Shown piece by piece: positions 1 through 64,000 of a stretch of 64,000 nucleotides of DNA. Made by a program: the position numbers and the translations under genes. Positions within the stretch are counted from its first letter, which is position 1; every line of letters begins with the position of its first letter. The notes below the pieces were generated by a model. It was not told the origin of the DNA and ran no database searches. It saw nothing but the letters and a program-made list of their open reading frames with translations. The stretch is from a bacterium (GTDB lineage Bacteria > RBG-13-66-14 > B26-G2 > WVWN01): positions 4,244 to 68,243 of the forward strand of contig DATKVX010000039.1 in the NCBI GenBank assembly GCA_035529855.1. Direction: 5' to 3'.

Positions 1-778
1 TGTCGCGGATGGCCAACAGCGCGCGCCCGGGCCGCGACCGCCGCAAGCGGTATACGACGTACACCGCCAGCGCCAGCAAAATTAAGACCAGGAAGTAGTA
101 GCGCATGTAGCCGCCGCGAGCGGCGTCGAAGCCGAACGAGAACGCGCCTATCGTAGGGGCCTCGATGCCGCGCAGGCCCATCGGGCCGTTGGTCAGGCCG
201 ACCCAGTTGGTAAACGTCAGGCGCACGATCTCGCCGAAGCCCAGCGTCACGATGGCGAGGTAGTCGCCGGAGAGGCGTAGCGCCGGCAGGCCGCGGAGGA
301 CGCCCAGCAGCGCTCCGGCCGCCGTCGCCACCGGCAGCGCGGCCCAGAACGACCAGCCGCACTTGAGCATCAGTAGCGCCGCGGTGTACGCGCCGATGCC
401 GTAGAACGCGATGAAGCCGAGGTCGAGGACGCCGGCGAAGCCGACGATGATGTTGAGGCCCAGCGCCAGGATGGCGTAGACGCCCATGGTAACCGTGACG
501 CGGAGCCAGTATTGGTCGCGGACGACGAACGGCACGATCGCGAGCGCCACGACGAAGAACGCGATAAGCAGAACCTTCGTCCGCGCGAAGAGCAGCGAGC
601 CGACGGCGATGGCCGCCGCGACGGCGACGAGGCCGACGGGCAGGTTGAGGACCGTCAGGCCCAGCGCCACGGCCGCGCCGATCGCGAGGAATATGGCCGC
701 CGCCCGCGCCGGGTACTGCAACAGCGCGCCCACGTTGCGCTCGAAGCGCTCCAGGTCGGATGTGACTATCCCGTGCAA
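1..778 (-). CDS. livM: Branched-chain amino acid ABC transporter permease LivM, partial: the C-terminus runs off the window start. Probable TTG start at 776-778.
   Basis: The reverse-strand translation reads ...QYWLRVTVTMGVYAILALGLNIIVGFAGVLDLGFIAFYGIGAYTAALL..., a typical LivM permease core. It is polytopic. An AGGAA motif lies upstream of the TTG. Confidence 0.8.
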   Translation of the reverse strand, partial: MHGIVTSDLERFERNVGALLQYPARAAAIFLAIGAAVALGLTVLNLPVGLVAVAAAIAVGSLLFARTKVLLIAFFVVALAIVPFVVRDQYWLRVTVTMGVYAILALGLNIIVGFAGVLDLGFIAFYGIGAYTAALLMLKCGWSFWAALPVATAAGALLGVLRGLPALRLSGDYLAIVTLGFGEIVRLTFTNWVGLTNGPMGLRGIEAPTIGAFSFGFDAARGGYMRYYFLVLILLALAVYVVYRLRRSRPGRALLAIRD

Positions 779-835
779 TTTAATTCACGCCGGTTCCTAA
801 TTTTTGCGAAACCGTACGTTTGAGCGGTTAGCTGT

Positions 836-1851
836 TTAATCGTTGCTTAAATAAACGAACCCCTCAGAATTATTACGTAGCCGGCAATTATACCAACTAT
901 AATCACCATAAGGATCGTTTGCTTTAGACAACAAATCGTTTCCGTCGTCATAATAGATATATATCCTTTCACTCATCGGTACGGTAGCTAAAATATCATA
1001 ACTATTCCCCGGCCCAGCGCGGACGATTAAACCAGCGTCGTCATTTACAGTAATAAAATCGCCGCTACCACTAAAAAAATCGTAAGGACTAAAATAGAGT
1101 TCAATTCTTTCAGTTCCTGCGAACCCTATATCGTCTCCCGAAACATCCTCCCAAAACCAACGGCAACCGTCGTCCGTAAAAACGAAATCGTAAGGCCTTA
1201 CCATAGCGAGTTCAGAGATGTCCCCACCTTTACAAACCAAATAAACCCTTATCGAGTCAACCACTCCCGCCCAATACTTCACAGGCGACAAATCGTAACA
1301 AAGCCCTATTAGCGATTTAATATGCGATCGTTCCGTTCTCTCGAACGATTTCTCGAGCGTATACGAATACTCGATAACCACCGTATACTGCCCAACGTCA
1401 TCGAACCCCAAACGAAATATCGCAATTACCGGTACCGCTTCGTCCTTCTCTTCCGTAACGAAATCGATATCGCCCTTTTTTAACTCAGTTCCCCCAACTA
1501 ACACCCGAAATTTATCAAAAGCGTAAGGAGCTCGGCCGCCTATTTCGGGCCGCCCGATTTTAACCCCGGTATCGGGTATGTAAGATACTAGTAAGTCCTG
1601 ACGGGGTTTTAACGATTCGAAAAAATATTTGGACCGTACGGATACCCGATCCGGATACTCCAAAGTTATAGTTAACTCGTTACTCCGTAAAGCCACCGTA
1701 TCTATATCCGCATATTCGTACCCGTATGTCTTCCATTCCCCAGTAACGCCTAAATCGGAAGTATAGGTCCAATCGCCGAACGGCCCGATATTCGCTAAAC
1801 TTACCCCCGGTAATAAAATTAGGGCACTTAAGTATCTTAGTGTCTGAACCA
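836..1851 (-). CDS. Hypothetical secreted protein, about 338 aa from a GTG start. The gene is AT-rich and sits between livH and livM.
   Basis: GGGGAA lies upstream of the GTG. The N-terminus MVQTLRYLSALILLPGVSLA looks like a signal peptide. The protein is Tyr/Asp-rich and beta-like (YGYEYADIDT, YIYYDDGND) and matched no family I could recognise. GC is visibly much lower than in both flanks. Confidence 0.6.
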
Positions 1852-1863
1852 CCGATTCCCCTT

Positions 1864-2766
1864 TTACGTCCTCCGCGGGATCTGCTTGCCCAATATTCCC
1901 GAGGGGCGGTATATCAATACTATTATTAAAATCGCGAAGGCGATGGCGTCCATCCACAGCGACGAGATGTACGCGCCGGCGAAACCCTCCGCCAACCCCA
2001 GGACGAGGCCCCCCACGAACGCCCCCGGCATGTTCCCGATGCCGCCCAGCACCGCCGCCGTGAACGCCTTCAGGCCGGCCATATACCCCATCATCGGCCA
2101 CACCTGGTTGTAGTTCATGCCGACGAGGATGCCGGCGACCGCGGCCATCGCCGAGCCGATGGCGAACGTGGCGGATATGGTCCGGTCGACGTTGACGCCC
2201 ATAAGCTTCGCGGCCACCTGGTCCTGGGCGCAGGCCCGCATCGCCCGCCCCAACTTCGTCTTGCCGATTATCAACGTCAGGAAAACCATCATCGCCGCGG
2301 CGGTCCCCAATATCGTTAGCTGCATGTTGGAGAACGTGGCCTCGCCCAGAACCGGGACGATGAGCTGGTGCTTTACCTGGAAGAACGCGAGCGGCCTCTC
2401 GGCGTCGAGGAACGGTTGGCGGCGCGCGCCCCAGACCTTCATCGCCAGGTTCTGGAAGAAGAGCGACGCGCCGATGGCGGATATGAGCGCCACCAGCCGG
2501 GGGCTCCGGCGCAGCGGCCTGTACGCGATGTATTCCAACGTGACGCCCATTATCATCGCCGCCACGATGGCCGCCGGCGCCGCGAGCCAAATCGGATACC
2601 CCGCGAGCCTGAAAAGCGTCATCGCGACGAACGTCGCCATCATGTAAATTTCGCCGTGGGCGAAGTTGATAAGCTCCACGATGCCGTAGACCATCGTGTA
2701 GCCGACGGCGATGAGCGCGTACACCGCGCCTATCGTCAAACCGTTGATGAGCTGTTGGAGGAACAT
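1864..2766 (-). CDS. livH: Branched-chain amino acid ABC transporter permease LivH.
   Basis: The translation MFLQQLINGLTIGAVYALIAVGYTMVYGIVELINFAHGE... is a canonical LivH N-terminus. The ATG at 2764-2766 lies inside a longer ORF with a spurious upstream extension. Confidence 0.85.
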   Translation of the reverse strand: MFLQQLINGLTIGAVYALIAVGYTMVYGIVELINFAHGEIYMMATFVAMTLFRLAGYPIWLAAPAAIVAAMIMGVTLEYIAYRPLRRSPRLVALISAIGASLFFQNLAMKVWGARRQPFLDAERPLAFFQVKHQLIVPVLGEATFSNMQLTILGTAAAMMVFLTLIIGKTKLGRAMRACAQDQVAAKLMGVNVDRTISATFAIGSAMAAVAGILVGMNYNQVWPMMGYMAGLKAFTAAVLGGIGNMPGAFVGGLVLGLAEGFAGAYISSLWMDAIAFAILIIVLIYRPSGILGKQIPRRT

Positions 2767-2836
2767 CGCTAAGCGGTCGAAACCGTACGCGAATAATATC
2801 CCGAAGACGCCCGGCCCGCAAGGCCCGAACGGCGCC

Positions 2837-3010
2837 CTTAACCTATCCCGGCCAGCTTCGCGATTATAATAATCGCGACCGCGAGCGGCGTGATCGTCCG
2901 GCACATCCAGAGCCAGATTTTACCCGTCGGGAAGCCGTGGTAGGAGCCCTCCGCCGCGGCCTGTATCGCCTTCGGGCCCCAACCCCACCCCACGAAGAGC
3001 GCTATCAACA
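2837..3010 (-). CDS. Possible small membrane protein of about 55-60 aa, absent from the ORF track. The start is uncertain (TTG or GTG).
   Basis: A reverse-strand frame reads ...GTVFFLPLGGLLIALFVGWGWGPKAIQAAAEGSYHGFPTGKIWLWMCRTITPLAVAIIIIAKLAGIG* with two hydrophobic helices. It lies between the GT-C gene and livH and has no ATG. Confidence 0.3.
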
Positions 3011-3169
3011 GGCCCCCGAGCGGCAGGAAGAAGACCGTCCCCGATATCGACTTGTAGCGGAGCCCGTCGCCGCCCGGATGAAACCGAACCTCGAGCCCCA
3101 GCGTTCCCGCAAGCGCTTCGGTACTACCTTCGCCATGAGACGCTTTCTCCGTCCAGCCTTATATAATAA

Positions 3170-4750
3170 TTATCTTTTCGGAACCAACCGCCAGAAATTA
3201 CTCGGTTCGTAGCGCGGGCCCTCGTACGCGGCGACGAACTCGCGTTCGTACGACGCCAAGAGCTTCTCGGCCTCGGCGCCGGTTACGCCGTACTCCTCGC
3301 GCGCGCCGGGGGCGAGCAAGTCCGTGGAAGACGTCGCCGGCCGGGCGTCGCTGACGTAAACGGCGCGGCCCGCGGCTAATTTATCGTCTATCCGCCTCTT
3401 GAAGTCGTCCGGGTCCCGGACGCCGAAATATATGCCGGCGGTCTCGACGCCCGCGAAGTAGTCGGAATATATCCCCGGCCCGAGGCCGTCCAAACCCGAG
3501 AAGATTACCAGGTCGTCCGGGGCCGTCACGTCATCCACGAACCTCGCGAACGATAAATGCTCGTTGTACTCGGCCTTGGACTCGGGGTATATCGAACCCC
3601 AGAAGTTCCCCGCGAACAGCAGGACCGGCAGCGCGTACAGCACTACCCGGCCTAAGCGCTTCGTCGCCGCGGCGCCGGCACTCGCGTATAAAAAGAATAT
3701 AACGGCGAAGGCTTGCGGCGTCCACCGGTCCGTGCCGCCGGCGTCGCGAAACGTGAAGAAGACGGCGTACGGCAAAAAGAACGCCAACGCCAGCCACGCC
3801 TGCCGGCGCGACGCCCCTCGAGCGGAGAAGCGCGACACGGCCCCCACGAACGCCGCGAGCAACGCCGCCGCGCCCAAAATAATCAAGGCCGCCACCGCGT
3901 ACGACTGCCAGGCCCAATCGCCGGCCAGCACGTCTTTTATCCAACGCAGGCCGAAGACGTTTCGCGCCAACGCGTAAAGGTCGAGCGCGACGTTCACCAG
4001 GCGATAGGTCATGTAGTAATGCGTCCGGCCCGGCGTGCCGAAAGCCCAGCGCCAAAGTTCGCCCGGGCCGCGGTAACCCAAAACGCCGAAGCCTACGACG
4101 ACGTATGCGACGACCCCCGGCGATAAATACGTCAAAACCAAAGCCGGCAAACGCCGCAAATATTTGTCCGGCCTCGAGATGAAGTAGGCCGCGATTAAGA
4201 ACAGAAAGAGCAGGCCGTTAGTTATATGGGTTAAAACGGCGGCGCCGGCGACCGCCGCGCACAACGCCCAGCGGCGGAAATCGCGCGCTTCCGACGCCCA
4301 TTGCGCCGAAAGGAAGGTCGCCATCGCGGCGACGGTACTGACGATTACGCACTCCGCGTTGCACGAGTACGCCCAATACCCGTACGAAAACGCGAGCGCG
4401 AAACTCCCCGCCAAAGACATAGGCCGCGGCGCGCCGGCCTTCCTCAATACCATATAACATAAAACGAAACCGACGCCCCCCACCAAAGCGTCCAGAATTT
4501 GCATAGCGCCGAGCAGCCGGCCGCCGTAACCGAACAACCGCAAGGCCGCTTGGAACGCCAACGCCAAGGGATTATACGAGAGGTGATGCTGGTGCCATAC
4601 GGCGGGGGCCCCGAATTCCGCAATCGCCAATTCCCACCGCATGCCGTCCGGGAAATAATAGGCGGACCGGAATACAAGGTAAATCGCCGCCACGGCTAAG
4701 GCCGCGGCGGCCGCCGTTACACCCCAAAGATATTGCCGCCGCTCGCGCAA
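3170..4750 (-). CDS. GT-C superfamily polyprenyl-phosphate-sugar-dependent glycosyltransferase (ArnT/PMT-like), paralog 1. Putative TTG start.
   Basis: The N-terminal half has more than 10 predicted TM helices and the C-terminal half is soluble. The architecture matches paralogs at 9318, 15021 and 25539. The gene sits inside the liv operon between livK and livH. Confidence 0.6.
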   Translation of the reverse strand: MRERRQYLWGVTAAAAALAVAAIYLVFRSAYYFPDGMRWELAIAEFGAPAVWHQHHLSYNPLALAFQAALRLFGYGGRLLGAMQILDALVGGVGFVLCYMVLRKAGAPRPMSLAGSFALAFSYGYWAYSCNAECVIVSTVAAMATFLSAQWASEARDFRRWALCAAVAGAAVLTHITNGLLFLFLIAAYFISRPDKYLRRLPALVLTYLSPGVVAYVVVGFGVLGYRGPGELWRWAFGTPGRTHYYMTYRLVNVALDLYALARNVFGLRWIKDVLAGDWAWQSYAVAALIILGAAALLAAFVGAVSRFSARGASRRQAWLALAFFLPYAVFFTFRDAGGTDRWTPQAFAVIFFLYASAGAAATKRLGRVVLYALPVLLFAGNFWGSIYPESKAEYNEHLSFARFVDDVTAPDDLVIFSGLDGLGPGIYSDYFAGVETAGIYFGVRDPDDFKRRIDDKLAAGRAVYVSDARPATSSTDLLAPGAREEYGVTGAEAEKLLASYEREFVAAYEGPRYEPSNFWRLVPKR

Positions 4751-4789
4751 GACAGACGTCCCGGGCGCGGCGCGACCGAGCGCGGCGCC

Positions 4790-5998
4790 CTAACTCCCTT
4801 CAGGCGGGCTCGGCTCCGCGGGCGCCGACGCTTTCAAAGCTTCCTTGGCCCGCTCGAGGTCCTCGGCCTGTTTTCGGAAGGGGACGAATTCGCCGTCCTT
4901 CACGACCGCGACGACGAGCGGCTTCATACAATCGCCGTCTTCGTTGAAGTACGTAAGGCCCGCCACGCCTTTGTAACCCTTCTCCGCCGAATCCATCGCC
5001 GCCACGTAGTCGCGAATAGCCTTGCGGTCCGGCCCCGCCTTCTCGATGGCCTCCGCCGCTATCCCCAACGCGTCGTACGTCAGCGCCGCCCACGCGTCGG
5101 GCTCGATACCGTAGCGCTGCTTAAAAGACGTGACGAAGTTCCGCGTCTTCTCTTCCCCCACGGTGGGCAAGAACGGGCAGGTAACGATGACGCCCTCCGA
5201 GGCCTTGCCGGCGTTCGTCACCAGGTCCGCCGAGAGTAGGCCGTCGCCGCCGATGAACGGCGTCTCCATGCCGAGGTTGCGGGCCTGGGTGAGTATCATC
5301 GCCGCGTTGGCGTACAGGCCGGAGACGAAGATGATGTCCGGGTTCTTCGCCATAATTTGCGTAAGCTGCGGCGTGTACTCCTGGGTGTCGCGGACGTAGG
5401 CTTCCTCGCGCACTATCTCCAGGCCGATTTCTTCGGCGCGAGCCGCGAAGGCGTCCCTGAGTCCCCGCCCGTAATCGTCGTTGTCGAAGAAGACGGCGAC
5501 GCGGTTATACCCCAGGACGTATTTAATATATTCGGCGATAAACCGGCCTTGGAAATCGTCGCGGTAGACGTTCCGAAAGGTCCAGTCGCCGCCGGCGCAC
5601 ACCGTAACGTTGGTCGAGCCGGGCGAAAGCTGGAGCACGCCCATCGAGTTATACACTTCTTTGCCCGCGAGCGAACAACTGGAGTTGAAGTGGCCGAGTA
5701 CGGCCAAAACGTTCGGGTTAGAACCCAATTTCTGCGCCGTGTTCGCCGCCTCTTTCGGGTCGCCCTTATCGTCCTGGAACTCGAGCTCGAGGGGGATGCC
5801 GTTGATGCCCCCGGCTTCGTTTATCTCGTCGGCCCGCATCTCGGCCGCCATCCGCAACATTTCGCCGTACTGGGCGCCGTCGCCCGTAAACGGGCCGGTC
5901 ACGCCCACCAGGTAGGTCTTTTCGGCCTTCCTGCCGCAACCGCCGAATACGACTAAAATGAGCGCTGCAACGACGGCAGCCTTGAAAACCCTGCTCAT
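4790..5998 (-). CDS. livK: Branched-chain amino acid ABC transporter substrate-binding lipoprotein (LivK/LivJ family).
   Basis: The signal/lipobox is MSRVFKAAVVAALILVVFGGCG. The body reads YLVGVTGPFTGDGAQYGEM...NVLAVLGHFNSS..., a type-I periplasmic binding fold. The strong RBS GGAGGAGGAA precedes the ATG at 5996-5998. Confidence 0.85.
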   Translation of the reverse strand: MSRVFKAAVVAALILVVFGGCGRKAEKTYLVGVTGPFTGDGAQYGEMLRMAAEMRADEINEAGGINGIPLELEFQDDKGDPKEAANTAQKLGSNPNVLAVLGHFNSSCSLAGKEVYNSMGVLQLSPGSTNVTVCAGGDWTFRNVYRDDFQGRFIAEYIKYVLGYNRVAVFFDNDDYGRGLRDAFAARAEEIGLEIVREEAYVRDTQEYTPQLTQIMAKNPDIIFVSGLYANAAMILTQARNLGMETPFIGGDGLLSADLVTNAGKASEGVIVTCPFLPTVGEEKTRNFVTSFKQRYGIEPDAWAALTYDALGIAAEAIEKAGPDRKAIRDYVAAMDSAEKGYKGVAGLTYFNEDGDCMKPLVVAVVKDGEFVPFRKQAEDLERAKEALKASAPAEPSPPEGS

Positions 5999-6056
5999 TT
6001 TCCTCCTCCTACGCCCAAGCCCGGGGCGCGGCGCGGCCCAAACGAAACCGCTCAAC

Positions 6057-7748
6057 CTACCGGTTAATCCACCGCCCGGAGGCGTCGGCCTCTTCGGCGA
6101 GCCGCGAACTTATTCGCGCCATGTTATCCACGGCGTCGCGCACCGCCTTAACCTGGCCCAAGGCTTCGGCCGCGGCCTCGTTTATATTCTCGACCGCGGT
6201 AGTGACTTGCTCCAGACCCAAACTCTGTTGTCGCGCCGACGCCGCGATTTGTTTAGACGTCCGGCCCATCTCGTCGACTAACGGGACGATTTCCTCGATC
6301 AAACTCTTCGTCTTCGCGGCGCCCTCGCGTAAGATACTCGACTGCTCGGCGCTCCCCCGCGCCGACGCCACCGTCTTCACCGTCCCGTCCCTTATGTCGT
6401 GCAGGACTTTTCGTATTTCCTCGGTGCCCTCTTTCGACGACCCGGCTAAGTTCTTCACCTCCCGCGCCACCGCGGCGAAACCTCGGCCGAACTCGCCCGC
6501 TTTCGCCGCCTCGATGGAGGCGTTCAACGCCAAGACCGTCGACTGTTCCGCGAGGTCGTTGACCAGAGCCACGATGTCGTCCATCCGGCGCGCGCTCTCG
6601 TTTAAGGTCACCGCGAGTTTGGCGGTGGTATGGGCCTCCTCGGCCAACGCCCCTATTCTCTCCGTGTTCCCCGATATCTGGTCCCGGGCGGTCTTTATCA
6701 ATCCCGCCGACGAGTCGACGCGCCCCGATATTTCCTCCGCCCGCGCCGCGGTCTGCTTAACCGTCCCCGCCAGCTCCTTCATCGTAACCGAAGTCTGGGA
6801 AATAGCCGAGGCCTGCTCCGCCGCTATGCTCGCTTGTTCCGTCAAACTCTCGCGGGCGCGGCCGGCCCCGCCGGCGAGTTCTTCCGCTGCGCGCCGTGTT
6901 TTTTCGTCAAACGCGCGGGCATCGTCGAAGAACCGTCGGTACGCGGCCGTCAACTCCTCGACCTCGCCGCCTACGTAATACGTAATCGGCGCCGCCGTAG
7001 CGGTATTCCTGAGCGGCACCGTTACGTGACCGGAAGCGACGTACGCCGCCGCCGCGGATACGGCTACCAACACCGCCGCCGCCGCCCACCGGCCCAAACC
7101 CCACGCGGCCCCGCCGCCCAAACCGGGGCCGACGGCCGCTAACGCGATTAAAGCCGCCGCGCCCGCGCCACCCGCGATAAGGTACCGAACACCGAGCGAT
7201 ACACCCCGCCGCGGCGCGAACCTAATCCTCTTCGCCGTTAGGAACGCGAAAATCGGCGCCAAATAACGCTCCGCGGCCGCGTACGAAACGAGGCCGTACA
7301 TAAGGGCGGCCCCGACGCCGATACACCAAATCGCCGCTACCCCGGCGTAACCGGCGGGCCCTGCTGCCGCGGCTCCGCAAATGACGTACGCCACGACGCC
7401 GCTCACGAAAGCGACGAGGGCCGCTAAAAACGGGAACGCCCTGATCCGCTTGGCGGCCGGCGGTTCGAAATCATTTTGGGTAGCGGCCGGCGTCAAGAAC
7501 GAAACCGCCCGCGCCAGCGACGCCGCCATAGCCGCAACGACGACGACCGACGCCAGGCCCAACGGCGCGACTACGTACAGATGGGCGTATACCAGGCGGC
7601 GTTGCGCCGCGGCTTCGAGGCCGGCGGTCAGGAATAAGGCCGCCGCCGCCGGCAATACGTAAAAAGCGACGAACAATAACGCTTGCGTAAACGCCACTCG
7701 GGGGACGTCGACGCCGGTTTCGTCTCGCGCAGCCACGTTAGCTACCAC
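6057..7748 (-). CDS. Methyl-accepting chemotaxis protein with a multi-TM N-terminal domain. GTG start.
   Basis: The C-terminus carries the MCP signalling signature ...LALNASIEAAKAGEFGRGFAAVAREVKNLA... The N-terminal 250 aa or so are polytopic. Confidence 0.8.
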   Translation of the reverse strand: MVANVAARDETGVDVPRVAFTQALLFVAFYVLPAAAALFLTAGLEAAAQRRLVYAHLYVVAPLGLASVVVVAAMAASLARAVSFLTPAATQNDFEPPAAKRIRAFPFLAALVAFVSGVVAYVICGAAAAGPAGYAGVAAIWCIGVGAALMYGLVSYAAAERYLAPIFAFLTAKRIRFAPRRGVSLGVRYLIAGGAGAAALIALAAVGPGLGGGAAWGLGRWAAAAVLVAVSAAAAYVASGHVTVPLRNTATAAPITYYVGGEVEELTAAYRRFFDDARAFDEKTRRAAEELAGGAGRARESLTEQASIAAEQASAISQTSVTMKELAGTVKQTAARAEEISGRVDSSAGLIKTARDQISGNTERIGALAEEAHTTAKLAVTLNESARRMDDIVALVNDLAEQSTVLALNASIEAAKAGEFGRGFAAVAREVKNLAGSSKEGTEEIRKVLHDIRDGTVKTVASARGSAEQSSILREGAAKTKSLIEEIVPLVDEMGRTSKQIAASARQQSLGLEQVTTAVENINEAAAEALGQVKAVRDAVDNMARISSRLAEEADASGRWINR

Positions 7749-7772
7749 CTCGGGCTTTTACTCCGGACGTAT

Positions 7773-8612
7773 CTATTCGGCCGTAACCTCCTCGGCCTCG
7801 AGCCATTCCGCCGGCAACGCGTAACCTTCCCGGACGAGTTTCATCGTCGTCGCGACGTGTTCTCCCAAATCGCGCTGCTTGCCGCCGATTATAAAAGACC
7901 TCTCCCGCGTGCCGGCGACATCGAGACGGGCGTACGCCGGCAGGCCGTCGGGAGCCGGGACGGCCGCACCCGCGCCCTCGTACGAAGACCGCCCCGTCAT
8001 GGTGCTGAACTTCGTATCCTGGCTGAGTTTTTGGTTAAATACGACCGAAAATTCGACTTGTGCGCCCTCTTCCCCCTCGAAAGCGGGCAACGGCTGCGCC
8101 TCGGCCGCTTCCATAGATACGACGCTCGTACCGTAGGAACGCGCCACCGCCGCCCGGGCGCCGTCGCGCCACAAGTCGGCCTTCGGGCCGCCGGGCGGAA
8201 AGAGCATCAACGCCAATAAGTTATAACTGATTTCCTCGCTGTCCTTGACGAACGCCGGCGCGCGCTTCACGCCGCCCTCGGCCAACGTCCAGGGCGCGAA
8301 CTCGAGCCACCGCCCGGGTAAAAACCCGGCCACCTTCTCGACGTCCGGTATCACCGCGTCGCCCGCGAGCGTTTGTTGGTTCGCGGTCACGAACGTCAAC
8401 CGGTACACGCCGCCGTCGAGCTCCTCCAGCGAGAAGGTCGCCGACGTCTCGGTGCGGCTGAGCGACGGTATGCCGAACGCGTTCGCTACTTCCGCGGACG
8501 CGCCGTCGATCTCGTGCGTCGCGACGACGCTAACGGCGTAATTAACCGGCACCGCGGAAGCCGCTGCGGCCGCCGCCACCACCGCCGCCGCCAAATAATA
8601 GGCCCTATACAT
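7773..8612 (-). CDS. Hypothetical secreted protein.
   Basis: The signal peptide is MYRAYYLAAAVVAAAAAASAVPV. I recognised no family. Confidence 0.5.
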   Translation of the reverse strand: MYRAYYLAAAVVAAAAAASAVPVNYAVSVVATHEIDGASAEVANAFGIPSLSRTETSATFSLEELDGGVYRLTFVTANQQTLAGDAVIPDVEKVAGFLPGRWLEFAPWTLAEGGVKRAPAFVKDSEEISYNLLALMLFPPGGPKADLWRDGARAAVARSYGTSVVSMEAAEAQPLPAFEGEEGAQVEFSVVFNQKLSQDTKFSTMTGRSSYEGAGAAVPAPDGLPAYARLDVAGTRERSFIIGGKQRDLGEHVATTMKLVREGYALPAEWLEAEEVTAE

Positions 8613-8694
8613 ATTCTACCCTAATGCCGTTAATACTTGGACTTTTGTAACATCTTTAACGTCCTTTATCAACCATTTTCGGCCGCGGCCGGCG

Positions 8695-8723
8695 TTGACA
8701 CCGCGGCCTTCGTGTGTTAATTT
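8695..8723 (+). promoter_or_regulatory. Sigma70-like promoter: TTGACA, a 17-bp spacer, then TAATTT. It sits upstream of the gamma-CA gene.
   Basis: ttgaca(8695-8700)-ccgcggccttcgtgtgt-taattt(8718-8723). RBS GAGGAG precedes the ATG at 8751. Confidence 0.5.
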
Positions 8724-8750
8724 GCTCGTCGAAGCACACGAGGAGAATAT

Positions 8751-9272
8751 ATGATCGAGGGTTATTTGGAATACGAACCCCGGCTGGGCCGGGATGTCTA
8801 CGTCGCGCCCACGGCGCTGGTGCTGGGGCGCGTTACGCTGGGCGAACGCGCTTCCGTTTGGCCGGGCGCGGTCCTGCGCGGCGACATCAACGAGATAATC
8901 GTCGGCGAGTACACCAACATCCAGGACCTGTGTGTGGGCCACCTGGAGGACGACTTGCCGCTCGTCGTGGGCGCGTACGTGACGGTAGGCCACGGCGCCA
9001 TACTGCACGCCTGCGAGGTGGGCGATAATTGCTTAATCGGCATGGGCGCCATCGTGCTGAACGGCGCCAGGGTGGGCGACGGCGCCATCGTAGGCGCGGG
9101 CTCGCTGGTGCCGCCGGGCAAAGAGGTCGCGGCCGGCGTCCTCGCCCTCGGCTCGCCCGCCAAAGTGGTGAGGAAGCTCTCGGACGACGAAATAGGCCAC
9201 AACCGCTACTGGGCCGAAAAGTACGCCAAGCTCGCCGCGACCTTCTTGCGGGACCGGAAGGACAACGCGTAG
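8751..9272 (+). CDS. Gamma-class carbonic anhydrase / hexapeptide-repeat protein (YrdA/PaaY/CaiE family).
   Basis: RLGRDVYVAPTALVLGRVTLGERASVWPGAVLRGD...VGHGAILHAC... shows left-handed beta-helix hexapeptide repeats with His ligands. Confidence 0.8.
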   Translation: MIEGYLEYEPRLGRDVYVAPTALVLGRVTLGERASVWPGAVLRGDINEIIVGEYTNIQDLCVGHLEDDLPLVVGAYVTVGHGAILHACEVGDNCLIGMGAIVLNGARVGDGAIVGAGSLVPPGKEVAAGVLALGSPAKVVRKLSDDEIGHNRYWAEKYAKLAATFLRDRKDNA

Positions 9273-9317
9273 CCGCCGGCCGGCCGGCGGCCCTGCCGCC
9301 CGCGCCGGGAGGTTTTA

Positions 9318-10970
9318 TTGGACAAACATATTAGAATATTGCTGCTGATTATATTGGCGTCGGCATTGGGGCTCGTCACGTTGGGCCGCTACGATTTGCG
9401 ACCCTGGGACGAGCCTTTTTACGCGCTCCGCGCCCGGGCCGCAGCGGAAGACGACGCCTGGCTCGACCAGAACGACTACTGCCCCAACCGCATGGCGAAC
9501 GCGTGCTACCCGCCGCTGTTCGTGTGGCTCGCCGGCGCGACGATGAAAGTGCTCGGGCCCAACGAGTTCGCCGCGCGTTTGTGGGCCGCGCTATTGGGCC
9601 TCGCCGCGATACCGATAGCGTACCTCTTGGGTACGCGCCTCTACGGCCGAACCGCCGGCCTGTACGCCGCCGGCGCGCTGGCCGCGCTGCCCGGCTTCGT
9701 GCGCGTGAGCCGCATGGCGCAATTCGACGCCCCGGTGGCGTTTTTCGTTCTGCTGACGTTTTGGCTGTGGGTGGAATACTACCGAAACCGTAGATGGTTA
9801 ACGGCCGTCCTGTGCGGCTTCGCCCTCGGCCTGGCCTTAATGACCAAAATCGCGGTGCCGTTCGTCTTCGTCGCCGCGGCCGCGGCCGCCGTCCTCACCC
9901 CGGGCGGCGGGCCGAACAGGGCCCGGGATGTCGGCGCCCTGGCGCTGGTCGTCGGCGTCGGGCTGGCCGTCGCGGCGCCCTGGCATATCTACATGTACGC
10001 CAAACACGGCGACTATTTCCTCGAGCATTACGCCGGTTACATCCTGCTATACCGCGGCGACGGCATCGCGGCGCAAATAAAACCCGCGACGTCGCCGCTC
10101 CGTTTTCTATTTTATTACAATTCCACCGTAATCTTTTTGAAGGGCGTCGCGCCCTTCTTCTTCGCCGGCCTGGTCGCGCTGCTGGCGTCGAAGGATACCT
10201 GGCGGAACCGGCCCGACCGCCTCGCCGTGGTCCTGTGGGTCGTCTTGTCGCTGGCGGTCCTGATGGTAGTTCGGTTCAAACGGGAGATATACCTCGCGGC
10301 CATATTGGCGCCGATGTGCGTTATAGCCGGCGGTTGGCTCGCGAAATTCGGCCGGGCGCAGCTAGGGAAAGTCGGCGCGGCCGTCCTGGCCGGGGCGGCG
10401 CTCTTCGCCGGCGGCTGGGCGGACTCCTCCCGGGTGCGGGGACCGTTCGTCGCCTGGATTACCCCCGAGTTCGCGCGCGGGAACGGCGGTTGGATGCTCA
10501 CGGCGGCCGCCGCCGCGGCCGCGACCGCGCTGGCCTTCGCCTTCTACTTCTGGTACCGGCGGGCGCCGAAGGCCGCCGCCGCAACCCTCCTGGTCGCGAT
10601 ATACGTCCAGCTCGCGACGGGGGCCGTAGGCCAACTCGTGTACGGCCGGCGGGACTGGCAGCCGCTCAAGGGCCGGCTGGAGGACGCGCGCTACGCCGGC
10701 GTGGTGATGGTAACCGCCGACGAGTTGCCGACGCACCTCTTCTACTTCCACCGCCTTATGCCGGGCTTCGGCGGCGCCGAGCGGTTGATGTTGAACCCGA
10801 CGTGGACGCGGGTGGACCCGGCGTACTTGGAGGAGCATTACCGGGAGGGCTATCTAATTCTTCTGGATAAGGAGACGAGGCCCGAGCTGGCGGCGCGGCT
10901 GGCGGCCGGCCTCGAGCGAAGCGGCGGCTCCCGCGTGGAGTCGGGGCGCTATATCCTATTCATTAAATAG
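9318..10970 (+). CDS. GT-C glycosyltransferase (ArnT/PMT-like, GT39/GT83-type), paralog 2. TTG start with a GGGAGG RBS.
   Basis: The N-terminal motif is RPWDEPFYALRA, the 'DE' acidic motif of ArnT/PMT. It has about 12 TM helices plus a C-terminal soluble domain. Confidence 0.7.
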   Translation: MDKHIRILLLIILASALGLVTLGRYDLRPWDEPFYALRARAAAEDDAWLDQNDYCPNRMANACYPPLFVWLAGATMKVLGPNEFAARLWAALLGLAAIPIAYLLGTRLYGRTAGLYAAGALAALPGFVRVSRMAQFDAPVAFFVLLTFWLWVEYYRNRRWLTAVLCGFALGLALMTKIAVPFVFVAAAAAAVLTPGGGPNRARDVGALALVVGVGLAVAAPWHIYMYAKHGDYFLEHYAGYILLYRGDGIAAQIKPATSPLRFLFYYNSTVIFLKGVAPFFFAGLVALLASKDTWRNRPDRLAVVLWVVLSLAVLMVVRFKREIYLAAILAPMCVIAGGWLAKFGRAQLGKVGAAVLAGAALFAGGWADSSRVRGPFVAWITPEFARGNGGWMLTAAAAAAATALAFAFYFWYRRAPKAAAATLLVAIYVQLATGAVGQLVYGRRDWQPLKGRLEDARYAGVVMVTADELPTHLFYFHRLMPGFGGAERLMLNPTWTRVDPAYLEEHYREGYLILLDKETRPELAARLAAGLERSGGSRVESGRYILFIK

Positions 10971-10997
10971 GACCGGGACCGGTTATTACTCGAGCCG

Positions 10998-11025
10998 AAG
11001 AAAAAGCCGCCCGGGAGGGCGGCGT
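10998..11025 (-). terminator. Rho-independent terminator candidate for the minus-strand gene 11142-11510.
   Basis: The hairpin GCCGCCC-GGGA-GGGCGGC is followed on the minus strand by a T-run (CTTTTTCTT). Confidence 0.45.
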
Positions 11026-11141
11026 CTCAATACGAACTTAAACCTACTCCCCCGTACAAATCCCGCGCCGTCAGCAACTCCGGCGCGACCTCGCGGCCCC
11101 CTTTGAAACTGCGGAAAGAGACGCCGGAACCGCGGCCCCGT

Positions 11142-11510
11142 TCACCTCAACCCGTTCTGGCTCTTATCCGTAACCAGGCCGTTTTTAAACGTTATCGTCG
11201 CCTGGCCTTTCGCCGTATCTTTCCACGTGTAGAACTCGAGCCGCTCGCCGGCCAATTCCATCTGCGCGGTCCGGACGCCCGCGCCGCCGAAGATCGCGGC
11301 GACTTCCTGATGCGTCGTCCCAACTTGAATCCGGTCATAATTCGCGAGCGTGACGTTCGGCGAGCCCGGCCCCTGCGCCACGTCTATTACGTCGCCGACG
11401 TTGAAGACGCCGGCCAGGAATACGGCCGCCGCCACCGTCACGACGCAGCACAGCAGCAGCACCACCGCCACGAGGACGACTATCAACCATACCTTAGCGG
11501 TCCTGGTCAC
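11142..11510 (-). CDS. Small membrane-anchored protein with a BLIP/PepSY-like fold (?).
   Basis: One N-terminal TM helix (VWLIVVLVAVVLLLCCVV) is followed by a domain of about 80 aa: NYDRIQVGTTHQEVAAIFGG...ATITFKNG. Confidence 0.45.
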   Translation of the reverse strand: MTRTAKVWLIVVLVAVVLLLCCVVTVAAAVFLAGVFNVGDVIDVAQGPGSPNVTLANYDRIQVGTTHQEVAAIFGGAGVRTAQMELAGERLEFYTWKDTAKGQATITFKNGLVTDKSQNGLR

Positions 11511-12582
11511 CGCGTCCCGCCTTCGCCGCGGCCTCGAACTTCTTCAGCTGTTCGTCGAAGAACTCGTTCGTCGCGTCGGCCCCGAGCGCCTTCTTTTCCC
11601 ACTCGAGCGCCTTGCCGTACTCGCCCGCGGCGTAGTACGCCTCGGCTACGGTGTCCATAACGTTGGCGTCGTCCGGCGTAAGCGCGTGCGCCATAAGCGC
11701 GAGCTCGAGCGCCCGGGCCGGGTAGAGCTTCCGCGTCGCGAGGGCCCAGGCGAAGTCGTTAAGGGTCGCGGCGTCGGCGGCGCCCGCCGCGGCGACGCGG
11801 TCCATTATAGCGAGCGCGTACGCGGCCTCCCTGTCGCCGCCGAGCGCGAGATATCGTTCGACGAGAAACTTGAATTCCCAGAGGTCGTAAATACGCTTGA
11901 GCTCGGCCACCGGCTCGGCGTGGTCGTCGACGCGGACGTCGACCATACGGTCCGTCTTGCCCTGGTAGCCGCCGCCCTCGCGGACGACGAGGAGCGCCGC
12001 GGACTCCTTGCCGCGTTTGTCGCCGCCCGCGGCGTCGCCGGCCTTGAGCGCCTCGAGCAGCCGCCGCGCCAGCGGCCCCTCGGCCGAGATGTACGCCCGT
12101 TCCATCTCCGTTAGAACTTCCTCGCCGACCAGAATATTACCCTGGACCGAGTAGCCGTCGCCGGCGATATGGCCCGACCACGCGGGCGCCCCCTCGCCGG
12201 TGAAGACGGCGACGTTGCCGGCGGCGTCGACTATCGCGACCTGGCGCCGCGGGGCTTCCGCGTCATTCTCGCGCAAGCTCTCGAGCGCCTCCTCCGCCGA
12301 CAGTCCCTCCGCCAGCAGCTCGAGCCCCTCGACGCCGTAGTCGAGGTTGGCGTACGCCTGCGTCGCCACCGCGCCCGCGCCGGCCTTCGCCCACGGGACG
12401 ATGTACCCGGCCGCCAGAACCCTCGAGGCGACGGCCACGCCCCACTCGCCGGCTTCGGCGTCGTACGCCACGATGGAGAAGGTCCCCGCGTAATTCCCTA
12501 CCGAGCCGCCGTACGTAGGCAAACGCCCGAGGGATAAAAAGGCGGCGGTTAATGCCATAATGCCGTGTATTTTCATGCTCAC
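11494..12582 (-). CDS. DUF1028 (Ntn-hydrolase-like) protein with C-terminal TPR repeats; secreted.
   Basis: The signal peptide MKIHGIMALTAAFLSLG is followed by GTFSIVAYD... (DUF1028 N-terminal Thr/Ser) and C-terminal TPR-like helices. An AGGTG RBS precedes the GTG/ATG. Confidence 0.5.
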   Translation of the reverse strand: MSMKIHGIMALTAAFLSLGRLPTYGGSVGNYAGTFSIVAYDAEAGEWGVAVASRVLAAGYIVPWAKAGAGAVATQAYANLDYGVEGLELLAEGLSAEEALESLRENDAEAPRRQVAIVDAAGNVAVFTGEGAPAWSGHIAGDGYSVQGNILVGEEVLTEMERAYISAEGPLARRLLEALKAGDAAGGDKRGKESAALLVVREGGGYQGKTDRMVDVRVDDHAEPVAELKRIYDLWEFKFLVERYLALGGDREAAYALAIMDRVAAAGAADAATLNDFAWALATRKLYPARALELALMAHALTPDDANVMDTVAEAYYAAGEYGKALEWEKKALGADATNEFFDEQLKKFEAAAKAGRGDQDR

Positions 12583-12674
12583 GTTAAAGCACCTCGTAGT
12601 CCGTTTGCTCAACCGGCTCGCCGCCGTCGCGTCGAACCGGCCGGCCTAACCACATCCCATAAACGTCCATAACC

Positions 12675-13148
12675 CTACTCGCCGACGGGATGGCCGAAAT
12701 ACGCCACCTCGAACTCGCGAAGCAGCGACCGCAGCGTGGCCACGTGCGCCGGGTCCGTCGACTGCTTGGCCTTCATCGCGTAATACATTATCTTGTGTAG
12801 CAACGTGAGCCGGGTAACGTACTCGCCGTACGCCCCGCCCTCGTCGGCGCCGACGGCCTTGATGCGTTGGGCCATGAAGTAGTCGGCGACGACGCCCATA
12901 ATATCGTCGGCGTGGTATTCTTTGGTGTTGACCCAGCGGACGATTTGATTAAAATTCAGCTCGCCTTCGGCCGAAAGCTCGTCTATCATCTTCATGCACT
13001 TTTCGACCGTGGTTATATCTTCGGCGATAACCTTTATACGGATCTCGTCGTCGTAAATACCGCACGGAACCTGGCAATGCGAAAAGGCCGCCGGCGCTAA
13101 AACCACCCCGGCCGACATCAAACACATCGCCGCGAAAGCCCCCTTCAT
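12675..13148 (-). CDS. sodN: Nickel superoxide dismutase (NiSOD) with a Sec-type signal peptide.
   Basis: The Ni-hook motif HCQVPCGIYDD (compare canonical HCDLPCGVYDP) comes immediately after the predicted signal peptide MKGAFAAMCLMSAGVVLAPAAFS. The body is a four-helix bundle of about 130 aa. Confidence 0.75.
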   Translation of the reverse strand: MKGAFAAMCLMSAGVVLAPAAFSHCQVPCGIYDDEIRIKVIAEDITTVEKCMKMIDELSAEGELNFNQIVRWVNTKEYHADDIMGVVADYFMAQRIKAVGADEGGAYGEYVTRLTLLHKIMYYAMKAKQSTDPAHVATLRSLLREFEVAYFGHPVGE

Positions 13149-13345
13149 CTCGCACCTCCTATTTCACCCCGCCTAAAAGGATATCGTAACCCAACGGCAT
13201 TTTACCACGGCCGCATTTTTATGCAAACCTTTCTTCAGCCGCGCCGAATAGGTCCTTTTATCCCCGGGCCGCTTTCCGTTTTCGTTTTGACTTGACGCCG
13301 CCGTTATGATAATTTCCGGCGTCAACGTCGAAAGGAGAGCCAGCG

Positions 13346-14446
13346 ATGCCCGAGGTAAAATGCCCCAAGTGCGACACCGCCATACCCTATACCGACGCCG
13401 ACGCGGGAAAGGCCGTCAAGTGCGCGAGCTGCGGCGCCGAGGTGTTCGCGGTCGAGGCCGCCGAAAAACTCATCAGCCTGAAGTGCGCGGGCTGCGGCGG
13501 CACGATAGACCTGCAGCCGGGGATGGCGGAGGCCTTGTGCCAATATTGCGGCGCGTCGTACCTGCTGCCGGCCGCGGCGGCGCCGGTCACCAAGGCCGAC
13601 GTCCCGGAATATATTACGACGTTCAAAATCTTCCAGAACGATATGCTCGAGCACCTGAACAAGTGGCTCGATAAGGGGGTCTTTACCGCCGGCGACGCGG
13701 ACACCGCCGCGGCCGTAACCAAAGCAACCGCCAAATACGTTCCGCTGTACGTCTGCAACTGCGACGCGACCTCCGCGTGGACCGGCCGGAACAGCACTAC
13801 CGAACACCGCACCGTAACGAAGACCCGCACCGACGCCCAGGACGCGCGCTCAACGTATCAGGAGGAGGAACCGTACAAAGAATGGCACAGCGCCTCCGGG
13901 ACCCACGTGGGGCATTACCGCGTCGCGCTGGCGGCCTCGAGCGGCATCCCCCAGGACGACCTGGACAAGCTCGTCGGCGACCCGGGCAACTTTACGAGCG
14001 ACGAGGGGGCCGAGCCGTACGGCCGCGCCGTCCGCGAGGATAACTTCCCGGTGGAGCGCACGGCCTTCGACGCCGCCGAGGCCAAACGGCGGGCCAAGAT
14101 GAAGGTGGAAGCGCTCGAGCGCGCGGCCTGCGAGGGCGAGGTGGAGCGCCTCGGTTCGTGCAGCACCCAGCTCTCGAACCTCACCGCGCGCCTCTCGTAT
14201 CACCCTTTCTGGTGGCTCACTTATTCGTACAAGGCCAAGGCGTACAATTGCGTCATGGACGGCGTGACGGGAGCCGTGACCGGCAAGAAACCCGTAAGCA
14301 AAACGAAAATAGTAATCGCCGTCGTCGTCGCGGTAATCGTCGTCGTATTGATCGTAATAGCGATAGCTTGCCTCGGCGGCGGATACTGCGCGAGCACGTC
14401 GGCGCTATTCGACTGCGTAGTCGAGGGCGCCCGGGCACCGGCCTAA
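13346..14446 (+). CDS. Tandem zinc-ribbon protein with a C-terminal TM anchor.
   Basis: It carries two CxxC...CxxC ribbons (CPKC..CASC and CAGC..CQYC). The C-terminus has the TM helix IVIAVVVAVIVVVLIVIAIA. RBS AAAGGAGAG. Confidence 0.55.
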   Translation: MPEVKCPKCDTAIPYTDADAGKAVKCASCGAEVFAVEAAEKLISLKCAGCGGTIDLQPGMAEALCQYCGASYLLPAAAAPVTKADVPEYITTFKIFQNDMLEHLNKWLDKGVFTAGDADTAAAVTKATAKYVPLYVCNCDATSAWTGRNSTTEHRTVTKTRTDAQDARSTYQEEEPYKEWHSASGTHVGHYRVALAASSGIPQDDLDKLVGDPGNFTSDEGAEPYGRAVREDNFPVERTAFDAAEAKRRAKMKVEALERAACEGEVERLGSCSTQLSNLTARLSYHPFWWLTYSYKAKAYNCVMDGVTGAVTGKKPVSKTKIVIAVVVAVIVVVLIVIAIACLGGGYCASTSALFDCVVEGARAPA

Positions 14447-14466
14447 TATCCCAAGAGGACGGTGCG

Positions 14467-14502
14467 TAAAAAAAGCCGCCGGCTAAGCCGGCGGTTTTTT
14501 CC
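14467..14502. terminator. Bidirectional rho-independent terminator between convergent genes.
   Basis: AAAAAAA-GCCGCCGGC-TAA-GCCGGCGG-TTTTTT. Confidence 0.7.
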
Positions 14503-14518
14503 AAAATCGATACGGCCC

Positions 14519-15016
14519 TTATCGGCGCCGGAATTCCCTCTCCAGTATCGGCCCGACCTTCTGGAACGCCTCGAACGGCTTGACCGACAACTTCTTCCCG
14601 TACCACCCGTTCAATAATGCGACGTACTTCTTCACTTCCGGGTTCTGGTAGACGCGGATGAAGCGGTACGCGAAGTATCTGATGTCGTTCTTATTTATAT
14701 TGTCCATTACGTACATGCGGGCGATGTTCTCGTAGACATAGAGCAGTTTATCCAGCTTTTTCTCCTGGTCGGTTTGCAGCACGCTCTCGTCGAACTTGAA
14801 CCGCTCGTAATCTATTTCGTAATACAGCTCCACCAGGTCCGGGTCCAACAAGTAATCCCGGGCGAGCGTAATTAAAAACTCGGCGCGTTTCTGCAGAAGG
14901 TTCTTCCGCATCTGAACGAAGTTCGTTATCAGGCCGACGAACGTCAGCAACAACAAACTGGCCAGGATAACGTTGCCCATCGTAATTTCCGGGTTCCACA
15001 CCAACATAATGTTCAC
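14519..15016 (-). CDS. Hypothetical single-TM protein. GC is lower than the neighbours. A 4-bp gap after the GT-C/TPR gene suggests they share an operon.
   Basis: MNIMLVWNPEITMGNVILASLLLLTFVGLITNF... I recognised no family. Confidence 0.45.
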   Translation of the reverse strand: MNIMLVWNPEITMGNVILASLLLLTFVGLITNFVQMRKNLLQKRAEFLITLARDYLLDPDLVELYYEIDYERFKFDESVLQTDQEKKLDKLLYVYENIARMYVMDNINKNDIRYFAYRFIRVYQNPEVKKYVALLNGWYGKKLSVKPFEAFQKVGPILEREFRRR

Positions 15017-15020
15017 CTTT

Positions 15021-17201
15021 TTACCGGACTACCAGGCGCTCGAAATCGGACCTGCCGCGCAGCGACGCGAGGTCCCCGTCCTCTGCAGCCATTTTCTTAT
15101 AACGGGCCGGCGCGAGTTCTACGGCGCGGCCTAGCTCCGCCATCGCTTCGTCGCCGCGGCCTTGCTGTGCCAGCGCGCACGCCAGGTTGTACCTCGCCCG
15201 GGGGTCTTCGCCCATCTTTAAGATAACGCGGTACTCCCGCGCCGCCGCGGCGTAGTCGCCCATTTGATGGAGGACCTCGGCCAGCCTGTGCCTGACGTCC
15301 AGGGCCTTCGGCTCGTAGTACGCCGCCTCCTCATAATAGTCGCGGGCCTGCTCGAGGTCGCCCCGGTCGCGGGTGACGTTGCCCAGCTCGTACCAGGCCG
15401 CGCTGAAGTTGGGCTGGAAGTGAACGGAACGTTCTAATTTCTCGGCGGCGCCGTCGATGTCGCCTTCCCCCAAAAGGAGTTTACCGTAGAAATAATACGC
15501 CCGGCCGTCCTCGGGCTCCAAAGTTAGCGCGCGCTCGTAGCACTCGCGCGCCCCCTCCACGTCGCCGGCCTGCGCGCGGATGTTGCCTATGTTATTCCAC
15601 GCCTTGGCGTACGTGGGTTCTACCTTGGCCACCAGCCGGAAGTAATATTCCGCCTTTTCCATATCGCCCCGCCGCGCGGCGATGATGCCGAGGTCGTTGA
15701 GCGTGTTCATGCCGGCGATTTCCCAATCCGCCTCCAGCGCCGCCTCGTACTCGCGCTCGGCGGCGTCGAAGTCGCCGTCGGCGAGGTATACCGTACCCAT
15801 CGCATAATGCCCTTGCGCCTCGAACTTCGACTGCCGGCCTATTCCGAACGGGTCCGCATCGCAGAATACGAACAGCGCCGCGAGCGCCGCGACGCGCCAA
15901 CCGATTCGTACGCCGCGCCACCGCCGCAAATTTTCCCAGAAATAGAAGAAAGCCGCGGCGGCGAAAACGCAAAAATAAGGCACGACCGGCATCCGGAAAC
16001 GCGCGTTCACGAAGAACAATATCACCGACGCCGAATAGGCGACGACATAAATATACGACGGCGCCAATTGCCGCCACCGCCGCGCATATAGAATCATTCC
16101 GAAGAAGGCGAACGGTAAAACGACGTACAGGCTCACCGGGTCGTATTTCAACACCCAGAAATGCTTTTTCAAATAATAGAGGTCGAAATTGTTCGCGACC
16201 TCGTACGCGTTCGTGAAGAAATAAGTTTTCTGCGCTAGTAACCTGAGCGCCGTCAACGGCTCCGTGCGACCGAACTCGGCTACGCGAGCCAGGTAGTAGT
16301 GATCTACTTCGGAACGGCTTAGCGGCCTGCCGACGGCCTCCTCCGCCATCCGTATCGATTCGTAATGGCCCCGCCACCAGTCGCCGTGGGTCCCCGGCAC
16401 CATCGCCGTCATACCGTCCGCTTCGGGGTTGTTGCCTATCCACAGGTTGACGCCGCCCTGCCAGGATATCAGGACCGGCTCCCGGGCGACGGCGTAGTTC
16501 CGCGCCGCCACCGCGCCCACGAACGCCCCGGCGAGGCCGTACAAGATAGCGAGCGATACGATTATACGTCGCCGCGGCAAACGCTTCCCGGCCCGGGCCG
16601 CGACGTACGCCAGCCAGATGAAGGCCGCCACCGCGAGAACGTTGGGCCTGGTTATAGCGGCCAACCCCAGCGCTACGCCCGCCGCCGCGGCCCACCGGTA
16701 ATTGCCGGTCTTCGCCGAACGCACGACGGCGTACACGAACGCGAGCCCCAGCGGGACCTCCAGCACCACCAACAACAATTCAACGTCGTAAAAGACGGCG
16801 GTCCATATCGTGCCCAGCGCGACCGCCGCTACGGCGCCCACCCGCCGGTCGAAGAACTCGCGGCCCAGGAGGAAACAAAGCCCCGCGCTTAAGCCGCCTA
16901 CGAAACCCTGCGCTACGCGCGCAAACAGGACCGACCCTTTACCCAACCAGTACAATAACCCCAAAAAGTACGGGTACAGCGGCGCCCGGAAGAAAACCTC
17001 GTCCCCCCAGAAGTCGCCGCCGGCGATGCGACGCGCCCACGCGTCGTGGTAGGACATATCCATAACGGGGGTCCGGTAGTACGCGTGGTCGCCGGCCGTC
17101 GCCAGCAAGAGCAACCGGACGGCGACGGCCCACACCACGACGCCGGCCAGTATTAACCAATCGCGCCGCGTCCAACCCTTATCCACTTCTTCCGTTACCA
17201 T
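15021..17201 (-). CDS. GT-C glycosyltransferase (ArnT/PMT-like) fused to a C-terminal TPR array, paralog 3.
   Basis: The N-terminal 480 aa or so are polytopic (...FWGDEVFFRAPLYPYFLGL...). The C-terminus carries at least 6 TPR repeats (AWNNIGNIRAQAGDVEGARECYERAL..). Confidence 0.7.
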   Translation of the reverse strand: MVTEEVDKGWTRRDWLILAGVVVWAVAVRLLLLATAGDHAYYRTPVMDMSYHDAWARRIAGGDFWGDEVFFRAPLYPYFLGLLYWLGKGSVLFARVAQGFVGGLSAGLCFLLGREFFDRRVGAVAAVALGTIWTAVFYDVELLLVVLEVPLGLAFVYAVVRSAKTGNYRWAAAAGVALGLAAITRPNVLAVAAFIWLAYVAARAGKRLPRRRIIVSLAILYGLAGAFVGAVAARNYAVAREPVLISWQGGVNLWIGNNPEADGMTAMVPGTHGDWWRGHYESIRMAEEAVGRPLSRSEVDHYYLARVAEFGRTEPLTALRLLAQKTYFFTNAYEVANNFDLYYLKKHFWVLKYDPVSLYVVLPFAFFGMILYARRWRQLAPSYIYVVAYSASVILFFVNARFRMPVVPYFCVFAAAAFFYFWENLRRWRGVRIGWRVAALAALFVFCDADPFGIGRQSKFEAQGHYAMGTVYLADGDFDAAEREYEAALEADWEIAGMNTLNDLGIIAARRGDMEKAEYYFRLVAKVEPTYAKAWNNIGNIRAQAGDVEGARECYERALTLEPEDGRAYYFYGKLLLGEGDIDGAAEKLERSVHFQPNFSAAWYELGNVTRDRGDLEQARDYYEEAAYYEPKALDVRHRLAEVLHQMGDYAAAAREYRVILKMGEDPRARYNLACALAQQGRGDEAMAELGRAVELAPARYKKMAAEDGDLASLRGRSDFERLVVR

Positions 17202-17277
17202 TGCGGGAATATAACACCGGCCTTACGCCTTCCTCAACACAAATAAAGGTTTGCCTCCGCCCGCGTTTTTACATATT

Positions 17278-18702
17278 ATGGTTCCCGTGGAACGCGCGAA
17301 AGCCCCGTGCCTGCTTATGCTATTGGCGTTCGCGGTCTCGCCGTTGCCCGGCGGCGCCGCGCCGACCGACGAACTGCGCGGCCTGTGGGTATGTCCGTGG
17401 GACGTGAACTCCCCCGCGGCCGTGGACCGCGTTATAAACGCCGCCGCGAGGTACAACTTCAACGCCCTTTTCGTCGAGGTTCGCTACCGCGGCGACGCGC
17501 TCTACGTTCCCAACAAGAACGACGGCCGCTTCCCCAATCCGGAACCCCGCTCCCCCCACCTCGCCGGCCAACCGGCCGACTTCGACCCGCTGGAAGAGAT
17601 AATCGAAAAAGGCCACGCCGCCGGCCTGGAGGTCCACGCCTGGGTAACGACGTACGTCGTTTTGAACCGGAAGACGCCCACGCCGCCCGGCCACCCCGCG
17701 CTCGAGCATCCCGAGTGGTTGAGCCAGAACGGCCGCGGCGAAACGTGGGACCCGCACGGCATGGCCTGGCTCGAGCCCGCGCTGCCCGAAGTCCGGGACT
17801 ACCTCTATAATGTATTCGGCGATATCGTCGCCAACTACGACGTCGACGGCCTGCACCTCGATTACGTCCGCTACCCCTCGCCCGCCTTCGGCCGGCACCC
17901 TAAAGCCATAGAATTATATCAAGCCGAAACCGGGAAGACGCTGGAAGACGCGCAGGCCTTCGCGGACTGGCGCCGGCAAAAAATAAACGCCTTCCTGAAT
18001 CGGCTTTACGACGGCCTTGCCGCGCTTAAGCCCGCTTGCCGGTTTACGGCGGCCGCCTTCGCCTCGCGAAAGGGGACGGCCTATAACGACTGCCTCCAGG
18101 ACTGGACCGCCTGGCTCGAGGGCGGCTACGTAGACGCCGTAATGCCGATGGCGTACAGCCGCGACGCCGGCATAGTAGGCAAGCAAATCGACGACGCCGT
18201 GGGCGTCGCGTCAGGCCGCCACATTTACGCCGGCATTATGGTCCCGGAGGTGGCGGCCGACGAATTCGACGACGCCGTCGGCGAGGAGATGGTCGCGAAG
18301 GGTCGCGCAGCCAGGGAGGCCGGAGCCGACGGATTGGTGGTATTCTCGAGCAAAGGCGCGTTGAAGGAAGACGCGCTCGTCGCCCGGGCGATGCGCGAGG
18401 GATTGTTCGCCGAACCGGCCGAGCCCCCCGAAATGGCTTGGAAGGGCGAAGTACCGCTTGCCGCCGGCGCGGCCGTCGTTACGGTCTACGTAAAAGGCGA
18501 GCCGAGATTCGCCGTACGCGTCGAACAAGACGTCCCGCGCCGCCACGCCTACTTGCTCGCCAAAGAAATCTCGGCGCGCGCGAACGCCGACGTATTCATA
18601 AAAGCCGCGTCCGACCGAACGTACCGCGTCTACGCCGGCGCGTACGACGAGCGCCCCGCCGCGGCCGAACTCCGCGACAAGCTCGCGCGTCTCGGTTATT
18701 AG
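17278..18702 (+). CDS. GH10-like (GHL10/DUF187-type) glycoside hydrolase-like protein with a C-terminal SPOR domain; secreted.
   Basis: The signal peptide is MVPVERAKAPCLLMLLAFAVSPL. The TIM-barrel-like region reads LRGLWVCPWDV...NALFVEVRYRGDALY. The C-terminal SPOR-like region reads RTYRVYAGAYDERPAAAELRDKLARLGY. The ORF-track start is a TTG at 17251, so the true start is uncertain. Confidence 0.5.
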   Translation: MVPVERAKAPCLLMLLAFAVSPLPGGAAPTDELRGLWVCPWDVNSPAAVDRVINAAARYNFNALFVEVRYRGDALYVPNKNDGRFPNPEPRSPHLAGQPADFDPLEEIIEKGHAAGLEVHAWVTTYVVLNRKTPTPPGHPALEHPEWLSQNGRGETWDPHGMAWLEPALPEVRDYLYNVFGDIVANYDVDGLHLDYVRYPSPAFGRHPKAIELYQAETGKTLEDAQAFADWRRQKINAFLNRLYDGLAALKPACRFTAAAFASRKGTAYNDCLQDWTAWLEGGYVDAVMPMAYSRDAGIVGKQIDDAVGVASGRHIYAGIMVPEVAADEFDDAVGEEMVAKGRAAREAGADGLVVFSSKGALKEDALVARAMREGLFAEPAEPPEMAWKGEVPLAAGAAVVTVYVKGEPRFAVRVEQDVPRRHAYLLAKEISARANADVFIKAASDRTYRVYAGAYDERPAAAELRDKLARLGY

Positions 18703-20025
18703 ATGAATCGGCACCTTAGAGCGGCCCTGGTTTGCGGCCTGGTCCTATGGGCCTTATCGGTCTCGCCGGAAGGCACCGGGCCCCGCGAACTGGTAATTAT
18801 ATATACCGGCGACAGCGGCGCCGAAGTCGAATCTTGCGGCTGCAACCTGCTCGCTTACGGCGGCCTGGCCCGCCGCGCCGCGCTCGTCAACGTCATCCGC
18901 GCCGCCCATCCCGACGCCGTCCTCGTCGACGCCGGCGACTTCCTCAGCCCCAACGTCGGCGAACAAGACCGCCTTAAAAACGAAATCTCGGCCGAGGCGT
19001 ACGGCGCTTTCGACTACGACGCCGTCAACCTGGGCGAAGACGACTTCAACTTCGGCCTGGGTTTTTTAACGAACCTGGTCGAAACCAACGATATCCCGAT
19101 AATATCGGCCAACGTCGCCGCGGAGGGGGAACCGTTCGCGCCGGCCTTCAGCGTGGTCGACCGCGCCGGCCTGAAAATCGGCATCGTGGGCTTTCTCAAC
19201 CCCGAGCTCGTCGCCGGAAAAGACTTCCGCGGCGTCGACGTCAAGCCGTATAAAAAGAGCCTCAAAGCGGCGACGTCCGAACTCGCGCGCCGGGCCGACG
19301 TCGTCATCTGCCTCGCCCACGTCGGCAACGTCGACAAAGCCCGCGCCTTCGCCGCCAAGTGCCCCAAGGAGATAGACGTCGTCATCGCGGGGCACCGCGG
19401 CGGCCAAACGTCGCAAGCGGAAAAGGTCAAAGGCCGCTGGATGGTTTACACGCGAAGCCGCAACCGCTACGTCGGCATGCTCAAGCTCTCGCTCGACGAG
19501 GAGTTAAACGTCGTCGCGGCCGAAAACCACGTCTTGCCGGTGACGAGAGAGACGGCGAAAGACGAGGCTGCGCAGGTACTGGTCGAGAAGTACTACGCCG
19601 CGCTGCGAGAACTGGTCGACGAAAAGAAGCTGTTGAAACCGCCGGAAGACGTGCCGCCGGGCGGTTTCATCTACGTGGGCACGAGTCGGTGCGCCGAGTG
19701 CCACGGCTCGCAAACGAAACAATGGCGCGCGACGGCCCACGCCGCGGCGTACGCATCCCTCGAAGAAGCGGGCCGCGAGACGGACCCGGAGTGCGTCGCC
19801 TGCCACGTTACCGGCTACGGCTTCCGCGGCGGCTTCGTGGGCGCCCGGAAACCGGCTGTATTGAACGTCGGCTGCGAGGAATGCCACGGCCCGGGTGAAG
19901 GGCACGCGCAATCGCCCGCGGTCAAAACGCCCCCCATCAACGGAAATACCTGCACCCGCTGCCACGACGCGGAGCGCAGCCCGGCGTTCGACTACGCCAA
20001 GTTCCTCGAGCCGGTCCGCCACTAA
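18703..20025 (+). CDS. Secreted fusion of a 5'-nucleotidase/metallophosphoesterase-fold domain, with degenerate metal ligands, to a C-terminal tetraheme cytochrome c domain.
   Basis: 5'-NT topology is retained (IIYTGDSGAEV / LVDAGDFLSPNV / AVNLGEDDFNFG / IPIISANVA), but the ND-HHG and GNHE ligands are replaced. The C-terminus has four CxxCH motifs (CAECH, CVACH, CEECH, CTRCH). The ATG directly abuts the stop of the upstream gene. Confidence 0.6.
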   Translation: MNRHLRAALVCGLVLWALSVSPEGTGPRELVIIYTGDSGAEVESCGCNLLAYGGLARRAALVNVIRAAHPDAVLVDAGDFLSPNVGEQDRLKNEISAEAYGAFDYDAVNLGEDDFNFGLGFLTNLVETNDIPIISANVAAEGEPFAPAFSVVDRAGLKIGIVGFLNPELVAGKDFRGVDVKPYKKSLKAATSELARRADVVICLAHVGNVDKARAFAAKCPKEIDVVIAGHRGGQTSQAEKVKGRWMVYTRSRNRYVGMLKLSLDEELNVVAAENHVLPVTRETAKDEAAQVLVEKYYAALRELVDEKKLLKPPEDVPPGGFIYVGTSRCAECHGSQTKQWRATAHAAAYASLEEAGRETDPECVACHVTGYGFRGGFVGARKPAVLNVGCEECHGPGEGHAQSPAVKTPPINGNTCTRCHDAERSPAFDYAKFLEPVRH

Positions 20026-20029
20026 GCGG

Positions 20030-20060
20030 CGACGAAAAGGCGGGCCCGGGGCCCGCCCTC
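20030..20060 (-). terminator. Hairpin terminator candidate downstream of manC (minus strand).
   Basis: GGCGGGCCC/GGGCCCGCC inverted repeat; on the minus strand it is followed by TTTTCGTC. Confidence 0.4.
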
Positions 20061-20079
20061 AACGTCCGTCGCAGCGCCT

Positions 20080-21159
20080 TTAAACGAGGTCCGGCCGCTC
20101 CTCCTCCAACAGCTCGACGACCTTCCGTACGTCCTGGCCGGCCCCCTTCGGGTATACGAGGACGACGTCGCCGGCGTCGACGACGACGTTGTTGTCCACG
20201 CCGAACAACACTACCGGCCGCCGGCCGCCGGCGAGGACGATGTTCCCCACGCCCCCCAGCTGGTAAACGTCGCCCCGGCCTATGTTGCCGCGGTCGTCGC
20301 GCGGCAACACGCGCTCGAGCGCGTCGAAGGAACCGATGTCGTCCCACCCGCAATCGGTTTCGACCACCTCGAACGCGGGCAACTTCTCCATAAAGGCGTA
20401 ATCCACGGACGTCGCCTCGAACCTCCCGTACAAATCCGCCACTTTCGCCGTCTCGCCCGCCGCCAACGGCCTCTTCAGGCTCTTCGCGACCGCGAACTGG
20501 TCCGGGCAACACTCGGCGGCCACCTCGAGGAAGCGGTCGGCGCGCCAAACGAACATCCCGCTATTCCACAAGTAGTCCCCCGAGGCCAGGTAATCGCGCG
20601 CCGTCGCCTCGTCCGGCTTCTCCTTGAACGCGAGGCCTTGCCGAACGCGCGGCGCGCCGGCCTCCAAAACCTCGCCGCACTTGACGTAACCGTACCCGGT
20701 TTCGGGACGGTCCGGCTTTATGCCGAAGGTAACTATGGCCCCCTCCGCGGCGCGCCCGAAACCGGCCGCCAACGCGCAGCGAAAAGCGTCCCCGTCGTCG
20801 ACGGCGTGGTCGGCCGGCAGGACGAGGACCGCGGCTTTCGAGCCGAGGCGGTCCGCTACCTCCAGCGTCCCCAAAACGCAACCGGGCCAGGTGTTGCGCG
20901 CCGCCGGCTCGGCGACGAAGTTGGCCAGCGGTATCTCCCGCAACAGCGGCCGCGCCTGGAGCAAGATGTCCTCTTCGGCTATGACGTATATCCGCGACGG
21001 CTCGAGCAGCGGCGCGACGCGCTCGTACGCGTCCTCGAGCAGCGTTCGGTCCGTCACCAACGAAAGAAACTGCTTCGGCCTGTCGCGCCGGGAGAGAGGC
21101 CAGAGCCTCGTTCCCCGGCCGCCGGCCATAATCAAGGCCGCCCTGCGTGGGCCCGGCAT
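20080..21159 (-). CDS. manC: Mannose-1-phosphate guanylyltransferase (GDP-mannose pyrophosphorylase).
   Basis: LIMAGGRGTRLWPLS...PKQF is the nucleotidyltransferase signature. A C-terminal left-handed helix is present. A strong AGGAGG RBS precedes the start. Confidence 0.8.
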   Translation of the reverse strand: MPGPRRAALIMAGGRGTRLWPLSRRDRPKQFLSLVTDRTLLEDAYERVAPLLEPSRIYVIAEEDILLQARPLLREIPLANFVAEPAARNTWPGCVLGTLEVADRLGSKAAVLVLPADHAVDDGDAFRCALAAGFGRAAEGAIVTFGIKPDRPETGYGYVKCGEVLEAGAPRVRQGLAFKEKPDEATARDYLASGDYLWNSGMFVWRADRFLEVAAECCPDQFAVAKSLKRPLAAGETAKVADLYGRFEATSVDYAFMEKLPAFEVVETDCGWDDIGSFDALERVLPRDDRGNIGRGDVYQLGGVGNIVLAGGRRPVVLFGVDNNVVVDAGDVVLVYPKGAGQDVRKVVELLEEERPDLV

Positions 21160-21163
21160 ATGG

Positions 21164-21985
21164 TTACCTCCTGACCTCGGCGTCTAAATACGGCTCGAGT
21201 AATGCGTACATCTCGGCGAACTCGCCCGGCGAAAAGCTCTCCGGCCTGGCGGCCGGCTCGAAGCCGGCCTCGCGGAGCTTGGAAGCCACCTCCGCCGCCG
21301 AAAGGCCGCCGCCCAGAAGGGTGGCCAGCCGATTGCCGACCTTCTTACGCCGCGCGGCGAAGACGAAGTCCACGAAGTGGCCGAAGAGCTCCGACCCCGC
21401 TAACGGGACCGCCTGCTCGTCGTAGTACCGGTACGTTACGAGGGCGGCGTCCACCTCCGGCTTCGGCTCGAAGGCATCGGCCGGTATCACGAACGCGATA
21501 TACGGTTCGCCCCGGGTTTGCATCTTTACCGACAGCGCGCCGTAAGCCTTGCCGCCGGGCGGGGCGCAGATGCGCTCGGCGACCTCTTTCTGGAGCGTAA
21601 GCACCCAGCGCTTAAGCTGCCGCCGGTGCTCGCCCAGGAGTTTAAGTATCGGCCCCGTAATATAAAAAGGGACGTTACCGACCGCCACCACGCGCCGGCC
21701 TTCCGGAATCAGCTCGGCCCAGTCAACGTCCAGGATGTCGCCGTGCACTATGGTAAGGTTGTCGTACCGGTCGAAGTCGCGCGCGGCGGCGTCTACGAAG
21801 CGCTCCTCCAATTCGACCGCTACCACTTCGCGGGCGCGCCGGACGAGGTGCTGCGTCAGCTCGCCCCGCCCCATTCCGATTTCGAGCACGCTCTCGTCGG
21901 GCGCTATCTCCGCGGCGTCGGCGATGCGCCGCAATACGTCGTTATCGACCAGGAATACCTGGCCTTTACGCACCCGCTTTACCAC
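21164..21985 (-). CDS. rsmA: 16S rRNA (adenine1518/1519-N6)-dimethyltransferase.
   Basis: KGQVFLVDNDVLRRIAD...VLEIGMGRGELT... shows the KsgA motifs. Confidence 0.85.
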   Translation of the reverse strand: MVKRVRKGQVFLVDNDVLRRIADAAEIAPDESVLEIGMGRGELTQHLVRRAREVVAVELEERFVDAAARDFDRYDNLTIVHGDILDVDWAELIPEGRRVVAVGNVPFYITGPILKLLGEHRRQLKRWVLTLQKEVAERICAPPGGKAYGALSVKMQTRGEPYIAFVIPADAFEPKPEVDAALVTYRYYDEQAVPLAGSELFGHFVDFVFAARRKKVGNRLATLLGGGLSAAEVASKLREAGFEPAARPESFSPGEFAEMYALLEPYLDAEVRR

Positions 21986-23946
21986 TTAATAAAGTAACCC
22001 GTTTCCAGCGTAAAAACCGCCGGTTTAAAACCCGGCTTATACCGCAGCGACGTCTCGACCTCGCGGCGGGCGTCGTCCTTCCGCCCGAGCTCGTGGTAAC
22101 AGTCGGCAAGCAAATAACGCGTGAAGGAATCGGTCGGCTCGAGCGCCACGGACCTCTCGAGATAGGGTACGGCGCCGGCGTAATCCTTTTTAAGGTAAAA
22201 GACGGTCCCCAAGTTATGTTGCACCTCGTGCGAACGGCGGCCTACGCGGTCGGCGAGCGTAAAATACTCTTCGGCCCGGCCCTCGTCGCGGGGGCGAAAA
22301 CGCGTATACAAATCGTAGAGGAAATTCCCCACCGTCCCCTGCGCCCAGTGGTCCAAGTACGTGGCGGGCGGGTCTACGCCGCGAATTACGTAACGGCCTA
22401 TGACGTCGGCGCGGGGAGGCGGCGAACCGCGTCGTACAACCCGGTAAACCGCGCCGTCCTTCGCGAGGCCGTAGCCCCACGACGCTACGAAATCGTACGG
22501 GTAGAGGAAATAATAATCGTGGCGTTTGTCCGAGAGAACGTCGCTCATAATTTCGTAGAAATATTTGACTATTACGTTGACCGGCGCGTGCGACAGGTCC
22601 CGGCCGCCGAAGTCGAAGACGTCGAAATAATTCGCGTTACCCGTGGTATCGACGAAGAAAATGTCGGGCCGCGCGTACTCCAACGTCGTCAACGCCTGTA
22701 TGCCGGTCGTAGCCGCCGAGTTCTCCTCGCCCAGGAAAACGAAGTCGCCGTACCCTACCGGACGTAAGTAATTCGCCCCGAAATCCCGGACGTACGGGTA
22801 GTAAGTCCTGTCCGCCTGGTAAAAGCGCGTAAGCACGGGCGACAGAGCGACGACCGCCGCCGGCGCCAAAAAGACGTAAGCCGCAGCCCGTCGCCATTTG
22901 GCCAACGCCTCGCCGACCCGCGTTACCGCGACGCCGGCGCATATCGCCGTCAACATGTAGAACGGGAAGTACCACGCCCGAAAGCCGAAAGACGGGTAGT
23001 TGACGATGAGGATCAACGTGAAGAAAGAGATGCCGACGAAATACAGGAAATAGCCCCGGCGCCGCCACGCCAGCCAAGCCGCGCCGACCGCGGCCGCGCC
23101 TATACCCACCCACCGGAATTGGTCCAAATATAACCACGCCGCGGTCTTGGCGCGCCACCCGACTACCGCCCAGGGCGCGCTGAACATCTGGCTCTGGAAC
23201 TCCTTACAGGTTAAATGGAAGTACAAGCCGTACAGGGTGCGCGGCTTGCCCCAATTCTGGACGACGCCGGCCGCGGACCGCACCGGCAGGTAAAGATAAG
23301 TGGACATCGCGAGCAGCCACAACGCCGCCGCTACGTAGAGGTGGCGGGGGCGAAGGCCGGCGGCGCGCCGCTGCCAAACGACGAACGCCGCGTACGGAAT
23401 CAAGAGGACCACTTGCTGGGGATGGTTGGTGCAAGCTATACCGAACGCGAAGGCCGCGGCGTAAAACCACCTGACGTCGGCGCGGCGGCGCCACGCGAAA
23501 AGCGCGAGCATCGTCGCCGCCGTGAGCGCCATGTTCATCGTGTAAACTTCGCACGTCGTGGATTGAATCCAAACCGTAGGGGCCACCGAATACGCGAGGC
23601 CCGCGACGGCCGCGCCCACCGAAGTAGCCCAACCGCCGTCCGCTATTTCGTAAACCAGCAGAACGACGAAAAAGGCCGTAGCCGCGCCCGCGACCGCCGA
23701 AAAGAGGTTCATCCCCACGATGGGGGTTACCCCGGGCAGCATCGCGAAGAGATAACACGCTAAATGCCACCCCGGGAACCCCGGCGGCACGCCGCTGCCG
23801 AGGAGGCCGACGGAACGGTTGAACAGGCCCGAGTCCTGCCAGAAGACGTCGCCGCACAGCGTTTTGGCGTATACGACGAACGCCGCCAAAGCGACCGCCG
23901 CGGCTACGTAGAAACGCTCGCCGGGCAAGGGGAATCTAGCTTTCAT
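21979..23946 (-). CDS. DUF2723 (TMEM260-like) polytopic membrane protein with C-terminal TPR repeats; putative protein glycosyltransferase.
   Basis: The N-terminal 400 aa or so are polytopic (...DVFWQDSGLF...CTNHPQQVVLL...). The C-terminus has TPR repeats (HNLGTVFYLKKDYAGAVPYLERSVALEP..). Confidence 0.6.
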   Translation of the reverse strand: MKARFPLPGERFYVAAAVALAAFVVYAKTLCGDVFWQDSGLFNRSVGLLGSGVPPGFPGWHLACYLFAMLPGVTPIVGMNLFSAVAGAATAFFVVLLVYEIADGGWATSVGAAVAGLAYSVAPTVWIQSTTCEVYTMNMALTAATMLALFAWRRRADVRWFYAAAFAFGIACTNHPQQVVLLIPYAAFVVWQRRAAGLRPRHLYVAAALWLLAMSTYLYLPVRSAAGVVQNWGKPRTLYGLYFHLTCKEFQSQMFSAPWAVVGWRAKTAAWLYLDQFRWVGIGAAAVGAAWLAWRRRGYFLYFVGISFFTLILIVNYPSFGFRAWYFPFYMLTAICAGVAVTRVGEALAKWRRAAAYVFLAPAAVVALSPVLTRFYQADRTYYPYVRDFGANYLRPVGYGDFVFLGEENSAATTGIQALTTLEYARPDIFFVDTTGNANYFDVFDFGGRDLSHAPVNVIVKYFYEIMSDVLSDKRHDYYFLYPYDFVASWGYGLAKDGAVYRVVRRGSPPPRADVIGRYVIRGVDPPATYLDHWAQGTVGNFLYDLYTRFRPRDEGRAEEYFTLADRVGRRSHEVQHNLGTVFYLKKDYAGAVPYLERSVALEPTDSFTRYLLADCYHELGRKDDARREVETSLRYKPGFKPAVFTLETGYFIKW

Positions 23947-23964
23947 AACAAAAGATAATCCGCC

Positions 23965-25407
23965 CTACGCCGCCAGGAATATCAAACGAGCGACGAAGAG
24001 CGCGGCCAGCACGTACGCCAGCGGGCTTACCTCCCGCCACCGCCCCGCGACGACCATCACTATGGGGTACGATATGAAACCGAGCGTGATGCCGTTCGCG
24101 ATCGAGAACGTAAACGGTATGGCGATCAAAGTCACAAACGCCGGGATGGCCTCCACCGGGACGTCCCACTTGATATCCTTGAGCCCCGTCAACATAAACG
24201 AACCGACGATTATGAGCGCCGGCGCCGTTATGGGCTGTAGGAAGCGCGTCATCTCGAAGAAGCCGCGCACCGACGCGCCGCCGAGTACGCCCTCCAGCGG
24301 GGCCCCCTGCGTTACCATTATGCCGCCGCCGACCATCCTGGCCAGCGGCAAGAACAGCGGCGCGACCAAGAAGAGCGCCGCGGTTACGACGTTCGCGAGG
24401 CCGGTGCGGGCGCCGGCCGCGATGCCGGCCGCGGACTCGATATAGGAAGTCGTCGTCGACGTGCCGAAGGCCGCGCCCACCGACGTCGCGACGCCGTCGG
24501 AAATAAGGGCGCGGTTGATGCGGGGCATCCGCCCCTTTTCGTCCAAGAACTTGCCCTGCTCCGCTATGCCCAGGAAAGTCCCCAGCGTATCGAACATATC
24601 CATAAAGAGGAAAACGAAAATTACGTTTAGAAGGCCCAACTTGAACGCGCCCGCCAGGTCCATCTGTAAGAACAACGTCGCTTTGGGAAGCGGCCCCACT
24701 TCGACCAGGTGTTTCAGCGGCCCGACGAAAACGGGCGCGACACTTTCCGGAACCGCAACGACGCCGGTGTACTCGACCTGGCCGAAGACGAGCGCCGCCG
24801 CGGCGGTGAGCAGCATCCCGTAGAGCAACGCGCCCCGCCACTTCAATACCAACATTATGGCGGTTACGACGAGGCCGAAGACGGCGAGCAGCGCCGCGGG
24901 GTGCGTCAGGTCGCCCAACGTGACGAACGTGGCCTGATTCAATCTAATAAAACCCGCCTTCTCGAAGCCGATAAACGCGATGAACAGGCCGATGCCCGCG
25001 GCTATGGCCTTCCGCACCGACGGGGGCAGCGCGTCGACTATGAGCGAGCGGATGCGCAGTAGGGTCAATACCGTGAATATCACGCCCGATATGAAGACGG
25101 CGCCGAGCGCGGTCTGCCACGGCACCCCCATCATCAGGACGACGGTGTACGCGAAGTACGCATTAAGCCCCATCCCCGGCGCCTGCGCTATGGGGTAATT
25201 GGCCAGAAGGCCCATGAGGAGCGTACCGGTCGCCGCCGCGACGCAGGTCGCGACGAGGGCGCCGCCGAAATCCAAACCCGCGGCGCTCAAAATCGCCGGG
25301 TTCACGAAAATAATGTACGACATCGTCATGAAAGTGACGACGCCGCCCAAAAGCTCGCGACGAACGGTGGAGTTTCTTTCTCTTATATGGAAAAATCGCT
25401 CGAGCAT
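23965..25407 (-). CDS. NCS2-family nucleobase permease (adenine/guanine/hypoxanthine, PbuG-like).
   Basis: ELLGGVVTFMTMSYIIFVNPAIL... resembles the AzgA/PbuG-type N-terminus. About 13 TM helices. Confidence 0.75.
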   Translation of the reverse strand: MLERFFHIRERNSTVRRELLGGVVTFMTMSYIIFVNPAILSAAGLDFGGALVATCVAAATGTLLMGLLANYPIAQAPGMGLNAYFAYTVVLMMGVPWQTALGAVFISGVIFTVLTLLRIRSLIVDALPPSVRKAIAAGIGLFIAFIGFEKAGFIRLNQATFVTLGDLTHPAALLAVFGLVVTAIMLVLKWRGALLYGMLLTAAAALVFGQVEYTGVVAVPESVAPVFVGPLKHLVEVGPLPKATLFLQMDLAGAFKLGLLNVIFVFLFMDMFDTLGTFLGIAEQGKFLDEKGRMPRINRALISDGVATSVGAAFGTSTTTSYIESAAGIAAGARTGLANVVTAALFLVAPLFLPLARMVGGGIMVTQGAPLEGVLGGASVRGFFEMTRFLQPITAPALIIVGSFMLTGLKDIKWDVPVEAIPAFVTLIAIPFTFSIANGITLGFISYPIVMVVAGRWREVSPLAYVLAALFVARLIFLAA

Positions 25408-25538
25408 AGCGACCTCTCAAACGGCATCAATATACCAAATGAAGCCCTACCGCGCAAACGATTTCGCCCGCGGCCACCCTCGGCCTTGACCGCCGCCGAG
25501 CCGTATATTATGATGCGCGGGCGAGAGGAGTCGAGCCG

Positions 25539-26963
25539 TTGGACGCTAAAAAAACCGTAGCCGCGGCCGTATTGGCCGTCATCTTCGTACTCGCCGTCGC
25601 GCAGATCTGGTACCGCCCGGTCGACCGCGACGAGGGTTTCTGGCTCTATACTTCGTGGCGCTTCGCGGAAGGCGACCTTCCCTACCGCGACTTCGCCCTG
25701 CCGCACATGCCGCTCGCGTCGCTCTACTACGCCGGCGCAATAAAGGTCTTCGGGCCTTCGCTCTACGCGCTGCGCGGTTTGAACGTCGCGCTGTTCGCCG
25801 TCTCCGCGGCCTTCCTCGGCTTAGCGGTCGCGCGGCGCTTCGGCGGGCCGGCGTCGTTCTTCGCCGTCGTCTTTCTCGGTTCGTCGTCGCTCGCGCTTAC
25901 CTGGCTCGTCCCGGTCAAGGCGTACGCGCCGGCTGCGGCCGCTTTAACTTTCGCCGTCGCCGTCTGGCTCTGGCCCGGCGATATCGAGAAAACGGGTTTA
26001 GGCCGGGCGCTGGTCATAGGCGTCTTGCTGGGCGCGGCCACGCTGGCGCGGCTAACGGTCGCGGTAACCCTCCCGGCCGCGGCCTTCGGCATTTGGCTCT
26101 CGCTACCCCGGCGGCCGGGCCGGCGGGCGGCCGCCGTCGGCGCGCTATGCATCGGCTTCTTGGCCGTAACGCCGATAATCGTCTACTTCCGCGCCGTCGC
26201 GGGGGACGCGTTCGCTTTTAACGTTTGGGGCATACACAAGCTGTTCCTGGGGGGCGGCGCGACGGGGCGATGGGCCGCGGCGTTGAGTCTCCTGCTGCCG
26301 CCGGACCCGGCGATTCTAATCGTCGCCGCGTTTCTGGCGCTTCGAGCGGAGGGGCGTAAAATTTTAGCGTTCCCCCTCGCCGCCGGCGTCCTCATCCTCC
26401 TCGGCCACCTCGTACCCGGCAGCAGCCAACGCCAATACTTCGTACCGGCGGTACCCGCCTTCGCCGCCGCCGCGGGCGTCGGCGCGGCGTGGTTATGGCG
26501 CCGGAAAAAGGCCGTCGCGCTGGCGGTGGTGGGCGCCGCGGCCTTCGTCGGCGCCGCCCGACCGGCCGCCAAGGTCGTGTTCGACCGGGCGCACAAAGAG
26601 CTCGTCGGCCCGGCGGAAGTGTACGCCGCGGCCCGCCTACTGGCCGACGCCACGCGTGAAAGCGACGTCGTGTACACCGGTTGGCCCGGCTACGCCGCCC
26701 TCGCCCGGCGGCGGGTATTGCCGGGTTGGGAGCTCGGCTACTTCACGCACCGCGTCGGCGAAAGGCTGAACGCCGCGGACCGCCGCCGCTACCACTTGAT
26801 GACGTACGACGAAACGGCGGAGGTACTCGCCTCCGGCAAAGCCCGGTTCGCGCTCGACGGCCTGGACACGCCCGAGGCGCTCGAGCCGACCTTAGCCGAA
26901 CACTTCGAAAAAGCGACTTCCCGCCGGGGCGTAACGCTTCGGCGATACAAAGCCGGCGAATAA
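25539..26963 (+). CDS. GT-C glycosyltransferase (ArnT/PMT-like), paralog 4.
   Basis: YRPVDRDEGFWLYTSWRF is the acidic DE motif near TM1. About 11 TM helices plus a C-terminal domain. Confidence 0.65.
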   Translation: MDAKKTVAAAVLAVIFVLAVAQIWYRPVDRDEGFWLYTSWRFAEGDLPYRDFALPHMPLASLYYAGAIKVFGPSLYALRGLNVALFAVSAAFLGLAVARRFGGPASFFAVVFLGSSSLALTWLVPVKAYAPAAAALTFAVAVWLWPGDIEKTGLGRALVIGVLLGAATLARLTVAVTLPAAAFGIWLSLPRRPGRRAAAVGALCIGFLAVTPIIVYFRAVAGDAFAFNVWGIHKLFLGGGATGRWAAALSLLLPPDPAILIVAAFLALRAEGRKILAFPLAAGVLILLGHLVPGSSQRQYFVPAVPAFAAAAGVGAAWLWRRKKAVALAVVGAAAFVGAARPAAKVVFDRAHKELVGPAEVYAAARLLADATRESDVVYTGWPGYAALARRRVLPGWELGYFTHRVGERLNAADRRRYHLMTYDETAEVLASGKARFALDGLDTPEALEPTLAEHFEKATSRRGVTLRRYKAGE

Positions 26964-26988
26964 GGCCGCCGCGTTAGGGTTCCTCCAT

Positions 26989-28134
26989 TTGTCGAAGAAA
27001 CGGAATATATTCAAAAGGGCCGTACGCGCCGCGGCGAAAGCCGCCGCCAAAACGGTCCTCAGGCCGCGGGAAGCCGCGCTCCCGCCGCGCGAAGAAATCC
27101 GTAAGGTCCTAGTTATCAAACTATGGGCTATCGGCGAATATTTGATGGCCACGCCGGCCTTCGCCGCCCTGCGCCAATTGTTCCCTCGAGCCGAGATAGC
27201 GCTGCTTACCGGCGTCGCGACCGCGCCCCTCGCCGCGGCGGCGCCCGCCTTCGACCGCGTCTGGACCATACCGGAGGGAATATTCGTAAAAAGGCGTATC
27301 CGCGAGTTACGCCGGCTCCGCGAACGGCTCGCGCGCGAAAAATTCGGCCTCGCCGTCGTCTTCCACCTAGCCTGGGAATTCTCGGCCTTCGCCGCTTGGG
27401 CCGGCGTACCCAACCGCGTGGGCTTCGACCGCGGCGGCGACGGCTTCGCTCATACCGTGAAGGTGCCCCGCCTCGGGGGCCGACACCAGGTGGAGGAATA
27501 CTTCGACCTCGCCCGGGCGTGCGGCGCCGCCGGCGACCCGGGCCCGCTAGCGGTCGTGCCGGGCGAAGAAGCGGAAGCCGAAGCCGAGCATTTTTTGAGC
27601 GAACCGCCCTTCGCCGCGTCAGCGCCGGTGCTGGTCGCTCCCGGCGGCGGCGTTAACCCCAAGACCCGAATGGAGGCCAAACGCTGGCCCGCCGAACGTT
27701 ACGTCGAACTCGTAGATATTTTGAAACGCGACTACCAAGTAGCGCTCGTGGGCGGCCCCTCCGACGCCGCGTTAAACGCCGGCGTCGCCGCCGCCACCGG
27801 TGCAATCGACCTTACCGGCAAGACTTCCTTGCCGGCGTTATATCTTCTATTCAAAAGGGCCAAGGCCTTTATCGGCAACGACTCGGCGCCCATGCACCTG
27901 GCCGCGGCCGCGGGAACGCCCACCGTCGCCTTCTTCGGCCCGACCGACCCAAAAGTGAACGGCCCGTGGCGTACGCCGGCGCTGATTCTCACGCACGAAA
28001 CCGATTGCCGACCTTGTTACGAAGACGGCTACTTCCCCGATTGCAACGACCGCCGCTGCTTAACGGCGATAACGGCCTCGTACACCGCTACTCGCGTTCA
28101 CGATTTCCTTGACAGCCTCGGAACGAGGTGTTAA
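26989..28134 (+). CDS. GT9-family glycosyltransferase (ADP-heptose:LPS heptosyltransferase-like).
   Basis: VLVIKLWAIGEYLMATPAFAALRQLFP...GNDSAPMHLAAAAGTPTVAFFGPTDP is the GT9 signature. Confidence 0.75.
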   Translation: MSKKRNIFKRAVRAAAKAAAKTVLRPREAALPPREEIRKVLVIKLWAIGEYLMATPAFAALRQLFPRAEIALLTGVATAPLAAAAPAFDRVWTIPEGIFVKRRIRELRRLRERLAREKFGLAVVFHLAWEFSAFAAWAGVPNRVGFDRGGDGFAHTVKVPRLGGRHQVEEYFDLARACGAAGDPGPLAVVPGEEAEAEAEHFLSEPPFAASAPVLVAPGGGVNPKTRMEAKRWPAERYVELVDILKRDYQVALVGGPSDAALNAGVAAATGAIDLTGKTSLPALYLLFKRAKAFIGNDSAPMHLAAAAGTPTVAFFGPTDPKVNGPWRTPALILTHETDCRPCYEDGYFPDCNDRRCLTAITASYTATRVHDFLDSLGTRC

Positions 28135-28194
28135 ATTCCGGCAGTTATCGCGGCGGCGCCGCGTATTCAGTAATAAATTGCCTAGGAGGATAAG

Positions 28195-28929
28195 ATGAAA
28201 AAGGCGTTCGTTTTTCTGGGCGTTGTTATACTGCTGATTATAGCCTTCGGCTGCGCCAAGAAGAAGGTTGAAGCGCCCGGTACGAGCGAAACGGCGGGCG
28301 TAACCGATATCGCCAAATTCGACGAGGGCTACGCCGGTCTCCGGGAGGCTATTCGTTACACCTCGCTAACGCCCAATAAAGGGAAGGCTGCCGAAGCGGC
28401 CGGCCGAAGCGAAGAAGCTTTCGGCGAAGTTAAACGCGCCTGGCCCGAAGAACCGCCCGAGGAATTCCAGGGCGACACCGAGTGGGGCGACCATATCGCG
28501 TCGCTTACGAAGATAATGGGCGACATCAAGAACCAGGTTGGAGCGGACCAGTTCGAAGAAGCTCGGGTCAGCGCCCTCGAAGCGCAAAAGATAATTTTGG
28601 CGCTGCACGAGAAAAACAACGTCAACACCGCCGGCGACGAAGCGGTGCGGCTTCTCGTTATATCCTACGAGATGGACCTCGCGTTCCGGGAGAAGCGTTT
28701 CAACGACATGAAGCACATTATGCCTAGCATGCGCGAGGCTCAGAAAAATTTCTTCGGTTCGACGATGCCGCCGTCCGCGCGCGGCCGCGAAGCGGAGTTC
28801 GACGACCTCAAGGATAAAGCATACGACGGCGTCGAGAATTTCGCGGATGCGCCCGACCCCGAAACGCGGTGGGCGGCGCTCGACGGCCTGATAAAAACGA
28901 CTACAGAATTCTACGTCGAGTTCGGTTAA
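28195..28929 (+). CDS. Hypothetical lipoprotein.
   Basis: MKKAFVFLGVVILLIIAFGC is a lipobox. The rest is a helical, charged protein that matched no family I recognise. Confidence 0.5.
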   Translation: MKKAFVFLGVVILLIIAFGCAKKKVEAPGTSETAGVTDIAKFDEGYAGLREAIRYTSLTPNKGKAAEAAGRSEEAFGEVKRAWPEEPPEEFQGDTEWGDHIASLTKIMGDIKNQVGADQFEEARVSALEAQKIILALHEKNNVNTAGDEAVRLLVISYEMDLAFREKRFNDMKHIMPSMREAQKNFFGSTMPPSARGREAEFDDLKDKAYDGVENFADAPDPETRWAALDGLIKTTTEFYVEFG

Positions 28930-28930
28930 T

Positions 28931-30724
28931 ATGAAAACCAGCGTAAACAAACCGTCCATAATAGCGTTCGCCGTGGGGGCCTCCTTGACAGGGGGCCTTA
29001 TCGGCGCCTGGGAAGCGGCGGCCCTCGTCGTACTCGACGTTGAACTAACGACTTCGCGGGGAGGAGCCGCCCTCCTCTTATGCGCCGCGTTCGCGCTCGC
29101 CGCGGCGGCCGCTTTCCCGGCCGGGTTAATATTCGCCCTGGCCCGTCGGAGCCCGCCCGGGCGGTTTATATTGGGCGAACGGACCGACGGCGTCACGTTC
29201 GCCGCAGCCGCGGCCCTCCTGTTCTACGGCGGGTACTATTTGAACGCCAACGTCCTCCCGGCTAAACTCCACCCGGCCAGCCTCGCGGCCGACGTCGCGC
29301 TGCTCGCGGTATGCTGGCTCGCCGTACGGTTCGCGCCATCCTTCAAGATTCGACGTCGCTGGCTGGCCGCGGCGTTCGCGGTGCTTCTTGCCGGCGCCGT
29401 AACCGTAAGCGTAACCGCGGCCGGCTCGAGCCGGCGCCTCGGCCCGCCCCAAACGCCGCCCCCCAAAGGCGCCGCGAATTTATTGCTCGTCACTATGGAC
29501 ACGACGCGCGCCGACCGCCTGGGCGCGTACGGCGGGCCCCCCGGCCTCACCCCGAACCTCGACCGTTTAACCGCTTCAAGTATCGTCTTCAAGCGCGCCT
29601 ACTGCCCCATGCCGCTGACGGGGCCCAGCCACGCGGCGCTCCTCACCGGCCTTACGCCGCGCGAGAACGGCGTCGTCCAAAACGGCGCACCGCTTGCGAC
29701 GGACGCGCCTACTTTAGCCGAGGCCCTCCGCTCGCGCGGTTATCGTACCGGCGCCGTCGTCGCGGCTTTTCCCGTTTCGTCCAAGCTCGGCTTCGCCCGG
29801 GGATTCGAATACTTCGACGACGACTTCGCCGCGGCCGGCGCATTAACCCGCCTTACCTTCGTACGTCTCGCCGGTTCGTTCGGGATAATCGACGTCAAAG
29901 CCCGCCTCCAACGACCGGCCGACGAGGTGACGCCGCGGGCGCTCCGTTGGCTGGGCGACGAGAGGAACAGGCCGTTCTTCCTATGGGTCCATTACTTCGA
30001 CCCCCACACGCCGTACGAGCCGCCGGACGGATACCGGGGATTAACCGACGCCGACCCGCCCCAAGTCCGCTCGTACGACGGCGAGGTCGCGTTTATGGAC
30101 GCCGAGATAGGCGGATTACTCGCTGCTTTGCATGACGCGGGCGTGCGCGAGAATACGGTCGTCGTCGCCGTAGCCGACCACGGCGAGAGTTTGGGCGAAC
30201 ACGACTACTACTACGACCACGGCCGGTACGTCTACGAGCCGTGCATGCGCGTACCGCTGCTGGTCGCCGCCCCGCCCGGATTCAGCGGCCTAAGCGGCGC
30301 GGTTATTAAAAGCGAACCCGGGTTGGTGACGTTGGCCTCGTTGTACGATTTCTTGTTAGATAATATCGCGGCCTATTCGTCCGATTCGGCAAGCGGCCGG
30401 AACGAGCCGGCGCCGGCGGCCGAAGCCGCCGTCTTCGGCGAGTCGCTGGAGGGCGACCTCAACTATCGAATGGTGATATCGCGCGTCGACGGCTCGAGCC
30501 CCCTCTACAAGCTCATCCTCGACGCCGGCACCGGTGCGGTTGAACTGTACGACCTCGACGCCGACCCGCGAGAGACGCAAAACCTGGCGCGGGACCGATT
30601 GGAGGTAACGCGCGTACTGCTCAAGCGGTTGGAAGAACACTTCGCGGCGCAACCGCCGCTACCGGCGGGCGCCCCGGCCGACGCCGAGATGATGGAGAAG
30701 CTGCGCACGCTCGGTTACGTATAA
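28931..30724 (+). CDS. Membrane-anchored sulfatase-family (alkaline phosphatase superfamily) enzyme, LTA-synthase/EptA-like transferase or sulfatase.
   Basis: The N-terminal 5 TM helices are followed by LLLVTMDTTRADRLGAYGG...CPMPLTGPSHAALLTG...DHGESLGEH, the PF00884 pattern. Confidence 0.65.
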   Translation: MKTSVNKPSIIAFAVGASLTGGLIGAWEAAALVVLDVELTTSRGGAALLLCAAFALAAAAAFPAGLIFALARRSPPGRFILGERTDGVTFAAAAALLFYGGYYLNANVLPAKLHPASLAADVALLAVCWLAVRFAPSFKIRRRWLAAAFAVLLAGAVTVSVTAAGSSRRLGPPQTPPPKGAANLLLVTMDTTRADRLGAYGGPPGLTPNLDRLTASSIVFKRAYCPMPLTGPSHAALLTGLTPRENGVVQNGAPLATDAPTLAEALRSRGYRTGAVVAAFPVSSKLGFARGFEYFDDDFAAAGALTRLTFVRLAGSFGIIDVKARLQRPADEVTPRALRWLGDERNRPFFLWVHYFDPHTPYEPPDGYRGLTDADPPQVRSYDGEVAFMDAEIGGLLAALHDAGVRENTVVVAVADHGESLGEHDYYYDHGRYVYEPCMRVPLLVAAPPGFSGLSGAVIKSEPGLVTLASLYDFLLDNIAAYSSDSASGRNEPAPAAEAAVFGESLEGDLNYRMVISRVDGSSPLYKLILDAGTGAVELYDLDADPRETQNLARDRLEVTRVLLKRLEEHFAAQPPLPAGAPADAEMMEKLRTLGYV

Positions 30725-30782
30725 ACCGGGCCGACCTGAAGGTCGGCCCCTACATAAAAAATTTTAAGGCCGAAGGAACGAT

Positions 30783-31745
30783 ATGGCCGACGACAACTTG
30801 AGAGAAGCCGCGCGGCGTACGCTGTCCGACTGCATGGGCGTGCGCGCCGGCGAGGTCGTAACGGTAGTGACCGACGACGTCGTCCGCGCCGTGGGCGAAG
30901 CGCTGGCGCGCGAGGCGGGCGAGCTGGGGGCGGACCCGGTACTGGCGGTAATGGCGCCGCGGCGCGTCAGCGGCGAGGAGCCGCCGGAGCCCGTAGCGGC
31001 CCTTATGCTCGAGAGCGCGGTCCTGTTGTTGGCGACGAACGCCTCGTTGTCGCATACGCGCGCGCGCAAGGCCGCCAGCAAGGCGGGCGCCCGCTGCGCG
31101 TCGATGCCCGGTATAACCGAGGATATAATGGTCCGCACGATGGCCGTCGACTACCGCGACGTCGCCGCCCGGAGCCGAAAGCTGGCCGAGTCGCTCGCGG
31201 GCGTAAAATATTTCCGCCTTACGTCGCCCGCCGGAACCGACATTACGATTAACGTCACGGACCTCGAATACTTCGCCGACACCGGCACGTACCGCGAGCC
31301 GGGCGATTTCGGCAACTTGCCCGCGGGCGAGGTGTGCGCGGGGCCGGTCCTGGAAGGCAGCGCGGGGACGGCGGTATTCGACGGCTCGTTCGCCGGCCTG
31401 GGCCTTCTGGGGGAACCGATTACGGTCACCTTCGAGGACGGCGTCGCGACGGCCATCGAAGACGGCGAGAAGGCCGACGCGCTACGCGCCTTGCTCGAGC
31501 CCTTCGGCGAGGGCGGGAGGGTGCTGGCCGAGATAGGCATCGGCACCCACCCTACGGCCCGACTCACCGGCGTCGTTTTGGAGGACGAGAAGATCGCCGG
31601 CACCGTCCACCTGGCGCTCGGGAACAACGTCGGCTTCGGCGGGGCCAACGACGTGGCCGTGCACGTCGACGGCGTAATCCTTTCGCCGACCCTCGTAACC
31701 GACCGCGGCGAGGCCGTACTGGAGGAAGGCACACCCCGCTTCTGA
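30783..31745 (+). CDS. M29-family (AmpS/aminopeptidase T-like) aminopeptidase.
   Basis: AEIGIGTHPTA and VHLALGNN motifs. The stop overlaps the hutI start. Confidence 0.5.
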   Translation: MADDNLREAARRTLSDCMGVRAGEVVTVVTDDVVRAVGEALAREAGELGADPVLAVMAPRRVSGEEPPEPVAALMLESAVLLLATNASLSHTRARKAASKAGARCASMPGITEDIMVRTMAVDYRDVAARSRKLAESLAGVKYFRLTSPAGTDITINVTDLEYFADTGTYREPGDFGNLPAGEVCAGPVLEGSAGTAVFDGSFAGLGLLGEPITVTFEDGVATAIEDGEKADALRALLEPFGEGGRVLAEIGIGTHPTARLTGVVLEDEKIAGTVHLALGNNVGFGGANDVAVHVDGVILSPTLVTDRGEAVLEEGTPRF

Positions 31746-31747
31746 AG

Positions 31748-33013
31748 ATGGGCGAGCTGTTGCTATACAACGCCGGCCAGATATTCACCGCGGCGGGCGG
31801 GCCGAGGCGGGGCGCCGCGCTGGCCGAAAAAACGGTAGCCGCGGGCGACGCGCTGCTCGCCCGGAACGGCGTCATAGTCGCGGTCGGACGGCGGCCCGAC
31901 GTCGAGAAGCTCGCGGCCTCCGACGCCGAAGGGCTCGACTGCGGCGGCCGCCTCGTTACGCCCGGCCTGGTAGACTGCCACACCCACCTGGTCTACGGCG
32001 GCTCGCGCGCCGACGAGTACGAACGCCGCCTGCGCGGCGCTTCTTACCTGGAGATATTCGAGGCCGGCGGCGGCATCCACGCCACCGTCCGGGACACGCG
32101 CGCCGCGAGCGAAGACGAGCTCGTCGCCTCGAGCCGGCGCCGCGCCGAAGTATTCTTAAGTCACGGGACCACGGCGGCGGAAGTGAAGACCGGCTACGGC
32201 CTGACGACCGAAGACGAACTCAAAATGCTGCGCGCCGCGGCCCGTCTCGCCAAAGAAACACCCCTTAAAATCATCCCCACGTTCCTGGGCGCGCACGCGA
32301 TTCCGCCCGAGTACGCCGACCGCCGGGGCGACTTCGTCGCGCTGGTGACCGACGAAATGCTCCCGGCCGTAACCGCGGAGGGCCTGGCCGAATACGCCGA
32401 CGTCTTCTGCGACCGCGGCGCCTTCAACGTCGACGAGACGCGCGCGGTCCTCGCCGCGGCCCGCGACGCCGGCCTGAAGCTCCGCCTCCACGCCGACGAA
32501 TTCGAGCCGCTGGGCGGTACGGAGTTGGCGGTCGAGATGGGCGCGGCGTCCGTCGAGCACCTGGCGGTCGTGACGGCGGCCGGGATAGAAGCGCTGGCCG
32601 GCTCCGACACGGCGGCGGTCCTGCTTCCCGGGACGACCGTCTTCCTGGGCTCGAGCCGCTTCGCGCCGGCGCGGAAGCTGGTCGACGCCGGCGCCCTGGT
32701 CGCCGTGGGGAGCGACCACAACCCGGGCTCGTGCCACGCCGCGTCCTTGCGAACCGTACTCACGCCGGCGGCGACTTATTTGAAGATGACGCCCGCCGAG
32801 ATACTCCACGCCGTAACCGTAAACGCCGCCTATTCGCTGGCGCGCGCGGACCGGCTCGGTTCCCTCGAGCCGGGCAAGGCCGCGGACGTCGCCGTCTTCG
32901 ACGCGGCCGACGTCAACGAGCTGTTCTACGACTGGGGGCCTACGCGCGCCTGGGCCACGGTCGCGGACGGAAAAGTCGTATGTCGCGACAACCCGCCTCG
33001 TTTTAACCCCTAA
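31748..33013 (+). CDS. hutI: Imidazolonepropionase.
   Basis: LVTPGLVDCHTHLVYGGSRADEY...TFLGAHAIPPEY...HADEF..AVGSDHNPGS is the amidohydrolase HutI signature. The true ATG at 31748 lies inside a longer spurious ORF. Confidence 0.85.
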   Translation: MGELLLYNAGQIFTAAGGPRRGAALAEKTVAAGDALLARNGVIVAVGRRPDVEKLAASDAEGLDCGGRLVTPGLVDCHTHLVYGGSRADEYERRLRGASYLEIFEAGGGIHATVRDTRAASEDELVASSRRRAEVFLSHGTTAAEVKTGYGLTTEDELKMLRAAARLAKETPLKIIPTFLGAHAIPPEYADRRGDFVALVTDEMLPAVTAEGLAEYADVFCDRGAFNVDETRAVLAAARDAGLKLRLHADEFEPLGGTELAVEMGAASVEHLAVVTAAGIEALAGSDTAAVLLPGTTVFLGSSRFAPARKLVDAGALVAVGSDHNPGSCHAASLRTVLTPAATYLKMTPAEILHAVTVNAAYSLARADRLGSLEPGKAADVAVFDAADVNELFYDWGPTRAWATVADGKVVCRDNPPRFNP

Positions 33014-33015
33014 AA

Positions 33016-34314
33016 ATGTTTCGGCGGCGCATAGCCGACGCGCCGTACCTCTCCCTCCCCGGGCGGGCGTGGGCGTGGGCGACGTACGACTTCGCCAACA
33101 CGATCTTCTCGATGAACGTCATCACGATGTACTTCGCCCAGTGGATAATCGTAGACCTGGGGTTCGAGGACATATCGTACAGCATAGCTTACGCCGCGTC
33201 GATGGTAGCGGTGGCCTTGACGATGCCGGCGCTGGGCGCGCTCGCCGACGCGCGTAAAAATCGCCTGCGCTGCCTGCTCGTCTATACCGGCGCCTGCGTC
33301 GCCTTCACCATAACCGTCGGCAACGTCGCGGCGCTCATACGCCCCGTCTATTGGAAAGGGGTATTGGCGCTCGCCGCGTTCGCCCTGGCCAACTACTTCT
33401 ACATCGGCGGCCAGACGTTCTACAACGCGCTCCTTCGCGGCGCGGCGCCGCCCGGGCAAACGGGCCGCGTCTCCGGCCTGGGGACGGCGCTGGGGTACGT
33501 CGGCGCCATCGCCGGCCTATTACTCGTGTGGCCGTTCGTCAAAGGGTGGGTCCCGGGGTTCGCGGAAGGCCGGCCGTCGGCCTTCGTGCCGACGGGTCTA
33601 TTATTCCTGATTTTTTCTATACCGACTTTCCTGTTGGTAAAAGAGGCCGCGGCGGGCGCGGAACGCCGGTCCGCGTGGTGGGGGCTCCGTAAAGTCGTCG
33701 GCACGCTCAAGCGGGCGCGCGAACGGCCCGACGTATTTAGGTTCCTCATCGGGAACGTACTCCTACAGGACCCGGTCGCGACGGCGATAGTCTTCATGGC
33801 GGTGTACGCCAACGTCGTCTTCGGCATGCCCGACGCCGCCAAGATACCCCTATTTATAGTCGCGACGACGTTCGCGGTAGTGGGCGCGGCGGCCGCGGGC
33901 TTCGTAACGGACCGGTGGGGCCCGCGCAAGACGACCATCGCCACCGCCGTGGGTTGGGCGGCGACGTTCATTCTGATCGCGGCGGCGAATCGTCCGATAT
34001 TGTTCTGGGTGGGAGGCTCGTTGGTGGGCGTCGGCCTGGGTTTCACCTGGACCGCGGCGAGGCCTTTTCTAGCCGGCCTGGTCGGCGAAAGCGAGCAGGG
34101 CGAATTCTTCGGCCTTTACTCGCTCTCCAGCCGGGTCGCCGCGATAATAGGGCCGCTGCTGTGGGGAACCATAATATACGTCGGCGCGGCGTGGCCCGTG
34201 GGAAAGTACCGCCTCGCCGTCGCTTCCCTCGCCGTGCTGGAGGTGGCCGCGGCTTTCGTATTCGCCTCTATTAAAACACGCGCGAAACCGCGCGCGGCGA
34301 AAGGCGTATTGTGA
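33016..34314 (+). CDS. MFS transporter.
   Basis: 12 TM helices. Located in the hutI/peptidase neighbourhood. Confidence 0.6.
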   Translation: MFRRRIADAPYLSLPGRAWAWATYDFANTIFSMNVITMYFAQWIIVDLGFEDISYSIAYAASMVAVALTMPALGALADARKNRLRCLLVYTGACVAFTITVGNVAALIRPVYWKGVLALAAFALANYFYIGGQTFYNALLRGAAPPGQTGRVSGLGTALGYVGAIAGLLLVWPFVKGWVPGFAEGRPSAFVPTGLLFLIFSIPTFLLVKEAAAGAERRSAWWGLRKVVGTLKRARERPDVFRFLIGNVLLQDPVATAIVFMAVYANVVFGMPDAAKIPLFIVATTFAVVGAAAAGFVTDRWGPRKTTIATAVGWAATFILIAAANRPILFWVGGSLVGVGLGFTWTAARPFLAGLVGESEQGEFFGLYSLSSRVAAIIGPLLWGTIIYVGAAWPVGKYRLAVASLAVLEVAAAFVFASIKTRAKPRAAKGVL

Positions 34315-34412
34315 AAAACGGCGACATATATTATCGTTACCTCGGCTCGTGCCATAAACTAAGACTCGCCGTTAAAGGCCGCGGTTCATCCGCGCGCGTG
34401 GAAGGATAAAAA

Positions 34413-35456
34413 ATGCTTTCGAAAAAATGGATACTTTACGGCGCCGTCTTGACGTTAGCGGGCGTGCCGGCCGGCTGCGGCCCCGACACGGAAGGCAACG
34501 GCGCCCCAATCGCCGGTACGAGGCTCTGGGTCGCCGACCAACCCGATTCGGAGGTCGTTATATACGACGATACGGGAAACCTCCTCAAATTCGTCGGCGG
34601 CCCGGTTGTATTCAGCAAGCCCAACGCCATAGACATATACGCCGAGGACGGCGCGGCGTGGATCTGCGACTTCTATACCAACCGAATACGTAAGTTCGAC
34701 GCCGACGGCAACCCGCTCTACGCTTCGCCCGACCCGGAGGTGGGAGCCCTCGTTCTCAACGCCGCGGACCTCTCGGTATCGCAATCGTCCGGCGAATGTT
34801 GGATCTCGGACCGCGGCAACAACCGCGTAATACGCCTCGACGCGGACGGCAACGTGCTGGCCAAGGTTTCCGCTTTTAAGTACCCGCGCGGCATCTCGGC
34901 CGACCCCGCCGCCGGCGACGTGTGGGTAGCGGACGAAGGTAACGACGCCGTCGTGAAAGTGGCGGCGACGGCGACGGGCGACATCTCGGTCCGGGCCGTG
35001 GAGGTAGGCCGCTTCACGGGTATGGAAAACCCGTGGGCGGTGGCGGCCGACGCGGACGGCAAGGGCTGGGCTTGCAGCCGCGCGGAGGGGCGCGTCGTCA
35101 GGCTATCGGTCGACGCCGCCGAGCTCGCGTCGGTGGAGGGTTTCGACGCGCCGGTCGCTCTCGCGGTAGACGAGACGGCGAAGGCGGTGTACGTCGTGGA
35201 TACCGCAAAAGGCTTACTGGTAGCGTTACCGCGGGGCGTAACCGGTACGCATAAAAATTACGCCGCCGTCGCGACCTTCGTCGTGTCCGGCCTCGCCCAC
35301 CCCGAGGACGTCTTCGTCAACGAGAAGACCGACCGTGTATACGTCGCCGAAATGGGCGGCGGCAACGTCAAGATATACGACCGCGACGGGAAAGCCGTAA
35401 ATACCATACCGGGTTTCAGCGGCCCCGCGGCGCTGGCCGCTTGGAGCGAAAACTGA
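34413..35456 (+). CDS. NHL-repeat beta-propeller lipoprotein.
   Basis: The lipobox is LTLAGVPAGCG. Repeats follow the pattern ...CDFYTNRIRKFDADGN / ISDRGNNRVIRLDADGN / VADEGNDAVVKV. Confidence 0.65.
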   Translation: MLSKKWILYGAVLTLAGVPAGCGPDTEGNGAPIAGTRLWVADQPDSEVVIYDDTGNLLKFVGGPVVFSKPNAIDIYAEDGAAWICDFYTNRIRKFDADGNPLYASPDPEVGALVLNAADLSVSQSSGECWISDRGNNRVIRLDADGNVLAKVSAFKYPRGISADPAAGDVWVADEGNDAVVKVAATATGDISVRAVEVGRFTGMENPWAVAADADGKGWACSRAEGRVVRLSVDAAELASVEGFDAPVALAVDETAKAVYVVDTAKGLLVALPRGVTGTHKNYAAVATFVVSGLAHPEDVFVNEKTDRVYVAEMGGGNVKIYDRDGKAVNTIPGFSGPAALAAWSEN

Positions 35457-35462
35457 GGGTCT

Positions 35463-36569
35463 ATGGCCGCTACGATAAGCCGACGCAAACTGCTCCGGAC
35501 CTTTAAAGAACTCGCCGCCTTGTACGGCCCGAGCAAAAGGGAACGCGACGTAGCCGATTATATTCTAAATCGGCTCGACGGCTTATGGCCCCTCGCCGAA
35601 GACGGCGCCGGCGACGTCGTAGGGGGCGACGCCGGCAACATCCTGCTAAAAATAAACGGCCGGGGCGAACCCGTCCTACTGACGGCACATATGGACACGG
35701 TCGAACCGTGCGCCGGCGTCAAACCGCGGGTTAAGAACGGTTACGTCTACAGCAAGCGCGACACCATCCTCGGCGCCGACGACCGCGCCGCGGTCGCGGT
35801 ACTGCTGGAGCTGGCCGAAATCGCCGGCGGCCTAAAAGAGCGCCGGTCGCTCGAGATATTATTCACCGTCGCCGAAGAGGTCGGCCTCCTGGGGGCGAAG
35901 CACGCCGACTACGGCCCCATAACAAGCAAGACGGCCTTCGTCCTCGACGCGTCGGAACCGCCCGGGTACGCCGTCAACGCCGCGCCCGGCTCCGAAACGG
36001 TCAAGGCGACCTTCCGCGGCCGCGCGGCCCACGCCGGCATCGAGCCCGAAAAAGGCATCAACGCCATCCAAATGGCCGCCTCGGCCGTAGCCGCGATGAA
36101 GCTCGGCCGCATCGACCACGAAACGACCGCCAATATTGGCCTTATCTCCGGCGGCCGGGCGACGAATATCGTCTCCGATACCGCCCGGATCGAAGGCGAG
36201 GTCCGTTCCCACGACGCCTCCAAGCTCGCGGCTCAGCTCGAGAACGTAACCGACGTCGCGAAAAAAGCCGCCGCCGAATTCGGCGGCGAAGTCGATATAA
36301 CGTGGGAGAAGGCGTACGTTTCGTACCGCTTAGCGGAAGACGCTACGCCGGTAGCGCTATTCTCGCGCGCCGCTCGAGCCGTAGGGCTGGAGCCCAAGTT
36401 CGTCGCCGGGGGCGGCGGCTCGGACGCCAACGTCTTCAACGAACGCGCCATCGCGGCCATCGTACTGGGCTGCGGCATGGAAAAACCGCACACCGTCGAC
36501 GAAAGAATCGCCGTCGCCTCCCTCTACAAACTGGGGGAGTTGGCGACGGCGTTGGCCCGAACGCCCTAG
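35463..36569 (+). CDS. M20-family metallopeptidase (peptidase T/tripeptidase-like).
   Basis: LLTAHMDTVEP...GADDRAAVAV...EEVGLLGA is the M20 metal-ligand pattern. Confidence 0.7.
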   Translation: MAATISRRKLLRTFKELAALYGPSKRERDVADYILNRLDGLWPLAEDGAGDVVGGDAGNILLKINGRGEPVLLTAHMDTVEPCAGVKPRVKNGYVYSKRDTILGADDRAAVAVLLELAEIAGGLKERRSLEILFTVAEEVGLLGAKHADYGPITSKTAFVLDASEPPGYAVNAAPGSETVKATFRGRAAHAGIEPEKGINAIQMAASAVAAMKLGRIDHETTANIGLISGGRATNIVSDTARIEGEVRSHDASKLAAQLENVTDVAKKAAAEFGGEVDITWEKAYVSYRLAEDATPVALFSRAARAVGLEPKFVAGGGGSDANVFNERAIAAIVLGCGMEKPHTVDERIAVASLYKLGELATALARTP

Positions 36570-36571
36570 GG

Positions 36572-36973
36572 TTATTTTACGACGACGAGCTCGACGTCGG
36601 CGACGCCGGCGCCGAGCATTTTAATTTTTTTGGCGGCGGCGTACGACAAATCGATTATGCGGCCGGCGACGAAGGGCCCGCGGTCGTTGACGCGCACGAC
36701 GACGCTCTTCTTATTGGCTAAATTGGTAACGCGGACGTTGGTCCCGAACGGCAGCGTCTTGTGGGCCGCCGTGTAGGCGTTCATATTGAACTTCTCGCCG
36801 GAGGCGGTGGCCTTCCCGTGGGCCTCGCGGCCGTAATACGAAGCCTCGCCTACTTCGCGATAGGCGGCGGGTCGGCCGTAACTGCGCGGATAGCGCCTGG
36901 AGAAGCTGCAAGCCGAAACCGCCAACGCCGCACACAGCGCGGCCGATATGCCGTATCTAGCCGCGGCCTTCAC
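36572..36973 (-). CDS. rlpA: RlpA-like lytic transglycosylase (DPBB domain) lipoprotein.
   Basis: [58 protein letters not shown]. Confidence 0.8.
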
Positions 36974-36985
36974 TTCGAAACTCCG

Positions 36986-37366
36986 CTACCGGCCTTCTCT
37001 TTTTCGCTCCGCCGACACCGCGTCGACGTACGCGCATATAGCCGCACGGCAGGCCTCGTCTACCCTGGTGAAATGTACCGCCGCGGCGAACGACCAATCC
37101 GGCTTATCCGCCTTCTCTTCGACGCGGACGATGACGCCGGCGCACCGGAAGGATAGCTCCCCCGCCTTTCCTACGGGCGGTAATGACACCATGAGCGATA
37201 CCTCCGTGAACTCGGTGAGCTTCTTCTCGGTATAGAAATAGATACCGGAGCCGGATATATTCCGGGTTCGGAGGTAGACCTTGTCCCCGGAGGTCGTCTC
37301 TAAAACGCCCTTATAGTCGACCGCGGCGCGGGGGTACCGGCGGCGTTCGATAAAGGTATCATTCAT
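36986..37366 (-). CDS. PilZ-domain protein, a putative c-di-GMP receptor.
   Basis: The RRRYPR ... NISGSG motifs match RxxxR and DxSxxG. A strong GGAGGAGG RBS precedes the MNDTF start. Confidence 0.65.
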   Translation of the reverse strand: MNDTFIERRRYPRAAVDYKGVLETTSGDKVYLRTRNISGSGIYFYTEKKLTEFTEVSLMVSLPPVGKAGELSFRCAGVIVRVEEKADKPDWSFAAAVHFTRVDEACRAAICAYVDAVSAERKREGR

Positions 37367-38402
37367 AGCCTCCTCCCTTTTCGGCATATGCGGCCTCCGT
37401 TTGGATTTCCTCCGCCTTCGCTAACTCGGCGATGGTCAGGTGTTCCGTCCAAAGGTAGACTAGGCCGATCCCAACCGCGGGCAGGACCTGGACGAGGTGG
37501 ACGACGATGGCATACGACAACCCCTCGTTACGCGTGAGGGCCGGCTCGATAATGTGGAGCGCGGCCAATACGCCCAGCTCCATCGTTCCGATGAAGCCCG
37601 GCGACGACGGTATGGATATCGCGAGGCTGACGATAGCGACGAGTAGGAGCGGCGCGTAGAGCGGCAACGTCGACGTAAACTTAAACCCGAGGTTCACGAA
37701 ATAGTACGACAACGCCACGAGCAACCAGATCGCACCCGAGTAGAGGAACGCTTTCCCCAAATCCGCCGGGCTCCGGAAGCAGCTGAAGCCGTGGGTGAAC
37801 TTATCCAACGAGCGGACGATCTTAATGGCGAGCCTTTTCGAGAACGGCGCGAAAATAAACTTGATGATGGAAGTCGCCGCGTCCCGGTTGAAATAGAATA
37901 ACACGAAGAAGCTCACGATGGCGGCGTAAATTATGAAGCCGGTAGTACCGCCGGCCTTGAAGCCCGCGATTTTAGCCGGTATCAATATCGCGAAGCCGCC
38001 CAATATTAGGAACAGGATGGCGCCGTCCAACAGGCGCGTAACGATGACGGAGCCGAAGGCGGTCCCTTTCGACAACCGCTGCTTACGGGCCAGGATGTAC
38101 GCCCGCACGACTTCGCCCAACCTCGCCGGCAGCAGCGTATTGGCCAAAAACCCCAGCATCGTGATGCGGAAAAGGGGATAGGCCGGCAGCCGCCGGATGC
38201 CGCCCAGAACGTACCGCCACTGCAGCGCCCGGCAGTAATAGGAAGCCACGACGCAACAGGTAGCGGGAATTAAATATAAATAGTTGAACCGCGCGAGGGT
38301 CGCCGCGAACTCGCGCCAGTCGATGACCACCGCCAGGAAAATCGCCGAGGCCAGGCTGACGCCTAGTCCCAATAAGATGCGCGTTCTTTTGGTAATCTTC
38401 AC
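37359..38402 (-). CDS. Flippase-like membrane protein (lysylphosphatidylglycerol-synthase TM-region family, UPF0104).
   Basis: 8 TM helices. YCRALQWRYVLGG...LGFLANTLLPARLGEVVRAYIL is typical of this family, which often partners polyprenyl-P-sugar synthases. Confidence 0.6.
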   Translation of the reverse strand: MKITKRTRILLGLGVSLASAIFLAVVIDWREFAATLARFNYLYLIPATCCVVASYYCRALQWRYVLGGIRRLPAYPLFRITMLGFLANTLLPARLGEVVRAYILARKQRLSKGTAFGSVIVTRLLDGAILFLILGGFAILIPAKIAGFKAGGTTGFIIYAAIVSFFVLFYFNRDAATSIIKFIFAPFSKRLAIKIVRSLDKFTHGFSCFRSPADLGKAFLYSGAIWLLVALSYYFVNLGFKFTSTLPLYAPLLLVAIVSLAISIPSSPGFIGTMELGVLAALHIIEPALTRNEGLSYAIVVHLVQVLPAVGIGLVYLWTEHLTIAELAKAEEIQTEAAYAEKGGGYE

Positions 38403-38421
38403 GCCCGGCGGCCGGCCTGGG

Positions 38422-39309
38422 TCATTTTACGACGTATAAAATGATGAAGACGACCGCCACGTACAGCAAGATGTTCACCTGCAGCGGCCGGTCGGTGATT
38501 AGAATCGCGGAGGGTCGCGCGCCCTTACCCTTCTTGTACATGAGGTAGAGGTAACGGAATATCCCGTAGACCACGAACGGGATGGTGTATATCATTTTAT
38601 TGGTGCCCAAACGCGCGACCGTACCCGGCCAAATGGTGTAGAGGGAATAGGACATCACCGACGACGCCGTCGTGACGCCTATCATTTCGTCGATTAACTT
38701 GGGGGAATAGGAGGCCAGTATCGGGCGGTAGTCCGCCGCGTTCTCCGAGAGGTCCGTAATTTCGCCGCGCCGCTTCGAGAACGCCAAAAACAGCGCCAGG
38801 AAGAAGGTGCATATAAGCAGCCACTCCGATAGTTGGCCCGGCTCGGAAACTATGGCGTAGATGCCGGCGATGGCTCGCAACACGAAACCCAACGCTATGG
38901 CCAAGGAATCGACGATCACGACCCTCTTTACGCCGAACGAGTACGAGAGGTTGATGACGAAGTACGTCACCGCGCATAGGCCGAACTTCCAGCCCAACCA
39001 CCAGAACGAAGGCGCGAGCGACGCCGCGGCAAAGGCCGCGAACAATAAGACGCCGGCGAGCGGAGAAACCCGGCCCGAAGCTATGGGCCGGTTTCTCTTC
39101 TCCGGGTGCCGTCGGTCGTACCGCGCGTCTAAGACGTCGTTTAGAATATAAACGCTGCTCGAGAGAAAACAGAATAAAACGAACCCCAGTACGGCGTGAA
39201 ACGCGTCCGCCAATATCAACGCGCGGCCCGAAAAAACCACCGCTACGAAGACGATAAGGTTCTTCGTCCACTGCCGGGGCCTCATTAATTTTACGATTGC
39301 CGCTATCAT
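38422..39309 (-). CDS. UbiA-family prenyltransferase, decaprenyl-phosphate 5-phosphoribosyltransferase-like (Rv3806c/DPPR-synthase-type).
   Basis: YILNDVLDARYDRRHPEKRNRP carries the NDxxDxxxD motif. 8-9 TM helices. Confidence 0.65.
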   Translation of the reverse strand: MIAAIVKLMRPRQWTKNLIVFVAVVFSGRALILADAFHAVLGFVLFCFLSSSVYILNDVLDARYDRRHPEKRNRPIASGRVSPLAGVLLFAAFAAASLAPSFWWLGWKFGLCAVTYFVINLSYSFGVKRVVIVDSLAIALGFVLRAIAGIYAIVSEPGQLSEWLLICTFFLALFLAFSKRRGEITDLSENAADYRPILASYSPKLIDEMIGVTTASSVMSYSLYTIWPGTVARLGTNKMIYTIPFVVYGIFRYLYLMYKKGKGARPSAILITDRPLQVNILLYVAVVFIILYVVK

Positions 39310-39336
39310 TAAACGGACTCCGCTCGTTTGAAGCGA

Positions 39337-40356
39337 TTATAATTGATAACGGCCGACATCGCAATCACTTTCCGAACCGTCGGGGTCGTAATACCACAAC
39401 AGCAGCTTCGTCGCGCGGTACGTGACCCACCGCGACGCGCGGCCCGCGCGGACCGGCTTAAGCCAGCACGGCTCGCCGAACGGTACCTGCTGCCGCCAGA
39501 AGCCGCGTCGCGTCTGCAGCTCGCGGACGGCCCGGGCGAGGGGCGCGACCTCGAGCCGGGACGCCCCCGCCGCCGCCAACCCCGACGCCACCGTAAGCGC
39601 GTCGTACCGATATTGCGGCCAGCTCAGCCGCCGCCAAGGCCGGCTCGAGCGCGGGAAGCGGCCGTTGTAGTCCGTAAATAGGTTCCCGAGAAGGCACCCT
39701 CTCCCCGTCGCGAGGGTCCTGTCGTCGCGGCCGGCGCCGCCGGCCAGCGCGCGAAGGACCTCGGCCGTCGTACCCGCCGTGCTCGGCGCCGCGTCCCCGT
39801 CCACCTCGAATTCGTCGGCCCAGCCGCCGTCGTGACGTTGGCGTCCTCGCAGCCACGCCCGCACAGGCGCCAACGCCGCGTCGTCGACGCCCCACGCCGC
39901 GAGCGAGCTTACGGCCAGCGCATTACCCGCGACGAACGGGCCGCCCGGGCCCAGCTCGAAGAAACCGTCCGCCGTCCGCCGCGCGAGTACGGCCTCCGCC
40001 GCCCGCGCCGCTACCGGCTCGTTCAAACCGATACCCAAGTCCGCGAGGACCGACAGCTGCCAAACAGCGCCCAGGTACTTCGGTACGTACAAACTAGGGC
40101 GCCGTTGAAAAAAGGGCCCCGGCGCGTACCACAGGCCGTCCGGGGCCTGCGCATCCGCTACGGCGGCCAGGTTCGGGTCCTCGTACCGCCGTTCCCACAA
40201 GGCCGCCGCCTCGACGCAATCGGCCGGCCACTTCAGGAGGTCCACCGCGGCGCGGTACCTGACGAGCGGCGACCGCGCCTTCAAGAGCCAACGCGCCGGG
40301 TCGGCCCGAAAATTCGATGCCAAGTTTTTAGGGAGGTTTTGGGGCCGGGTCGCCAC
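39337..40356 (-). CDS. Prenyltransferase/squalene-oxidase-repeat (alpha-alpha toroid) protein.
   Basis: QxxDGGW-type repeats are present, e.g. RGRQRHDGGWADEF and APDGLWYAPG. Confidence 0.45.
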   Translation of the reverse strand: MATRPQNLPKNLASNFRADPARWLLKARSPLVRYRAAVDLLKWPADCVEAAALWERRYEDPNLAAVADAQAPDGLWYAPGPFFQRRPSLYVPKYLGAVWQLSVLADLGIGLNEPVAARAAEAVLARRTADGFFELGPGGPFVAGNALAVSSLAAWGVDDAALAPVRAWLRGRQRHDGGWADEFEVDGDAAPSTAGTTAEVLRALAGGAGRDDRTLATGRGCLLGNLFTDYNGRFPRSSRPWRRLSWPQYRYDALTVASGLAAAGASRLEVAPLARAVRELQTRRGFWRQQVPFGEPCWLKPVRAGRASRWVTYRATKLLLWYYDPDGSESDCDVGRYQL

Positions 40357-40359
40357 GGC

Positions 40360-41616
40360 TTAGAAAACCGAGATTACTACCATGGCGATGGATAACGCCG
40401 TTAAGACCACGGCCGTAACGCCCGAAATGATATTTTGTAACGGCTTGTTCACGTACTCCCCCATCAAGCGCCGGTCGTTTACCAACACGAGCATGAAGAA
40501 GATTACCGCCGGGAGGGCGACGCCGTTCACGACCTGCGACCAGTACATTATCTTGAAGAGCGGCGCGCCGGGCCATAGCACCGCCAAGGCCCCCACCGCC
40601 AAGATGGCGGTGTAGAGCGCGTAGAACCCGGGCGCCTCCGCGAACTTCTTGTCGACGCCCGCCTCCCAGCCGAACGCCTCCGATATGAAGAACGCCGTCG
40701 CGAGCGGCAGGATGGACGCCGCGAAGAGCGACGCGTTCAAAAGGCCGAAGCCGAACAAGACCGACGCGTATCGCCCGGCGAGCGGTTTGAGCGCCAACGC
40801 CGCGTCGACGGCGTCGCTTATCACGATACCCTGCGGGAACAACGTCGCGCCGCATACGACGACGATAAAGAACGCGACCACGCTCACTACCACCGAGCCG
40901 ATGACGACGTCCCATCTTGAAAGGCGGTATTCCGAGATCTTTACGCCCTTTTCGACGACCGCCGCCTGGAGGTAGAACTGCATCCACGGCGCGACCGTCG
41001 TCCCCACCAGGCCGACCAGCATCGCCAGGTACGCCCCGTCCCAGGATATCTCGGGGGCCGCGACGCTCGCCGCTACCTCGCGCCACGCCGGCCTGGCGAT
41101 GAACCCGGCCACGACGTACGAGACGTACACCAGGCACGCTACCAGGAAGACCTTCTCGACGCGTTTATAATCCCACTTGACGACGAGCAGCCACAACGCG
41201 GCCGCCGCCACCGGCACCGAGACGTACTTGCTGACGCCGACTATCCCCAGGCTGGCCGCGACCCCCGCGAACTCCGCGACGGTGTTGCCGAGGTTGACGA
41301 CCAACATCGCAAACATCAAATAAAAAGTGACGCGTACGCCGAAGCGCTCGCGGATGAGGTCCGACAAACCCTTGCCCGTTACGACGCCCATCCTGAGGCC
41401 CATCTCCTGGACGACTATAAGGAAAACCGTAATGGGGATGAACGCCCACAACATGGCGTAGCCGAAACGCGCGCCGCAGATGGAATACGTCGCGATGCCG
41501 CCGGCGTCGTTATCCACGTTCGACGTGATGATGCCCGGGCCGAGCAGCGCCAGAAAGAGCGCGAAGCCCTTAACGCGCGGCGTAAGCCAGGTGCGCGGTT
41601 TGAAGTTAAGAGCCAA
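40360..41616 (-). CDS. mntH: NRAMP-family divalent metal (Mn2+/Fe2+) transporter.
   Basis: GPGIITSNVDNDAGGIATYS and MLWAFIPITVFLIVVQEMGLRMGVVTGKGL are NRAMP consensus motifs. Confidence 0.85.
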   Translation of the reverse strand: MALNFKPRTWLTPRVKGFALFLALLGPGIITSNVDNDAGGIATYSICGARFGYAMLWAFIPITVFLIVVQEMGLRMGVVTGKGLSDLIRERFGVRVTFYLMFAMLVVNLGNTVAEFAGVAASLGIVGVSKYVSVPVAAAALWLLVVKWDYKRVEKVFLVACLVYVSYVVAGFIARPAWREVAASVAAPEISWDGAYLAMLVGLVGTTVAPWMQFYLQAAVVEKGVKISEYRLSRWDVVIGSVVVSVVAFFIVVVCGATLFPQGIVISDAVDAALALKPLAGRYASVLFGFGLLNASLFAASILPLATAFFISEAFGWEAGVDKKFAEAPGFYALYTAILAVGALAVLWPGAPLFKIMYWSQVVNGVALPAVIFFMLVLVNDRRLMGEYVNKPLQNIISGVTAVVLTALSIAMVVISVF

Positions 41617-41617
41617 C

Positions 41618-42880
41618 CTACTCCTTCTCGAAATCCGGATACATCGCCGCCACGGCGTCGTACAGCGTTACGACGCCCTTGAGCTTGCCGTCGTCGTCTA
41701 CCACCGGCAGCGTCGCGAAGCCGTACTTCCCGAAAAGCTCGAAGACGCGCTCGGGCCGGTCATCTAATTTCGCCGCGACCACCCGTTCGCTCGCGAGCTC
41801 GGCCGCGGGGGTCGTGCGCTTCGCCGACAGCGCGTCGCGCAACGAGAAGACGCCCACCAAAACGTCGTCGTCGTTAACCACGTACACGTAACTGTACGCC
41901 TCGACGTCCTCCGACGCCTTAATCCGTTTGAACGCGGCCGCCACCGTTTCGTCCGGTTTCACGGCCACGTACTCCGTCGTCATTATGGAACCGGCGGTCC
42001 CCTCCTCGTGGTCCAGCAGCTCGCGCAGGTCGTCGGCGAGCTCCGCGTCCTCCATCGCGCCGATGAGCTTCTGGGCCTGCGTTTCGTCCAGCTCGGCCAG
42101 CACGTCCGCCGCCTCGTCGGGGTCCATCTCCTCGATGATGTCGCCCGCGCGTTCCTCGCCCACCGTCTCGAGCAGGTCGACCGCCAACTCGGGCTCGTCG
42201 ACCTCCTCCAATATCTCGGCCGCTTTCTCGTCGTCGAAGGCGGCGAAGACGGCCGCGCGCTCGGGTTGCGGCAGCTCCTCGATGATGTCGGCCAGGTCGG
42301 CGGGGTGCAGCCGGCTCAGCCGCTGGCCGGCGACGTTGAGCTGCAAAGGGCTCCCTACCAGCTGCTCGCCGAGGGGCTGGACGTAGCGCCAATTGACGAA
42401 CCGCTCTTTGACGGTGTAATCGAACAACCACGTCGTAACGGCGTCGAAGGGCCGCAGTACGTTCAGCCGCCGCAGTATCCCCCGCACGCCGACGTCGGCG
42501 TGGATTACGCGTAAATCGCGGTTCGTATTCAACAAGTGGATATCGTTAACGCGTTCCACTTTGGCGCCGTTCATGTCTACGACCTGCTTGTCCCACAAGT
42601 CCGCCACCAGCAGCACCTCGCCCAGGCGCCGCTCGAACCGTTCGAACAAGGCCGGCTCGCCCTCGCGGAGGAATACGCCGTCGCGTTCCATACGGCCTAT
42701 CGCTTCCCACGGGACCCTGACCTTGCCGCGCGGCCGCCGTTGCCGGCATACGAAGTAGCCGACGCGGGGATATTGCTCGCGGCCGTCCGCCGCGCAATCG
42801 ACGACTTCACCGAGCCGCCGCCCGTCGGACGCGCGCAGCGCCTTGCCGATTATGTCGGTCATAAATATGAAGACGTCCAT
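41618..42880 (-). CDS. Cytoplasmic MgtE_N + CBS-pair protein with an N-terminal PRC-barrel-like domain. It has no TM pore.
   Basis: The acidic MgtE_N helix bundle is LADIIEELPQPERAAVF...DLLETVGEERAGDIIEEMDPDEAADVL. Tandem CBS domains follow. Common upstream partner of mntH. Confidence 0.65.
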   Translation of the reverse strand: MDVFIFMTDIIGKALRASDGRRLGEVVDCAADGREQYPRVGYFVCRQRRPRGKVRVPWEAIGRMERDGVFLREGEPALFERFERRLGEVLLVADLWDKQVVDMNGAKVERVNDIHLLNTNRDLRVIHADVGVRGILRRLNVLRPFDAVTTWLFDYTVKERFVNWRYVQPLGEQLVGSPLQLNVAGQRLSRLHPADLADIIEELPQPERAAVFAAFDDEKAAEILEEVDEPELAVDLLETVGEERAGDIIEEMDPDEAADVLAELDETQAQKLIGAMEDAELADDLRELLDHEEGTAGSIMTTEYVAVKPDETVAAAFKRIKASEDVEAYSYVYVVNDDDVLVGVFSLRDALSAKRTTPAAELASERVVAAKLDDRPERVFELFGKYGFATLPVVDDDGKLKGVVTLYDAVAAMYPDFEKE

Positions 42881-42958
42881 CGCCGCACCAACTTCTAAGC
42901 TAAACGGGGCGGTTGCGGCCGCCCCGCGCGTAACGCCACGGTTCGCGGCCCTTCCTAC

Positions 42959-44449
42959 TTATTCCCCGACGTCTATCTGCGCCCGCTGCAGCTTTCCGGA
43001 ATAGTCGAAGTATACGGATTTCCACTCCGTGAAGATATCGAACACCGTAAAGGACCCCTCGCGGTGGCCGTTGCCGGTATCCTTGACGCCGCCGAAGGGC
43101 AAGTGGACTTCCGCGCCGATGGTGGGGCCGTTGACGTACGTGATGCCGGCCTCGATGTCTTCGACGGCCTTGAAGGCCAGGTTAACGTCGCGGGTGTATA
43201 TCGAGCTCGAGAGGCCGTACGAGGAATCGTTCAGCACGCGGATAGCCTCGTCGGCGTCGCCGACCTTGAGAACCGACAGCACGGGCCCGAATATCTCCTC
43301 GCGGGCGATCCGCATCGTCGGCTTTACCCCCAGGAAGACGGTGGGCTTGTAGAAGAAGCCCTTCTTACACTCGCCCTCCTCGTAGAATTCACCGCCCAAC
43401 GCGAGCTCCGCTCCTTCCTCCTTCCCCACCTCGACGTACGAATGGACCGTCTCGCGCTGCGCGGCGCTTACCAGCGGGCCCACCTGGACCGATTCGTCCA
43501 GGCCGTTGCCGAGCTTCAACGCCGCCGCGGCGTCGACGAGCATCTTCACGAACTTATCGTGTATTTTTTTCTCGAGTATCAGGCGGCTGGTGGCGGTGCA
43601 CCGCTGTCCCGCGGTACCGTAGGCGCCCCACAATACGCCCTCGAGAGCCAGCTCCAGGTCCGCGTCGGCGAGGACGATTTGCGCGTTCTTGCCGCCGAGC
43701 TCGAGCGACACTCGCTTGAGGCTTTTTCCGCCCACCTCGTTGATGCGCCGGCCTACGGCGCTCGAGCCGGTGAACGATATTACGTCGACGTCCGGATGGC
43801 CCAGTATCGCCTCGCCCACCGTCGACCCGGAGCCGCACACGATATTGAATACGCCCGACGGAACGCCGGCTTCTTCCAAGATTAAACCCAATTCGCACAC
43901 CGTCGCCGGCGTATAGGTGGCGGGCTTAAGGACGACCGTATCGCCGGCGATAAGAGCCGGAAACACTTTCCAGGTAGGAATGGCCATCGGGAAGTTCCAC
44001 GGCGTAATGAGGCCCGCGACGCCGATAGGCCGCCGAACCGCCATACCGAACTTGCTCGGCAGCTCGACCGGCGTCGTTATACCGAAGAGCCGCCTACCCT
44101 CGCCCGCCATATAGAACGCGGTGTCTATGCCCTCCTGCGTATCGCCGCGCGTCTCCGCGACGACCTTGCCCATTTCGCGGGTCATCTGGCGGGATATCTC
44201 CTCCTTACGCTCGCGCATAAGTTCGCCCGCCCGCTGTATCTTTAACGCCCGGGCCGGCGCCGGGACCTTCCGCCACCGGCCGTACGCGTCGCGGGCGGCC
44301 GCCACCGCTTCGTCCAAATCCCCCGCCGCCGAGTCGGGAAACACGCCGACCAGGTCGTCCTGGTCGGCCGGGTTACGATTCTCGACCGTTTTACCGGATT
44401 TCGCCGGTACCCATTCGCCGGCGATATAATTTTTAAAGTGATGAGCCAT
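42959..44449 (-). CDS. NAD(P)+-dependent aldehyde dehydrogenase.
   Basis: ITPWNFP...VLKPA..., the catalytic LELGGKN...GQRCTA, and EEIFGPV. Confidence 0.85.
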   Translation of the reverse strand: MAHHFKNYIAGEWVPAKSGKTVENRNPADQDDLVGVFPDSAAGDLDEAVAAARDAYGRWRKVPAPARALKIQRAGELMRERKEEISRQMTREMGKVVAETRGDTQEGIDTAFYMAGEGRRLFGITTPVELPSKFGMAVRRPIGVAGLITPWNFPMAIPTWKVFPALIAGDTVVLKPATYTPATVCELGLILEEAGVPSGVFNIVCGSGSTVGEAILGHPDVDVISFTGSSAVGRRINEVGGKSLKRVSLELGGKNAQIVLADADLELALEGVLWGAYGTAGQRCTATSRLILEKKIHDKFVKMLVDAAAALKLGNGLDESVQVGPLVSAAQRETVHSYVEVGKEEGAELALGGEFYEEGECKKGFFYKPTVFLGVKPTMRIAREEIFGPVLSVLKVGDADEAIRVLNDSSYGLSSSIYTRDVNLAFKAVEDIEAGITYVNGPTIGAEVHLPFGGVKDTGNGHREGSFTVFDIFTEWKSVYFDYSGKLQRAQIDVGE

Positions 44450-44676
44450 CGCGACACTCCTCCGATTTTAAACTCGTGAACTATAAATGAACGTTGCCAT
44501 ATGGTATAGTTTTCAGCAATAGAAATCAAGGTTTTTCAAAAAGCGCCTAACTCCGCCGCCCATCCGACGACGTCTTAGCGGTAGGTTAAAAAACCGACGG
44601 CCGGCTGAAGCGTAGGCCCGACTCCGGATAAGGCCGCCGCCGCGCGAGATTAACGCCGCGTCACCTAAAATTAACC

Positions 44677-44704
44677 TTGATATTTATCTACGCGAGGTTA
44701 AAAT
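44677..44704 (+). promoter_or_regulatory. Sigma70-like promoter candidate for the multi-GAF kinase.
   Basis: TTGATA-16 bp-TAAAAT, 25 bp upstream of the ATG. It lies in a 278-bp AT-rich divergent intergenic region. Confidence 0.4.
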
Positions 44705-44728
44705 TAAATTAGGTAGGTACTTAGAGTT

Positions 44729-47700
44729 ATGGCTTCACCCTCCCGGAATAACGAACCCGCCGACGCGAGACGCCGAAAAGACGCCCGCGCTTTAAAAATG
44801 CGGGTTCACGGTACGACGTCGCGGGCCGAATTGCTGCCGCTCGCGACGAGCGGCCTGGCCGAATACTTCGGCGCCGAAGCGTGCGCCATCGTCTCGCGCG
44901 AGGGCACCGACCAACTCGAAATCGCGCTCTCAACCGGGCCTTCCGGGAAATACCGTCAACTCTCTTCGCCGGTCGCAGACGAAAACGTCGCCACTCGAGC
45001 GCTGCGCTCGGGGCGCGTCTTGAACCTGCCGTCGGCGTCCGCGGACGACCTCGCGGGGCTTCCCCTCGTCAAGGGTTACGCCGGCGGCTCGGTATTGGCC
45101 GTACCGTTAAAATCGGCGGACGGCGTAACCGGCGTAACCGTCTTGGTAAAAGGAGCCGAAGCCGGCGCCTTTTCGCCGGAAGACGAAGCCGAAAGTCGGT
45201 CCTTCGCCGACGAAATCGCGGCGACGCTAACCGCGATTAGCGGGCGCGAGAATTTGTCCGCCGAACTCGACCGCCTGAAATGGGAGAACAAACAACTCCG
45301 CCTCGTCATAGAATCCGCTCCCGCCCTATCCTCGGCCCAAGACCTGCAGACGCCGTTGGAACGGCTCCTGCAAGAAACAAGAAAGGGCATCCCGTTCGAC
45401 AAAGGCGCCGTATACTTTTACGACGAGAAGAGCGACGCCGTAAAGCAACTGGCCACCGTCGGCTACACGCCGGAAGAGGCGCAACTCATAACCGAGACTT
45501 TCCGAGAGAGCCTGGCCTACCAGGCCCTGCAGGATAACGAAACGGCCTACGTCGTCGACGTCTCCGCCGCGGCCGGCGGCCTGATGACCGCCGAAACGAG
45601 CGTTGGTTCCTCCCTCGCCGTCCCCATAGCCGTCGGCGAAACCGCCTTCGGCGTTATCACGCTGGGGAGCGACGTACGGGGCGCCTTCGAAAAAGAGGAC
45701 GTAACCTTCGTAGAAGCGCTCGCGGCTTGCGCGGCGTCCGCCGTCGAAAACGCCCGCCGCTTGGAGGGCGAGCGGAAGCGCGCGCTCCAACTAAGTCTCA
45801 TAAATGAGATCGGCAAAAAAGCCCTCCTCAGCGCATCCACGCGCGAGTTATATAAAGAAATAGCGGCCGCCATAAAGGACAAATTCAATTACTACAACGT
45901 CGCCATATTCTCGGTCGACGCGCGCGAAGACGAGCTGTTCCTCGAGACCATAGTAGGGGGTTACGCCAACTACCTTCCGGTAGGTTACCGTCAGCGTCGC
46001 AGCGACGGCCTCGTCGGCGCCGCGGTCGAAGCGAAACGCACAATACTGGTCAACGACGTAACAAAAGACGACCGATTCCTCGCGGCCAACCCGTCGTTGA
46101 CGGAAACCAAGTCCGAGCTGTGCGTACCGGTAATCGGTCGCGGCGGGGCGGCGGTAGCGGCCGTGATAGATATCCAAAGCAGGCGCACCGGCGCTTTCGA
46201 GGAAAGCGATACGCTGGTATTAGCGACGCTGGCCGACCAGGTCGGCGTGATAATCGAAAACGCCGGCTTGCTGCGCGAGGAACGGCAGCGGGCGAGCGAG
46301 ATAGCGCTCATCGGAGACCTCGGTAAAGAAATACTCGCGGCGCACGACGTACCGGCCCTGTTGCGGAAGGCGTCGGCGGCCATAAGGAGACACTTTAAAT
46401 ATTTCAACGTGGCGGCCTTCCTGGTAGACCCGGATGACGTTCAGACCATTATCGGCAGCGTCGTCGAGGGGGCGTACGAGAAAGCGCTCGAAAGGCCGCC
46501 GCGCATCAAACTCGGCGAGGGCTTTATCGGCTGGGCCGCGGAGAAGGGTGAAGTGGCGTTCTCCAACGACGCGACCAACGACCCGCGCTACGCACCCGAC
46601 CCCATCCCCGGCGATACCCGCTCCGAAATCGCCGTCCCCATCAAAATCGGCGACCGCGTCGTGGGCGTTCTCGACGTCCAGGAAAACGCCAAAGACGCGC
46701 TGACCAAACACGACCTGGACCTCCTGCGGACCTTCGCGGACCAACTCGCGGTCGCCATCCAGAACGTAAAGCTACTCACCGACGAACAAAAGGCTACCCA
46801 CAACGCCGAAACCCTCCTCCACATCGGCCACATAGTAAGCCAAACGCCCGACTTGGAGAAATCATTAGAGTTCCTCGTCGAGGAGACGAGGACCATTATG
46901 GACGCCGACGCGTCGGCGTTAATTCTCCTCGACGACGCGAAAGGACCCAAACAATTTAAAGCGTCGGCCGGCCTGTCCGAAGAAAGCGAAAAACTCCTCA
47001 GCTCGGGCGAAATCAACGTGGGGGGCCACCCCATATTCGAGGAGGCGGCGGCCAGAAACAAACCGGTATTCCTGGCCGACGTCGGCCCGACGGATGATAA
47101 GGTAAAAGGCGACTTGCTACCGGGCCTAACCGCCCGGTCGTTAGCCGTCGCGGCCCTAAAAAAGAAAAATCGCGTTTTGGGTTTTCTACTGTCTATTTGG
47201 CAAACGCCCCGCCCGGCCGTTTCGGAATCGGACCTCGCGTTATTCGAGGGCATCGCCTTCCAAGCCGCCATCGGCGTCGAAAACTTGCTGTACCTTGAAA
47301 ACGTTAAAAGACAAACCGACTACCTCGCCATCCTGAGCTCGATCGCCGCCGACGCCAGCCGGCTGCCGCCGTTCGACGAACTGCTGGACGCCGCCCTCGA
47401 AAAAATACGTTCCTTCGCCGGACTCGACGCCGGCGTCGTCCACTTATACGACGCGAAACGCCGTTCGTTGGTCTTAACCGCGACCGCGAGCGTCGACGAC
47501 GAAAAATCGAAAAGTTGGGAGGGACTCGCGGACATCGGGGGCGAACGCGCCGCGGCCTTATTGACCGAGGATACGATAACGCGGGAGCGTCCGGCGGAGG
47601 CCGACCCCTTCGGCCTTCCGGCCCGCGACGCCGAGGGGCCGGCGTCGTACGTCTCGCTCCCCCTGGTCGCCAAGCGAGAAGTGCTCGGCAGGCTGACGTT

Positions 47701-49414
47701 GTTCTCCGGAAGAGAGAGGACGTTCCTCGCCGAGGATATCGACCTGCTCAAAACTATATGCGACCAGCTGGCCGTCTTTATCGAGAACGCTCAACTCTTC
47801 GCTCAAAACGCCAGCCGTATGAAAGAGTTGGTAACTTTATTGGATACCTCCAAAACGTTATCTTCTTCGCTCGACACCGAGGAAATCATCTATAACATCG
47901 CCCAAAAAGTTAAAGACCTTATCGGTACGGACGCGTGTACCGTGTTCCTGCTGGACCGGGACGCCGGCGTCCTCGAGCCCATAGTCAGTCTGACCGCGTA
48001 CCCCGAGGAGGTAATGAAAATACGGCTGAAACTGGGAGAGGGCATTACCGGCCACGTGGCGCTAACCGGCGTAGGCGAATACGTCAACGACGCCGGCCTG
48101 GACCACCGCTCGCTGGAAGTCCCCGGCACCCCGTACGAGGAAAGGGAATCGCTGTTGTGCGTGCCGTTGATTTCCCGCGAAGAAGTCATCGGGGTTATGA
48201 CGCTGGGGCGTTTGGGGGGCGAGGTCTTCACCGACCGCGACCTACAACTCGTTACCCTCTTCGCCGGGCAGGTCGCGGGTTCGATCGAGAACGCCCGCCT
48301 TTTCGACCGCGTATTGTCGTCGATATCGATCGCCGAAGAGCACCGGCGCAAATTGGACGCCATCTTCGCGAGCATCGCGGACGCCATCGTCGTTACCGAC
48401 ATGGGCCTGCGCGTCGTCGAGGTCAACCCCGCGGCCGAGAAGATGCTGGGGCGGCAAGCGGAGAGCATCATCAACCACCACGTACGCTCGATTATCGAAA
48501 CCCCTACGCTCCACGAGACGTTCGAAAAGGCAAGCGCCATGCTGCAGGACAAGGACGTGGCGGAATTCGAACTCGCGTTAACCCCGCCGGGCGGGGGCGG
48601 CAAGACCGGTTATTACCGCGTGTTGGTCAACGCCGTCGCCAACCAGGCCGGCGAAAGGGTCGGGTACGTCGCGACGTTCCGAGACGTCACGGAATCCAAA
48701 GAGCTGACGTTCCTCAAAGAGAACTTCATCGCCAACGTGAGCCACGAGCTGCGGACGCCGCTCACGTCGATAATCGGGAGCGCCGAACTCATAATCGCCG
48801 ACGACAAAGCCGGCACCTTTCCCTACTCCCAATTCGTACGCATCATCGACAAAGAGGCGCGCCGGCTGCGCGAGCTGGTAGACAGCATCCTCGACTTCTC
48901 TCTCTTGGAATCGAGACGGTTGGAGTTGAACCTCGAGTACGTAGAAATCAACGACCTCGCCGCCGAGACGACCCAAAAGTACCAACCGATGGCGGACCGG
49001 AACGGCATTTCGCTGGAATTCGACCCGGGTAAAAGCATCCCCGGCACGTACGCCGACCCGAACCTGGTCCGAAGCGCGCTCGCGAACCTGATAAAAAACG
49101 CCATTCAGTTCAACTCGGCGGGAGGCCGCGTGCGCGTATCGACCGGGGCCCGGGACGGCGACGTGGCGCTCGCCGTCGCCGACGACGGGCCCGGCATCCC
49201 CCAAGACCAACTCATGACCATCTTCTCGACGTTCTACCAAGTGGACGGCTCCAGCACGCGCGCGGTGGGCGGAACGGGCCTCGGCCTAACGATCGCGAAA
49301 AGGGCCGCCGAATCCCACGGCGGCCGCATCGACGTCTCGTCGGAAGTGGGGGTCGGCTCGACCTTCACCATCCTCCTGCCGCTTCGAACCGAACCTACCG
49401 CCGAAACCGAATAA
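44729..49414 (+). CDS. Giant cytoplasmic sensor histidine kinase of 1561 aa: tandem GAF domains (at least 6), a PAS domain, HisKA and HATPase_c. No TM segment.
   Basis: Repeated GAF cores follow the pattern ...LAVPL/LCVPV/IAVPI...GV(L/I)... PAS spans about 1200-1320. The H-box is NVSHELRTPLTSIIG. The N/G1/G2 boxes are LIKNAIQFN...DDGPGIP...GGTGLGL. No response regulator is adjacent. Confidence 0.85.
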   Translation: MASPSRNNEPADARRRKDARALKMRVHGTTSRAELLPLATSGLAEYFGAEACAIVSREGTDQLEIALSTGPSGKYRQLSSPVADENVATRALRSGRVLNLPSASADDLAGLPLVKGYAGGSVLAVPLKSADGVTGVTVLVKGAEAGAFSPEDEAESRSFADEIAATLTAISGRENLSAELDRLKWENKQLRLVIESAPALSSAQDLQTPLERLLQETRKGIPFDKGAVYFYDEKSDAVKQLATVGYTPEEAQLITETFRESLAYQALQDNETAYVVDVSAAAGGLMTAETSVGSSLAVPIAVGETAFGVITLGSDVRGAFEKEDVTFVEALAACAASAVENARRLEGERKRALQLSLINEIGKKALLSASTRELYKEIAAAIKDKFNYYNVAIFSVDAREDELFLETIVGGYANYLPVGYRQRRSDGLVGAAVEAKRTILVNDVTKDDRFLAANPSLTETKSELCVPVIGRGGAAVAAVIDIQSRRTGAFEESDTLVLATLADQVGVIIENAGLLREERQRASEIALIGDLGKEILAAHDVPALLRKASAAIRRHFKYFNVAAFLVDPDDVQTIIGSVVEGAYEKALERPPRIKLGEGFIGWAAEKGEVAFSNDATNDPRYAPDPIPGDTRSEIAVPIKIGDRVVGVLDVQENAKDALTKHDLDLLRTFADQLAVAIQNVKLLTDEQKATHNAETLLHIGHIVSQTPDLEKSLEFLVEETRTIMDADASALILLDDAKGPKQFKASAGLSEESEKLLSSGEINVGGHPIFEEAAARNKPVFLADVGPTDDKVKGDLLPGLTARSLAVAALKKKNRVLGFLLSIWQTPRPAVSESDLALFEGIAFQAAIGVENLLYLENVKRQTDYLAILSSIAADASRLPPFDELLDAALEKIRSFAGLDAGVVHLYDAKRRSLVLTATASVDDEKSKSWEGLADIGGERAAALLTEDTITRERPAEADPFGLPARDAEGPASYVSLPLVAKREVLGRLTLFSGRERTFLAEDIDLLKTICDQLAVFIENAQLFAQNASRMKELVTLLDTSKTLSSSLDTEEIIYNIAQKVKDLIGTDACTVFLLDRDAGVLEPIVSLTAYPEEVMKIRLKLGEGITGHVALTGVGEYVNDAGLDHRSLEVPGTPYEERESLLCVPLISREEVIGVMTLGRLGGEVFTDRDLQLVTLFAGQVAGSIENARLFDRVLSSISIAEEHRRKLDAIFASIADAIVVTDMGLRVVEVNPAAEKMLGRQAESIINHHVRSIIETPTLHETFEKASAMLQDKDVAEFELALTPPGGGGKTGYYRVLVNAVANQAGERVGYVATFRDVTESKELTFLKENFIANVSHELRTPLTSIIGSAELIIADDKAGTFPYSQFVRIIDKEARRLRELVDSILDFSLLESRRLELNLEYVEINDLAAETTQKYQPMADRNGISLEFDPGKSIPGTYADPNLVRSALANLIKNAIQFNSAGGRVRVSTGARDGDVALAVADDGPGIPQDQLMTIFSTFYQVDGSSTRAVGGTGLGLTIAKRAAESHGGRIDVSSEVGVGSTFTILLPLRTEPTAETE

Positions 49415-49445
49415 AAAAAACGGCCCGCCCGGGCCGTTTCTTATT
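49415..49445 (+). terminator. Rho-independent terminator after the histidine kinase.
   Basis: AAAAAAAA-CGGCCCG-CCC-GGGCCG-TTTCTTATT. Confidence 0.7.
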
Positions 49446-49460
49446 GCGGAAAGGTATCCC

Positions 49461-51578
49461 CTACAGTGGTATCATATACGATACCTTCAGGAACACCACC
49501 TGTTCGACCAACGAGAAATGGCCCGTGGAATCCCGCCATTGCTCGTACGCGAGGTAGGCCGTGCTACCCGGGAGGAAGTCCCAACCCCAAAGCGTACTCG
49601 CGGAGCTCATACGGTTGTCCGAATTACCCTGTACGATAACCCGCCAGAAAATGTTATCCGTCAAATTGTACGTAACTTTCACGTTCCCGACTACGAAGCG
49701 CTCCGCCGGGCGCCGGTCGCCCACTTCCACGTCGCCGTTAACGACGACGACGGGGACGGGTATTAGGGTGCCTTGCAACGTGTAGTAATGGTAGAAGTAG
49801 CCGTACCACATCCCGCGCCAGTAGCCCAGGCGGAAACTCCCCCACGACGCCGGGCTGTGGCCCGCCGCCAAGTCGAAGACGTCGTTGTGGAATACGGGGT
49901 ACCCGGAAGGGACGTAGCGCAAATCCCTCCCGCCTCGGTAATTCAACGTTACGTAATAATCGTTCTCGGAGGCCAACCTCGCCGTGGACGATACGAAATT
50001 GTTCACCGTCTCGCCGGCTACGTTGCGTTCGTGTTCGTAATACCCGTTTAACCTGAGCGCGCGCACGCCGCCCCGGTTGATCTGCAGCTCCCTCAACCCG
50101 GAACACCCGAACTCGCGCTTGCCCAAATCTTCCGGGTGCAGGAAACCCATGTCCGCCCGGAAATCCTCCCCTATCGTCGAGGCCCACGCTTCCAGGTTTT
50201 CCGTTATGCCGTACCTCCCGAAGCTCCCGATGACCGCGTAGTCGTCGCCGCCGTCGCCCGCGGTTTGGGACCTCGCCGCCTCAAAACCGAAACCCAACCG
50301 CGCCGGCAATACCACCCTACCGTCCGCCATCACGACGTCGTTGTACCGCGGCAAGTCGTTACCCGGCTCTTCCTCGCCCGCCGCCTCCCGGCCGAATTCG
50401 TGCCGGTCGACGACCATAAAGCCCAACGACGAACCGCCCGGCGTATCGTACGTCGCCCGGGCCACGCCGAAGTTATTGTGGGGGTAAAGCAAGTCGTCCC
50501 CCGTCAACGCCGCGTCCAGGACGCCGTAGTTTACGGGCCCCGTCCGTCCCGTTACCTTCGCGCCCGCCGCGATTTCCGTGAGACGCCGCGTATAAACGAG
50601 GTCGGAGTAAGTATCGAAAAGCTCGTACCCCTCGGTGAAAAAAGGCCGCTTCTCCTCCAGCCATATCTCGGAGGGCTCGAGGTTTATCTGCGCCGGGTCG
50701 GCCTCGATGTACGCGTAATCGGGCAATACCGTAGCCAGAACGCTGGCCTTGGCGCCGGCCCGATATTCGAAGTCCAGGCCGTAGCGCGGTTTGAACCCCC
50801 ACCCGTCGGTGGGTTCTAAGCCGTAGGCGGGCGTATCTTTCTTTTCCTCGCCGCGCCCCGTCACGTACGGCGTAAACTTCAACGGCCGCGGCCGGGGTAG
50901 GTTCTCTAAACCCTCGACCCGGCCGAAGGTCGAAACGCGGTTGAGGAAGCTTCCGTCGCTGGCCCAATACGTCTCCTCGAACGTCGGCTTCCTAAAGCGT
51001 AAGAACTGGACGCCGAAGTGACCCGCGTCCCGGTCGTAGCGCAGCGTCGACCACGGTATCGCTATCTCGCAGTACCAGGCGTCGTCGCCGACGGAAGTCT
51101 TCGCCTCCCAATACCCGTCCCACGCCGAGCCGCCCACCGAACCGTCTTTCGCAATGCTCCCGTCGTACCGCACGCCCCGCCAGTTTACCATGAAGTCGTA
51201 CGCCGACTGGCGGTCGTTGTTGGCGTCGAGCATGAGGTCGACGCAATCGTCGTCGTTCATAAACATGTCTCGCACCGTAGCGCAGGCCACGAGACGCGTC
51301 GGGTCGTCCTCGTAGCATACCCATCCCACGTACAACGCCTCGTCGTCGTACAATATGTATACCTCGGTGTCTTTCAAGACCGGGTCGTTCAGCGCGGGCC
51401 GGAATTGCCGGAAGCCGCCGGCCGGTTCGGCCTCGAGCCAAACCTCCTCCAGCACACCGTCGATTACGGGCGGCGTATCCACCCGGCGCGCGCGCATGAC
51501 CCACTCGTCGCCCTCGGCGCCGTAGGCCGCCGCGACGGCGGACGAAATTAAATAGGCTACAATCTCGACTCGCTTCAT
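49461..51578 (-). CDS. DUF5916/CBM9-like domain protein, a secreted outer-membrane-type beta-rich protein.
   Basis: The signal peptide is MKRVEIVAYLISSAVAAAYG. The N-terminal CBM9-like region reads RRVDTPPVIDGVLEEVWLEAEP...DDEALYVGW. The C-terminal beta-rich region is long. Confidence 0.5.
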   Translation of the reverse strand: MKRVEIVAYLISSAVAAAYGAEGDEWVMRARRVDTPPVIDGVLEEVWLEAEPAGGFRQFRPALNDPVLKDTEVYILYDDEALYVGWVCYEDDPTRLVACATVRDMFMNDDDCVDLMLDANNDRQSAYDFMVNWRGVRYDGSIAKDGSVGGSAWDGYWEAKTSVGDDAWYCEIAIPWSTLRYDRDAGHFGVQFLRFRKPTFEETYWASDGSFLNRVSTFGRVEGLENLPRPRPLKFTPYVTGRGEEKKDTPAYGLEPTDGWGFKPRYGLDFEYRAGAKASVLATVLPDYAYIEADPAQINLEPSEIWLEEKRPFFTEGYELFDTYSDLVYTRRLTEIAAGAKVTGRTGPVNYGVLDAALTGDDLLYPHNNFGVARATYDTPGGSSLGFMVVDRHEFGREAAGEEEPGNDLPRYNDVVMADGRVVLPARLGFGFEAARSQTAGDGGDDYAVIGSFGRYGITENLEAWASTIGEDFRADMGFLHPEDLGKREFGCSGLRELQINRGGVRALRLNGYYEHERNVAGETVNNFVSSTARLASENDYYVTLNYRGGRDLRYVPSGYPVFHNDVFDLAAGHSPASWGSFRLGYWRGMWYGYFYHYYTLQGTLIPVPVVVVNGDVEVGDRRPAERFVVGNVKVTYNLTDNIFWRVIVQGNSDNRMSSASTLWGWDFLPGSTAYLAYEQWRDSTGHFSLVEQVVFLKVSYMIPL

Positions 51579-51668
51579 ACTACCCCTCGGATTAATTTAA
51601 TATAGATATATACGTATATCCGGCTGCGAGGTTGCCGCCGTCTTAACTCACCGTCATTTCGGGGGGAT

Positions 51669-52528
51669 TTAAACTTTCAAGAAGCGTCGCACCGCCACGC
51701 TCGAGCCCAACGCGCCGCCCAGGGCGAACGCGCCCAAGCCCGCGCCGACGTACGTCTCCGGCAAAAAGCGAACCGCCACGTCGTACGTTTGCAGAAACTG
51801 GACGCCGCCGTACAACGCGGCCAACGCCAGCAGGCCGCCGAAGACGCCGATTAAAAAACCCTCCACGACGAAAGGCGCCCGCACGAAACCGTCCGTAGCG
51901 CCGACCATCTTCATAATAGCTATAGTCTCGCGGCGGGCGTATACCGCCAGGCCGATGGTGCTAATAACGACCAATATCGCCGCCGCGCCGAGCACGACCG
52001 CCACCGCGGCCCCCGCTACGCCGACGACCCGCGCCGCCCGCTCCAAATTCGAGAGCCACTCTTGGGCGTACACGGCGTCGTCCACGCCGTCCACCGCTTT
52101 TATTTCCTCGACCAACCTCGCGACCTCTTCCGGCGCCCGCTCTTCGCCGGCCAGGTACACGCGGTACGACGCCGGCAGCGGGTTCTCGCCTAACGCGCTC
52201 AAGAGGTCGCTGTCCTCGGGGAACAGGCCGACGAATTCTTCCGCGGCCTTCTCGCGCGATATGTAGTCGGCGCGCGCTACCCCCGGCAACCTCCGCAAAT
52301 GCTTGCCGACCGCCGCGGCCCGTTCCTCGTCGACCTCGTATTTCATATAGACGTCGACGTAAAGCTCTTGCCTTACCTCCTCGTATATCATCCGGAGGTT
52401 ATAGTACACCGTCCCGAATATCCCGGCGATAAGCGCCGCGAACGTTATCGCCAGTACGGCCGCCGCCGTGAGGGTCCCGCCGCGGCCTATATTCTTGAAA
52501 GCCTCCCGCAGGAAAAAGCCGGTGTTTT

Positions 52529-52532
<4 letters not shown>
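51669..52532 (-). CDS. ftsX: Cell-division ABC transporter permease FtsX.
   Basis: FtsX topology: TM1, a periplasmic loop, then 3 TM. Reads ...MKMVGATDGFVRAPFVVEG... Confidence 0.8.
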
Positions 52533-53206
<674 letters not shown>

Positions 53207-53221
53207 ACGGCTCTACTTCCC

Positions 53222-53575
53222 CTAAAAGGTCAAGACTTTATCGGCCCACGCGAGCCAATCGGCAAGGTCCTTCAACGTCGCCGCCGGCGCCTGGGAGTGC
53301 ACTTTGTCCGCCGGAAGGTCACGGTTCTTGAGACAAGTCCCGCAGGTCTTGAACGTTACGCCGGAGCACGCCGCTACTTCGAATTCGGTGTCGGCGTCGT
53401 ATTCCGGATTCTCGGGTTGAGGGATGTCCTCGTGCGCCAACGTTACGGCGTCCGACATTAAAAAAACGTTCACCTCGTCGCCGAGTTCTTTTTGGAACGT
53501 CGCGACCCGCAACGCGTTCCAAACGACGTCGCTGCGGTCGTACGGGTCGGCGTACGTTACTACGAGTAACTTCAC
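53222..53575 (-). CDS. DsrE/DsrF-like family protein.
   Basis: 117 aa. MKLLVVTYADPYDRSDVVWNALRVA...CGTCLKNR shows the DsrE fold pattern. Confidence 0.5.
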   Translation of the reverse strand: MKLLVVTYADPYDRSDVVWNALRVATFQKELGDEVNVFLMSDAVTLAHEDIPQPENPEYDADTEFEVAACSGVTFKTCGTCLKNRDLPADKVHSQAPAATLKDLADWLAWADKVLTF

Positions 53576-53591
53576 GGTCGTCGACCTCCTT

Positions 53592-55883
53592 TTAAAACAG
53601 GTCGCCCGGGGCCCCGTACTGCTCCTCGCCGCCCGGCGGCCCCTCCCCCGCCGCCCCCAACATTGACCCGGCGTCGAGCCGGAACGCCGGCTTGGCGGCC
53701 TCGCCCGTTACGACAAAGTTAAAGTGGCCCCGGCCGTCTTCGTCCCGGACGAGCGCGAGCGCTTTGCCCTCCCGGGCCACGCGCTCCGCGGCTTTTTTAT
53801 TAAAAGTCGTACGTACGGTAAAATCGAGCTTTTTCTCGAGCGTAACTTCGCCCGCGGCCTCGATAACCATATCCGGGTTCTCGAGCTTCAGGTCGGCGGT
53901 TCGAATCACGCCGTCGCGGCCGTCGCACATCACCCATAACTTCGAAACCTGCAGCGGCTCGAAAAGGTCTATACGCGACCACTTCACCAATTCGGCGAGC
54001 AGGGGCAGTTCGGCGACGCGGCCTCCCTCCAGCTCGAGCGAGCCCTTGCCTCCCAACGACCGTTTTACGTCGTCGTACGCCGTTCCCTCGGCGGAGAAAG
54101 TGACGTCGGCTGAGAACCGGCCCGTGAGGACGTTTTCCAAGTATTTATTTTCCGTCAGGAAAATGCCCAGCCGCGCGTCGCGAACGGCGGCGGAGCACGT
54201 ATACCGCGGCCGGCCGCCGACGTATACCGTCAGCTGCGCCCGGACCTTCCCGTCGTACGCCGCGAAGTCGAGCTTGGTGACGCTCAGTATGCCGCCGCTA
54301 TACTCGAAATCCGATTCCAGGTTTTTACCGGTTACCGAGAGGAGCTTGAACTTCTTGAACCGCACCCGGCCTTTCGCCGTAATATCCTTGCCCGGTAGGC
54401 CCGGCGGCGACGAGCCGCGTTCGGCGTGCCGGCGCTTCGTCTCCTCGGCCGGCAACGCCGCGTCGAGGTCAAGTTCGTCGGCGACGGCGACGAAGTCCAG
54501 CCGCGGCGTCTCGAAGCCTTGCCAGCTGCCGCCGATCTCGAAACCGTGCCCCGCGAGCTGCCCCTTCAACTTGCCGACGTTTACCTTATATCCGTCGCAG
54601 TACGCCGTACCGGCCAGGTTTTGGAAGGGGCGTACGAAAGGTTTGAGCCGTACCCGGCAACCGAGGAGCTCGACGGTCCCGTCGACCGACGTCCCCCCGG
54701 GCGACGACACCTCCCCGTCGACGTCGACGTTCAGCTGCGCCGGGCCGGCGAGCATATAGGCGTCGGGCACGGCGAGCACGACGGCCGCCACCTCCAAGGG
54801 CACCGCGCCCTCTATTTTGAGTTGGTACGGCCAATTCCTGTCGGGCCGTATCGTCCCGTACCCTTTGAAGCCCCCGCGCGTCGTCTGGCCGCGGAAATTC
54901 TCGATTACGTACTTCTCGCCCTCGAAACGCACTTTGGCGGCAACGCTCGATATCCCGTCCCCCTCAAACGGCTTTAACGCGCCCTTCTTCACCTCGAGCT
55001 CGCCCCGTACGTCCGGACGGCGGCCCTCGCCCCATTTCCCTTTAACCGTCAGGCTCAGGTCCATCTCGCCTTCCACGTCGGCATCGCCGAAGCGGGGCGC
55101 TAGCGCCGGCAGGACCTGCTCGAGTGCCATCCGTTTTCCTTTAACGGTCAGGTCGACGTCGTTCTCGCCCGGGCCGGTTTGCAACTCGCCGGCGACGGTC
55201 AACCGGGCTTTGCCGAACAAGAAGTCGAGCTCTTCGAAGAAGATGCGGCCGCCCGGCGCTTCGGGCCGGTAGCGAATCTCCCCTTCGGCCGCGACGGCCA
55301 TACCGCCGGCCACTTCCCCCGCGCCGGCGGCGAACCTGAACTTGTCGGCGTGGAGCTTGCCGCGTACGTCGAGCTCTTCGCCCCACGAAACCTTACAACG
55401 GACGCGGCCGCCCAGGCCGTCTATAAGCGCCGTCCGCGTCTTGCCGGCGTACCGGACGAACCCCTCCGCCACGGTAACGGTCCCGCGGAACGGCGGGCCC
55501 TTTCCCTCCTCGCCGAAAGCCACGTCGCCCGGCGCCAGGTCGACCCGCGGGCGGATGAACGCCACGACCGCCACGCTCGGCTTGAGGGCCACGAAGCCGA
55601 CGTACGACAGCCCCAGGCTAACCTCGTCGGCGCGGACGATTTCTTTGCCGGCTCCGTTCACCAGGACGACGTCGCCCAGCGTAACCGCCGGCCGGGGGAA
55701 GAGTTTAAAGCGCGCCTTGACGTACCGCACGTCCAGGCCGGGACCTTCTTTCATAGCCTGCGCGAACGCCTTCGCGACGCGTTCCTTGCCCACTACCGCC
55801 GGCGCAACCGCGGCGTAATAGAGGACGCCCAGCGCCACGAGCGCCAAAACGAATACGAAAATAATTAATCTGCGTTTCTTCAT
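53592..55883 (-). CDS. AsmA-family outer-membrane biogenesis protein.
   Basis: The N-terminal TM anchor MKKRRLIIFVFVLALVALGVLYY is followed by a long repetitive beta-rich periplasmic domain. Confidence 0.65.
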   Translation of the reverse strand: MKKRRLIIFVFVLALVALGVLYYAAVAPAVVGKERVAKAFAQAMKEGPGLDVRYVKARFKLFPRPAVTLGDVVLVNGAGKEIVRADEVSLGLSYVGFVALKPSVAVVAFIRPRVDLAPGDVAFGEEGKGPPFRGTVTVAEGFVRYAGKTRTALIDGLGGRVRCKVSWGEELDVRGKLHADKFRFAAGAGEVAGGMAVAAEGEIRYRPEAPGGRIFFEELDFLFGKARLTVAGELQTGPGENDVDLTVKGKRMALEQVLPALAPRFGDADVEGEMDLSLTVKGKWGEGRRPDVRGELEVKKGALKPFEGDGISSVAAKVRFEGEKYVIENFRGQTTRGGFKGYGTIRPDRNWPYQLKIEGAVPLEVAAVVLAVPDAYMLAGPAQLNVDVDGEVSSPGGTSVDGTVELLGCRVRLKPFVRPFQNLAGTAYCDGYKVNVGKLKGQLAGHGFEIGGSWQGFETPRLDFVAVADELDLDAALPAEETKRRHAERGSSPPGLPGKDITAKGRVRFKKFKLLSVTGKNLESDFEYSGGILSVTKLDFAAYDGKVRAQLTVYVGGRPRYTCSAAVRDARLGIFLTENKYLENVLTGRFSADVTFSAEGTAYDDVKRSLGGKGSLELEGGRVAELPLLAELVKWSRIDLFEPLQVSKLWVMCDGRDGVIRTADLKLENPDMVIEAAGEVTLEKKLDFTVRTTFNKKAAERVAREGKALALVRDEDGRGHFNFVVTGEAAKPAFRLDAGSMLGAAGEGPPGGEEQYGAPGDLF

Positions 55884-55931
55884 AACGCGATGGCAGGCAA
55901 TCTTATACCATAGAGAGGGCGCGCGGCCAAA

Positions 55932-57266
55932 CTAAATATTCCCGCGTCGCGTCTGCGCAGCTTGCTTCTCGGCCTCGCACGCGCGGCGACACCGGCCGCA
56001 CTCGAGGCAAAGCGTAGCGTCGACAGCCTCGCGGTTCACGACTATCGCCGCCGTCGGGCAAACGTTTACGCACTCGCGGCACTCGCGGCACTCGAGCCGG
56101 GTAGCCGGCCTTCCCACCGCGGCCACCTCGCCCAATAACGCGCCCGCGGCGCATAAGTACCGGCAAAAAAAGCGGTAGTGGAACGCGGAAACCGCCAGGA
56201 CCGCGACCAGGAACAGCAGCGACATCCCCGCGGCGGCGTACGCGAACAAGTCGTCGAAGGGCTCGTACGTAGCGACGCCCAAATCCCGGCTCGCTATGAA
56301 CGCGGCGACGACGACGCATAATATAATGAAACGCAGGCCGCTGAGGCGCCGCGCGAACTCGGACGCTACTTTTAACTTGCGGACGGGCAGTTTATACAAG
56401 AGCTCCGTCAGCGCGCCGAAGGGGCAAAGCCAACCGCAATATATATTCCCGAAAAACAGCGCCAGCGCCGCGCCGCCCCCCAACAATAAATAGAGCGTAA
56501 GGCGCGGCCCGAACGGCGGGAACTTCCACAAAACCAGCCGGCCTACGTCGCCGATGGAGACGAACCGGCCCGCCCAAAAACCGAGTACTCCCACCGCCGC
56601 CGCGGCGAAGACGGCGCGAACCCATTCCGGCGGCCGCCGCCTGGCCCATATCGCCGCGCCGAAAAACGCCGCCACGACCAGCGCCCAGGCCCAATCCCAA
56701 CCCTCTCGCCCGGCGTCGAGCGGAACGGCGCGACCCAGCGCCGCGTTCAATATCTTGCGGCTCGTCACCCGCGTGGCCGCGGCGAAGGCCTCGCTCGTCA
56801 CCGTGGCCCGCGTTATGGCGTCGACGTCGCGGCCGGGCTCGAGCGGCGCCGTCGCCGGAAGGCCTACGAAAGACGAAAGGAAGTCGGCGACGTCCGCCAC
56901 GTACGACGGCGTTTCGTCGTGCCGCACCAGGACGACGCGGTCGACGGTCCCCGAACCGTCTACGACCACCAGGAGGTCGAACGGGCCGCCGTAGCCGACG
57001 ACCTCCGGCGCGGACGACGCGCTCTCGGCGGCGTAGAGCGTCTCGTCCCCCCGCCTGATGCGCCAATAGGTAATCTCGCCGTCGACCTTCTCCGGGGGCT
57101 CGGTGGCGCCGGTGAGCAACCGCACGCGTTCGGCGTCGAGCTCCCTGGGCGGCGGCTCGACGTGCCGGCCCCAAAAATACGAGCCGGTAAGGGTCGCCGC
57201 GACGACGACTATAAACGTTAACCGGCGAAGCCACCCCCGCCGGCCCCTCGCTACGCCATCGGCCAT
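55932..57266 (-). CDS. Membrane FMN-binding-domain / 4Fe-4S ferredoxin protein (NosR/NapH-like family).
   Basis: An N-terminal periplasmic FMN_bind-like region comes first. TM helices carry the CGWLCPFGAL motif. The C-terminus has CxxCxxC...CP clusters (CRECRECVNVCP, CLECGRCRRAC). Confidence 0.5.
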   Translation of the reverse strand: MADGVARGRRGWLRRLTFIVVVAATLTGSYFWGRHVEPPPRELDAERVRLLTGATEPPEKVDGEITYWRIRRGDETLYAAESASSAPEVVGYGGPFDLLVVVDGSGTVDRVVLVRHDETPSYVADVADFLSSFVGLPATAPLEPGRDVDAITRATVTSEAFAAATRVTSRKILNAALGRAVPLDAGREGWDWAWALVVAAFFGAAIWARRRPPEWVRAVFAAAAVGVLGFWAGRFVSIGDVGRLVLWKFPPFGPRLTLYLLLGGGAALALFFGNIYCGWLCPFGALTELLYKLPVRKLKVASEFARRLSGLRFIILCVVVAAFIASRDLGVATYEPFDDLFAYAAAGMSLLFLVAVLAVSAFHYRFFCRYLCAAGALLGEVAAVGRPATRLECRECRECVNVCPTAAIVVNREAVDATLCLECGRCRRACEAEKQAAQTRRGNI

Positions 57267-57318
57267 ATTTAATCCGTATTATAAGGCCGGCGCGGTAGCC
57301 CTTCAAGGAATATCGGCC

Positions 57319-57347
57319 TTGCCGCGAATACGCCGCGGTGGTAAAAT
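57319..57347 (+). promoter_or_regulatory. Sigma70-like promoter TTGCCG-17-TAAAAT ending only 6 nt before the MFS start codon, so the transcript may be leaderless.
   Basis: ttgccg(57319-24)-cgaatacgccgcggtgg-taaaat(57342-47); ATG at 57354. Confidence 0.4.
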
Positions 57348-57353
57348 ATTACA

Positions 57354-58529
57354 ATGCTCAACGTATTCATCCTCGGCCTGGTATCCTTCTTCGCGGACCT
57401 CCAGTCGGAAATAATATTCCCGCTACTGCCGATTTTCATAACGCAAGACCTCGGCCTGGCCGCCGCCTTCCTGGGCCTTATCGAAGGGGCGGCCGAAGCG
57501 ACCGCCGCCGTCTTTAAATACCTCTCGGGGTATATCTGCGACCGGGCGGGCCGGCACAAGTGGCTAATGTTCGCCGGGTACGCGCTGTCGGTAATCAGCA
57601 AACCCGTGATGGCCTTCGCCCGCTCGGGCCCCGCGGTGCTCGCGCTCCGCGTCGCCGACCGCCTCGGGAAAGGCGTCCGCACGTCGCCGCGCGACGCGCT
57701 GCTGGCGACCTATACGCCGTCGGGCGTCCGCGCCCGCGCCTTCGGCTTCCACCGCGCGCTCGACTCGGCGGGCGCGGTGGGGGGCGTTCTGGTCCTGTTC
57801 GCGCTCCTCAACTATACGGATTTCTCGCACCGCGACATCTTCAAACTAACCCTTATCCCGGGTATCCTCGTAGCGCTCGCCATCCTGGTGTTGGTAAGGC
57901 AGCCCAAACGGGTCAGCTGCCCGGTTCCGCCCAAGATTTTCGATCGCACCGTCGCGGCCGGCTGGTGGCCTTTCCTCGCGTGCCACGCCGTCTACTCTTT
58001 CGGCATGTTCTCGTACGCGTTCTACATCCTGCGCGCGAGCGAGCTCGGCGTCGCGACCGCCCTCGTTCCGCTCATCTACCTGGTCTTCACCGGGGCTCAG
58101 GTCCTGTGGCCGTTCCCCATCGGGTGGCTCGCGGATAAAGTCAAGGTATTGCCGGTCCTGGCGGGGATATATATCTTCCAAGCGGCCGTCCTCATAGCGG
58201 CGGGTTCTATCGGTGAGGCGTGGACCCTTTGGCCGCTGTTCGCGCTGTACGCGCTCTACTATCAAGCCTTCATGGCGCTTCCGCCGGCCTTCGTCTCCAC
58301 GGCCGTACCCGCCGAGAAGCGCGGCGCCGCTATTGGCCTGCTGCATATGACCAGCGGCCTGGCCATCCTGCCGGGGTCCCTCGTAGCGGGCCTAATCTGG
58401 GACCGCTGGCAGGGCGCCGGCACGTTCACCTTCGGCGCGGCGTGCGCGGCGCTCGCGGCCGTCGGCATCCTGGCGTACAACTTCGCGCGGACCCGACGGG
58501 CCGCCGCCGCTCATCAACCAAATGCGTAA
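57354..58529 (+). CDS. MFS transporter.
   Basis: 12 TM helices. Motif A-like GRHKW...ADRLGKGVRTSPRDAL. Confidence 0.7.
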   Translation: MLNVFILGLVSFFADLQSEIIFPLLPIFITQDLGLAAAFLGLIEGAAEATAAVFKYLSGYICDRAGRHKWLMFAGYALSVISKPVMAFARSGPAVLALRVADRLGKGVRTSPRDALLATYTPSGVRARAFGFHRALDSAGAVGGVLVLFALLNYTDFSHRDIFKLTLIPGILVALAILVLVRQPKRVSCPVPPKIFDRTVAAGWWPFLACHAVYSFGMFSYAFYILRASELGVATALVPLIYLVFTGAQVLWPFPIGWLADKVKVLPVLAGIYIFQAAVLIAAGSIGEAWTLWPLFALYALYYQAFMALPPAFVSTAVPAEKRGAAIGLLHMTSGLAILPGSLVAGLIWDRWQGAGTFTFGAACAALAAVGILAYNFARTRRAAAAHQPNA

Positions 58530-59784
58530 ACGTCCTAAAAACGATTCCGTCGGCGACTACCTGCGGCGCCGCGTAACGCTACCGCGGACGTTCAGCGCCC
58601 TCCGCCACCGCGACTTCCGTTTGTGGTGGTTCGGCCAGATGGTCTCGCTGGTGGGAACGTGGGTCCAGATAGTCGCGCAGAACTGGCTGGTATATCGCCT
58701 TACGGGCTCGCCGGCGATGCTGGGCCTGGTCAACTTCGTCGCGCTCGTGCCGGCGCTGCCGATGGGCCTGTGGGCCGGCTCGCTCGCGGACCGCTTCGAT
58801 AAAAAGCGCCTCGTCCTCATCGCGCAGACGCTGATGTTCATCCAGGCCGCGGTCCTCGCCACCCTCACCGTCACCGGCCTCGTCCAGGTCTGGCACGTGA
58901 TGGCGCTGGCCTTCGTCTTCGGCGTAGCGCGCGCGCTCGACGTCCCGGCGCGGCAGGCGTTCGTCGTCGAAATAGTCGGCAAGGAGGACCTCACCAACGC
59001 CATAGCGCTCAACTCCACCGTTTTCAACGTCGCCCGGAGCGCCGGCCCGGCCGTCGCCGGCCTGTTGATCATAGCCGTCGGAGAGGGTTTGGCCTTCGTC
59101 GTCAACGCGGCGACGTTCCTGCCGGTAATAGCGGCGCTGCTCGCGATGAGAACGTCCTCCGTCCGCCGCGAGGTAAAGGGCCCGGCCCACCGCCAGATCG
59201 TCGAGGGAATCCAATACGCCGGTCGGAACAAGCTGGTTTGGGTACTCATCTCGGTAGTGGGCGTCTCGGCGTTCTTCGTCATGCCTTACTCGGTACTGCT
59301 GCCCGTTTTCGCGAAGCAGGTCTTCCGCGGCGGCGCCGACGTATACGGCTACCTGATGACGTTCGCCGGCCTGGGGGCGCTGGTGGGCGCGCTCACCGTC
59401 GCGAGCTTGGGTCCACGCAGCCCTCGGGGCCTACTACTCTCCGGGGCCAACGTCGCGTTCGCGGTGCTCGTCTTCTCCTTCGCGTTCGTTCGCGCGTTCT
59501 GGCTGGCGGCGGCGGTGCTGGCGGCGGCCGGCTTCTGCTTCGTCGTCCAGAACTCGCTGGCCAACACGCTCATCCAACTCAACGTGCCGGACCGGCTGCG
59601 CGGCCGCGTGATGAGCATCTACTTCCTGGTATTTATGGGGGCGATGCGGCTGGGCTCGCTGCAGGCGGGGTACGTCGCGCGGTACGTCGACGTTCAGGCG
59701 GCGCTCCTCATCGGGGCGTCGGCCTCGCTACTCTGGGCCGCCCTGGTCGCCTGGCGCTTCCCGCGGCTTAGGGAGATTAGATAA
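58522..59784 (+). CDS. MFS transporter (EntS/DHA3-like).
   Basis: FSALRHRDFRLWWFGQMVSLVGTWVQIVAQNWLVYRLTGS is the EntS-type N-terminus. It overlaps the upstream MFS gene by 8 bp. Confidence 0.75.
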   Translation: MRKRPKNDSVGDYLRRRVTLPRTFSALRHRDFRLWWFGQMVSLVGTWVQIVAQNWLVYRLTGSPAMLGLVNFVALVPALPMGLWAGSLADRFDKKRLVLIAQTLMFIQAAVLATLTVTGLVQVWHVMALAFVFGVARALDVPARQAFVVEIVGKEDLTNAIALNSTVFNVARSAGPAVAGLLIIAVGEGLAFVVNAATFLPVIAALLAMRTSSVRREVKGPAHRQIVEGIQYAGRNKLVWVLISVVGVSAFFVMPYSVLLPVFAKQVFRGGADVYGYLMTFAGLGALVGALTVASLGPRSPRGLLLSGANVAFAVLVFSFAFVRAFWLAAAVLAAAGFCFVVQNSLANTLIQLNVPDRLRGRVMSIYFLVFMGAMRLGSLQAGYVARYVDVQAALLIGASASLLWAALVAWRFPRLREIR

Positions 59785-59787
59785 AAA

Positions 59788-59820
59788 ATAAGCCGGGCGT
59801 GAGGCCCGGGGTTTTTTTAT
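59788..59820 (+). terminator. Rho-independent terminator after the MFS pair. It also marks the left edge of the AT-rich island.
   Basis: AAAAAATAA-GCCGGGC-GTGAG-GCCCGGG-GTTTTTTTAT. Confidence 0.7.
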
Positions 59821-59853
59821 TAAGGTTTGCGCTTGTAGGAAAAACCGGACGGA

Positions 59854-60798
59854 TTACATCTTTTCTGAAATCAAATAAATAATTGCGTTTAGCCACATAA
59901 TATTCAATTTTCTATTAGTGGTATTAGAGGCGTTATGGTTAAAATAGGAATAGAATAGATTCCAATAATCCTTATCCCATTTTAGTAACCAAGCAGCATC
60001 GTACGTTCCGTGACCTAAATTTTCTTCATCGGTTAAATGATAAAACTTGAAGAGTACTTCGGGTTCGCCTCTAATAAAAGAATTAGGTATATCTTCGTGG
60101 GATTTAATAATCCGCGAGCCGTACGAACCTTCTTCTCCGGGTAATTCTACTCTACCCACCTTTTTACAAATCGGGTGATTGTAATCGAAAGGGTTGACCT
60201 CAACCGTTACGTAAGGTTTATCGAAATGACCTACTTCTCCAAAAAAGTGTAAATCGTGGGTACATACGGCGCTACCGCCCCCGCTTAAATAAGTCTTTAA
60301 TGCGTTTTCTATATCCACCCTTCTATCGTAAATTCCGTAACCAGTGGGGCAATGCTCGTCCGTATAATGTCGATTGTCACCAATTCCAAAGATGCAATCA
60401 TATTCGTTATTTATCTGGCCGACCGCATTTAAGAATTCGACCCGGAAAAACGGGCTAAAAAAATCCCGGAAATGATCTATGTAACTATTATGGCAAATCA
60501 CCAATAGCCTGGGCTTGAATTTCTTATTAACTTTTTTAGGATAGGGTAAAGGCAAGAGCCTTAAGACTTTTTTTTTGTCGTTGTCGGGTGCGGAAATAGT
60601 CGATATAAAGGTTAGAATAACCGCTAAAACCGGTCCTATTATAGTCGCCAACGCTACTATTTTATCTCCCTCAAAATCGAAAACCGCCAAAATTCCTATA
60701 GAAATTACTAAGATAAAAAGGCTTATATAGGTAACGAAAAGAACCCGTCCATACCTTCGATTTAGGTATTTAGTAACCCAATAAAACCCTATTTCCAT
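59854..60798 (-). CDS. Hypothetical 2-TM membrane protein from the AT-rich island; possible PLC-like phosphodiesterase (weak motif-level hint).
   Basis: The N-terminal helices are VLFVTYISLFILVISIGILAV and IVALATIIGPVLAVILTFI. The downstream domain carries LLVICHNSYIDHF, resembling the PI-PLC X-box 'sHNsY'. A second His lies about 50 aa later (NRHYTDEH). RBS GGGAG. AT-rich. Confidence 0.45.
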   Translation of the reverse strand: MEIGFYWVTKYLNRRYGRVLFVTYISLFILVISIGILAVFDFEGDKIVALATIIGPVLAVILTFISTISAPDNDKKKVLRLLPLPYPKKVNKKFKPRLLVICHNSYIDHFRDFFSPFFRVEFLNAVGQINNEYDCIFGIGDNRHYTDEHCPTGYGIYDRRVDIENALKTYLSGGGSAVCTHDLHFFGEVGHFDKPYVTVEVNPFDYNHPICKKVGRVELPGEEGSYGSRIIKSHEDIPNSFIRGEPEVLFKFYHLTDEENLGHGTYDAAWLLKWDKDYWNLFYSYFNHNASNTTNRKLNIMWLNAIIYLISEKM

Positions 60799-60860
60799 CT
60801 CATTCGCTCCCGCGGTCGTAGGTCGCAGCGGTCTATGTGTTGGATTGTTTTTTCAATTTA

Positions 60861-61469
60861 TTAATAATTATCGTCTATGAAATTTCCGAGGGCCGCCAAT
60901 ATCTCCTCAATAGAAAGGTTGTTTGGAGCTTGGCGTGCCGCCCACCTGCGCCCAGGATGGACGGTATCCCATAACGAACGTTGCTGCTTGCGCCTACCGC
61001 CCCCCGGGTCGTGGAGGCCAAAGCCATCCAAGTATAAATTCCATACGGGCCTAGTCGAAGTTATGACGAGCGTTTCACCCAAAGGTATCCATATATCGTC
61101 CGCAATTAAGTACCTACAACGAAAATCGGATAAATCCAAATTTTCTGCTTGGTTTATAGATTCGCCGTGCTCTCGCAAACGGTTATATAATGCGTTACCC
61201 GGCGGTTCGTCTAAACGCAGTATACCCCTCCGCGATCCCGGCGGTATTGCTTTCCCAACGTATATAGGTAGTCCCCATCTATCATCGGCGTTCCTATCAG
61301 CAATGCGCGAATAATAACCCAAAGGGCCTATATAATAAATGGCGTAAATACCCGCGCCTTCGAAAGAACTCCCGGGGGGTAAATTAGTAACGCCCCTTTC
61401 GAAAAGGGCTTCCTTTAAGCTTTTCCCAAGATTAGCTTTATCCAAAGGGTTATAAGGTTTCTCGTTCAT
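60861..61469 (-). CDS. GIY-YIG type II restriction endonuclease, Eco29kI/NgoMIII-family-like.
   Basis: GAGIYAIYYIGP...LPIYVGKAIPPG form GIY...YVG motifs. I also recall (from memory, with no database access) that NLDLSDFRCRY and WDTVHPGRRWA resemble conserved blocks in Eco29kI-family enzymes, which cut CCGCGG. The start overlaps the MTase stop by 4 bp. Confidence 0.55.
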   Translation of the reverse strand: MNEKPYNPLDKANLGKSLKEALFERGVTNLPPGSSFEGAGIYAIYYIGPLGYYSRIADRNADDRWGLPIYVGKAIPPGSRRGILRLDEPPGNALYNRLREHGESINQAENLDLSDFRCRYLIADDIWIPLGETLVITSTRPVWNLYLDGFGLHDPGGGRRKQQRSLWDTVHPGRRWAARQAPNNLSIEEILAALGNFIDDNY

Positions 61470-62848
61470 AAACCCGGTTTTTCCACTACGACCGCGGCGT
61501 CGTAAAGGCTACGTTTTTCGCCGTTACCGTACCTTACCGTTGAGTCCGTAATACTCGAACCGACACGTTTATCTCTAATAATGTACGTACCGACGAACTT
61601 TAACCCGTGTTCGCGAGCGATTTCCCCGAATAATCGGTCTACTTCAATTTCAATACCTTGGATTACGGAATTACCTATAACTATTACTGCACTCCCGCCG
61701 GTTTTCAATACCCTACTTACGATCTCCCAGAAAACGTAGGTATCGTTAAAATACGAAGCCACGTAGTTCGCCCACCCCGAGCCGCCGTAAACGCCGGCTT
61801 CCTTACGGGTTTCCTTTAATTCCGATAGAATCGCCCGTAATTCCTCATACTCGAACGTCAAAGGAACGTCTTCCAGGCCCCGGACTTCTTGCCAGTATTT
61901 ACCGAAATTCCCGGTTTCCAGCCCCTTTTGTTCATCAGGTTTCGAAACGAAAGACAACCAATATAATTGAGGTCTCGTATTTCTTACGTAATGGTAGTTA
62001 TTCAAATAAGGCGGGGACGTTATTAATAAATCTACAGAATTATCCTCGACCGTATGGTGGTCGGAAAGGAAATTAGCATGCCTTATCCTAGCATCCCCTA
62101 AACTTTCTGGCCTTTTTATCAGCCCCTTTACGGATATTATATCATCCAACATCTCTCGACATTTCCCGGACAATACCCGCGCAAAATCAGCGTCCTTCAT
62201 TGCCGGTTTCCCGGCACTCCTGCGCGTCCCCAAACTAGGCTCGTAGGAATAATTCGAAACGCCGACCATCACCGAGCCGAAGGCGATGCGGAATAAGTCC
62301 TTTATAAGACCGTCATCTATTCTATCGATATAATCTAACGCGTGTAGTACTTGTTTTTCTATACGGGGGCTAAAAAACGGTTCTTTAGTTTTCAAAGGGG
62401 GTTTTTCGATATTGGGGGCCGGCGTACTACGCCATTTAGAGGAAAGGTCCTCTAATTCTAATACCCTAGATCTAAGCGCCTCGATATTTACGGAAAGGCA
62501 TCTCGCTTTTGTACTAGCCGCTAATGAAGCGTAAGGGTTAATATCGAAACCTACGGCGTCGTAGCCCCTCACGACCGCTTGAAATATCGTCGTTCCGACG
62601 CCGGCAAACGGGTCTAAAATAACGGGCGTTTCCGTTTCAACGTCCGATTGAAGGTACAAATCGAAAACGCTATCGACGAAGCCTGCCGAAAACCCGGCGA
62701 TCCAAGGGACCCAGCGGTGTATAGGGGACTTTTTATTTTCAAAAAAAGCCGGGTCTTTTAAACCGTTATTCGTTTTCGGACTAACCCTATTCGAGAAAAG
62801 AACTCGCTGATAACTATCGCGGATTTTTTGTTGGTCTAATCGCGGCAT
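61466..62848 (-). CDS. DNA amino-methyltransferase (N4-C or N6-A, PF01555-like) with motif I (DPFAGVGTT) placed before motif IV (TSPPY).
   Basis: DPFAGVGTT at about aa 80 and LLITSPPYLNNYHY at about aa 270, counting from M18. A GAGGAG RBS precedes the ATG at 62846-62848; the ORF-track start is an upstream TTG. AT-rich. Confidence 0.65.
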   Translation of the reverse strand: MPRLDQQKIRDSYQRVLFSNRVSPKTNNGLKDPAFFENKKSPIHRWVPWIAGFSAGFVDSVFDLYLQSDVETETPVILDPFAGVGTTIFQAVVRGYDAVGFDINPYASLAASTKARCLSVNIEALRSRVLELEDLSSKWRSTPAPNIEKPPLKTKEPFFSPRIEKQVLHALDYIDRIDDGLIKDLFRIAFGSVMVGVSNYSYEPSLGTRRSAGKPAMKDADFARVLSGKCREMLDDIISVKGLIKRPESLGDARIRHANFLSDHHTVEDNSVDLLITSPPYLNNYHYVRNTRPQLYWLSFVSKPDEQKGLETGNFGKYWQEVRGLEDVPLTFEYEELRAILSELKETRKEAGVYGGSGWANYVASYFNDTYVFWEIVSRVLKTGGSAVIVIGNSVIQGIEIEVDRLFGEIAREHGLKFVGTYIIRDKRVGSSITDSTVRYGNGEKRSLYDAAVVVEKPGL

Positions 62849-62920
62849 GTTCTTTTTACTCCTCGTTGTGATAATATAATTATGAGCTGGAAACGTCAAC
62901 TTAAAATATTCCTAAAAAAC

Positions 62921-64000
62921 TTACCCCGGGTGCCAGCCGGCCTTGACCGTCTCGTAGAGGCCGCCGGGGAGGCCGGGCAGCAGCTCCGCCCGCTCGAGCG
63001 CGCCGCGGCCGTACCGCCGGTTCAGCTCGTCCAGCGTCGCCGTGAAGCGGTCCCGCCTCACCTCGAAGAGGTTGCCCGGCTTGCAGTGGTACAGCAGCAT
63101 CGAGGCCGAGACCCCCAGCATCCGCACGCCGCGCTCGCTCATGTCGCCGGGCAGGAGCGGCCAAGCCGCGCGAAAGACGTCCATCCCCTCGTCGACGTAG
63201 CGCGGGAGCCGGTGCGAACGGCCCACGGTGTAGAAGTCCGGGTAGCGCGCGACGGCGTAGACGCACCGGCCGCAGTACCCCTCGCCGCGCAGCCGCCGCG
63301 CCACCCGCTCGCACAGCCACAGGAACGTCCGCCGTAGCTCCGCGGCGTCGTAGGTGTCGCGGTTGAGCGTGATGGTGTTGCCGACGGACTTGGCCTCCTC
63401 GTAGTCGTAGTGCGCCGTCAGCGGCCGGCGGTCTATCCCCCGCCCCATGTTCTGCAGCACTTCGCCGACGATGCCGAAGCGCGCCTTCAGGCGCGACAAG
63501 GACAGGCGGCCGAGCTGGCCGCACGTGCTCGCGCCCAGCCGCCGCAGGTGCTCGCCCAGCTTGTCGCCGATGCCGGGCAGATCCGTCGTCGGCAGCTCCT
63601 CCAGGAAGGTCTCGAGCTGGGAGGGCCTGAGGACCGTGAGGCCGTTGGGCTTCTCGAGGCCGGCGGCCACCTTCGCGAGCATCTTGTTGGGCGCGACGCC
63701 CAGCGAGCACGGGAGGCCGAGCTCCTCGCGGACCTCGCGCTGAAAGGCCGCGGCGCAGTCGCGCGGCGTCCCCCACCGGCGGAACGTCGTCGTGACGTCC
63801 AGGGCCAGCTCGTCGATGGAGGCTATTTCGACCACGGGGGTGTAGTTGTGCGCCCGGGCGACGACCTCGCGGATGGCGTGGGTGTACTTGGAGATGTCGG
63901 CGGGGACGACGACGGCGTCGCGGCAGAGCCGCCGCGCCTCCTCGGAGGGCATGCCGGATTTGACGCCGAACGTACGCGTCTCGTAGGAGCAGGCGGCGAC
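62921..64000 (-). CDS. dinB: DNA polymerase IV (Y-family), partial: the N-terminus lies beyond the window end.
   Basis: ...LGLPCSLGVAPNKMLAKVAAGLEKPNGLTVL...DLPGIGDKLGEHLRRLG... shows the DinB palm, thumb and little-finger motifs. Confidence 0.8.
   Translation of the reverse strand, partial: VAACSYETRTFGVKSGMPSEEARRLCRDAVVVPADISKYTHAIREVVARAHNYTPVVEIASIDELALDVTTTFRRWGTPRDCAAAFQREVREELGLPCSLGVAPNKMLAKVAAGLEKPNGLTVLRPSQLETFLEELPTTDLPGIGDKLGEHLRRLGASTCGQLGRLSLSRLKARFGIVGEVLQNMGRGIDRRPLTAHYDYEEAKSVGNTITLNRDTYDAAELRRTFLWLCERVARRLRGEGYCGRCVYAVARYPDFYTVGRSHRLPRYVDEGMDVFRAAWPLLPGDMSERGVRMLGVSASMLLYHCKPGNLFEVRRDRFTATLDELNRRYGRGALERAELLPGLPGGLYETVKAGWHPG

Follow-up and report, generated by a model that had tools for sequence, protein, structure and literature searches.

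A conserved four-gene module joining a predicted polyprenyl-phosphate phosphoribosyltransferase to a candidate flippase in a Coatesbacteria-type genome

A 64 kb stretch of DNA from an uncultured Coatesbacteria-type genome (hereafter the window) carries a UbiA-family gene packed among genes for an alpha/alpha-toroid protein, a flippase-like protein, a PilZ protein and an RlpA-like lipoprotein, raising the question of which of these genes form a functional unit and what that unit would make. A preliminary description had placed the UbiA, toroid and flippase-like genes in a possible lipid-linked pentose pathway resembling that of mycobacteria. All open reading frames named there were present at their positions on the minus strand, with GC3 values (0.75-0.79) typical of coding sequence, and their assigned domains were confirmed. 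The spacing from toroid to UbiA, flippase-like, PilZ and RlpA-like genes is tight (27, 19, -29 and 12 nt), the PilZ gene overlapping the flippase-like gene by 29 nt (Table 1). NCBI lists exactly this UbiA protein under the name decaprenyl-phosphate phosphoribosyltransferase.

Table 1. Positions of the module genes, their neighbour and the GT-C genes within the window.
Feature	Position	Strand	Length	Basis or remark
RlpA-like DPBB lipoprotein, last gene of module	36572..36973	-	133 aa	TIGR00413 152.6 bits; DPBB_1 99.5 bits
Single-domain PilZ protein, predicted c-di-GMP receptor	36986..37387	-	133 aa	PF07238 34.8 bits
Stand-alone MprF-type flippase-like membrane protein (LPG_synthase_TM / UPF0104 / PplT)	37359..38402	-	347 aa	PF03706; TIGR00374
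UbiA-fold polyprenyl-phosphate 5-phosphoribosyltransferase (PPPRS/DPPRS-like), predicted	38422..39309	-	295 aa	NF008977; Rv3806c homology; active-site residues
Putative sigma-70-like promoter, TTGCGA-17-TATAAT	39336..39364	-		~27 nt upstream of UbiA start codon
Alpha/alpha-toroid protein, adjacent gene outside module	39337..40356	-	339 aa	SQHop_cyclase_C 28 bits, barely over cut-off
PMT_2-type GT-C	3170-4750			
PMT_2/ArnT-like GT-C, second, weaker unlinked candidate	9318..10970	+	550 aa	PMT_2 77.9 bits; weak ArnT and Agl23 matches
PMT_2 + TPR GT-C, unlinked candidate user of lipid-linked pentose	15021..17201	-	726 aa	PMT_2 and TPR domains
PMT_2-type GT-C	21979-23946			
PMT_2-type GT-C	25539-26963			

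The UbiA protein matched PF01040 at 90.7 bits and contains an NDxxDxxxD motif (NDVLDARYD, residues 57-65). It scored 256.5 bits against the NCBIfam equivalog NF008977, above the cut-off of 234, while quinone, heme-O and chlorophyll prenyltransferase and UbiA models reached at most 34 bits. Rv3806c was its sole sequence match in the PDB (E 2.4e-31, full length, 32.6% identity), and the top structural match of its AF2 model (pLDDT 86.8) was again Rv3806c (8j8j, TM 0.84; next UbiA 0.72). Nine of the twelve PRPP/Mg2+ contacts of Rv3806c are identical (R22, K28, Y70, N73, D77, K87, R90, Y138, K143), two are conservatively replaced (Q135 by N, Y157 by F) and K208 is not conserved. Four phosphoribose-binding residues have no counterpart in prenyltransferases; K28 and Y70 belong to the identical positions, Q135 and Y157 to the conservatively changed ones. 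The protein is thus a member of the Rv3806c clade of polyprenyl-phosphate 5-phosphoribosyltransferases, with the activity itself predicted from homology. The resemblance to Rv3806c proposed in the preliminary description is borne out, and the protein groups with Rv3806c-type enzymes rather than with those of menaquinone, ubiquinone or heme-O synthesis.

The toroid gene had been counted as part of the unit. Its family is narrow (53 matches, all Coatesbacteria-like), and its AF2 model (pLDDT 83.8) best matched class II terpene cyclases in the PDB, at TM 0.45-0.49 and 13-18% identity. No DxDD motif, transmembrane segment or signal peptide was present in the protein. The gene is absent from the module loci L006, L171 and L172, and in deeper relatives its homologs (48% and 42% identity) lie away from UbiA; we therefore judged the toroid to be a lineage-specific neighbour and not a module member. 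It is nonetheless the basis of one alternative, in which UbiA would be an ordinary prenyltransferase or terpenoid enzyme working with the toroid in a membrane terpenoid pathway, as the neighbouring Pfam UbiA and SQHop_cyclase_C matches and the PGAP label on toroid relatives ('terpene cyclase/mutase family') might suggest. Against this stand the missing class II cyclase motif, the lost synteny, the model scores and the retained phosphoribose-binding positions, and we consider it barely credible. A terpenoid identity for UbiA is largely refuted by the model scores, these residues and the toroid synteny.

The remaining genes behave as a unit. The order UbiA-LPG_synthase_TM-PilZ-DPBB was found in four different flanking contexts (Coatesbacteria, L006, L171 and L172/L173). 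The genes overlap or are 1-20 nt apart, and the arrangement persists although the surroundings differ entirely on both sides and identities of the four proteins drop to 55, 48, 38 and 73%. The functional unit is a four-gene operon of UbiA, flippase-like, PilZ and RlpA-like lipoprotein genes running from 39309 down to 36572 on the minus strand. The module lineages may be related, in which case part of the synteny would be inherited and not selected. A promoter-like site, a consensus match at 10 of 12 positions, lies inside the 3' end of the toroid gene; both hexamers are kept in the orthologous loci L009 (UbiA 82% identity) and L005 (69%), where the flanking sequence has diverged. This match predicts that the operon has its own promoter upstream of UbiA.

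The flippase-like protein covers the whole of PF03706 (145.8 bits, profile positions 1-302 of 302) and matches TIGR00374 at 66.8 bits; searches by sequence did not link it to any solved MprF structure. As described earlier, its gene adjoins UbiA, and it proved to be a conserved partner, following UbiA directly in every module instance. The module proteins form a distinct orthologous group (47-91% identity inside, at most 36% to anything else) that is restricted, in the contexts examined, to loci with UbiA, and no other flippase gene lies within the 64 kb window. We know of no UPF0104 protein for which flipping of a polyprenyl-phosphate sugar has been demonstrated. UPF0104 proteins have been proposed as flippases for lipid-sugar synthases (AglD, GpgSDF, MprF) and adjoin GT-C genes (PMC5898192, PMC12713373), an association that was seen again in our metagenome scan. 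The protein is a candidate flippase for the lipid-linked pentose.

Beyond the module this pairing dissolves. In our set of 84 UbiA loci, only L005, L006 and L009, all of the module lineage, have the flippase-like gene next to UbiA; two from Chloroflexia have it ~3 kb off on the opposite strand, and the remaining 79 lack it. Nor did any of 79 distant UPF0104 loci contain UbiA close by. The UbiA-flippase pairing is limited to one lineage. In other phyla, the gene following UbiA of the same clade encodes an ArnF-like SMR protein (7 loci), followed in turn by an 11- or 12-TM protein in Brevibacillus and Pelosinus. These counts and the SMR pairing favour a reading that accepts the phosphoribosyltransferase but separates its product from the operon partners: the cargo of the UPF0104 protein would be a phospholipid or other glycolipid, PilZ and RlpA would have general envelope or division roles, and an unlinked SMR, GtrA or MATE protein would flip the lipid-linked ribose. 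The proposal that the near-universal UPF0104/PplT proteins are general phospholipid translocators (preprint 10.1101/2022.03.11.483950) points the same way. However, the constancy of the four-gene arrangement amid wholly changed flanks, the restriction of the orthologous group to UbiA loci and the lack of another flippase gene in the window argue against it, and we hold it to be possible though doubtful.

The PilZ and RlpA-like genes had been mentioned as lying just downstream. Their position was confirmed, but they are not bystanders, as both are conserved module members. Wherever the module occurs, PilZ comes after the flippase-like gene; RRYPR and NISGSG motifs are present here, and RRxYPR and NxSxxG are invariant among five orthologs. 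The RlpA-like gene is downstream of PilZ in all instances (52-79% identity) and encodes a protein with a lipobox (VSAC) and no SPOR domain.

The window contained no DprE1/DprE2-like epimerase, no PAP2 or HAD phosphatase, and no Emb/Aft-type GT-C or GtrA/SMR flippase; in this genome neither phosphatase, epimerase nor GT-C lies in or beside the operon. The lack of an epimerase gene in the window favours ribofuranose over arabinofuranose as the product, and a 'complete' donor system with an arabinose-like end product, as initially proposed, is unsupported. A phosphatase gene is likewise absent from the module in all four contexts. If polyprenyl-phosphate-ribose-5-phosphate kept its 5-phosphate while being flipped, or served directly, perhaps as the primer or donor of a phosphate-containing envelope polymer attached near peptidoglycan, both this absence and the constant presence of the RlpA-like lipoprotein would be explained, and MprF-type flippases do handle charged head groups. 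Yet dephosphorylation comes first in every characterised pathway, a HAD gene adjoins UbiA in another Coatesbacteria MAG (L055), and such a polymer is without positive evidence, making this reading unlikely.

Five PMT_2 GT-C genes do lie in the window, as had been noted, but they are dispersed and unlinked to the operon, the closest ending 9.6 kb away. No significant pairwise similarity was found among their membrane domains, indicating that they are not recent paralogs. Links to the module come from other genomes: in a Brocadiaceae locus (L069), a PMT_2 GT-C 11 nt downstream of the UbiA homolog is a homolog of the 726-aa protein (26% identity, E 2e-18), and in L172/L173 the module has, 0.7 kb upstream, a divergently oriented PMT_2 GT-C with which only the 550-aa protein among the window GT-Cs shares detectable similarity (E 4.5e-5). 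The preliminary description had joined the toroid (whose fold resembles isoprenoid enzymes), the Rv3806c-like UbiA and the flippase into a possible full decaprenyl-phosphate-arabinose-like pathway feeding five GT-C paralogs within the same 64 kb, and had called such a system undescribed outside Corynebacterineae. Given the dissimilar GT-Cs, the missing pathway enzymes and the unconserved toroid, we regard this as very improbable. The last of these claims is also outdated: systems made up of a polyprenyl-phosphate-ribose synthase, a flippase and a GT-C have been shown to operate in Citrobacter and suggested for a wide range of Gram-negative bacteria (Kelly et al., PNAS 2024, PMC11127046), and pilin arabinosylation in P. 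aeruginosa runs on a polyprenyl-phosphate-ribose route (PMC11127046).

On balance we favour, with moderate confidence, a model in which the operon places ribose on a membrane lipid carrier, flips it outward and decorates the envelope, as a variant of three-component pentofuranose glycosylation. Judging by homology and active-site conservation, the UbiA-fold enzyme would move 5-phosphoribose from PRPP to polyprenyl phosphate at the cytoplasmic face, giving polyprenyl-phosphate-ribofuranose-5-phosphate, whose 5-phosphate would be removed by a phosphatase encoded elsewhere. Conserved adjacency and family precedent suggest that the UPF0104/PplT protein would translocate the lipid-linked pentose into the periplasmic leaflet, where an unlinked PMT_2-type GT-C may hand the pentofuranose to an envelope acceptor. 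PilZ appears translationally coupled to the flippase-like gene with its c-di-GMP-binding motifs intact, so that donor supply is probably under c-di-GMP control, and the RlpA-like lipoprotein suggests that the pathway acts at the peptidoglycan or periplasmic glycan layer.

Among the closest known systems is Citrobacter youngae O1/O2 ORF15-ORF14-ORF12 (PMC11127046), which likewise has an Rv3806c-like UbiA-fold phosphoribosyltransferase as entry enzyme (31% identity to Rv3806c for ORF15C, 32.6% for the window protein). Cytoplasmic polyprenyl-phosphate-pentose synthesis, flipping and periplasmic GT-C transfer are shared, as predicted here, and L172/L173 have a GT-C next door. In contrast, the operon here has no fused or adjacent HAD phosphatase and lies outside any O-antigen locus, the candidate flippase is UPF0104/PplT instead of MATE, the candidate GT-C, of PMT_2 rather than GT136 type, is unlinked, and PilZ and RlpA-like genes are missing from the known three-component systems. 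The mycobacterial decaprenyl-phosphate-arabinose pathway starts with Rv3806c, homologous to UbiA here with a conserved PRPP/Mg2+ site; its other parts (Rv3807c PAP2 phosphatase, DprE1/DprE2, Rv3789 GtrA/SMR flippase, Emb/Aft) were not found in the window, leaving an arabinose product unsupported.

In MprF, archaeal AglD, P. aeruginosa GpgSDF and C. difficile HexSDF, a head-group enzyme adjoins or is fused to an MprF-type flippase domain thought to export the product, as here, but their enzymes are aminoacyl-PG synthases or GT-A/GT-B glycosyltransferases, not UbiA-fold phosphoribosyltransferases. The papers cited on these pairs do not mention a UbiA-fold phosphoribosyltransferase with UPF0104. 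BcsA and Alg44 are PilZ-regulated envelope polysaccharide machines, and here too the genes for a membrane glycan-biosynthesis machine include one for a PilZ domain that has the canonical RxxxR and D/NxSxxG motifs; unlike them, the predicted receptor is a separate 133-aa protein accompanying a predicted module for making and flipping a lipid-linked sugar donor, with no processive synthase. Pathways of this type have been described before in mycobacteria and Gram-negative bacteria, whereas the candidate flippase and the attached c-di-GMP sensor are the predicted differences of the module described here.

The minus-strand genes at 36572-42880 all run in one direction with tight spacing, and searches with Pfam and NCBIfam bore out every domain assignment of the preliminary description, including the NDxxDxxxD motif of the UbiA-family protein, which reads NDVLDARYD at residues 57-65. 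At the upstream end of this array (40360-42880), the MgtE_N/CBS protein also contains a PRC-barrel and lacks the MgtE membrane domain; its gene ends 1 nt before the NRAMP gene, which suggests that the divalent-metal transporter is coupled to a soluble regulator sensing Mg2+/nucleotides. Elsewhere in the window, a sensor histidine kinase gene adjoins an aldehyde dehydrogenase gene, an arrangement kept in all Coatesbacteria relatives examined, and a minus-strand island of low GC content (59854-62899; GC 0.44, as against about 0.63 in the window) probably represents a type II restriction-modification system gained by horizontal transfer. No matches were obtained when the whole window was scanned with Rfam and for tRNAs.

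Features of the window, with window coordinates, strand and basis or remarks
Feature	Coordinates	Strand	Basis or remark
MgtE_N/CBS protein	41618-42880	-	Pfam
NRAMP transporter	40360-41616	-	Pfam
Alpha/alpha-toroid protein, 339 aa	39337-40356	-	Weak squalene-hopene-cyclase-type match
Sigma-70-like site	39336-39364	-	TTGCGA-17-TATAAT
UbiA-family protein, 295 aa	38422-39309	-	Pfam/NCBIfam
LPG_synthase_TM (flippase-like) protein, 347 aa	37359-38402	-	Pfam/NCBIfam
PilZ protein, 133 aa	36986-37387	-	Pfam
RlpA/DPBB lipoprotein, 133 aa	36572-36973	-	Pfam/NCBIfam
Sensor histidine kinase, 1561 aa	44729-49414	+	Seven GAF domains and PAS
Unannotated ORF of the island, 314 aa	59854-60798	-	N-terminal hydrophobic region
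Eco29kI-type restriction endonuclease	60861-61469	-	
N6/N4 DNA methylase	61466-62899	-	

The UbiA protein had been likened to Rv3806c, the mycobacterial polyprenyl-phosphate 5-phosphoribosyltransferase, and three comparisons placed it with this enzyme rather than with quinone or heme-O prenyltransferases. It scored 256.5 bits (cut-off 234) against NF008977, the NCBIfam equivalog for decaprenyl-phosphate phosphoribosyltransferase, and the competing models for heme-O synthase (34 bits), UbiA (30-31 bits) and ChlG all remained at or below 34 bits. A sequence search of the PDB returned two Rv3806c entries only (E 2.4e-31, full length, 32.6% identity). Foldseek comparison of the AF2 model (pLDDT 86.8) gave Rv3806c as the best match (8j8j; TM 0.84, rmsd 3.0 Å, E 1e-11), followed by Archaeoglobus UbiA (TM 0.72, E 6e-7) and archaeal lipid synthases (TM at most 0.67). 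The PF01040 score (90.7 bits), the all-helical model and the Foldseek match are those of a UbiA fold, with its approximately nine transmembrane helices.

Residues contacting PRPP and Mg2+ were taken from the cryo-EM study of Rv3806c (PMC10994848). All seven residues of the Mg2+/pyrophosphate site are identical (Rv3806c N73/D77/R22/K87/R90/Y138/K143, corresponding to N57/D61/R10/K71/R74/Y123/K128) and showed no variation across 16 homologs. Within the phosphoribose site, K28 and Y70 are retained as K16 and Y54, Q135 is replaced by N120 and Y157 by F142, the latter exchange also occurring in some mycobacteria (PMC10994848); the sole non-conserved contact is K208, replaced by P196, and the adjacent R207 is kept as R195. 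Because true prenyltransferases are without the phosphoribose-binding residues K28, Y70, Q135 and Y157 (PMC10994848), the conservation of this site argues for PRPP as the donor. Homology and active-site conservation together make it very probable that the protein would convert PRPP and polyprenyl-P to polyprenyl-P-ribose-5-P. An identical protein in a MAG already bears the NCBI name 'decaprenyl-phosphate phosphoribosyltransferase', and a complete Candidatus Coatesbacteria chromosome encodes a copy that is 82% identical.

Database searches showed that Rv3806c-like enzymes are very widespread across many phyla. E values of 1e-10 or better were obtained for 7955 of 8000 scored candidate homologs, and relatives are encoded in at least 587 species-representative genomes (587 of the 600 pattern matches listed), with Acidobacteriota, Chloroflexota, Planctomycetota, Ignavibacteria and Firmicutes among the phyla of the listed relatives. 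The gene neighbourhood was compared across contig loci carrying UbiA or flippase homologs (designated L plus a number). In close Coatesbacteria relatives (69-100% UbiA identity) the entire neighbourhood is retained, so these loci are uninformative about the limits of the unit and the more distant contigs are the informative ones. L171 (57% UbiA identity) has the order UbiA-LPG_synthase_TM-PilZ-DPBB with both flanks differing from those of the window, and L006 (55%) has UbiA-LPG_synthase_TM-PilZ-(WYL)-DPBB with unrelated 5′ genes. The four genes recur in L172 and L173 between further different flanks, their products sharing 55, 48, 38 and 73% identity with the window counterparts. Spacing within the module is 1-20 nt or an overlap, which amounts to 29 nt between the PilZ and flippase-like genes of the window. 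The sigma-70-like site lies just 5′ of the UbiA start, where the toroid reading frame is in its final codons, and both hexamers are kept in loci with 82% (L009) and 69% (L005) UbiA identity. Taken together, the synteny in distant contigs, the spacing, the promoter-like site, the distinct ortholog group of the flippase-like proteins and the invariant PilZ motifs (both described below) define the unit as a four-gene operon of UbiA, flippase-like, PilZ and RlpA-like genes. Its conserved order in four flanking contexts makes it probable that the operon is also the functional unit.

Directly 5′ of the module, L006 (2741-6510, minus strand) contains a tandem array of five paralogous ORFs (about 236-247 aa each) that match no Pfam family, accompanied by a 792-aa ORF that likewise belongs to no family.

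The toroid gene, 5′ neighbour of the UbiA gene, had been counted as a member of the pathway, a role that the comparison argues against. Its family (53 database matches) was found exclusively in Coatesbacteria-like genomes; homologs in the complete genome CP070755.1 (48% identity) and in JAAENR01 (42%) are not adjacent to UbiA, and the gene is missing from the module loci L006, L171 and L172. It begins 3 nt past the end of NRAMP, and its coding body is set apart from UbiA by the promoter-like site. Its lack of linkage, its absence from module loci, its proximity to the NRAMP gene and the intervening site indicate that the toroid is a neighbour and not a pathway component. AlphaFold predicts an alpha/alpha toroid (pLDDT 83.8), but the closest PDB structures, those of class II terpene cyclases and complement thioester domains, match it at just TM 0.45-0.49 (13-18% identity), and the Pfam score of 28 bits is barely above the cut-off. 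The protein has no DxDD or DDxxD motif, transmembrane segment or signal peptide; the missing catalytic DxDD is a further reason to leave it out of the pathway. The promoter-like -35 box coincides with the codons for E-(S/R)-D-C, residues conserved at the C-terminus of toroid family members, and this 'motif' may reflect a constraint at the DNA level.

A reference point for the remaining genes is Citrobacter youngae, where three components were shown biochemically to add alpha-ribofuranose or xylofuranose to the O antigen (Kelly et al., PNAS 2024, PMC11127046): a polyprenyl-phosphoribose synthase that resembles Rv3806c (31% identity) and carries a fused HAD phosphatase, a flippase of the MATE family, and a GT-C enzyme that is the founding member of family GT136. 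In the window no MATE, SMR or GtrA gene was detected, and the position after UbiA is occupied by the UPF0104 flippase-like gene, which is conserved there in module loci. This protein matched PF03706 over profile positions 1-302 of 302 (145.8 bits) and TIGR00374 (66.8 bits, cut-off 43.2), with about seven predicted hydrophobic segments. Module proteins form a separate orthologous group, with 47-91% identity inside the group and at most 36% to anything outside. PDB searches with the sequence and with a 6-sequence profile gave no match to MprF structures and returned nothing but spurious hits to APC1.

Among 84 non-redundant UbiA loci, the most frequent neighbouring genes encoded NAD-dependent sugar epimerases/dehydratases (15 loci), GHMP kinases (15), DUF362 proteins (14), a four-helix SMR/EamA protein of about 118 aa whose best match is ArnF, an undecaprenyl-P-aminoarabinose flippase subunit (7), LPG_synthase_TM proteins (5) and PRPP synthetase (5). 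The DUF362 gene lies directly 3′ of the phosphoribosyltransferase-like gene in many phyla (e.g. L045 1786-2928, L017, L036 and L037), as do the GHMP kinases in their 15 loci, which are mevalonate-kinase-like or IspE-like. The transporter family directly after UbiA varies by lineage, a pattern expected from non-orthologous flippase replacement. For example, in Brevibacillus reuszeri DSM 9887 (L086, 8001-11398) and a Pelosinus MAG (L027, 8001-11366) UbiA is followed by the ArnF-like SMR protein and then by an 11- or 12-helix protein. These proteins are among several polytopic UbiA neighbours that matched no Pfam family. The order looks like the published three-component layout and marks a candidate pentofuranose system with a putative GT-C.

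UPF0104/COG0392 proteins ('PplT', the MprF flippase domain) have been proposed as flippase partners of enzymes that modify lipid head groups, with MprF, archaeal AglD and P. aeruginosa GpgSDF as proposed pairings, and their neighbourhoods with PMT/STT3-like GT-C genes are conserved; for stand-alone members, flippase activity itself is only predicted (PMC5898192, PMC12713373, preprint 10.1101/2022.03.11.483950). A metagenome scan with the flippase profile yielded distant relatives only (25-35% identity), at 79 stand-alone UPF0104 loci. Their neighbours included PMT_2/NHL GT-Cs (10 loci), GT4 (7), GT2 (6) and DUF2298 (6), in agreement with the published GT-C association, and these neighbourhoods support the view that UPF0104 proteins in general serve lipid-linked glycan pathways. 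At L091, L123, L131 and others, the stand-alone gene frequently adjoins genes for GT-C-type proteins (PMT_2-NHL fusions, TMEM260-like or DUF2298 proteins), for GT2/GT4 enzymes or for an amine-oxidase-like flavoprotein. A UbiA gene was near none of the 79 loci, so the pairing with a phosphoribosyltransferase is specific to the Coatesbacteria-related lineage; the three UPF0104 sources make no mention of it. Whether the module protein would flip a lipid-linked pentose seems to us an evenly balanced question. The main rival to a joint pathway is that the product of the UbiA enzyme is not a substrate of its operon partners; we consider it rather unlikely.

The two remaining operon products were assigned from motifs and profiles. 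The RxxxR and (D/N)xSxxG motifs of PilZ receptors are present as RRYPR at residue 16 and NISGSG at residue 43, and RRxYPR and NxSxxG are invariant across five orthologs. On these motifs, c-di-GMP control of the module by PilZ is conceivable, if somewhat doubtful. The RlpA-like protein scored 152.6 bits against TIGR00413 (cut-off 82) and carries a lipobox; its 133 aa are essentially the DPBB domain alone, without a SPOR domain, and place it in the RlpA family.

The window does contain the five PMT_2-type GT-C ORFs that the preliminary description reported, but their membrane domains share no significant BLASTP similarity, which removes the idea of a dedicated paralogous set. None is adjacent to the operon, from which they end at least 9.6 kb away. 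In related loci the linkage is closer. A 640-aa PMT_2 GT-C is encoded divergently 0.7 kb 5′ of the module in L172 (3476-5398) and L173 (3435-5357, both minus strand), with an ortholog 5.6 kb upstream of the module in L171 and weak similarity (E 4.5e-5) to window ORF 9318-10970; this protein is the best candidate transferase partner. When all ORFs of the 84 UbiA loci were searched by jackhmmer with the window GT-Cs, the sole match was in the Brocadiaceae locus L069, where a PMT_2/TPR gene starts 11 nt after UbiA and encodes a homolog of window ORF 15021-17201 (26% identity, E 2e-18). From this linkage in related loci, a PMT_2 GT-C might or might not use the lipid-linked pentose donor, with little to tip the balance.

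The three-component system of Kelly et al. has a synthase-associated phosphatase, whereas the UbiA protein of the window carries no extra domain, and neither the ORFs of the 64-kb window nor a tblastn search of it with the HAD protein of L055 revealed a HAD or PAP2 phosphatase. L055 (Coatesbacteria B130_G9, 5674-8550) encodes, in this order, a GT4 glycosyltransferase, a HAD hydrolase and a UbiA protein 46% identical to that of the window, a counterpart of the Citrobacter HAD-UbiA fusion in which the two are separate genes. The mycobacterial decaprenyl-P-arabinose pathway differs in having the 2′-epimerase pair DprE1 (FAD oxidase) and DprE2 (SDR reductase): no FAD_binding_4-type or SDR ORF was present among the 47 window proteins scanned, and the SDR epimerase common beside UbiA in other phyla had no tblastn match in the window. 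An arabinose product (DPA) is therefore not supported, and with no epimerase in the 64-kb window it is more parsimonious to expect ribofuranose than arabinofuranose.

A full pathway composed of phosphoribosyltransferase, flippase-like protein, GT-C and the PilZ/RlpA-like operon is the reading towards which we lean slightly. If correct, PRPP-derived lipid-linked pentose donors reach an uncultured phylum, the flippase slot of the three-component scheme accepts members of at least three unrelated families (MATE, SMR, MprF-type), and a specific candidate substrate can be named for the large, functionally vague UPF0104/PplT family; regulation of surface glycan decoration by c-di-GMP through donor supply would also be suggested. 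A more specific version, to which we give a low probability, has the operon switch pentofuranosylation of the envelope in response to c-di-GMP: PilZ would bind c-di-GMP and, through the flippase-like protein or the phosphoribosyltransferase, turn polyprenyl-P-ribose export on or off, the MprF-type flippase would carry the polyprenyl-P sugar, and its destination would be peptidoglycan or its vicinity. No UPF0104 protein would have been linked to a polyprenyl-P-pentose before, and second-messenger control of lipid-linked sugar donor supply would likewise be a first. For the classical three-gene version, Brevibacillus reuszeri and Pelosinus are cultivable Firmicutes and possible experimental models.

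The view that systems of this kind are undescribed outside Corynebacterineae no longer holds, given the Citrobacter youngae system and the arabinosylation of P. aeruginosa pilin, which was cited when three-component pentofuranose systems were proposed to be common (PMC11127046). The enzyme is a new member of an already annotated family and the pathway concept is published; the novelty lies in the conserved linkage of the enzyme to genes for a flippase-like protein of MprF type, a PilZ receptor and an RlpA-like lipoprotein in an uncultured phylum.

Follow-up and report, generated by a model that had tools for sequence, protein, structure and literature searches.

The AT-rich island that adjoins dinB in the analysed stretch of bacterial DNA (64,000 nucleotides, hereafter the window) is probably a composite, in which a restriction-modification (R-M) operon and a third cargo gene are lodged at the 3ʹ end of dinB, an insertion hotspot. 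According to the same joint explanation, which we hold with good confidence, the third gene is no part of the R-M system and represents a tiny, always AT-rich family that is exchanged horizontally and functions independently. The relevant features are arranged as follows.

62921..64000, continuing past the window end, minus strand: 3ʹ part of dinB, native, GC 0.72 (435 aa on the full contig)
62871..62899, minus strand: putative sigma-70-like promoter of the cassette (TTGACG-17-TATTAT, 10/12)
61466..62848, minus strand: DNA amino-methyltransferase (M), 460 aa (PF01555, PADLOC MTase_II)
60861..61469, minus strand: Eco29kI-family GIY-YIG Type II restriction endonuclease (R), 202 aa (PF09517)
60799..60860, minus strand: 62-nt spacer between R and the third gene, with ribosome binding site GGGAG 8 nt before ATG 60798
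59854..60798, minus strand: orphan membrane protein of 314 aa with two transmembrane (TM) helices and a predicted remote ThuA-like domain
59793..59809 (stem), both strands: bidirectional intrinsic terminator with 6 G-C pairs (-15.3 and -11.9 kcal/mol)
58522..59784, plus strand: MFS_3 transporter, the native gene on the other flank (90% amino-acid identity to the sister genome)

The island measures 3.1 kb and comprises three co-oriented minus-strand genes (59854-62848). Against a background GC of 0.634, the third gene has a GC of 0.378 (GC3 0.38), the R gene 0.478 (GC3 0.47) and the M gene 0.463 (GC3 0.49), with z scores of -7.0, -3.7 and -5.3, respectively, relative to same-length background windows, whereas GC3 reaches 0.97 in the flanking dinB and 0.87 in the MFS gene. 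The compositional shift that an initial annotation of this DNA had described, and had singled out for quantitative measurement, is therefore large, and the island is foreign to its GC-rich host. One end coincides with the dinB stop codon and the other with the terminator, which folds with a z of about -2.6 on either strand and serves the island operon on the minus strand as well as the MFS gene on the plus strand. The boundaries proposed earlier thus hold, with a terminator that is real and bidirectional. The window contains neither an integrase nor a transposase, and no flanking repeat of any significance was found, as the initial annotation had also reported; within the island only short repeats at chance level were encountered, and no Rfam family matched between 57000 and 64000.

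M and R, which share the same orientation and overlap by 4 bp, are identified by their sequences as a Type II R-M operon. The nuclease matches PF09517 at an E value of 2e-60 (203.8 bits against a cut-off of 30.8, profile positions 2-162 of 164), the PADLOC REase_II model at 1.4e-59 and Eco29kI itself (PDB 3mx4/3nic) at 6e-39, which bears out its earlier description as an Eco29kI-like GIY-YIG enzyme. Identity to Eco29kI is moderate over an alignment that spans residues 26-179. The active site of Eco29kI is formed by Y49, Y76, R104, H108, E142 and N154 (PMC1952068), and all six catalytic residues are present in R, where they align with Y42, Y70, R97, H101, E132 and N144. Judging by its family, R would most likely cut a CCGCGG-like site. 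The sequence shows no depletion in the window, where it occurs 154 times against about 142 occurrences expected from the counts of CCGCG x CGCGG / CGCG, a result that bears on the specificity in neither direction.

The M gene lies in an open frame of 61466-62899, of which ATG 62848 is likely the true start, as called on the public contig. Its product exceeds the PF01555 cut-off (41.7 against 26.7 bits) and matches the PADLOC MTase_II model PDLC03224 from end to end (E 5.6e-32). An FxGxG motif (FAGVGTT) at residue 81 and SPPY at residue 278 of 460 place motif I before motif IV, an alpha-type order that is permuted relative to the beta-class template 2zie, and the protein had correctly been called a permuted amino-methyltransferase. 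SPPY was taken as the criterion for m4C, within a signature of N-terminal FxGxG and C-terminal SPPY (PMC10855626), and by these motifs M is probably an N4-cytosine methylase. The earlier recognition of an overlapping R-M pair is likewise supported by the matches of the two proteins to the PADLOC MTase_II and REase_II models. As a Type IIP system, the pair would methylate host sites and cut incoming DNA that is unmethylated.

A ribosome binding site (GAGGAG) is located downstream of the putative cassette promoter and ahead of ATG 62848, and the promoter sequence block is also kept ahead of the M gene in the sister cassette. This cassette-borne promoter would drive M first and then, across the 4-bp overlap, R; transcription from the same promoter apparently continues through the third gene and would stop at the native terminator. 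The third gene does lie downstream of R, as was first described, but the gap is 62 nt rather than 63. No terminator or significant structure (fold z = -0.63) was detected in this spacer, nor was an att remnant, since 954 of 2000 shuffles scored as well. These operon signals suggest that the three genes are apparently co-transcribed.

The insertion site is best understood from sister genomes, in which the last ~57 bp of dinB serve as a target of insertion and duplication. Sister loci L004 and L007 run from dinB, with its terminal att, through M318 and p204, a 57-bp att copy, M461 and R202, and a 27-bp att copy to a terminator. The M318-p204 insert is flanked by the dinB end and the 57-bp copy, and the Eco29kI-type cassette sits between the 57-bp and 27-bp copies, such that tandem cassettes are bracketed by direct repeats of the dinB 3ʹ end without any mobility gene. 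Another R-M cassette is present across dinB, on its other side, in both genomes. The terminator of the window shares homology with the native terminator located after the third dinB-end repeat of the sister (local alignment, L004 8730-8761). Whereas the flanks of window and sister are 88-90% identical at the nucleotide level, the shared R-M cassette is only 73% identical; amino-acid identity is 91.5% for dinB, 85.6% for R and 65.4% for M.

In the window, the distal dinB-end copy is absent at precisely the place taken by the third gene, and sequence after the 314-aa gene resembles a degenerate dinB-end (att) remnant no better than shuffles do. Because this distal repeat is missing, the mechanism of insertion is read from the relatives of the island. 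The initial annotation had considered the mechanism unclear, which holds for the window insofar as it has no second copy, but the 57-bp and 27-bp repeats of the sister loci make it less so. The island may instead have been integrated site-specifically by an unseen integrase, or exchanged via flanking homology; our comparisons found no genome with an empty site. Together, the window and the sister genomes document a hotspot at the dinB 3ʹ end at which R-M cassettes are stacked between long target repeats in the absence of mobility genes.

The sister loci also bear on the proposal that all three genes function together as a single defence module, with the membrane protein as an accessory or an abortive-infection effector of the R-M pair. 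An operon-like layout with one promoter and one terminator favours such a module, and a joint arrival of the three genes would agree with the terminator-free gap that separates R from the third gene and with the absence of the sister's distal att at the third gene. However, the nearest other instances of the R-M pair, which occupy the same chromosomal site (L004-L008), are without the 314-aa gene, an outcome that the initial annotation had itself named as refuting; its region is unique to the window genome in the sister comparison, and the sister att repeat closes the cassette directly after R. The third gene, at a GC of 0.378, also differs from the R-M pair at 0.46-0.48. Some support for a module comes from the closest homolog of the third protein, P0122 (43% identity), whose gene is co-oriented with, and 41 nt from, an unrelated D12-MTase / SacI-like Type II R-M pair in a similar three-gene, ~3-kb low-GC islet, and from another family member that adjoins a UG21 defence reverse transcriptase and a trypsin-like protease. 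Even so, six of the nine family loci lack any defence gene in the vicinity, R-M genes included; several contigs in the set are short. The sister cassettes dispense with the third gene, P0122 accompanies an R-M pair of another kind, and the third gene does not regularly accompany the Eco29kI-type pair. Each of the three loci with defence neighbours has a different partner system, and co-location at hotspots therefore fits better than a constant pairing. This gene trio is not conserved as a module, and we regard a single functional defence unit as improbable.

What, then, is the third gene? Its 314-aa product begins with a two-helix hairpin (about residues 19-39 and 47-69) followed by a Lys/Arg-rich linker, and is predicted to have its N terminus inside and its soluble domain in the cytoplasm. 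It is, as initially stated, a two-TM protein of no named family: neither NCBIfam nor PHROGs gave a match to the protein or its relatives, and PADLOC-DB 2.0, consulted following the suggestion of a defence-model search, holds no family for it or for its relatives P0122 and P0126. Matches to YesK and S_4TM (E 0.02-0.08) are confined to the hydrophobic hairpin and were dismissed. A structural model built from a six-sequence alignment reached a mean pLDDT of 69, with weak loops (39.6 for a single-sequence AF2 model), and the top structural matches of the predicted fold are ThuA-like and class-I GATase alpha/beta proteins. A fold search of BFVD brought up generic GATase-like proteins from giant viruses and herpesviruses and nothing else.

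The initial annotation had likened a CHNSY...H string in this protein to the catalytic His pair of PLC-like phosphodiesterases, which would make it a lipid hydrolase effector. The CHNSY string is indeed present, but the resemblance is local to it. Among the nine family members, its His (H103) is not conserved: the closest homolog has Ser instead, and the other members lack it. No profile of PI-PLC-X or GDPD type matched, whether at E<=1 or at E<=10. The structure search that had been recommended was carried out and pointed to a ThuA-like, class-I GATase fold and not to a PLC-like TIM barrel. We consequently give this interpretation almost no credence.

The soluble domain is instead predicted to be a remote ThuA-like domain of class-I GATase fold. 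The window protein itself has no HMM match to ThuA (PF06283), and its assignment proceeds through its homologs and its fold: eight relatives score 15.3-28.1 bits, in the C-terminal half only, against a gathering score of 33.4, and a C-terminal GH...NA motif resembles that of ThuA-like proteins. Residues H181, D182, H184, H208, E222, W270, N280, Y283 and H288 are invariant in the family, and a conserved His/Asp/Glu cluster occupies the position of the amidotransferase nucleophile elbow. A catalytic class-I glutamine amidotransferase was rejected, as C179 occurs only in two short members and the invariants of the elbow are H181-D182-x-H184. Our best guess is that the protein would be a hydrolase or a binding module, dependent on a metal or on His, that operates on the cytoplasmic face of the membrane, perhaps in a conflict- or envelope-related role.

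Fold and GH...NA motif could also describe an ordinary ThuA of sugar metabolism (3-keto-disaccharide pathway) that was captured by chance. Relative to the ThuA-like proteins compared (PF06283; PDB 1t0b, 4jqs and 4e5v), however, every member of the 314-aa family remains below the Pfam cut-off, and in none of the nine loci does a ThuB oxidoreductase or sugar transporter adjoin the gene. The family also adds an N-terminal anchor of 2-3 TM helices, present in all members, and an invariant HDxH elbow motif of its own. Low GC and allele swapping are moreover atypical of a core catabolic gene, and capture of a sugar-metabolism gene appears very unlikely.

Representatives of the 314-aa family were sought in a collection of ~15 billion proteins and in three DNA contig collections. 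A word-indexed homology search recovered only the query itself, and its profile version only P0126, and it took an exhaustive phmmer search to reveal the family. Over all collections, about nine loci were found, compared with >3340 proteins of the Eco29kI family. P0124, listed by phmmer, was discarded as a repeat-protein artefact. Every member has a GC of 0.38-0.43 within a context of 0.61-0.69. At one hotspot, L015 and L022 share 91% identity in aconitase but only 28% in the ThuA-like protein, whereas L019 and L022 share 76% and 79%, respectively, and this gene-tree incongruence indicates that divergent alleles of the third gene are swapped there. Viral contigs yielded no relative of the third protein, and neither a second family copy nor host genes common to the window and the other loci were found. 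The 277-aa gene beyond dinB is unrelated to a recurrent 278-aa low-GC neighbour of the family.

One alternative is that the 314-aa gene is a previously undescribed, autonomous single-gene anti-phage or anti-MGE determinant that merely shares hotspots with other defence genes. Consistent with this possibility are the low GC of all members, the exchange of divergent alleles between close relatives at one locus, a membrane anchor combined with a conserved putative active site, and defence neighbours at three of the nine loci (the window, L012 and L009), which comprise two unrelated R-M pairs and one UG21 reverse transcriptase. This proportion of 33%, drawn from a small sample of few lineages, is nevertheless below the thresholds that defence-island screens usually apply, by rule of thumb, for guilt by association. 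Defence genes are in any case enriched in low-GC islets, and the resulting high base rate counts against the idea, as does the absence of PADLOC or PHROGs matches. No ThuA-like defence effector is known, and the sole literature match is an anecdotal case of a mutated ThuA domain in C. acnes resistant to phage. We therefore consider an autonomous defence determinant possible but unlikely, and the third gene a weak candidate for a conflict gene.

A more specific and speculative proposal, which we would rather doubt than endorse, is that these proteins constitute a new family of membrane-tethered, cytoplasm-facing, ThuA-like stand-alone conflict determinants with an invariant HDxH...H...E...H pattern. 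Their divergent AT-rich alleles would be swapped at chromosomal hotspots in GC-rich sediment bacteria (Zixibacteria-like organisms and relatives), repeatedly beside R-M and DRT systems. If this were true, prokaryotic immunity would gain a new biochemical type, an effector with a ThuA / GATase fold. The family has no name; it combines signs of a conflict gene (AT-rich composition, allele swapping and defence neighbours) with a fold not yet tied to immunity.

The preferred reading, a composite of R-M operon and cargo gene, can be compared with known systems in several respects. With regard to insertion, the sister cassettes resemble the long-target-duplication R-M insertions described by Nobusato, Furuta and Kobayashi, which are defined as inserts of less than 20 kb that carry R and M and have a direct target duplication of more than 30 bp (PMC2853133). 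They likewise have direct target copies and no mobility gene, whereas the window differs in that the second target copy is missing. R belongs to the same nuclease family as Eco29kI and Cfr42I (CCGC/GG; PMC1952068, PMC2241918) and shares their six active-site residues. All 310 CCGCGG systems assembled from REBASE nonetheless have m5C methyltransferases, in contrast to the amino-methyltransferase of the island pair (PMC10855626). The closest parallel in motifs and family is the characterised m4C system DraI of Deinococcus radiodurans (R.DraR1 and M.DraR1), which likewise joins an Eco29kI-like GIY-YIG nuclease to an alpha-order amino-methyltransferase with the N-terminal FxGxG and C-terminal SPPY that M displays (PMC10855626). 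Pairs of this kind are reported to be rare (PMC10855626), and a 2024 study found the combination of an Eco29kI-type nuclease and an SPPY amino-methyltransferase in only three REBASE systems. The DraI genes, however, lie ~10 ORFs apart in D. radiodurans (PMC10855626), whereas those of the island overlap within one operon and thus add a compact, adjacent-gene example of this combination.

Three co-oriented, AT-rich genes between dinB and a gene for an MFS_3 transporter form a genuine, horizontally acquired unit. The initial annotation had described such a trio between a terminator and dinB, and this arrangement is confirmed by the ORF list, the shift in GC and GC3, terminator folding and the flanking genes. 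GC content is 0.378 for the gene of a 314-aa protein (the third gene), 0.478 for the endonuclease gene R and 0.463 for the methyltransferase gene M, as compared with 0.634 for the window background (z = -7.0, -3.7 and -5.3, respectively, relative to background windows of equal length). GC3 ranges from 0.38 to 0.49 in these genes, versus 0.97 for dinB and 0.87 for the MFS gene.

Features of the island and of the only other marked low-GC islet of the window
59793-59809, both strands: bidirectional intrinsic terminator hairpin (-15.3 and -11.9 kcal/mol, z about -2.6)
59854-60798, minus strand: third gene, 314 aa (ORF list)
60861-61469, minus strand: R, 202 aa (ORF list)
61466-62899, minus strand: M as an ORF (ORF list); likely start ATG 62848, giving 460 aa
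62899-62871, upstream of M: sigma-70-like promoter (10/12)
about 836-1870, minus strand: probably secreted protein whose C-terminus carries a bacterial SH3_3 domain (26.5 bits, slightly below the cut-off)

M and R share 4 bp, and a gap of 62 nt separates R from the third gene. The start of M is most likely ATG 62848, because it is so called on a public contig of identical sequence and a ribosome binding site precedes it. Since a promoter, also retained ahead of the related cassette of a sister genome, precedes M, and since neither a terminator nor significant structure was found in the spacer between R and the third gene, the three genes are probably carried on one transcript. The window terminator aligns with the native terminator of the sister genome, and therefore the island is exactly the stretch from the dinB stop codon to that terminator. 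In the other low-GC islet (701-2000, GC 0.47), the SH3_3-domain gene adjoins a LivH-like permease gene, and a listed 661-aa ORF was rejected as an artificial read-through into the opposite frame of the neighbouring gene.

The closest relatives of R (85-86% amino acid identity) reside in the sister genome, GCA_964631855.1, and related contigs. The sister cassette occupies the same dinB-MFS locus, with flanks that are 88-90% identical in nucleotide sequence, in the order dinB, M318 and p204, M461 and R202 (proteins named by length), terminator, a GC-rich native 187-aa gene, and MFS. The 314-aa gene is absent from this locus. Thus, the proposal that the three genes travel together fails, the third gene is not a regular partner of the M/R pair, and a true module of all three genes is very improbable. 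The 187-aa gene (L004, a sister locus, 8780-9343, at the terminator-MFS junction) is missing from the genome of the window (compare window 59785-59853) and represents a separate insertion or deletion at that junction. The C-terminal tail of its product, ...PTSIGRVKALYY, also occurs in a 199-aa protein of L001, the contig that continues past the window end on the dinB side.

The shared cassette is more diverged (73% in nucleotide sequence; 85.6% for R and 65.4% for M in amino acid sequence) than host genes of the same two genomes (dinB 91.5%, MFS 90-92%), a pattern suggesting that related cassettes were acquired independently, or exchanged, at a single hotspot. The asymmetry between M (61466-62848 versus L004 6619-8004, 65% identical) and the restriction enzymes of the same cassettes (86%) is unusual for a cognate pair; either relaxed constraint or recombination in the target-recognition region could explain it.

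Repeats and cassettes at the dinB hotspot
L004 4727-4826: full dinB 3' end (direct copies likewise in L007, a second sister locus)
L004 6492-6548: 57-bp copy (93-96%), before M461
L004 8699-8725: 27-bp copy (100%), after R202 and immediately ahead of the terminator
L001 4493-6476 and L004 1203-3402: second low-GC R-M-like cassette, on the other side of dinB, just past the window end

The last ~57 bp of dinB thus recur in copies that shorten with distance from dinB and bracket two stacked R-M cassettes without a mobility gene, so that direct target repeats flank each sister cassette. The pattern resembles the 'insertion with long target duplication' described for R-M systems that lack mobility genes (PMC2853133). 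Site-specific or homology-driven exchange might instead have placed the cassettes. In the window itself, the dinB end occurs only once, and a search for remnants gave nothing above chance.

On the other side of dinB, the second cassette is followed by genes for a PemK toxin, LexA and a Schlafen/AlbA_2 protein. The methyltransferases of its two versions are 83% identical, whereas their putative nuclease neighbours show no relationship (a 277-aa protein with a weak SAP match in L001, a 350-aa protein with a weak EVE match in L004), which suggests that the restriction partner was swapped beside a conserved methylase. The PemK-family toxin, LexA and Schlafen/AlbA_2 genes (L001 1-4400) lie close to dinB; the product of the last also carries HATPase_c_4 and gives weak PADLOC matches to pAgo-associated models. 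As a whole, the dinB-lexA neighbourhood looks like a defence or SOS hotspot.

The third protein is a remote, membrane-tethered ThuA-like protein of a very small mobile family. A word-indexed search of 5.8 billion clusters retrieved only the protein itself, and exhaustive phmmer against 1.84 billion representatives yielded five true relatives and one repeat artefact. P0122 is 43% identical; P0123, P0125, P0126 and P0127 reach 32-37% over matched stretches and 22-27% in full alignment. DNA-level scans added members in one Zixibacteriota MAG and three metagenome contigs, and found none in viral contigs. Residues Y133, R160, H181, D182, H184, G190, F192, H208, E222, W270, L271, K273, N280, F282, Y283, H288, N304, A305 and Y308 are invariant in a nine-sequence alignment. 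The initial reading of CHNSY...H as a PLC-like catalytic His pair was rejected: the CHNSY histidine is serine in the closest homolog and unconserved elsewhere, and PI-PLC profiles gave no match even at E<=10. Nor is the nucleophilic Cys of catalytic GATases conserved; the invariant HDxH comes after the central strand, at the expected nucleophile-elbow position. Hydropathy and charge indicate four K/R in the first 18 residues, an acidic outside loop and ten K/R after TM2; by the positive-inside rule, this ThuA-like domain should face the cytoplasm. We propose that the protein would work at the membrane's inner face, by way of its His/Asp/Glu site and independently of the R-M enzymes. The literature on ThuA offers no defined chemistry beyond a part, with ThuB, in 3-keto-disaccharide formation, and its link to phage resistance is anecdotal only.

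A census of the family comprises nine distinct loci, and every member has a GC content of 0.38-0.43 in a context of 0.61-0.69. Two members are short (2-TM): the 314-aa protein and P0122, whose gene lies 41 nt upstream of co-oriented genes for a D12-class methyltransferase and a SacI-like endonuclease, a pair unrelated to that of the window, in a 3-kb low-GC islet amid GC-rich genes. The seven long (3-TM) members all occupy a single housekeeping region, syntenic among Zixibacteria-like genomes, with genes for isocitrate/isopropylmalate dehydrogenase, a DUF1902 protein, lipoproteins and aconitase.

DUF1902 (HicB-like) small protein, conserved, marking the upstream hotspot edge of the long alleles
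L009 356-571
L019 7614-7856
L024 1065-1307
L028 5314-5556

A trypsin-like protease gene follows that of P0126, together with one for a defence reverse transcriptase of class UG21 (E 2e-58); the remaining long-member loci have no defence neighbours. Identity between L015 and L022 is 91% for aconitase and only 28% for the ThuA-like protein, as against 76% and 79% between L019 and L022. This incongruence between gene and host trees implies that divergent alleles are exchanged among close relatives. Two of the Zixibacteria-like loci also encode, adjacent to the ThuA-like gene or close by, an unnamed 278-aa protein that has a TM helix at its N-terminus (L015 1651-2487 and L019 11618-12454; GC 0.40-0.42; 34% mutual identity; no Pfam, PADLOC or PHROGs match) and could be other hotspot cargo or a partner.

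Low GC and allele exchange are characteristic of genes that are conflict-related or otherwise frequency-dependent, and three of the nine loci are defence-adjacent. The latter carries little weight, because islets of low GC are defence-enriched anyway. The third protein and its relatives match nothing in PADLOC, PHROGs or NCBIfam, and a stand-alone defence role for the third gene is unlikely. Of the novel defence module initially proposed, the foreign island with its R-M pair stands, and the PLC-like motif and the regular partnership do not. Those mining candidate defence genes should nonetheless find the orphan family and the hotspot at dinB of use.

M and R very probably constitute a standard Type II R-M operon in an uncommon configuration. 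The assignment of the nuclease to the Eco29kI family is borne out by matches to Pfam RE_Eco29kI (E 2e-60; 203.8 bits, cut-off 30.8), PADLOC REase_II (E 1.4e-59) and solved Eco29kI structures (E 6e-39). Its residues Y42, Y70, R97, H101, E132 and N144 align with Y49, Y76, R104, H108, E142 and N154 of Eco29kI, active-site residues set by modelling and, all but Y76, probed by mutagenesis (PMC1952068). M passes PF01555 (41.7 bits, cut-off 26.7) and matches the PADLOC MTase_II model over its full length (E 5.6e-32). As initially noted, it is a permuted amino-methyltransferase: FAGVGTT (residue 81) precedes SPPY (278), unlike the beta-class template 2zie, in which SPPY comes first. This FxGxG-then-SPPY signature is the criterion for alpha-class m4C methyltransferases in PMC10855626. 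The M product is accordingly predicted to be m4C. The pair is predicted to recognize CCGCGG, a site that shows no depletion in the window (154 occurrences, about 142 expected). The same study describes DraI (M.DraR1 with the Eco29kI-like R.DraR1, CCGCGG), one of only three such systems located, as against 310 m5C CCGCGG systems in REBASE. Both DraI and the window's pair combine an Eco29kI-like endonuclease with a methyltransferase bearing exactly the alpha-class m4C signature, and we therefore assign the pair to this DraI-like kind, which is known but rarely described.

Follow-up and report, generated by a model that had tools for sequence, protein, structure and literature searches.

Two open reading frames on the minus strand at 60861-62848 of the window (the whole 64-kb stretch of DNA that was analysed) encode an amino-methyltransferase, M (460 aa), and a GIY-YIG nuclease, R (202 aa). 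Judged by their sequences, M and R very probably form a functional DraI-type Type II restriction-modification (R-M) cassette specific for CCGCGG. The same two protein families are paired in the DraI system of Deinococcus radiodurans R1 (M.DraR1, or DR_C0020, and R.DraR1; plasmid CP1; PMC6712171, PMC10855626), with M being 41% and R 42% identical to their counterparts. The importance of the locus is modest; an already characterised system gains a member. In practical terms, the M/R pair could supply a SacII-type isoschizomer and an m4C methylase with sequence specificity. The features of the locus are collected in Table 1.

Table 1. Features of the M-R cassette and of the island that carries it (window coordinates, except for the motifs of M, which are given in residues).
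Feature	Position	Strand	Description
Low-GC island	59785..62920		3136 nt, 43.8% GC against a background of 63.6%; carries M, R and ORF X; flanked by dinB and by a gene for an MFS transporter
GC-rich hairpin	59793..59809	both	six G-C pairs, 5-nt loop, T-rich tails
ORF X	59854..60798	-	314 aa; N-terminal part with two predicted transmembrane helices, then a divergent ThuA-like domain
R	60861..61469	-	putative Eco29kI-family GIY-YIG Type II restriction endonuclease
M	61466..62848	-	460 aa counted from ATG; putative alpha-class N4-cytosine DNA methyltransferase, M.DraR1 family
Shine-Dalgarno-like GAGGAG	62859..62864	-	10 nt before the M ATG; read from the sequence
Promoter-like TTGACG-17 nt-TATTAT	62871..62899	-	upstream of M
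M motifs	residues 79-87; 198-207; 277-281; 390-394		DPFAGVGTT; SNYSYEPSLG; TSPPY; VIGNS

The nuclease had been proposed to belong to the Eco29kI family, and this was borne out. R matched the Pfam family RE_Eco29kI (PF09517) with E 2e-60 and 203.8 bits (cut-off 30.8), residues 35-196 spanning profile positions 2-162 of 164. The phmmer match to the Eco29kI structure 3mx4 had E 5.9e-39, and the identity to Eco29kI was 44.6%. The active site of Eco29kI has been defined by mutagenesis as Y49, Y76, R104, H108, E142 and N154 (PMC1952068). All six residues were present in R, as Y42, Y70, R97, H101, E132 and N144, respectively, and the six columns were invariant in 51 aligned family members, except that one sequence was gapped in the column equivalent to Y49. 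Moreover, R carried the family residue wherever 90% or more of the members agree, which is the case at 54 positions. R is thus clearly an Eco29kI-family member by sequence, with its catalytic residues intact. The characterised enzymes of this family that the cited papers describe (Eco29kI, Cfr42I, MraI, NgoMIII and R.DraR1) all recognise CCGC/GG. R.DraR1 also cleaves m5C-modified sites, which Eco29kI does not. Cfr42I, a tetramer, shares 32% identity with Eco29kI, yet both cut CCGC/GG (PMC2241918). Cfr42I, MraI and NgoMIII, for which this specificity was reported in the same work, are likened to R by description.

The partner of R was expected to be an m5C-type enzyme, and the original prediction recognised it instead as an amino-methyltransferase. 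The SPPY motif of M, an instance of the S/DPPY/F tetrapeptide characteristic of N4-cytosine methyltransferases, agrees with that view, as do the lack of C5 motifs (PC, ENV, QRR) and the tblastn search of the 64-kb window with three C5-cytosine methyltransferases and one Vsr, in which nothing similar was found (best E about 1). The expectation itself stems from Eco29kI of E. coli plasmid pECO29 (NC_001537), which shares its nuclease family and its active site with R, and whose two genes are likewise adjacent and overlapping. In Eco29kI, however, the partner is a C5-cytosine methyltransferase and the order is R then M, whereas here an N4 amino-methyltransferase precedes the nuclease. Halomonas and Paraburkholderia plasmids, like pECO29, carry a C5-cytosine methyltransferase beside the nuclease, which is absent beside R. 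Since a gene annotated as C5 "DNA cytosine methyltransferase" is the partner both of Eco29kI and of each of the nearest nuclease homologs on plasmids (47-48% identity), one could imagine a classic Eco29kI-type system in which the protecting C5 enzyme is encoded elsewhere and the adjacent amino-methyltransferase is unrelated. This is extremely improbable, given the tblastn result within the window, the full-length homology of M to a proven CCGCGG-protecting enzyme and the likely translational coupling of M to R through their overlap. The known DraI system resolves the surprise over the partner enzyme (PMC10855626).

The similarity of M to M.DraR1 covered 432 aligned residues, or 93% of the length of M (E 6e-117), and M.DraR1 was the top match to M among 72,556 plasmid records. 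M.DraR1 produces C(4m)CGCGG, as established by SMRT sequencing, LC-MS, gene deletion and in-vitro protection, and it is an alpha-class N4-cytosine methyltransferase with the domain order FxGxG, target recognition, SPPY (PMC6712171). M has the same order, with an N-terminal FxGxG motif, a central target-recognition region and a C-terminal SPPY motif. PF01555 was the only Pfam family above the cut-off for M. In M, 190 residues separate DPFAGVGTT (79-87) from SPPY (278-281), in agreement with the spacing of about 190 aa noted at first. The beta-class order (IV-VIII, target recognition, X-I-III) is reversed in M, and the alignments to solved beta-class chains were accordingly permuted. Against structure 2zie, M residues 268-287 (SPPY) aligned to chain residues 37-56, whereas residues 75-116 (FxGxG) aligned to 237-279; against solved beta-class methyltransferases, residues 365-396 aligned to chain residues 71-102. 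The beta-class PF01555 enzymes (2zie, 8urk and the cytosine-N4 enzymes 8s9m/8s9n) share with M the DPFxGxGTT and SPPY motifs and the V-VI block, but they place motif IV first, and M has motif I first and two additional helical inserts. By these alignments, M is circularly permuted relative to the beta class. Of the suggestion that M is "permuted or distinct", the permutation therefore stands and a distinct new subclass does not: the M sequence identifies it as a homolog of M.DraR1, and the alpha-class order has already been described (PMC6712171).

The AlphaFold model of M (pLDDT 83.7, pTM 0.86) showed a Rossmann core in canonical order, plus the two helical inserts of ~140 aa and ~90 aa. Conservation between M and M.DraR1 was lowest in the helical region that separates motif I from motif IV and that presumably constitutes the target-recognition domain. 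The motifs listed for M in Table 1 were invariant across 40 M homologs, TSPPY and DPFxGxGTT among them, and within the insert the block SNYSYEPSLGxRxxAGKP was invariant from M to M.DraR1. The specificity that we assign to M and R follows from 41-45% identity to characterised enzymes, a distance at which methyltransferase specificity can shift. Together with the low conservation of the presumed target-recognition region, this leaves some room for the same two-gene system acting on another site, either related to CCGCGG or a degenerate form of it. We regard such a shift as quite unlikely, because M and R each independently point to CCGCGG, the characterised family nucleases of the cited papers all cut CCGC/GG, down to an identity of 32%, most of the 80 best M-family loci also have an Eco29kI-type nuclease, and the SNYSYEPSLGxRxxAGKP block is unchanged. 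If CCGCGG is the target, an amino-methyltransferase must modify the N4 atom of cytosine, because the site contains no adenine. M would then add an N4-methyl group to a cytosine of CCGCGG, the second C in both strands by analogy with M.DraR1. R, probably a dimer like Eco29kI and R.DraR1, would cut unmethylated CCGC/GG in incoming DNA.

The two genes most likely form a single M-then-R operon transcribed from a promoter upstream of M. We took the ATG at 62848 as the start of M, whereas the program-made ORF extends to a TTG at 62899. The ATG is backed by the gene calls in two public assemblies, as well as by the closest homolog (P0002), which begins with MPRLDERK. The promoter-like element matched 10 of 12 consensus positions and was the best match of the region, its assignment following from position only, as the promoter-like matches of the region total no more than expected by chance. 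The hairpin looks like a bidirectional terminator, at which transcription of the M-R-X unit would end from one side and that of the convergent MFS gene from the other. The TTGACG/TATTAT match, the Shine-Dalgarno-like site and the terminator, all in the expected places, count in favour of a functional cassette. The stop codon of M and the start codon of R share a 4-nt overlap, ATGA, read directly from the sequence. This overlap probably couples translation of R to that of M, in which case methylase would be made first and in excess. Such an excess would permit the cassette to become established in a genome with ~2.6 target sites/kb. Neither a controller (C) protein nor any other device for timing expression was found, and there was no small ORF between dinB and M. 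One CCGCGG is present at 61492, 23 nt upstream of the R start. We considered this site as a conserved autoregulatory element of the M/R junction and rejected the idea, because just two of 32 measured tandem loci had a site within 150 nt.

At least 586 places in species-representative genomes, spread over many phyla, carried a relative of M, with a best match of 66%; the host genome is not one of these representatives. Ten large ORFs of the window yielded no phylogenetic marker. In 64 of the 80 best M-family loci, an Eco29kI-family match adjoined M, and about 44 of these matches were strong and near full length; the other 16 had M without detectable R. The tandem M-then-R layout was found in 42 of the 80. 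Gaps at the 32 measured M/R junctions ranged from -10 to +35 nt, and five junctions had the identical 4-nt overlap. One homolog cluster (P0045) bore both PF09517 and PF01555. The m4C CCGCGG system has been described as a rarity, with three REBASE examples (PMC10855626). Roseiflexus castenholzii and Roseiflexus sp. RS-1 have the same pairing and are likened here by description as predicted m4C CCGCGG systems, the genes of the former being reported as an R-M system and the RS-1 version as an R-M fusion (PMC10855626). By these counts, the DraI type is common among uncultured bacteria as an alternative to the Eco29kI type with its m5C partner. Its typical form is the compact M-then-R operon and not the split arrangement of D. 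radiodurans, where ~10.5 kb of DNA, with a Tn3-family transposase and an integrase, separates the two genes.

The GC content changed in sharp steps at both ends of the island. Close relatives with the same flanking genes lacked M, R and X and had other cargo in the slot, for example a GmrSD type IV restriction enzyme. The cassette was absent even in relatives with flanking genes 99%/96% and 92%/94% identical. In the source samples (ENA ERZ27256810; JGI 3300031673), a co-occurring strain (contig Ga0307378_10000823) is without the island. The cassette was therefore most likely acquired horizontally into a strain-variable slot between the MFS transporter gene and dinB. Identical copies of the M, R and X proteins were encoded on two further assemblies made independently, and this speaks against an artefact of assembly. 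The island contained no tRNA, integrase or transposase. The only feature of its termini was an 18-nt imperfect inverted repeat, 78% complementary and partly made up of the terminator hairpin, which is possibly due to chance.

Very many CCGCGG sites were expected in the host DNA, and we counted 159 in the window; those quoted near 291, 1866 and 2293 were located at 291, 1873 and 2295. The density, 2.6 sites/kb, is ~3.6 times that of other hosts of the system; the genome of D. radiodurans has 696 sites (PMC6712171). The sites are dense, but a genome "saturated" with CCGCGG beyond its composition was not found, and the outcome depended on the null model. Dinucleotide shuffles gave 119.5 +/- 11.2 sites, and none of 100 shuffles reached 159. 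Under an order-4 Markov model, 157 sites were observed outside the island and 145.0 were expected, a ratio of 1.08. We rejected special enrichment, as the excess over the shuffles vanished under the Markov model and two other all-GC palindromes were commoner (GCCGGC, 224; CGGCCG, 170). CCGCGG is abundant in the host, neither specially enriched nor avoided, and its density reflects GC-rich composition, not selection. In D. radiodurans the site is scarce, and in the pCP1 stretch two CCGCGG were observed and 10 expected.

The lack of avoidance fits a recent arrival, and it would also fit a weakly expressed or inactive nuclease. A silent R would explain how a CCGCGG-rich genome tolerates the system, and the locus would then effectively comprise an orphan methyltransferase and a passenger gene; the 16 related loci without detectable R indicate that orphan versions exist. 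We nevertheless consider a silent R very unlikely. The R ORF is full-length, with its catalytic and conserved family positions retained, the tight and apparently coupled junction typical of the family is kept, and the R protein is identical on three assemblies. Furthermore, the 20-point GC deficit of the island marks a recent arrival, so avoidance of CCGCGG is not expected. M could reasonably be inferred to be essential and the system strongly addictive, as was originally predicted. In D. radiodurans, deletion of the methyltransferase left cells viable, but with R-dependent damage. Since the cassette looks recent and near-identical strains lack it, the locus offers a natural test case for the establishment of, and addiction to, an R-M system in a target-dense genome.

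ORF X follows R on the same strand after 62 nt, within the island and ahead of the sole terminator. It was co-transferred on the island, but conservation of the R-M system does not extend to it, as it was missing from all 80 related M loci. Its family is rare, with seven matches among 1.84 billion representatives. Five of six family members gave ThuA matches, all weak (best E 3.1e-5), the single-sequence AlphaFold model of ORF X had a pLDDT of 39.6, and a search of its profile against PDB sequences returned nothing significant. The only full-length homolog (43% identity) adjoins an unrelated Type II R-M pair, formed by a D12 methyltransferase and a SacI-type nuclease, and a more distant homolog adjoins a pair encoding a reverse transcriptase and a trypsin-like protease. 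Two further homologs lie near leucine-pathway genes, surrounded by small ORFs of unknown function, and no defence gene was recognised there.

The position of ORF X and these two defence-like neighbourhoods would be consistent with a three-component system, in which a membrane-anchored X contributes to defence alongside M and R, e.g., as a sensor, effector or exclusion factor. Such a system is unlikely, as the absence of X from the other R-M loci means that R-M does not need it, the independent contexts number just two or three, the two homologs near leucine-pathway genes have no defence gene beside them, no PADLOC model matched ORF X, and its domain looks ThuA-like, a family that is not known in defence. 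The preferred reading remains that of a two-gene R-M cassette accompanied by ORF X. It is conceivable, if fairly doubtful, that ORF X belongs to a very rare protein family, membrane-anchored and ThuA-like but divergent, whose members move together with mobile defence cassettes and perhaps function with them. In that case ORF X would not be a passenger but a defence gene, either accessory or stand-alone, that is as yet uncharacterised.

The island (59785-62920) stands out by its foreign composition, with 43.8% GC against 63.6% elsewhere in the window and sharp edges. It contains three ORFs, all on the minus strand, encoding a methyltransferase (M), a GIY-YIG nuclease (R) and an additional protein (X). 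Gene calls in two public assemblies and the closest homolog place the start of M at the ATG and not at a TTG upstream. The promoter candidate ahead of M is the best consensus match of the region; because such matches show no excess there, it should be read as a well-placed match and nothing more. No integrase, transposase or tRNA was found at the island borders, where the sole terminal feature is an imperfect 18-nt inverted repeat (59805-59822, CCCGGGGTTTTTTTATTA; 62913-62930, TAAAAAACTTACCCCGGG; 78% complementary). Its arms overlap the terminator hairpin and the dinB stop codon, respectively; the repeat may be due to chance or may be a remnant of the insertion mechanism.

Features of the island and cargo of the corresponding slot between the MFS transporter gene and dinB in relatives (L-numbers, related loci retrieved; all other positions, window)
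Feature	Position	Strand	Remarks
M	61466-62848	minus	460 aa counted from ATG
R	60861-61469	minus	202 aa; R ATG and M stop codon share ATGA
X	59854-60798	minus	314 aa; begins 62 nt past R
Candidate sigma-70-like promoter	62899-62871		TTGACG-17-TATTAT, just upstream of M
Ribosome-binding site	just upstream of M		GAGGAG
GC-rich hairpin	59793-59809		after X; T-runs on both strands
Slot, relative with MFS 99% and DinB 96% identical	L091:846-1535		single 229-aa ORF, no family match
Slot, relative with MFS 92% and DinB 94% identical	L087:9300-11051		583-aa GmrSD type IV restriction enzyme
Slot, relative with MFS 69% and DinB 77% identical	L094:9400-11230		three secreted-protein genes

The original prediction of an Eco29kI-like nuclease was borne out by the profile search, in which R matched the Pfam family RE_Eco29kI with E 2e-60 (203.8 bits, threshold 30.8), and by the match to the solved Eco29kI chains (E ~6e-39). 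R is 44.6% identical to Eco29kI of pECO29 over 157 residues. The active site of Eco29kI, defined by modelling and mutagenesis, is formed by Y49, Y76, R104, H108, E142 and N154 (PMC1952068). All six residues are present in R, as Y42, Y70, R97, H101, E132 and N144, and their columns are invariant among 51 aligned family members, including Eco29kI and R.DraR1, apart from one gap in the first column. The characterised members Eco29kI, Cfr42I, MraI, NgoMIII and R.DraR1 share the site CCGC/GG (PMC10855626, PMC2241918), Cfr42I despite only 32% identity to Eco29kI (PMC2241918).

In M, motif I (DPFAGVGTT, residues 79-87) is followed by the catalytic SPPY (278-281) with 190 residues in between, in line with the spacing of about 190 aa noted beforehand. 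PF01555 was the sole Pfam family above threshold. The alignments with solved beta-class enzymes were circularly permuted: residues 268-287 of M (SPPY region) pair with the N-terminus of the beta-class chains (37-56), residues 365-396 with 71-102, and residues 75-116 (FxGxG region) with the C-terminus (237-279). The suggestion of a permuted or distinct subclass therefore holds with respect to the beta class, but the order itself has already been described, in the alpha-class M.DraR1. The partner of R is, as predicted, an SPPY amino-methyltransferase and not a C5 enzyme; no similarity to C5 methyltransferases or Vsr was found anywhere within the 64-kb window.

A translated search gave one outstanding plasmid-record match to M, the "site-specific DNA-methyltransferase" gene of Deinococcus radiodurans plasmid CP1, which is M.DraR1 (DR_C0020; 41% identity, 93% coverage). 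As reported by Li et al. (PMC6712171), who used SMRT sequencing, LC-MS, gene deletion and in vitro protection, M.DraR1 is an alpha-class N4-cytosine methyltransferase that modifies CCGCGG at the second cytosine and protects DNA from SacII. R.DraR1, to which R is 42% identical, belongs to the Eco29kI-like GIY-YIG nucleases; it cleaves CCGC/GG unless the site carries the m4C mark of M.DraR1, and the pair was named the DraI system (PMC10855626). Both protein families are common to DraI and the window cassette. The Eco29kI-like nuclease without a C5 methylase, which had seemed puzzling, is thus accounted for by an alternative partnership that is already described. Eco29kI itself, unlike R, adjoins a C5 "DNA cytosine methyltransferase" gene, and such genes also lie alongside the closest plasmid-borne nuclease homologs (Halomonas, Paraburkholderia; 47-48% identity), with an additional Vsr gene at one of these loci. 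In D. radiodurans, M.DraR1 and R.DraR1 are separated by ~10.5 kb that include a Tn3-family transposase and an integrase, whereas the window genes overlap; the split arrangement looks like a disrupted form. The window cassette, whose host is uncultured and dense in CCGCGG, is a compactly organised member of the published DraI system. The original prediction was essentially right in its interpretation as well as its observation, and the oddities it flagged are features of that system.

By analogy with the characterised homologs, the cassette enzymes would recognise CCGCGG, with M methylating N4 of the second cytosine and an R dimer cleaving CCGC/GG. The gene layout suggests that a single promoter upstream of M drives transcription and that the ATGA couples translation, so that R would be made later and at lower levels than M. 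The cassette has no controller protein. The CCGCGG site found 23 nt ahead of the R start is unlikely to be regulatory, because it is not conserved in relatives.

Relatives of M formed 3,663 protein clusters at E ≤ 1e-10 in the protein search, with more than 120 clusters at 48-97% identity to M. The scan of species-representative genomes gave at least 600 candidate stretches, of which at least 586 were confirmed. The best 80 of these loci cover phyla including Nitrospirota, Chloroflexota, Planctomycetota, Verrucomicrobiota, Acidobacteriota, Desulfobacterota and Elusimicrobiota. An Eco29kI-family match was found beside the methyltransferase in 64 of the 80 (~44 matches strong and near full length), and the layouts were M-then-R tandem (42), convergent (19) and R-then-M (3); the remaining 16, with R undetected, may represent orphan methylases. 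At the 32 measurable tandem junctions the gap between M and R ranged from -10 to +35 nt and was mostly ≤12 nt, with the 4-nt overlap of the window seen in five. These layouts make the compact coupled operon the typical form. The m4C CCGCGG type of R-M system has been called a rarity, with three examples (PMC10855626); this reflects the database searched. M relatives were located at 586 or more sites in species-representative genomes of many phyla. At convergent loci L025, L035, L045, L049, L051, L052 and L059 (mostly Nitrospira), and at others, R is only 27-35% identical to the window nuclease, and these sequences suggest that a diverged sub-branch of GIY-YIG nucleases also pairs with this methyltransferase family. 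We also observed PF09517 and PF01555 in one protein (cluster P0045 of the homolog search), a pairing that resembles the R-M fusion reported in Roseiflexus.

The window contains 159 CCGCGG sites. Outside the island, 60.9 kb carry 157 of them, a spacing of one per 388 bp and a density of 2.58 per kb. A mononucleotide model predicts fewer (62.9), as do dinucleotide shuffles (119.5 ± 11.2), whereas an order-4 Markov model predicts about as many (145.0, ratio 1.08); two other palindromes, GCCGGC and CGGCCG, are more frequent. The density thus follows from host composition, with neither avoidance nor enrichment; "saturated with CCGCGG" is correct as to abundance and not as to specific enrichment. 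Among carriers of the system this is a high density; at R-positive loci the pooled flanks had 0.71 sites per kb (n = 33; observed/Markov 0.84), and at loci without strong R 0.74 (n = 31; 0.80). Similarly dense hosts are few, and include that of the cassette's closest relative (L002; 27 sites in 11 kb). The D. radiodurans genome has only 696 sites (PMC6712171). The absence of avoidance fits a recent arrival of the cassette. Type II R-M systems can cause post-segregational killing after methylation loss. Given the lack of avoidance, a host that lost methylation would have thousands of sites open to cleavage, and killing may reasonably be expected from what is established for such systems. In a D. 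radiodurans M deletion strain, R-dependent damage was reported (PMC10855626).

X has two predicted N-terminal transmembrane helices; its C-terminal domain gave no significant Pfam or PADLOC match. A word-indexed search of 5.8 billion proteins returned only X itself. Scanning 1.84 billion representatives exhaustively with HMMER gave six relatives (seven hits in all), which makes the family very rare. Weak ThuA matches were found in five of six aligned family members (best E 3.1e-5), the exception being X itself, and the conserved blocks THDxHF, NHPI, EEGS, AAWLLK and NxFY..H resemble ThuA motifs; the domain appears to be divergent ThuA-like. X was present at none of the best 80 of the at least 586 M loci, and the CCGCGG system clearly does not depend on it. 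Among the X-related loci (L146/L147, L153, L149, L156), the sole full-length homolog (43% identity) has a TonB-like gene on one side and a D12 methyltransferase with a SacI-type nuclease, a Type II pair unrelated to M-R, on the other. A distant homolog adjoins a trypsin-like protease and a reverse transcriptase, and two more lie amid small unknown ORFs near leucine-pathway genes. This tiny sample hints at an association with defence islands, and X may be a passenger or accessory gene of such an island.

Proteins identical to R, M and X occur in the same gene order in two other assemblies (ENA ERZ27256810 and JGI 3300031673). When metagenomes were searched with the neighbouring MFS transporter, close relatives appeared with the same MFS and dinB neighbours but without M, R and X, so the island is polymorphic in presence. 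The GmrSD enzyme in one such slot matched Pfam GmrSD_N (E 1.4e-36) and GmrSD_C (E 8.5e-22). The MFS-dinB slot is a strain-variable cargo site, repeatedly home to defence genes, among them the R-M cassette. Family-wide, cassette GC is typically below that of the flanks (median difference 4.9 points), and the 20-point gap of the window is extreme. Positions 1-2000 of the window are also GC-poorer than the rest (54.6%), and the large ORFs 836-2821 and 3170-4750 gave no Pfam match.

On the same contig, just beyond the right end of the window and across dinB (L082:5164-7147, also L082:3255-4398), lies a second Type II methyltransferase (379 aa; PADLOC MTase_II, E 2e-143). It is adjoined by a 277-aa ORF, family unassigned, that may be its nuclease, and by a PemK-type toxin gene and lexA; the surroundings of dinB resemble a small island of defence and SOS genes. 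In the window outside the M-R-X island, AGGCCT is the palindromic hexamer with the strongest depletion (11 observed, 33.5 expected under the order-4 Markov model, ratio 0.33), which could be a trace of another host restriction system, possibly the second methyltransferase pair.
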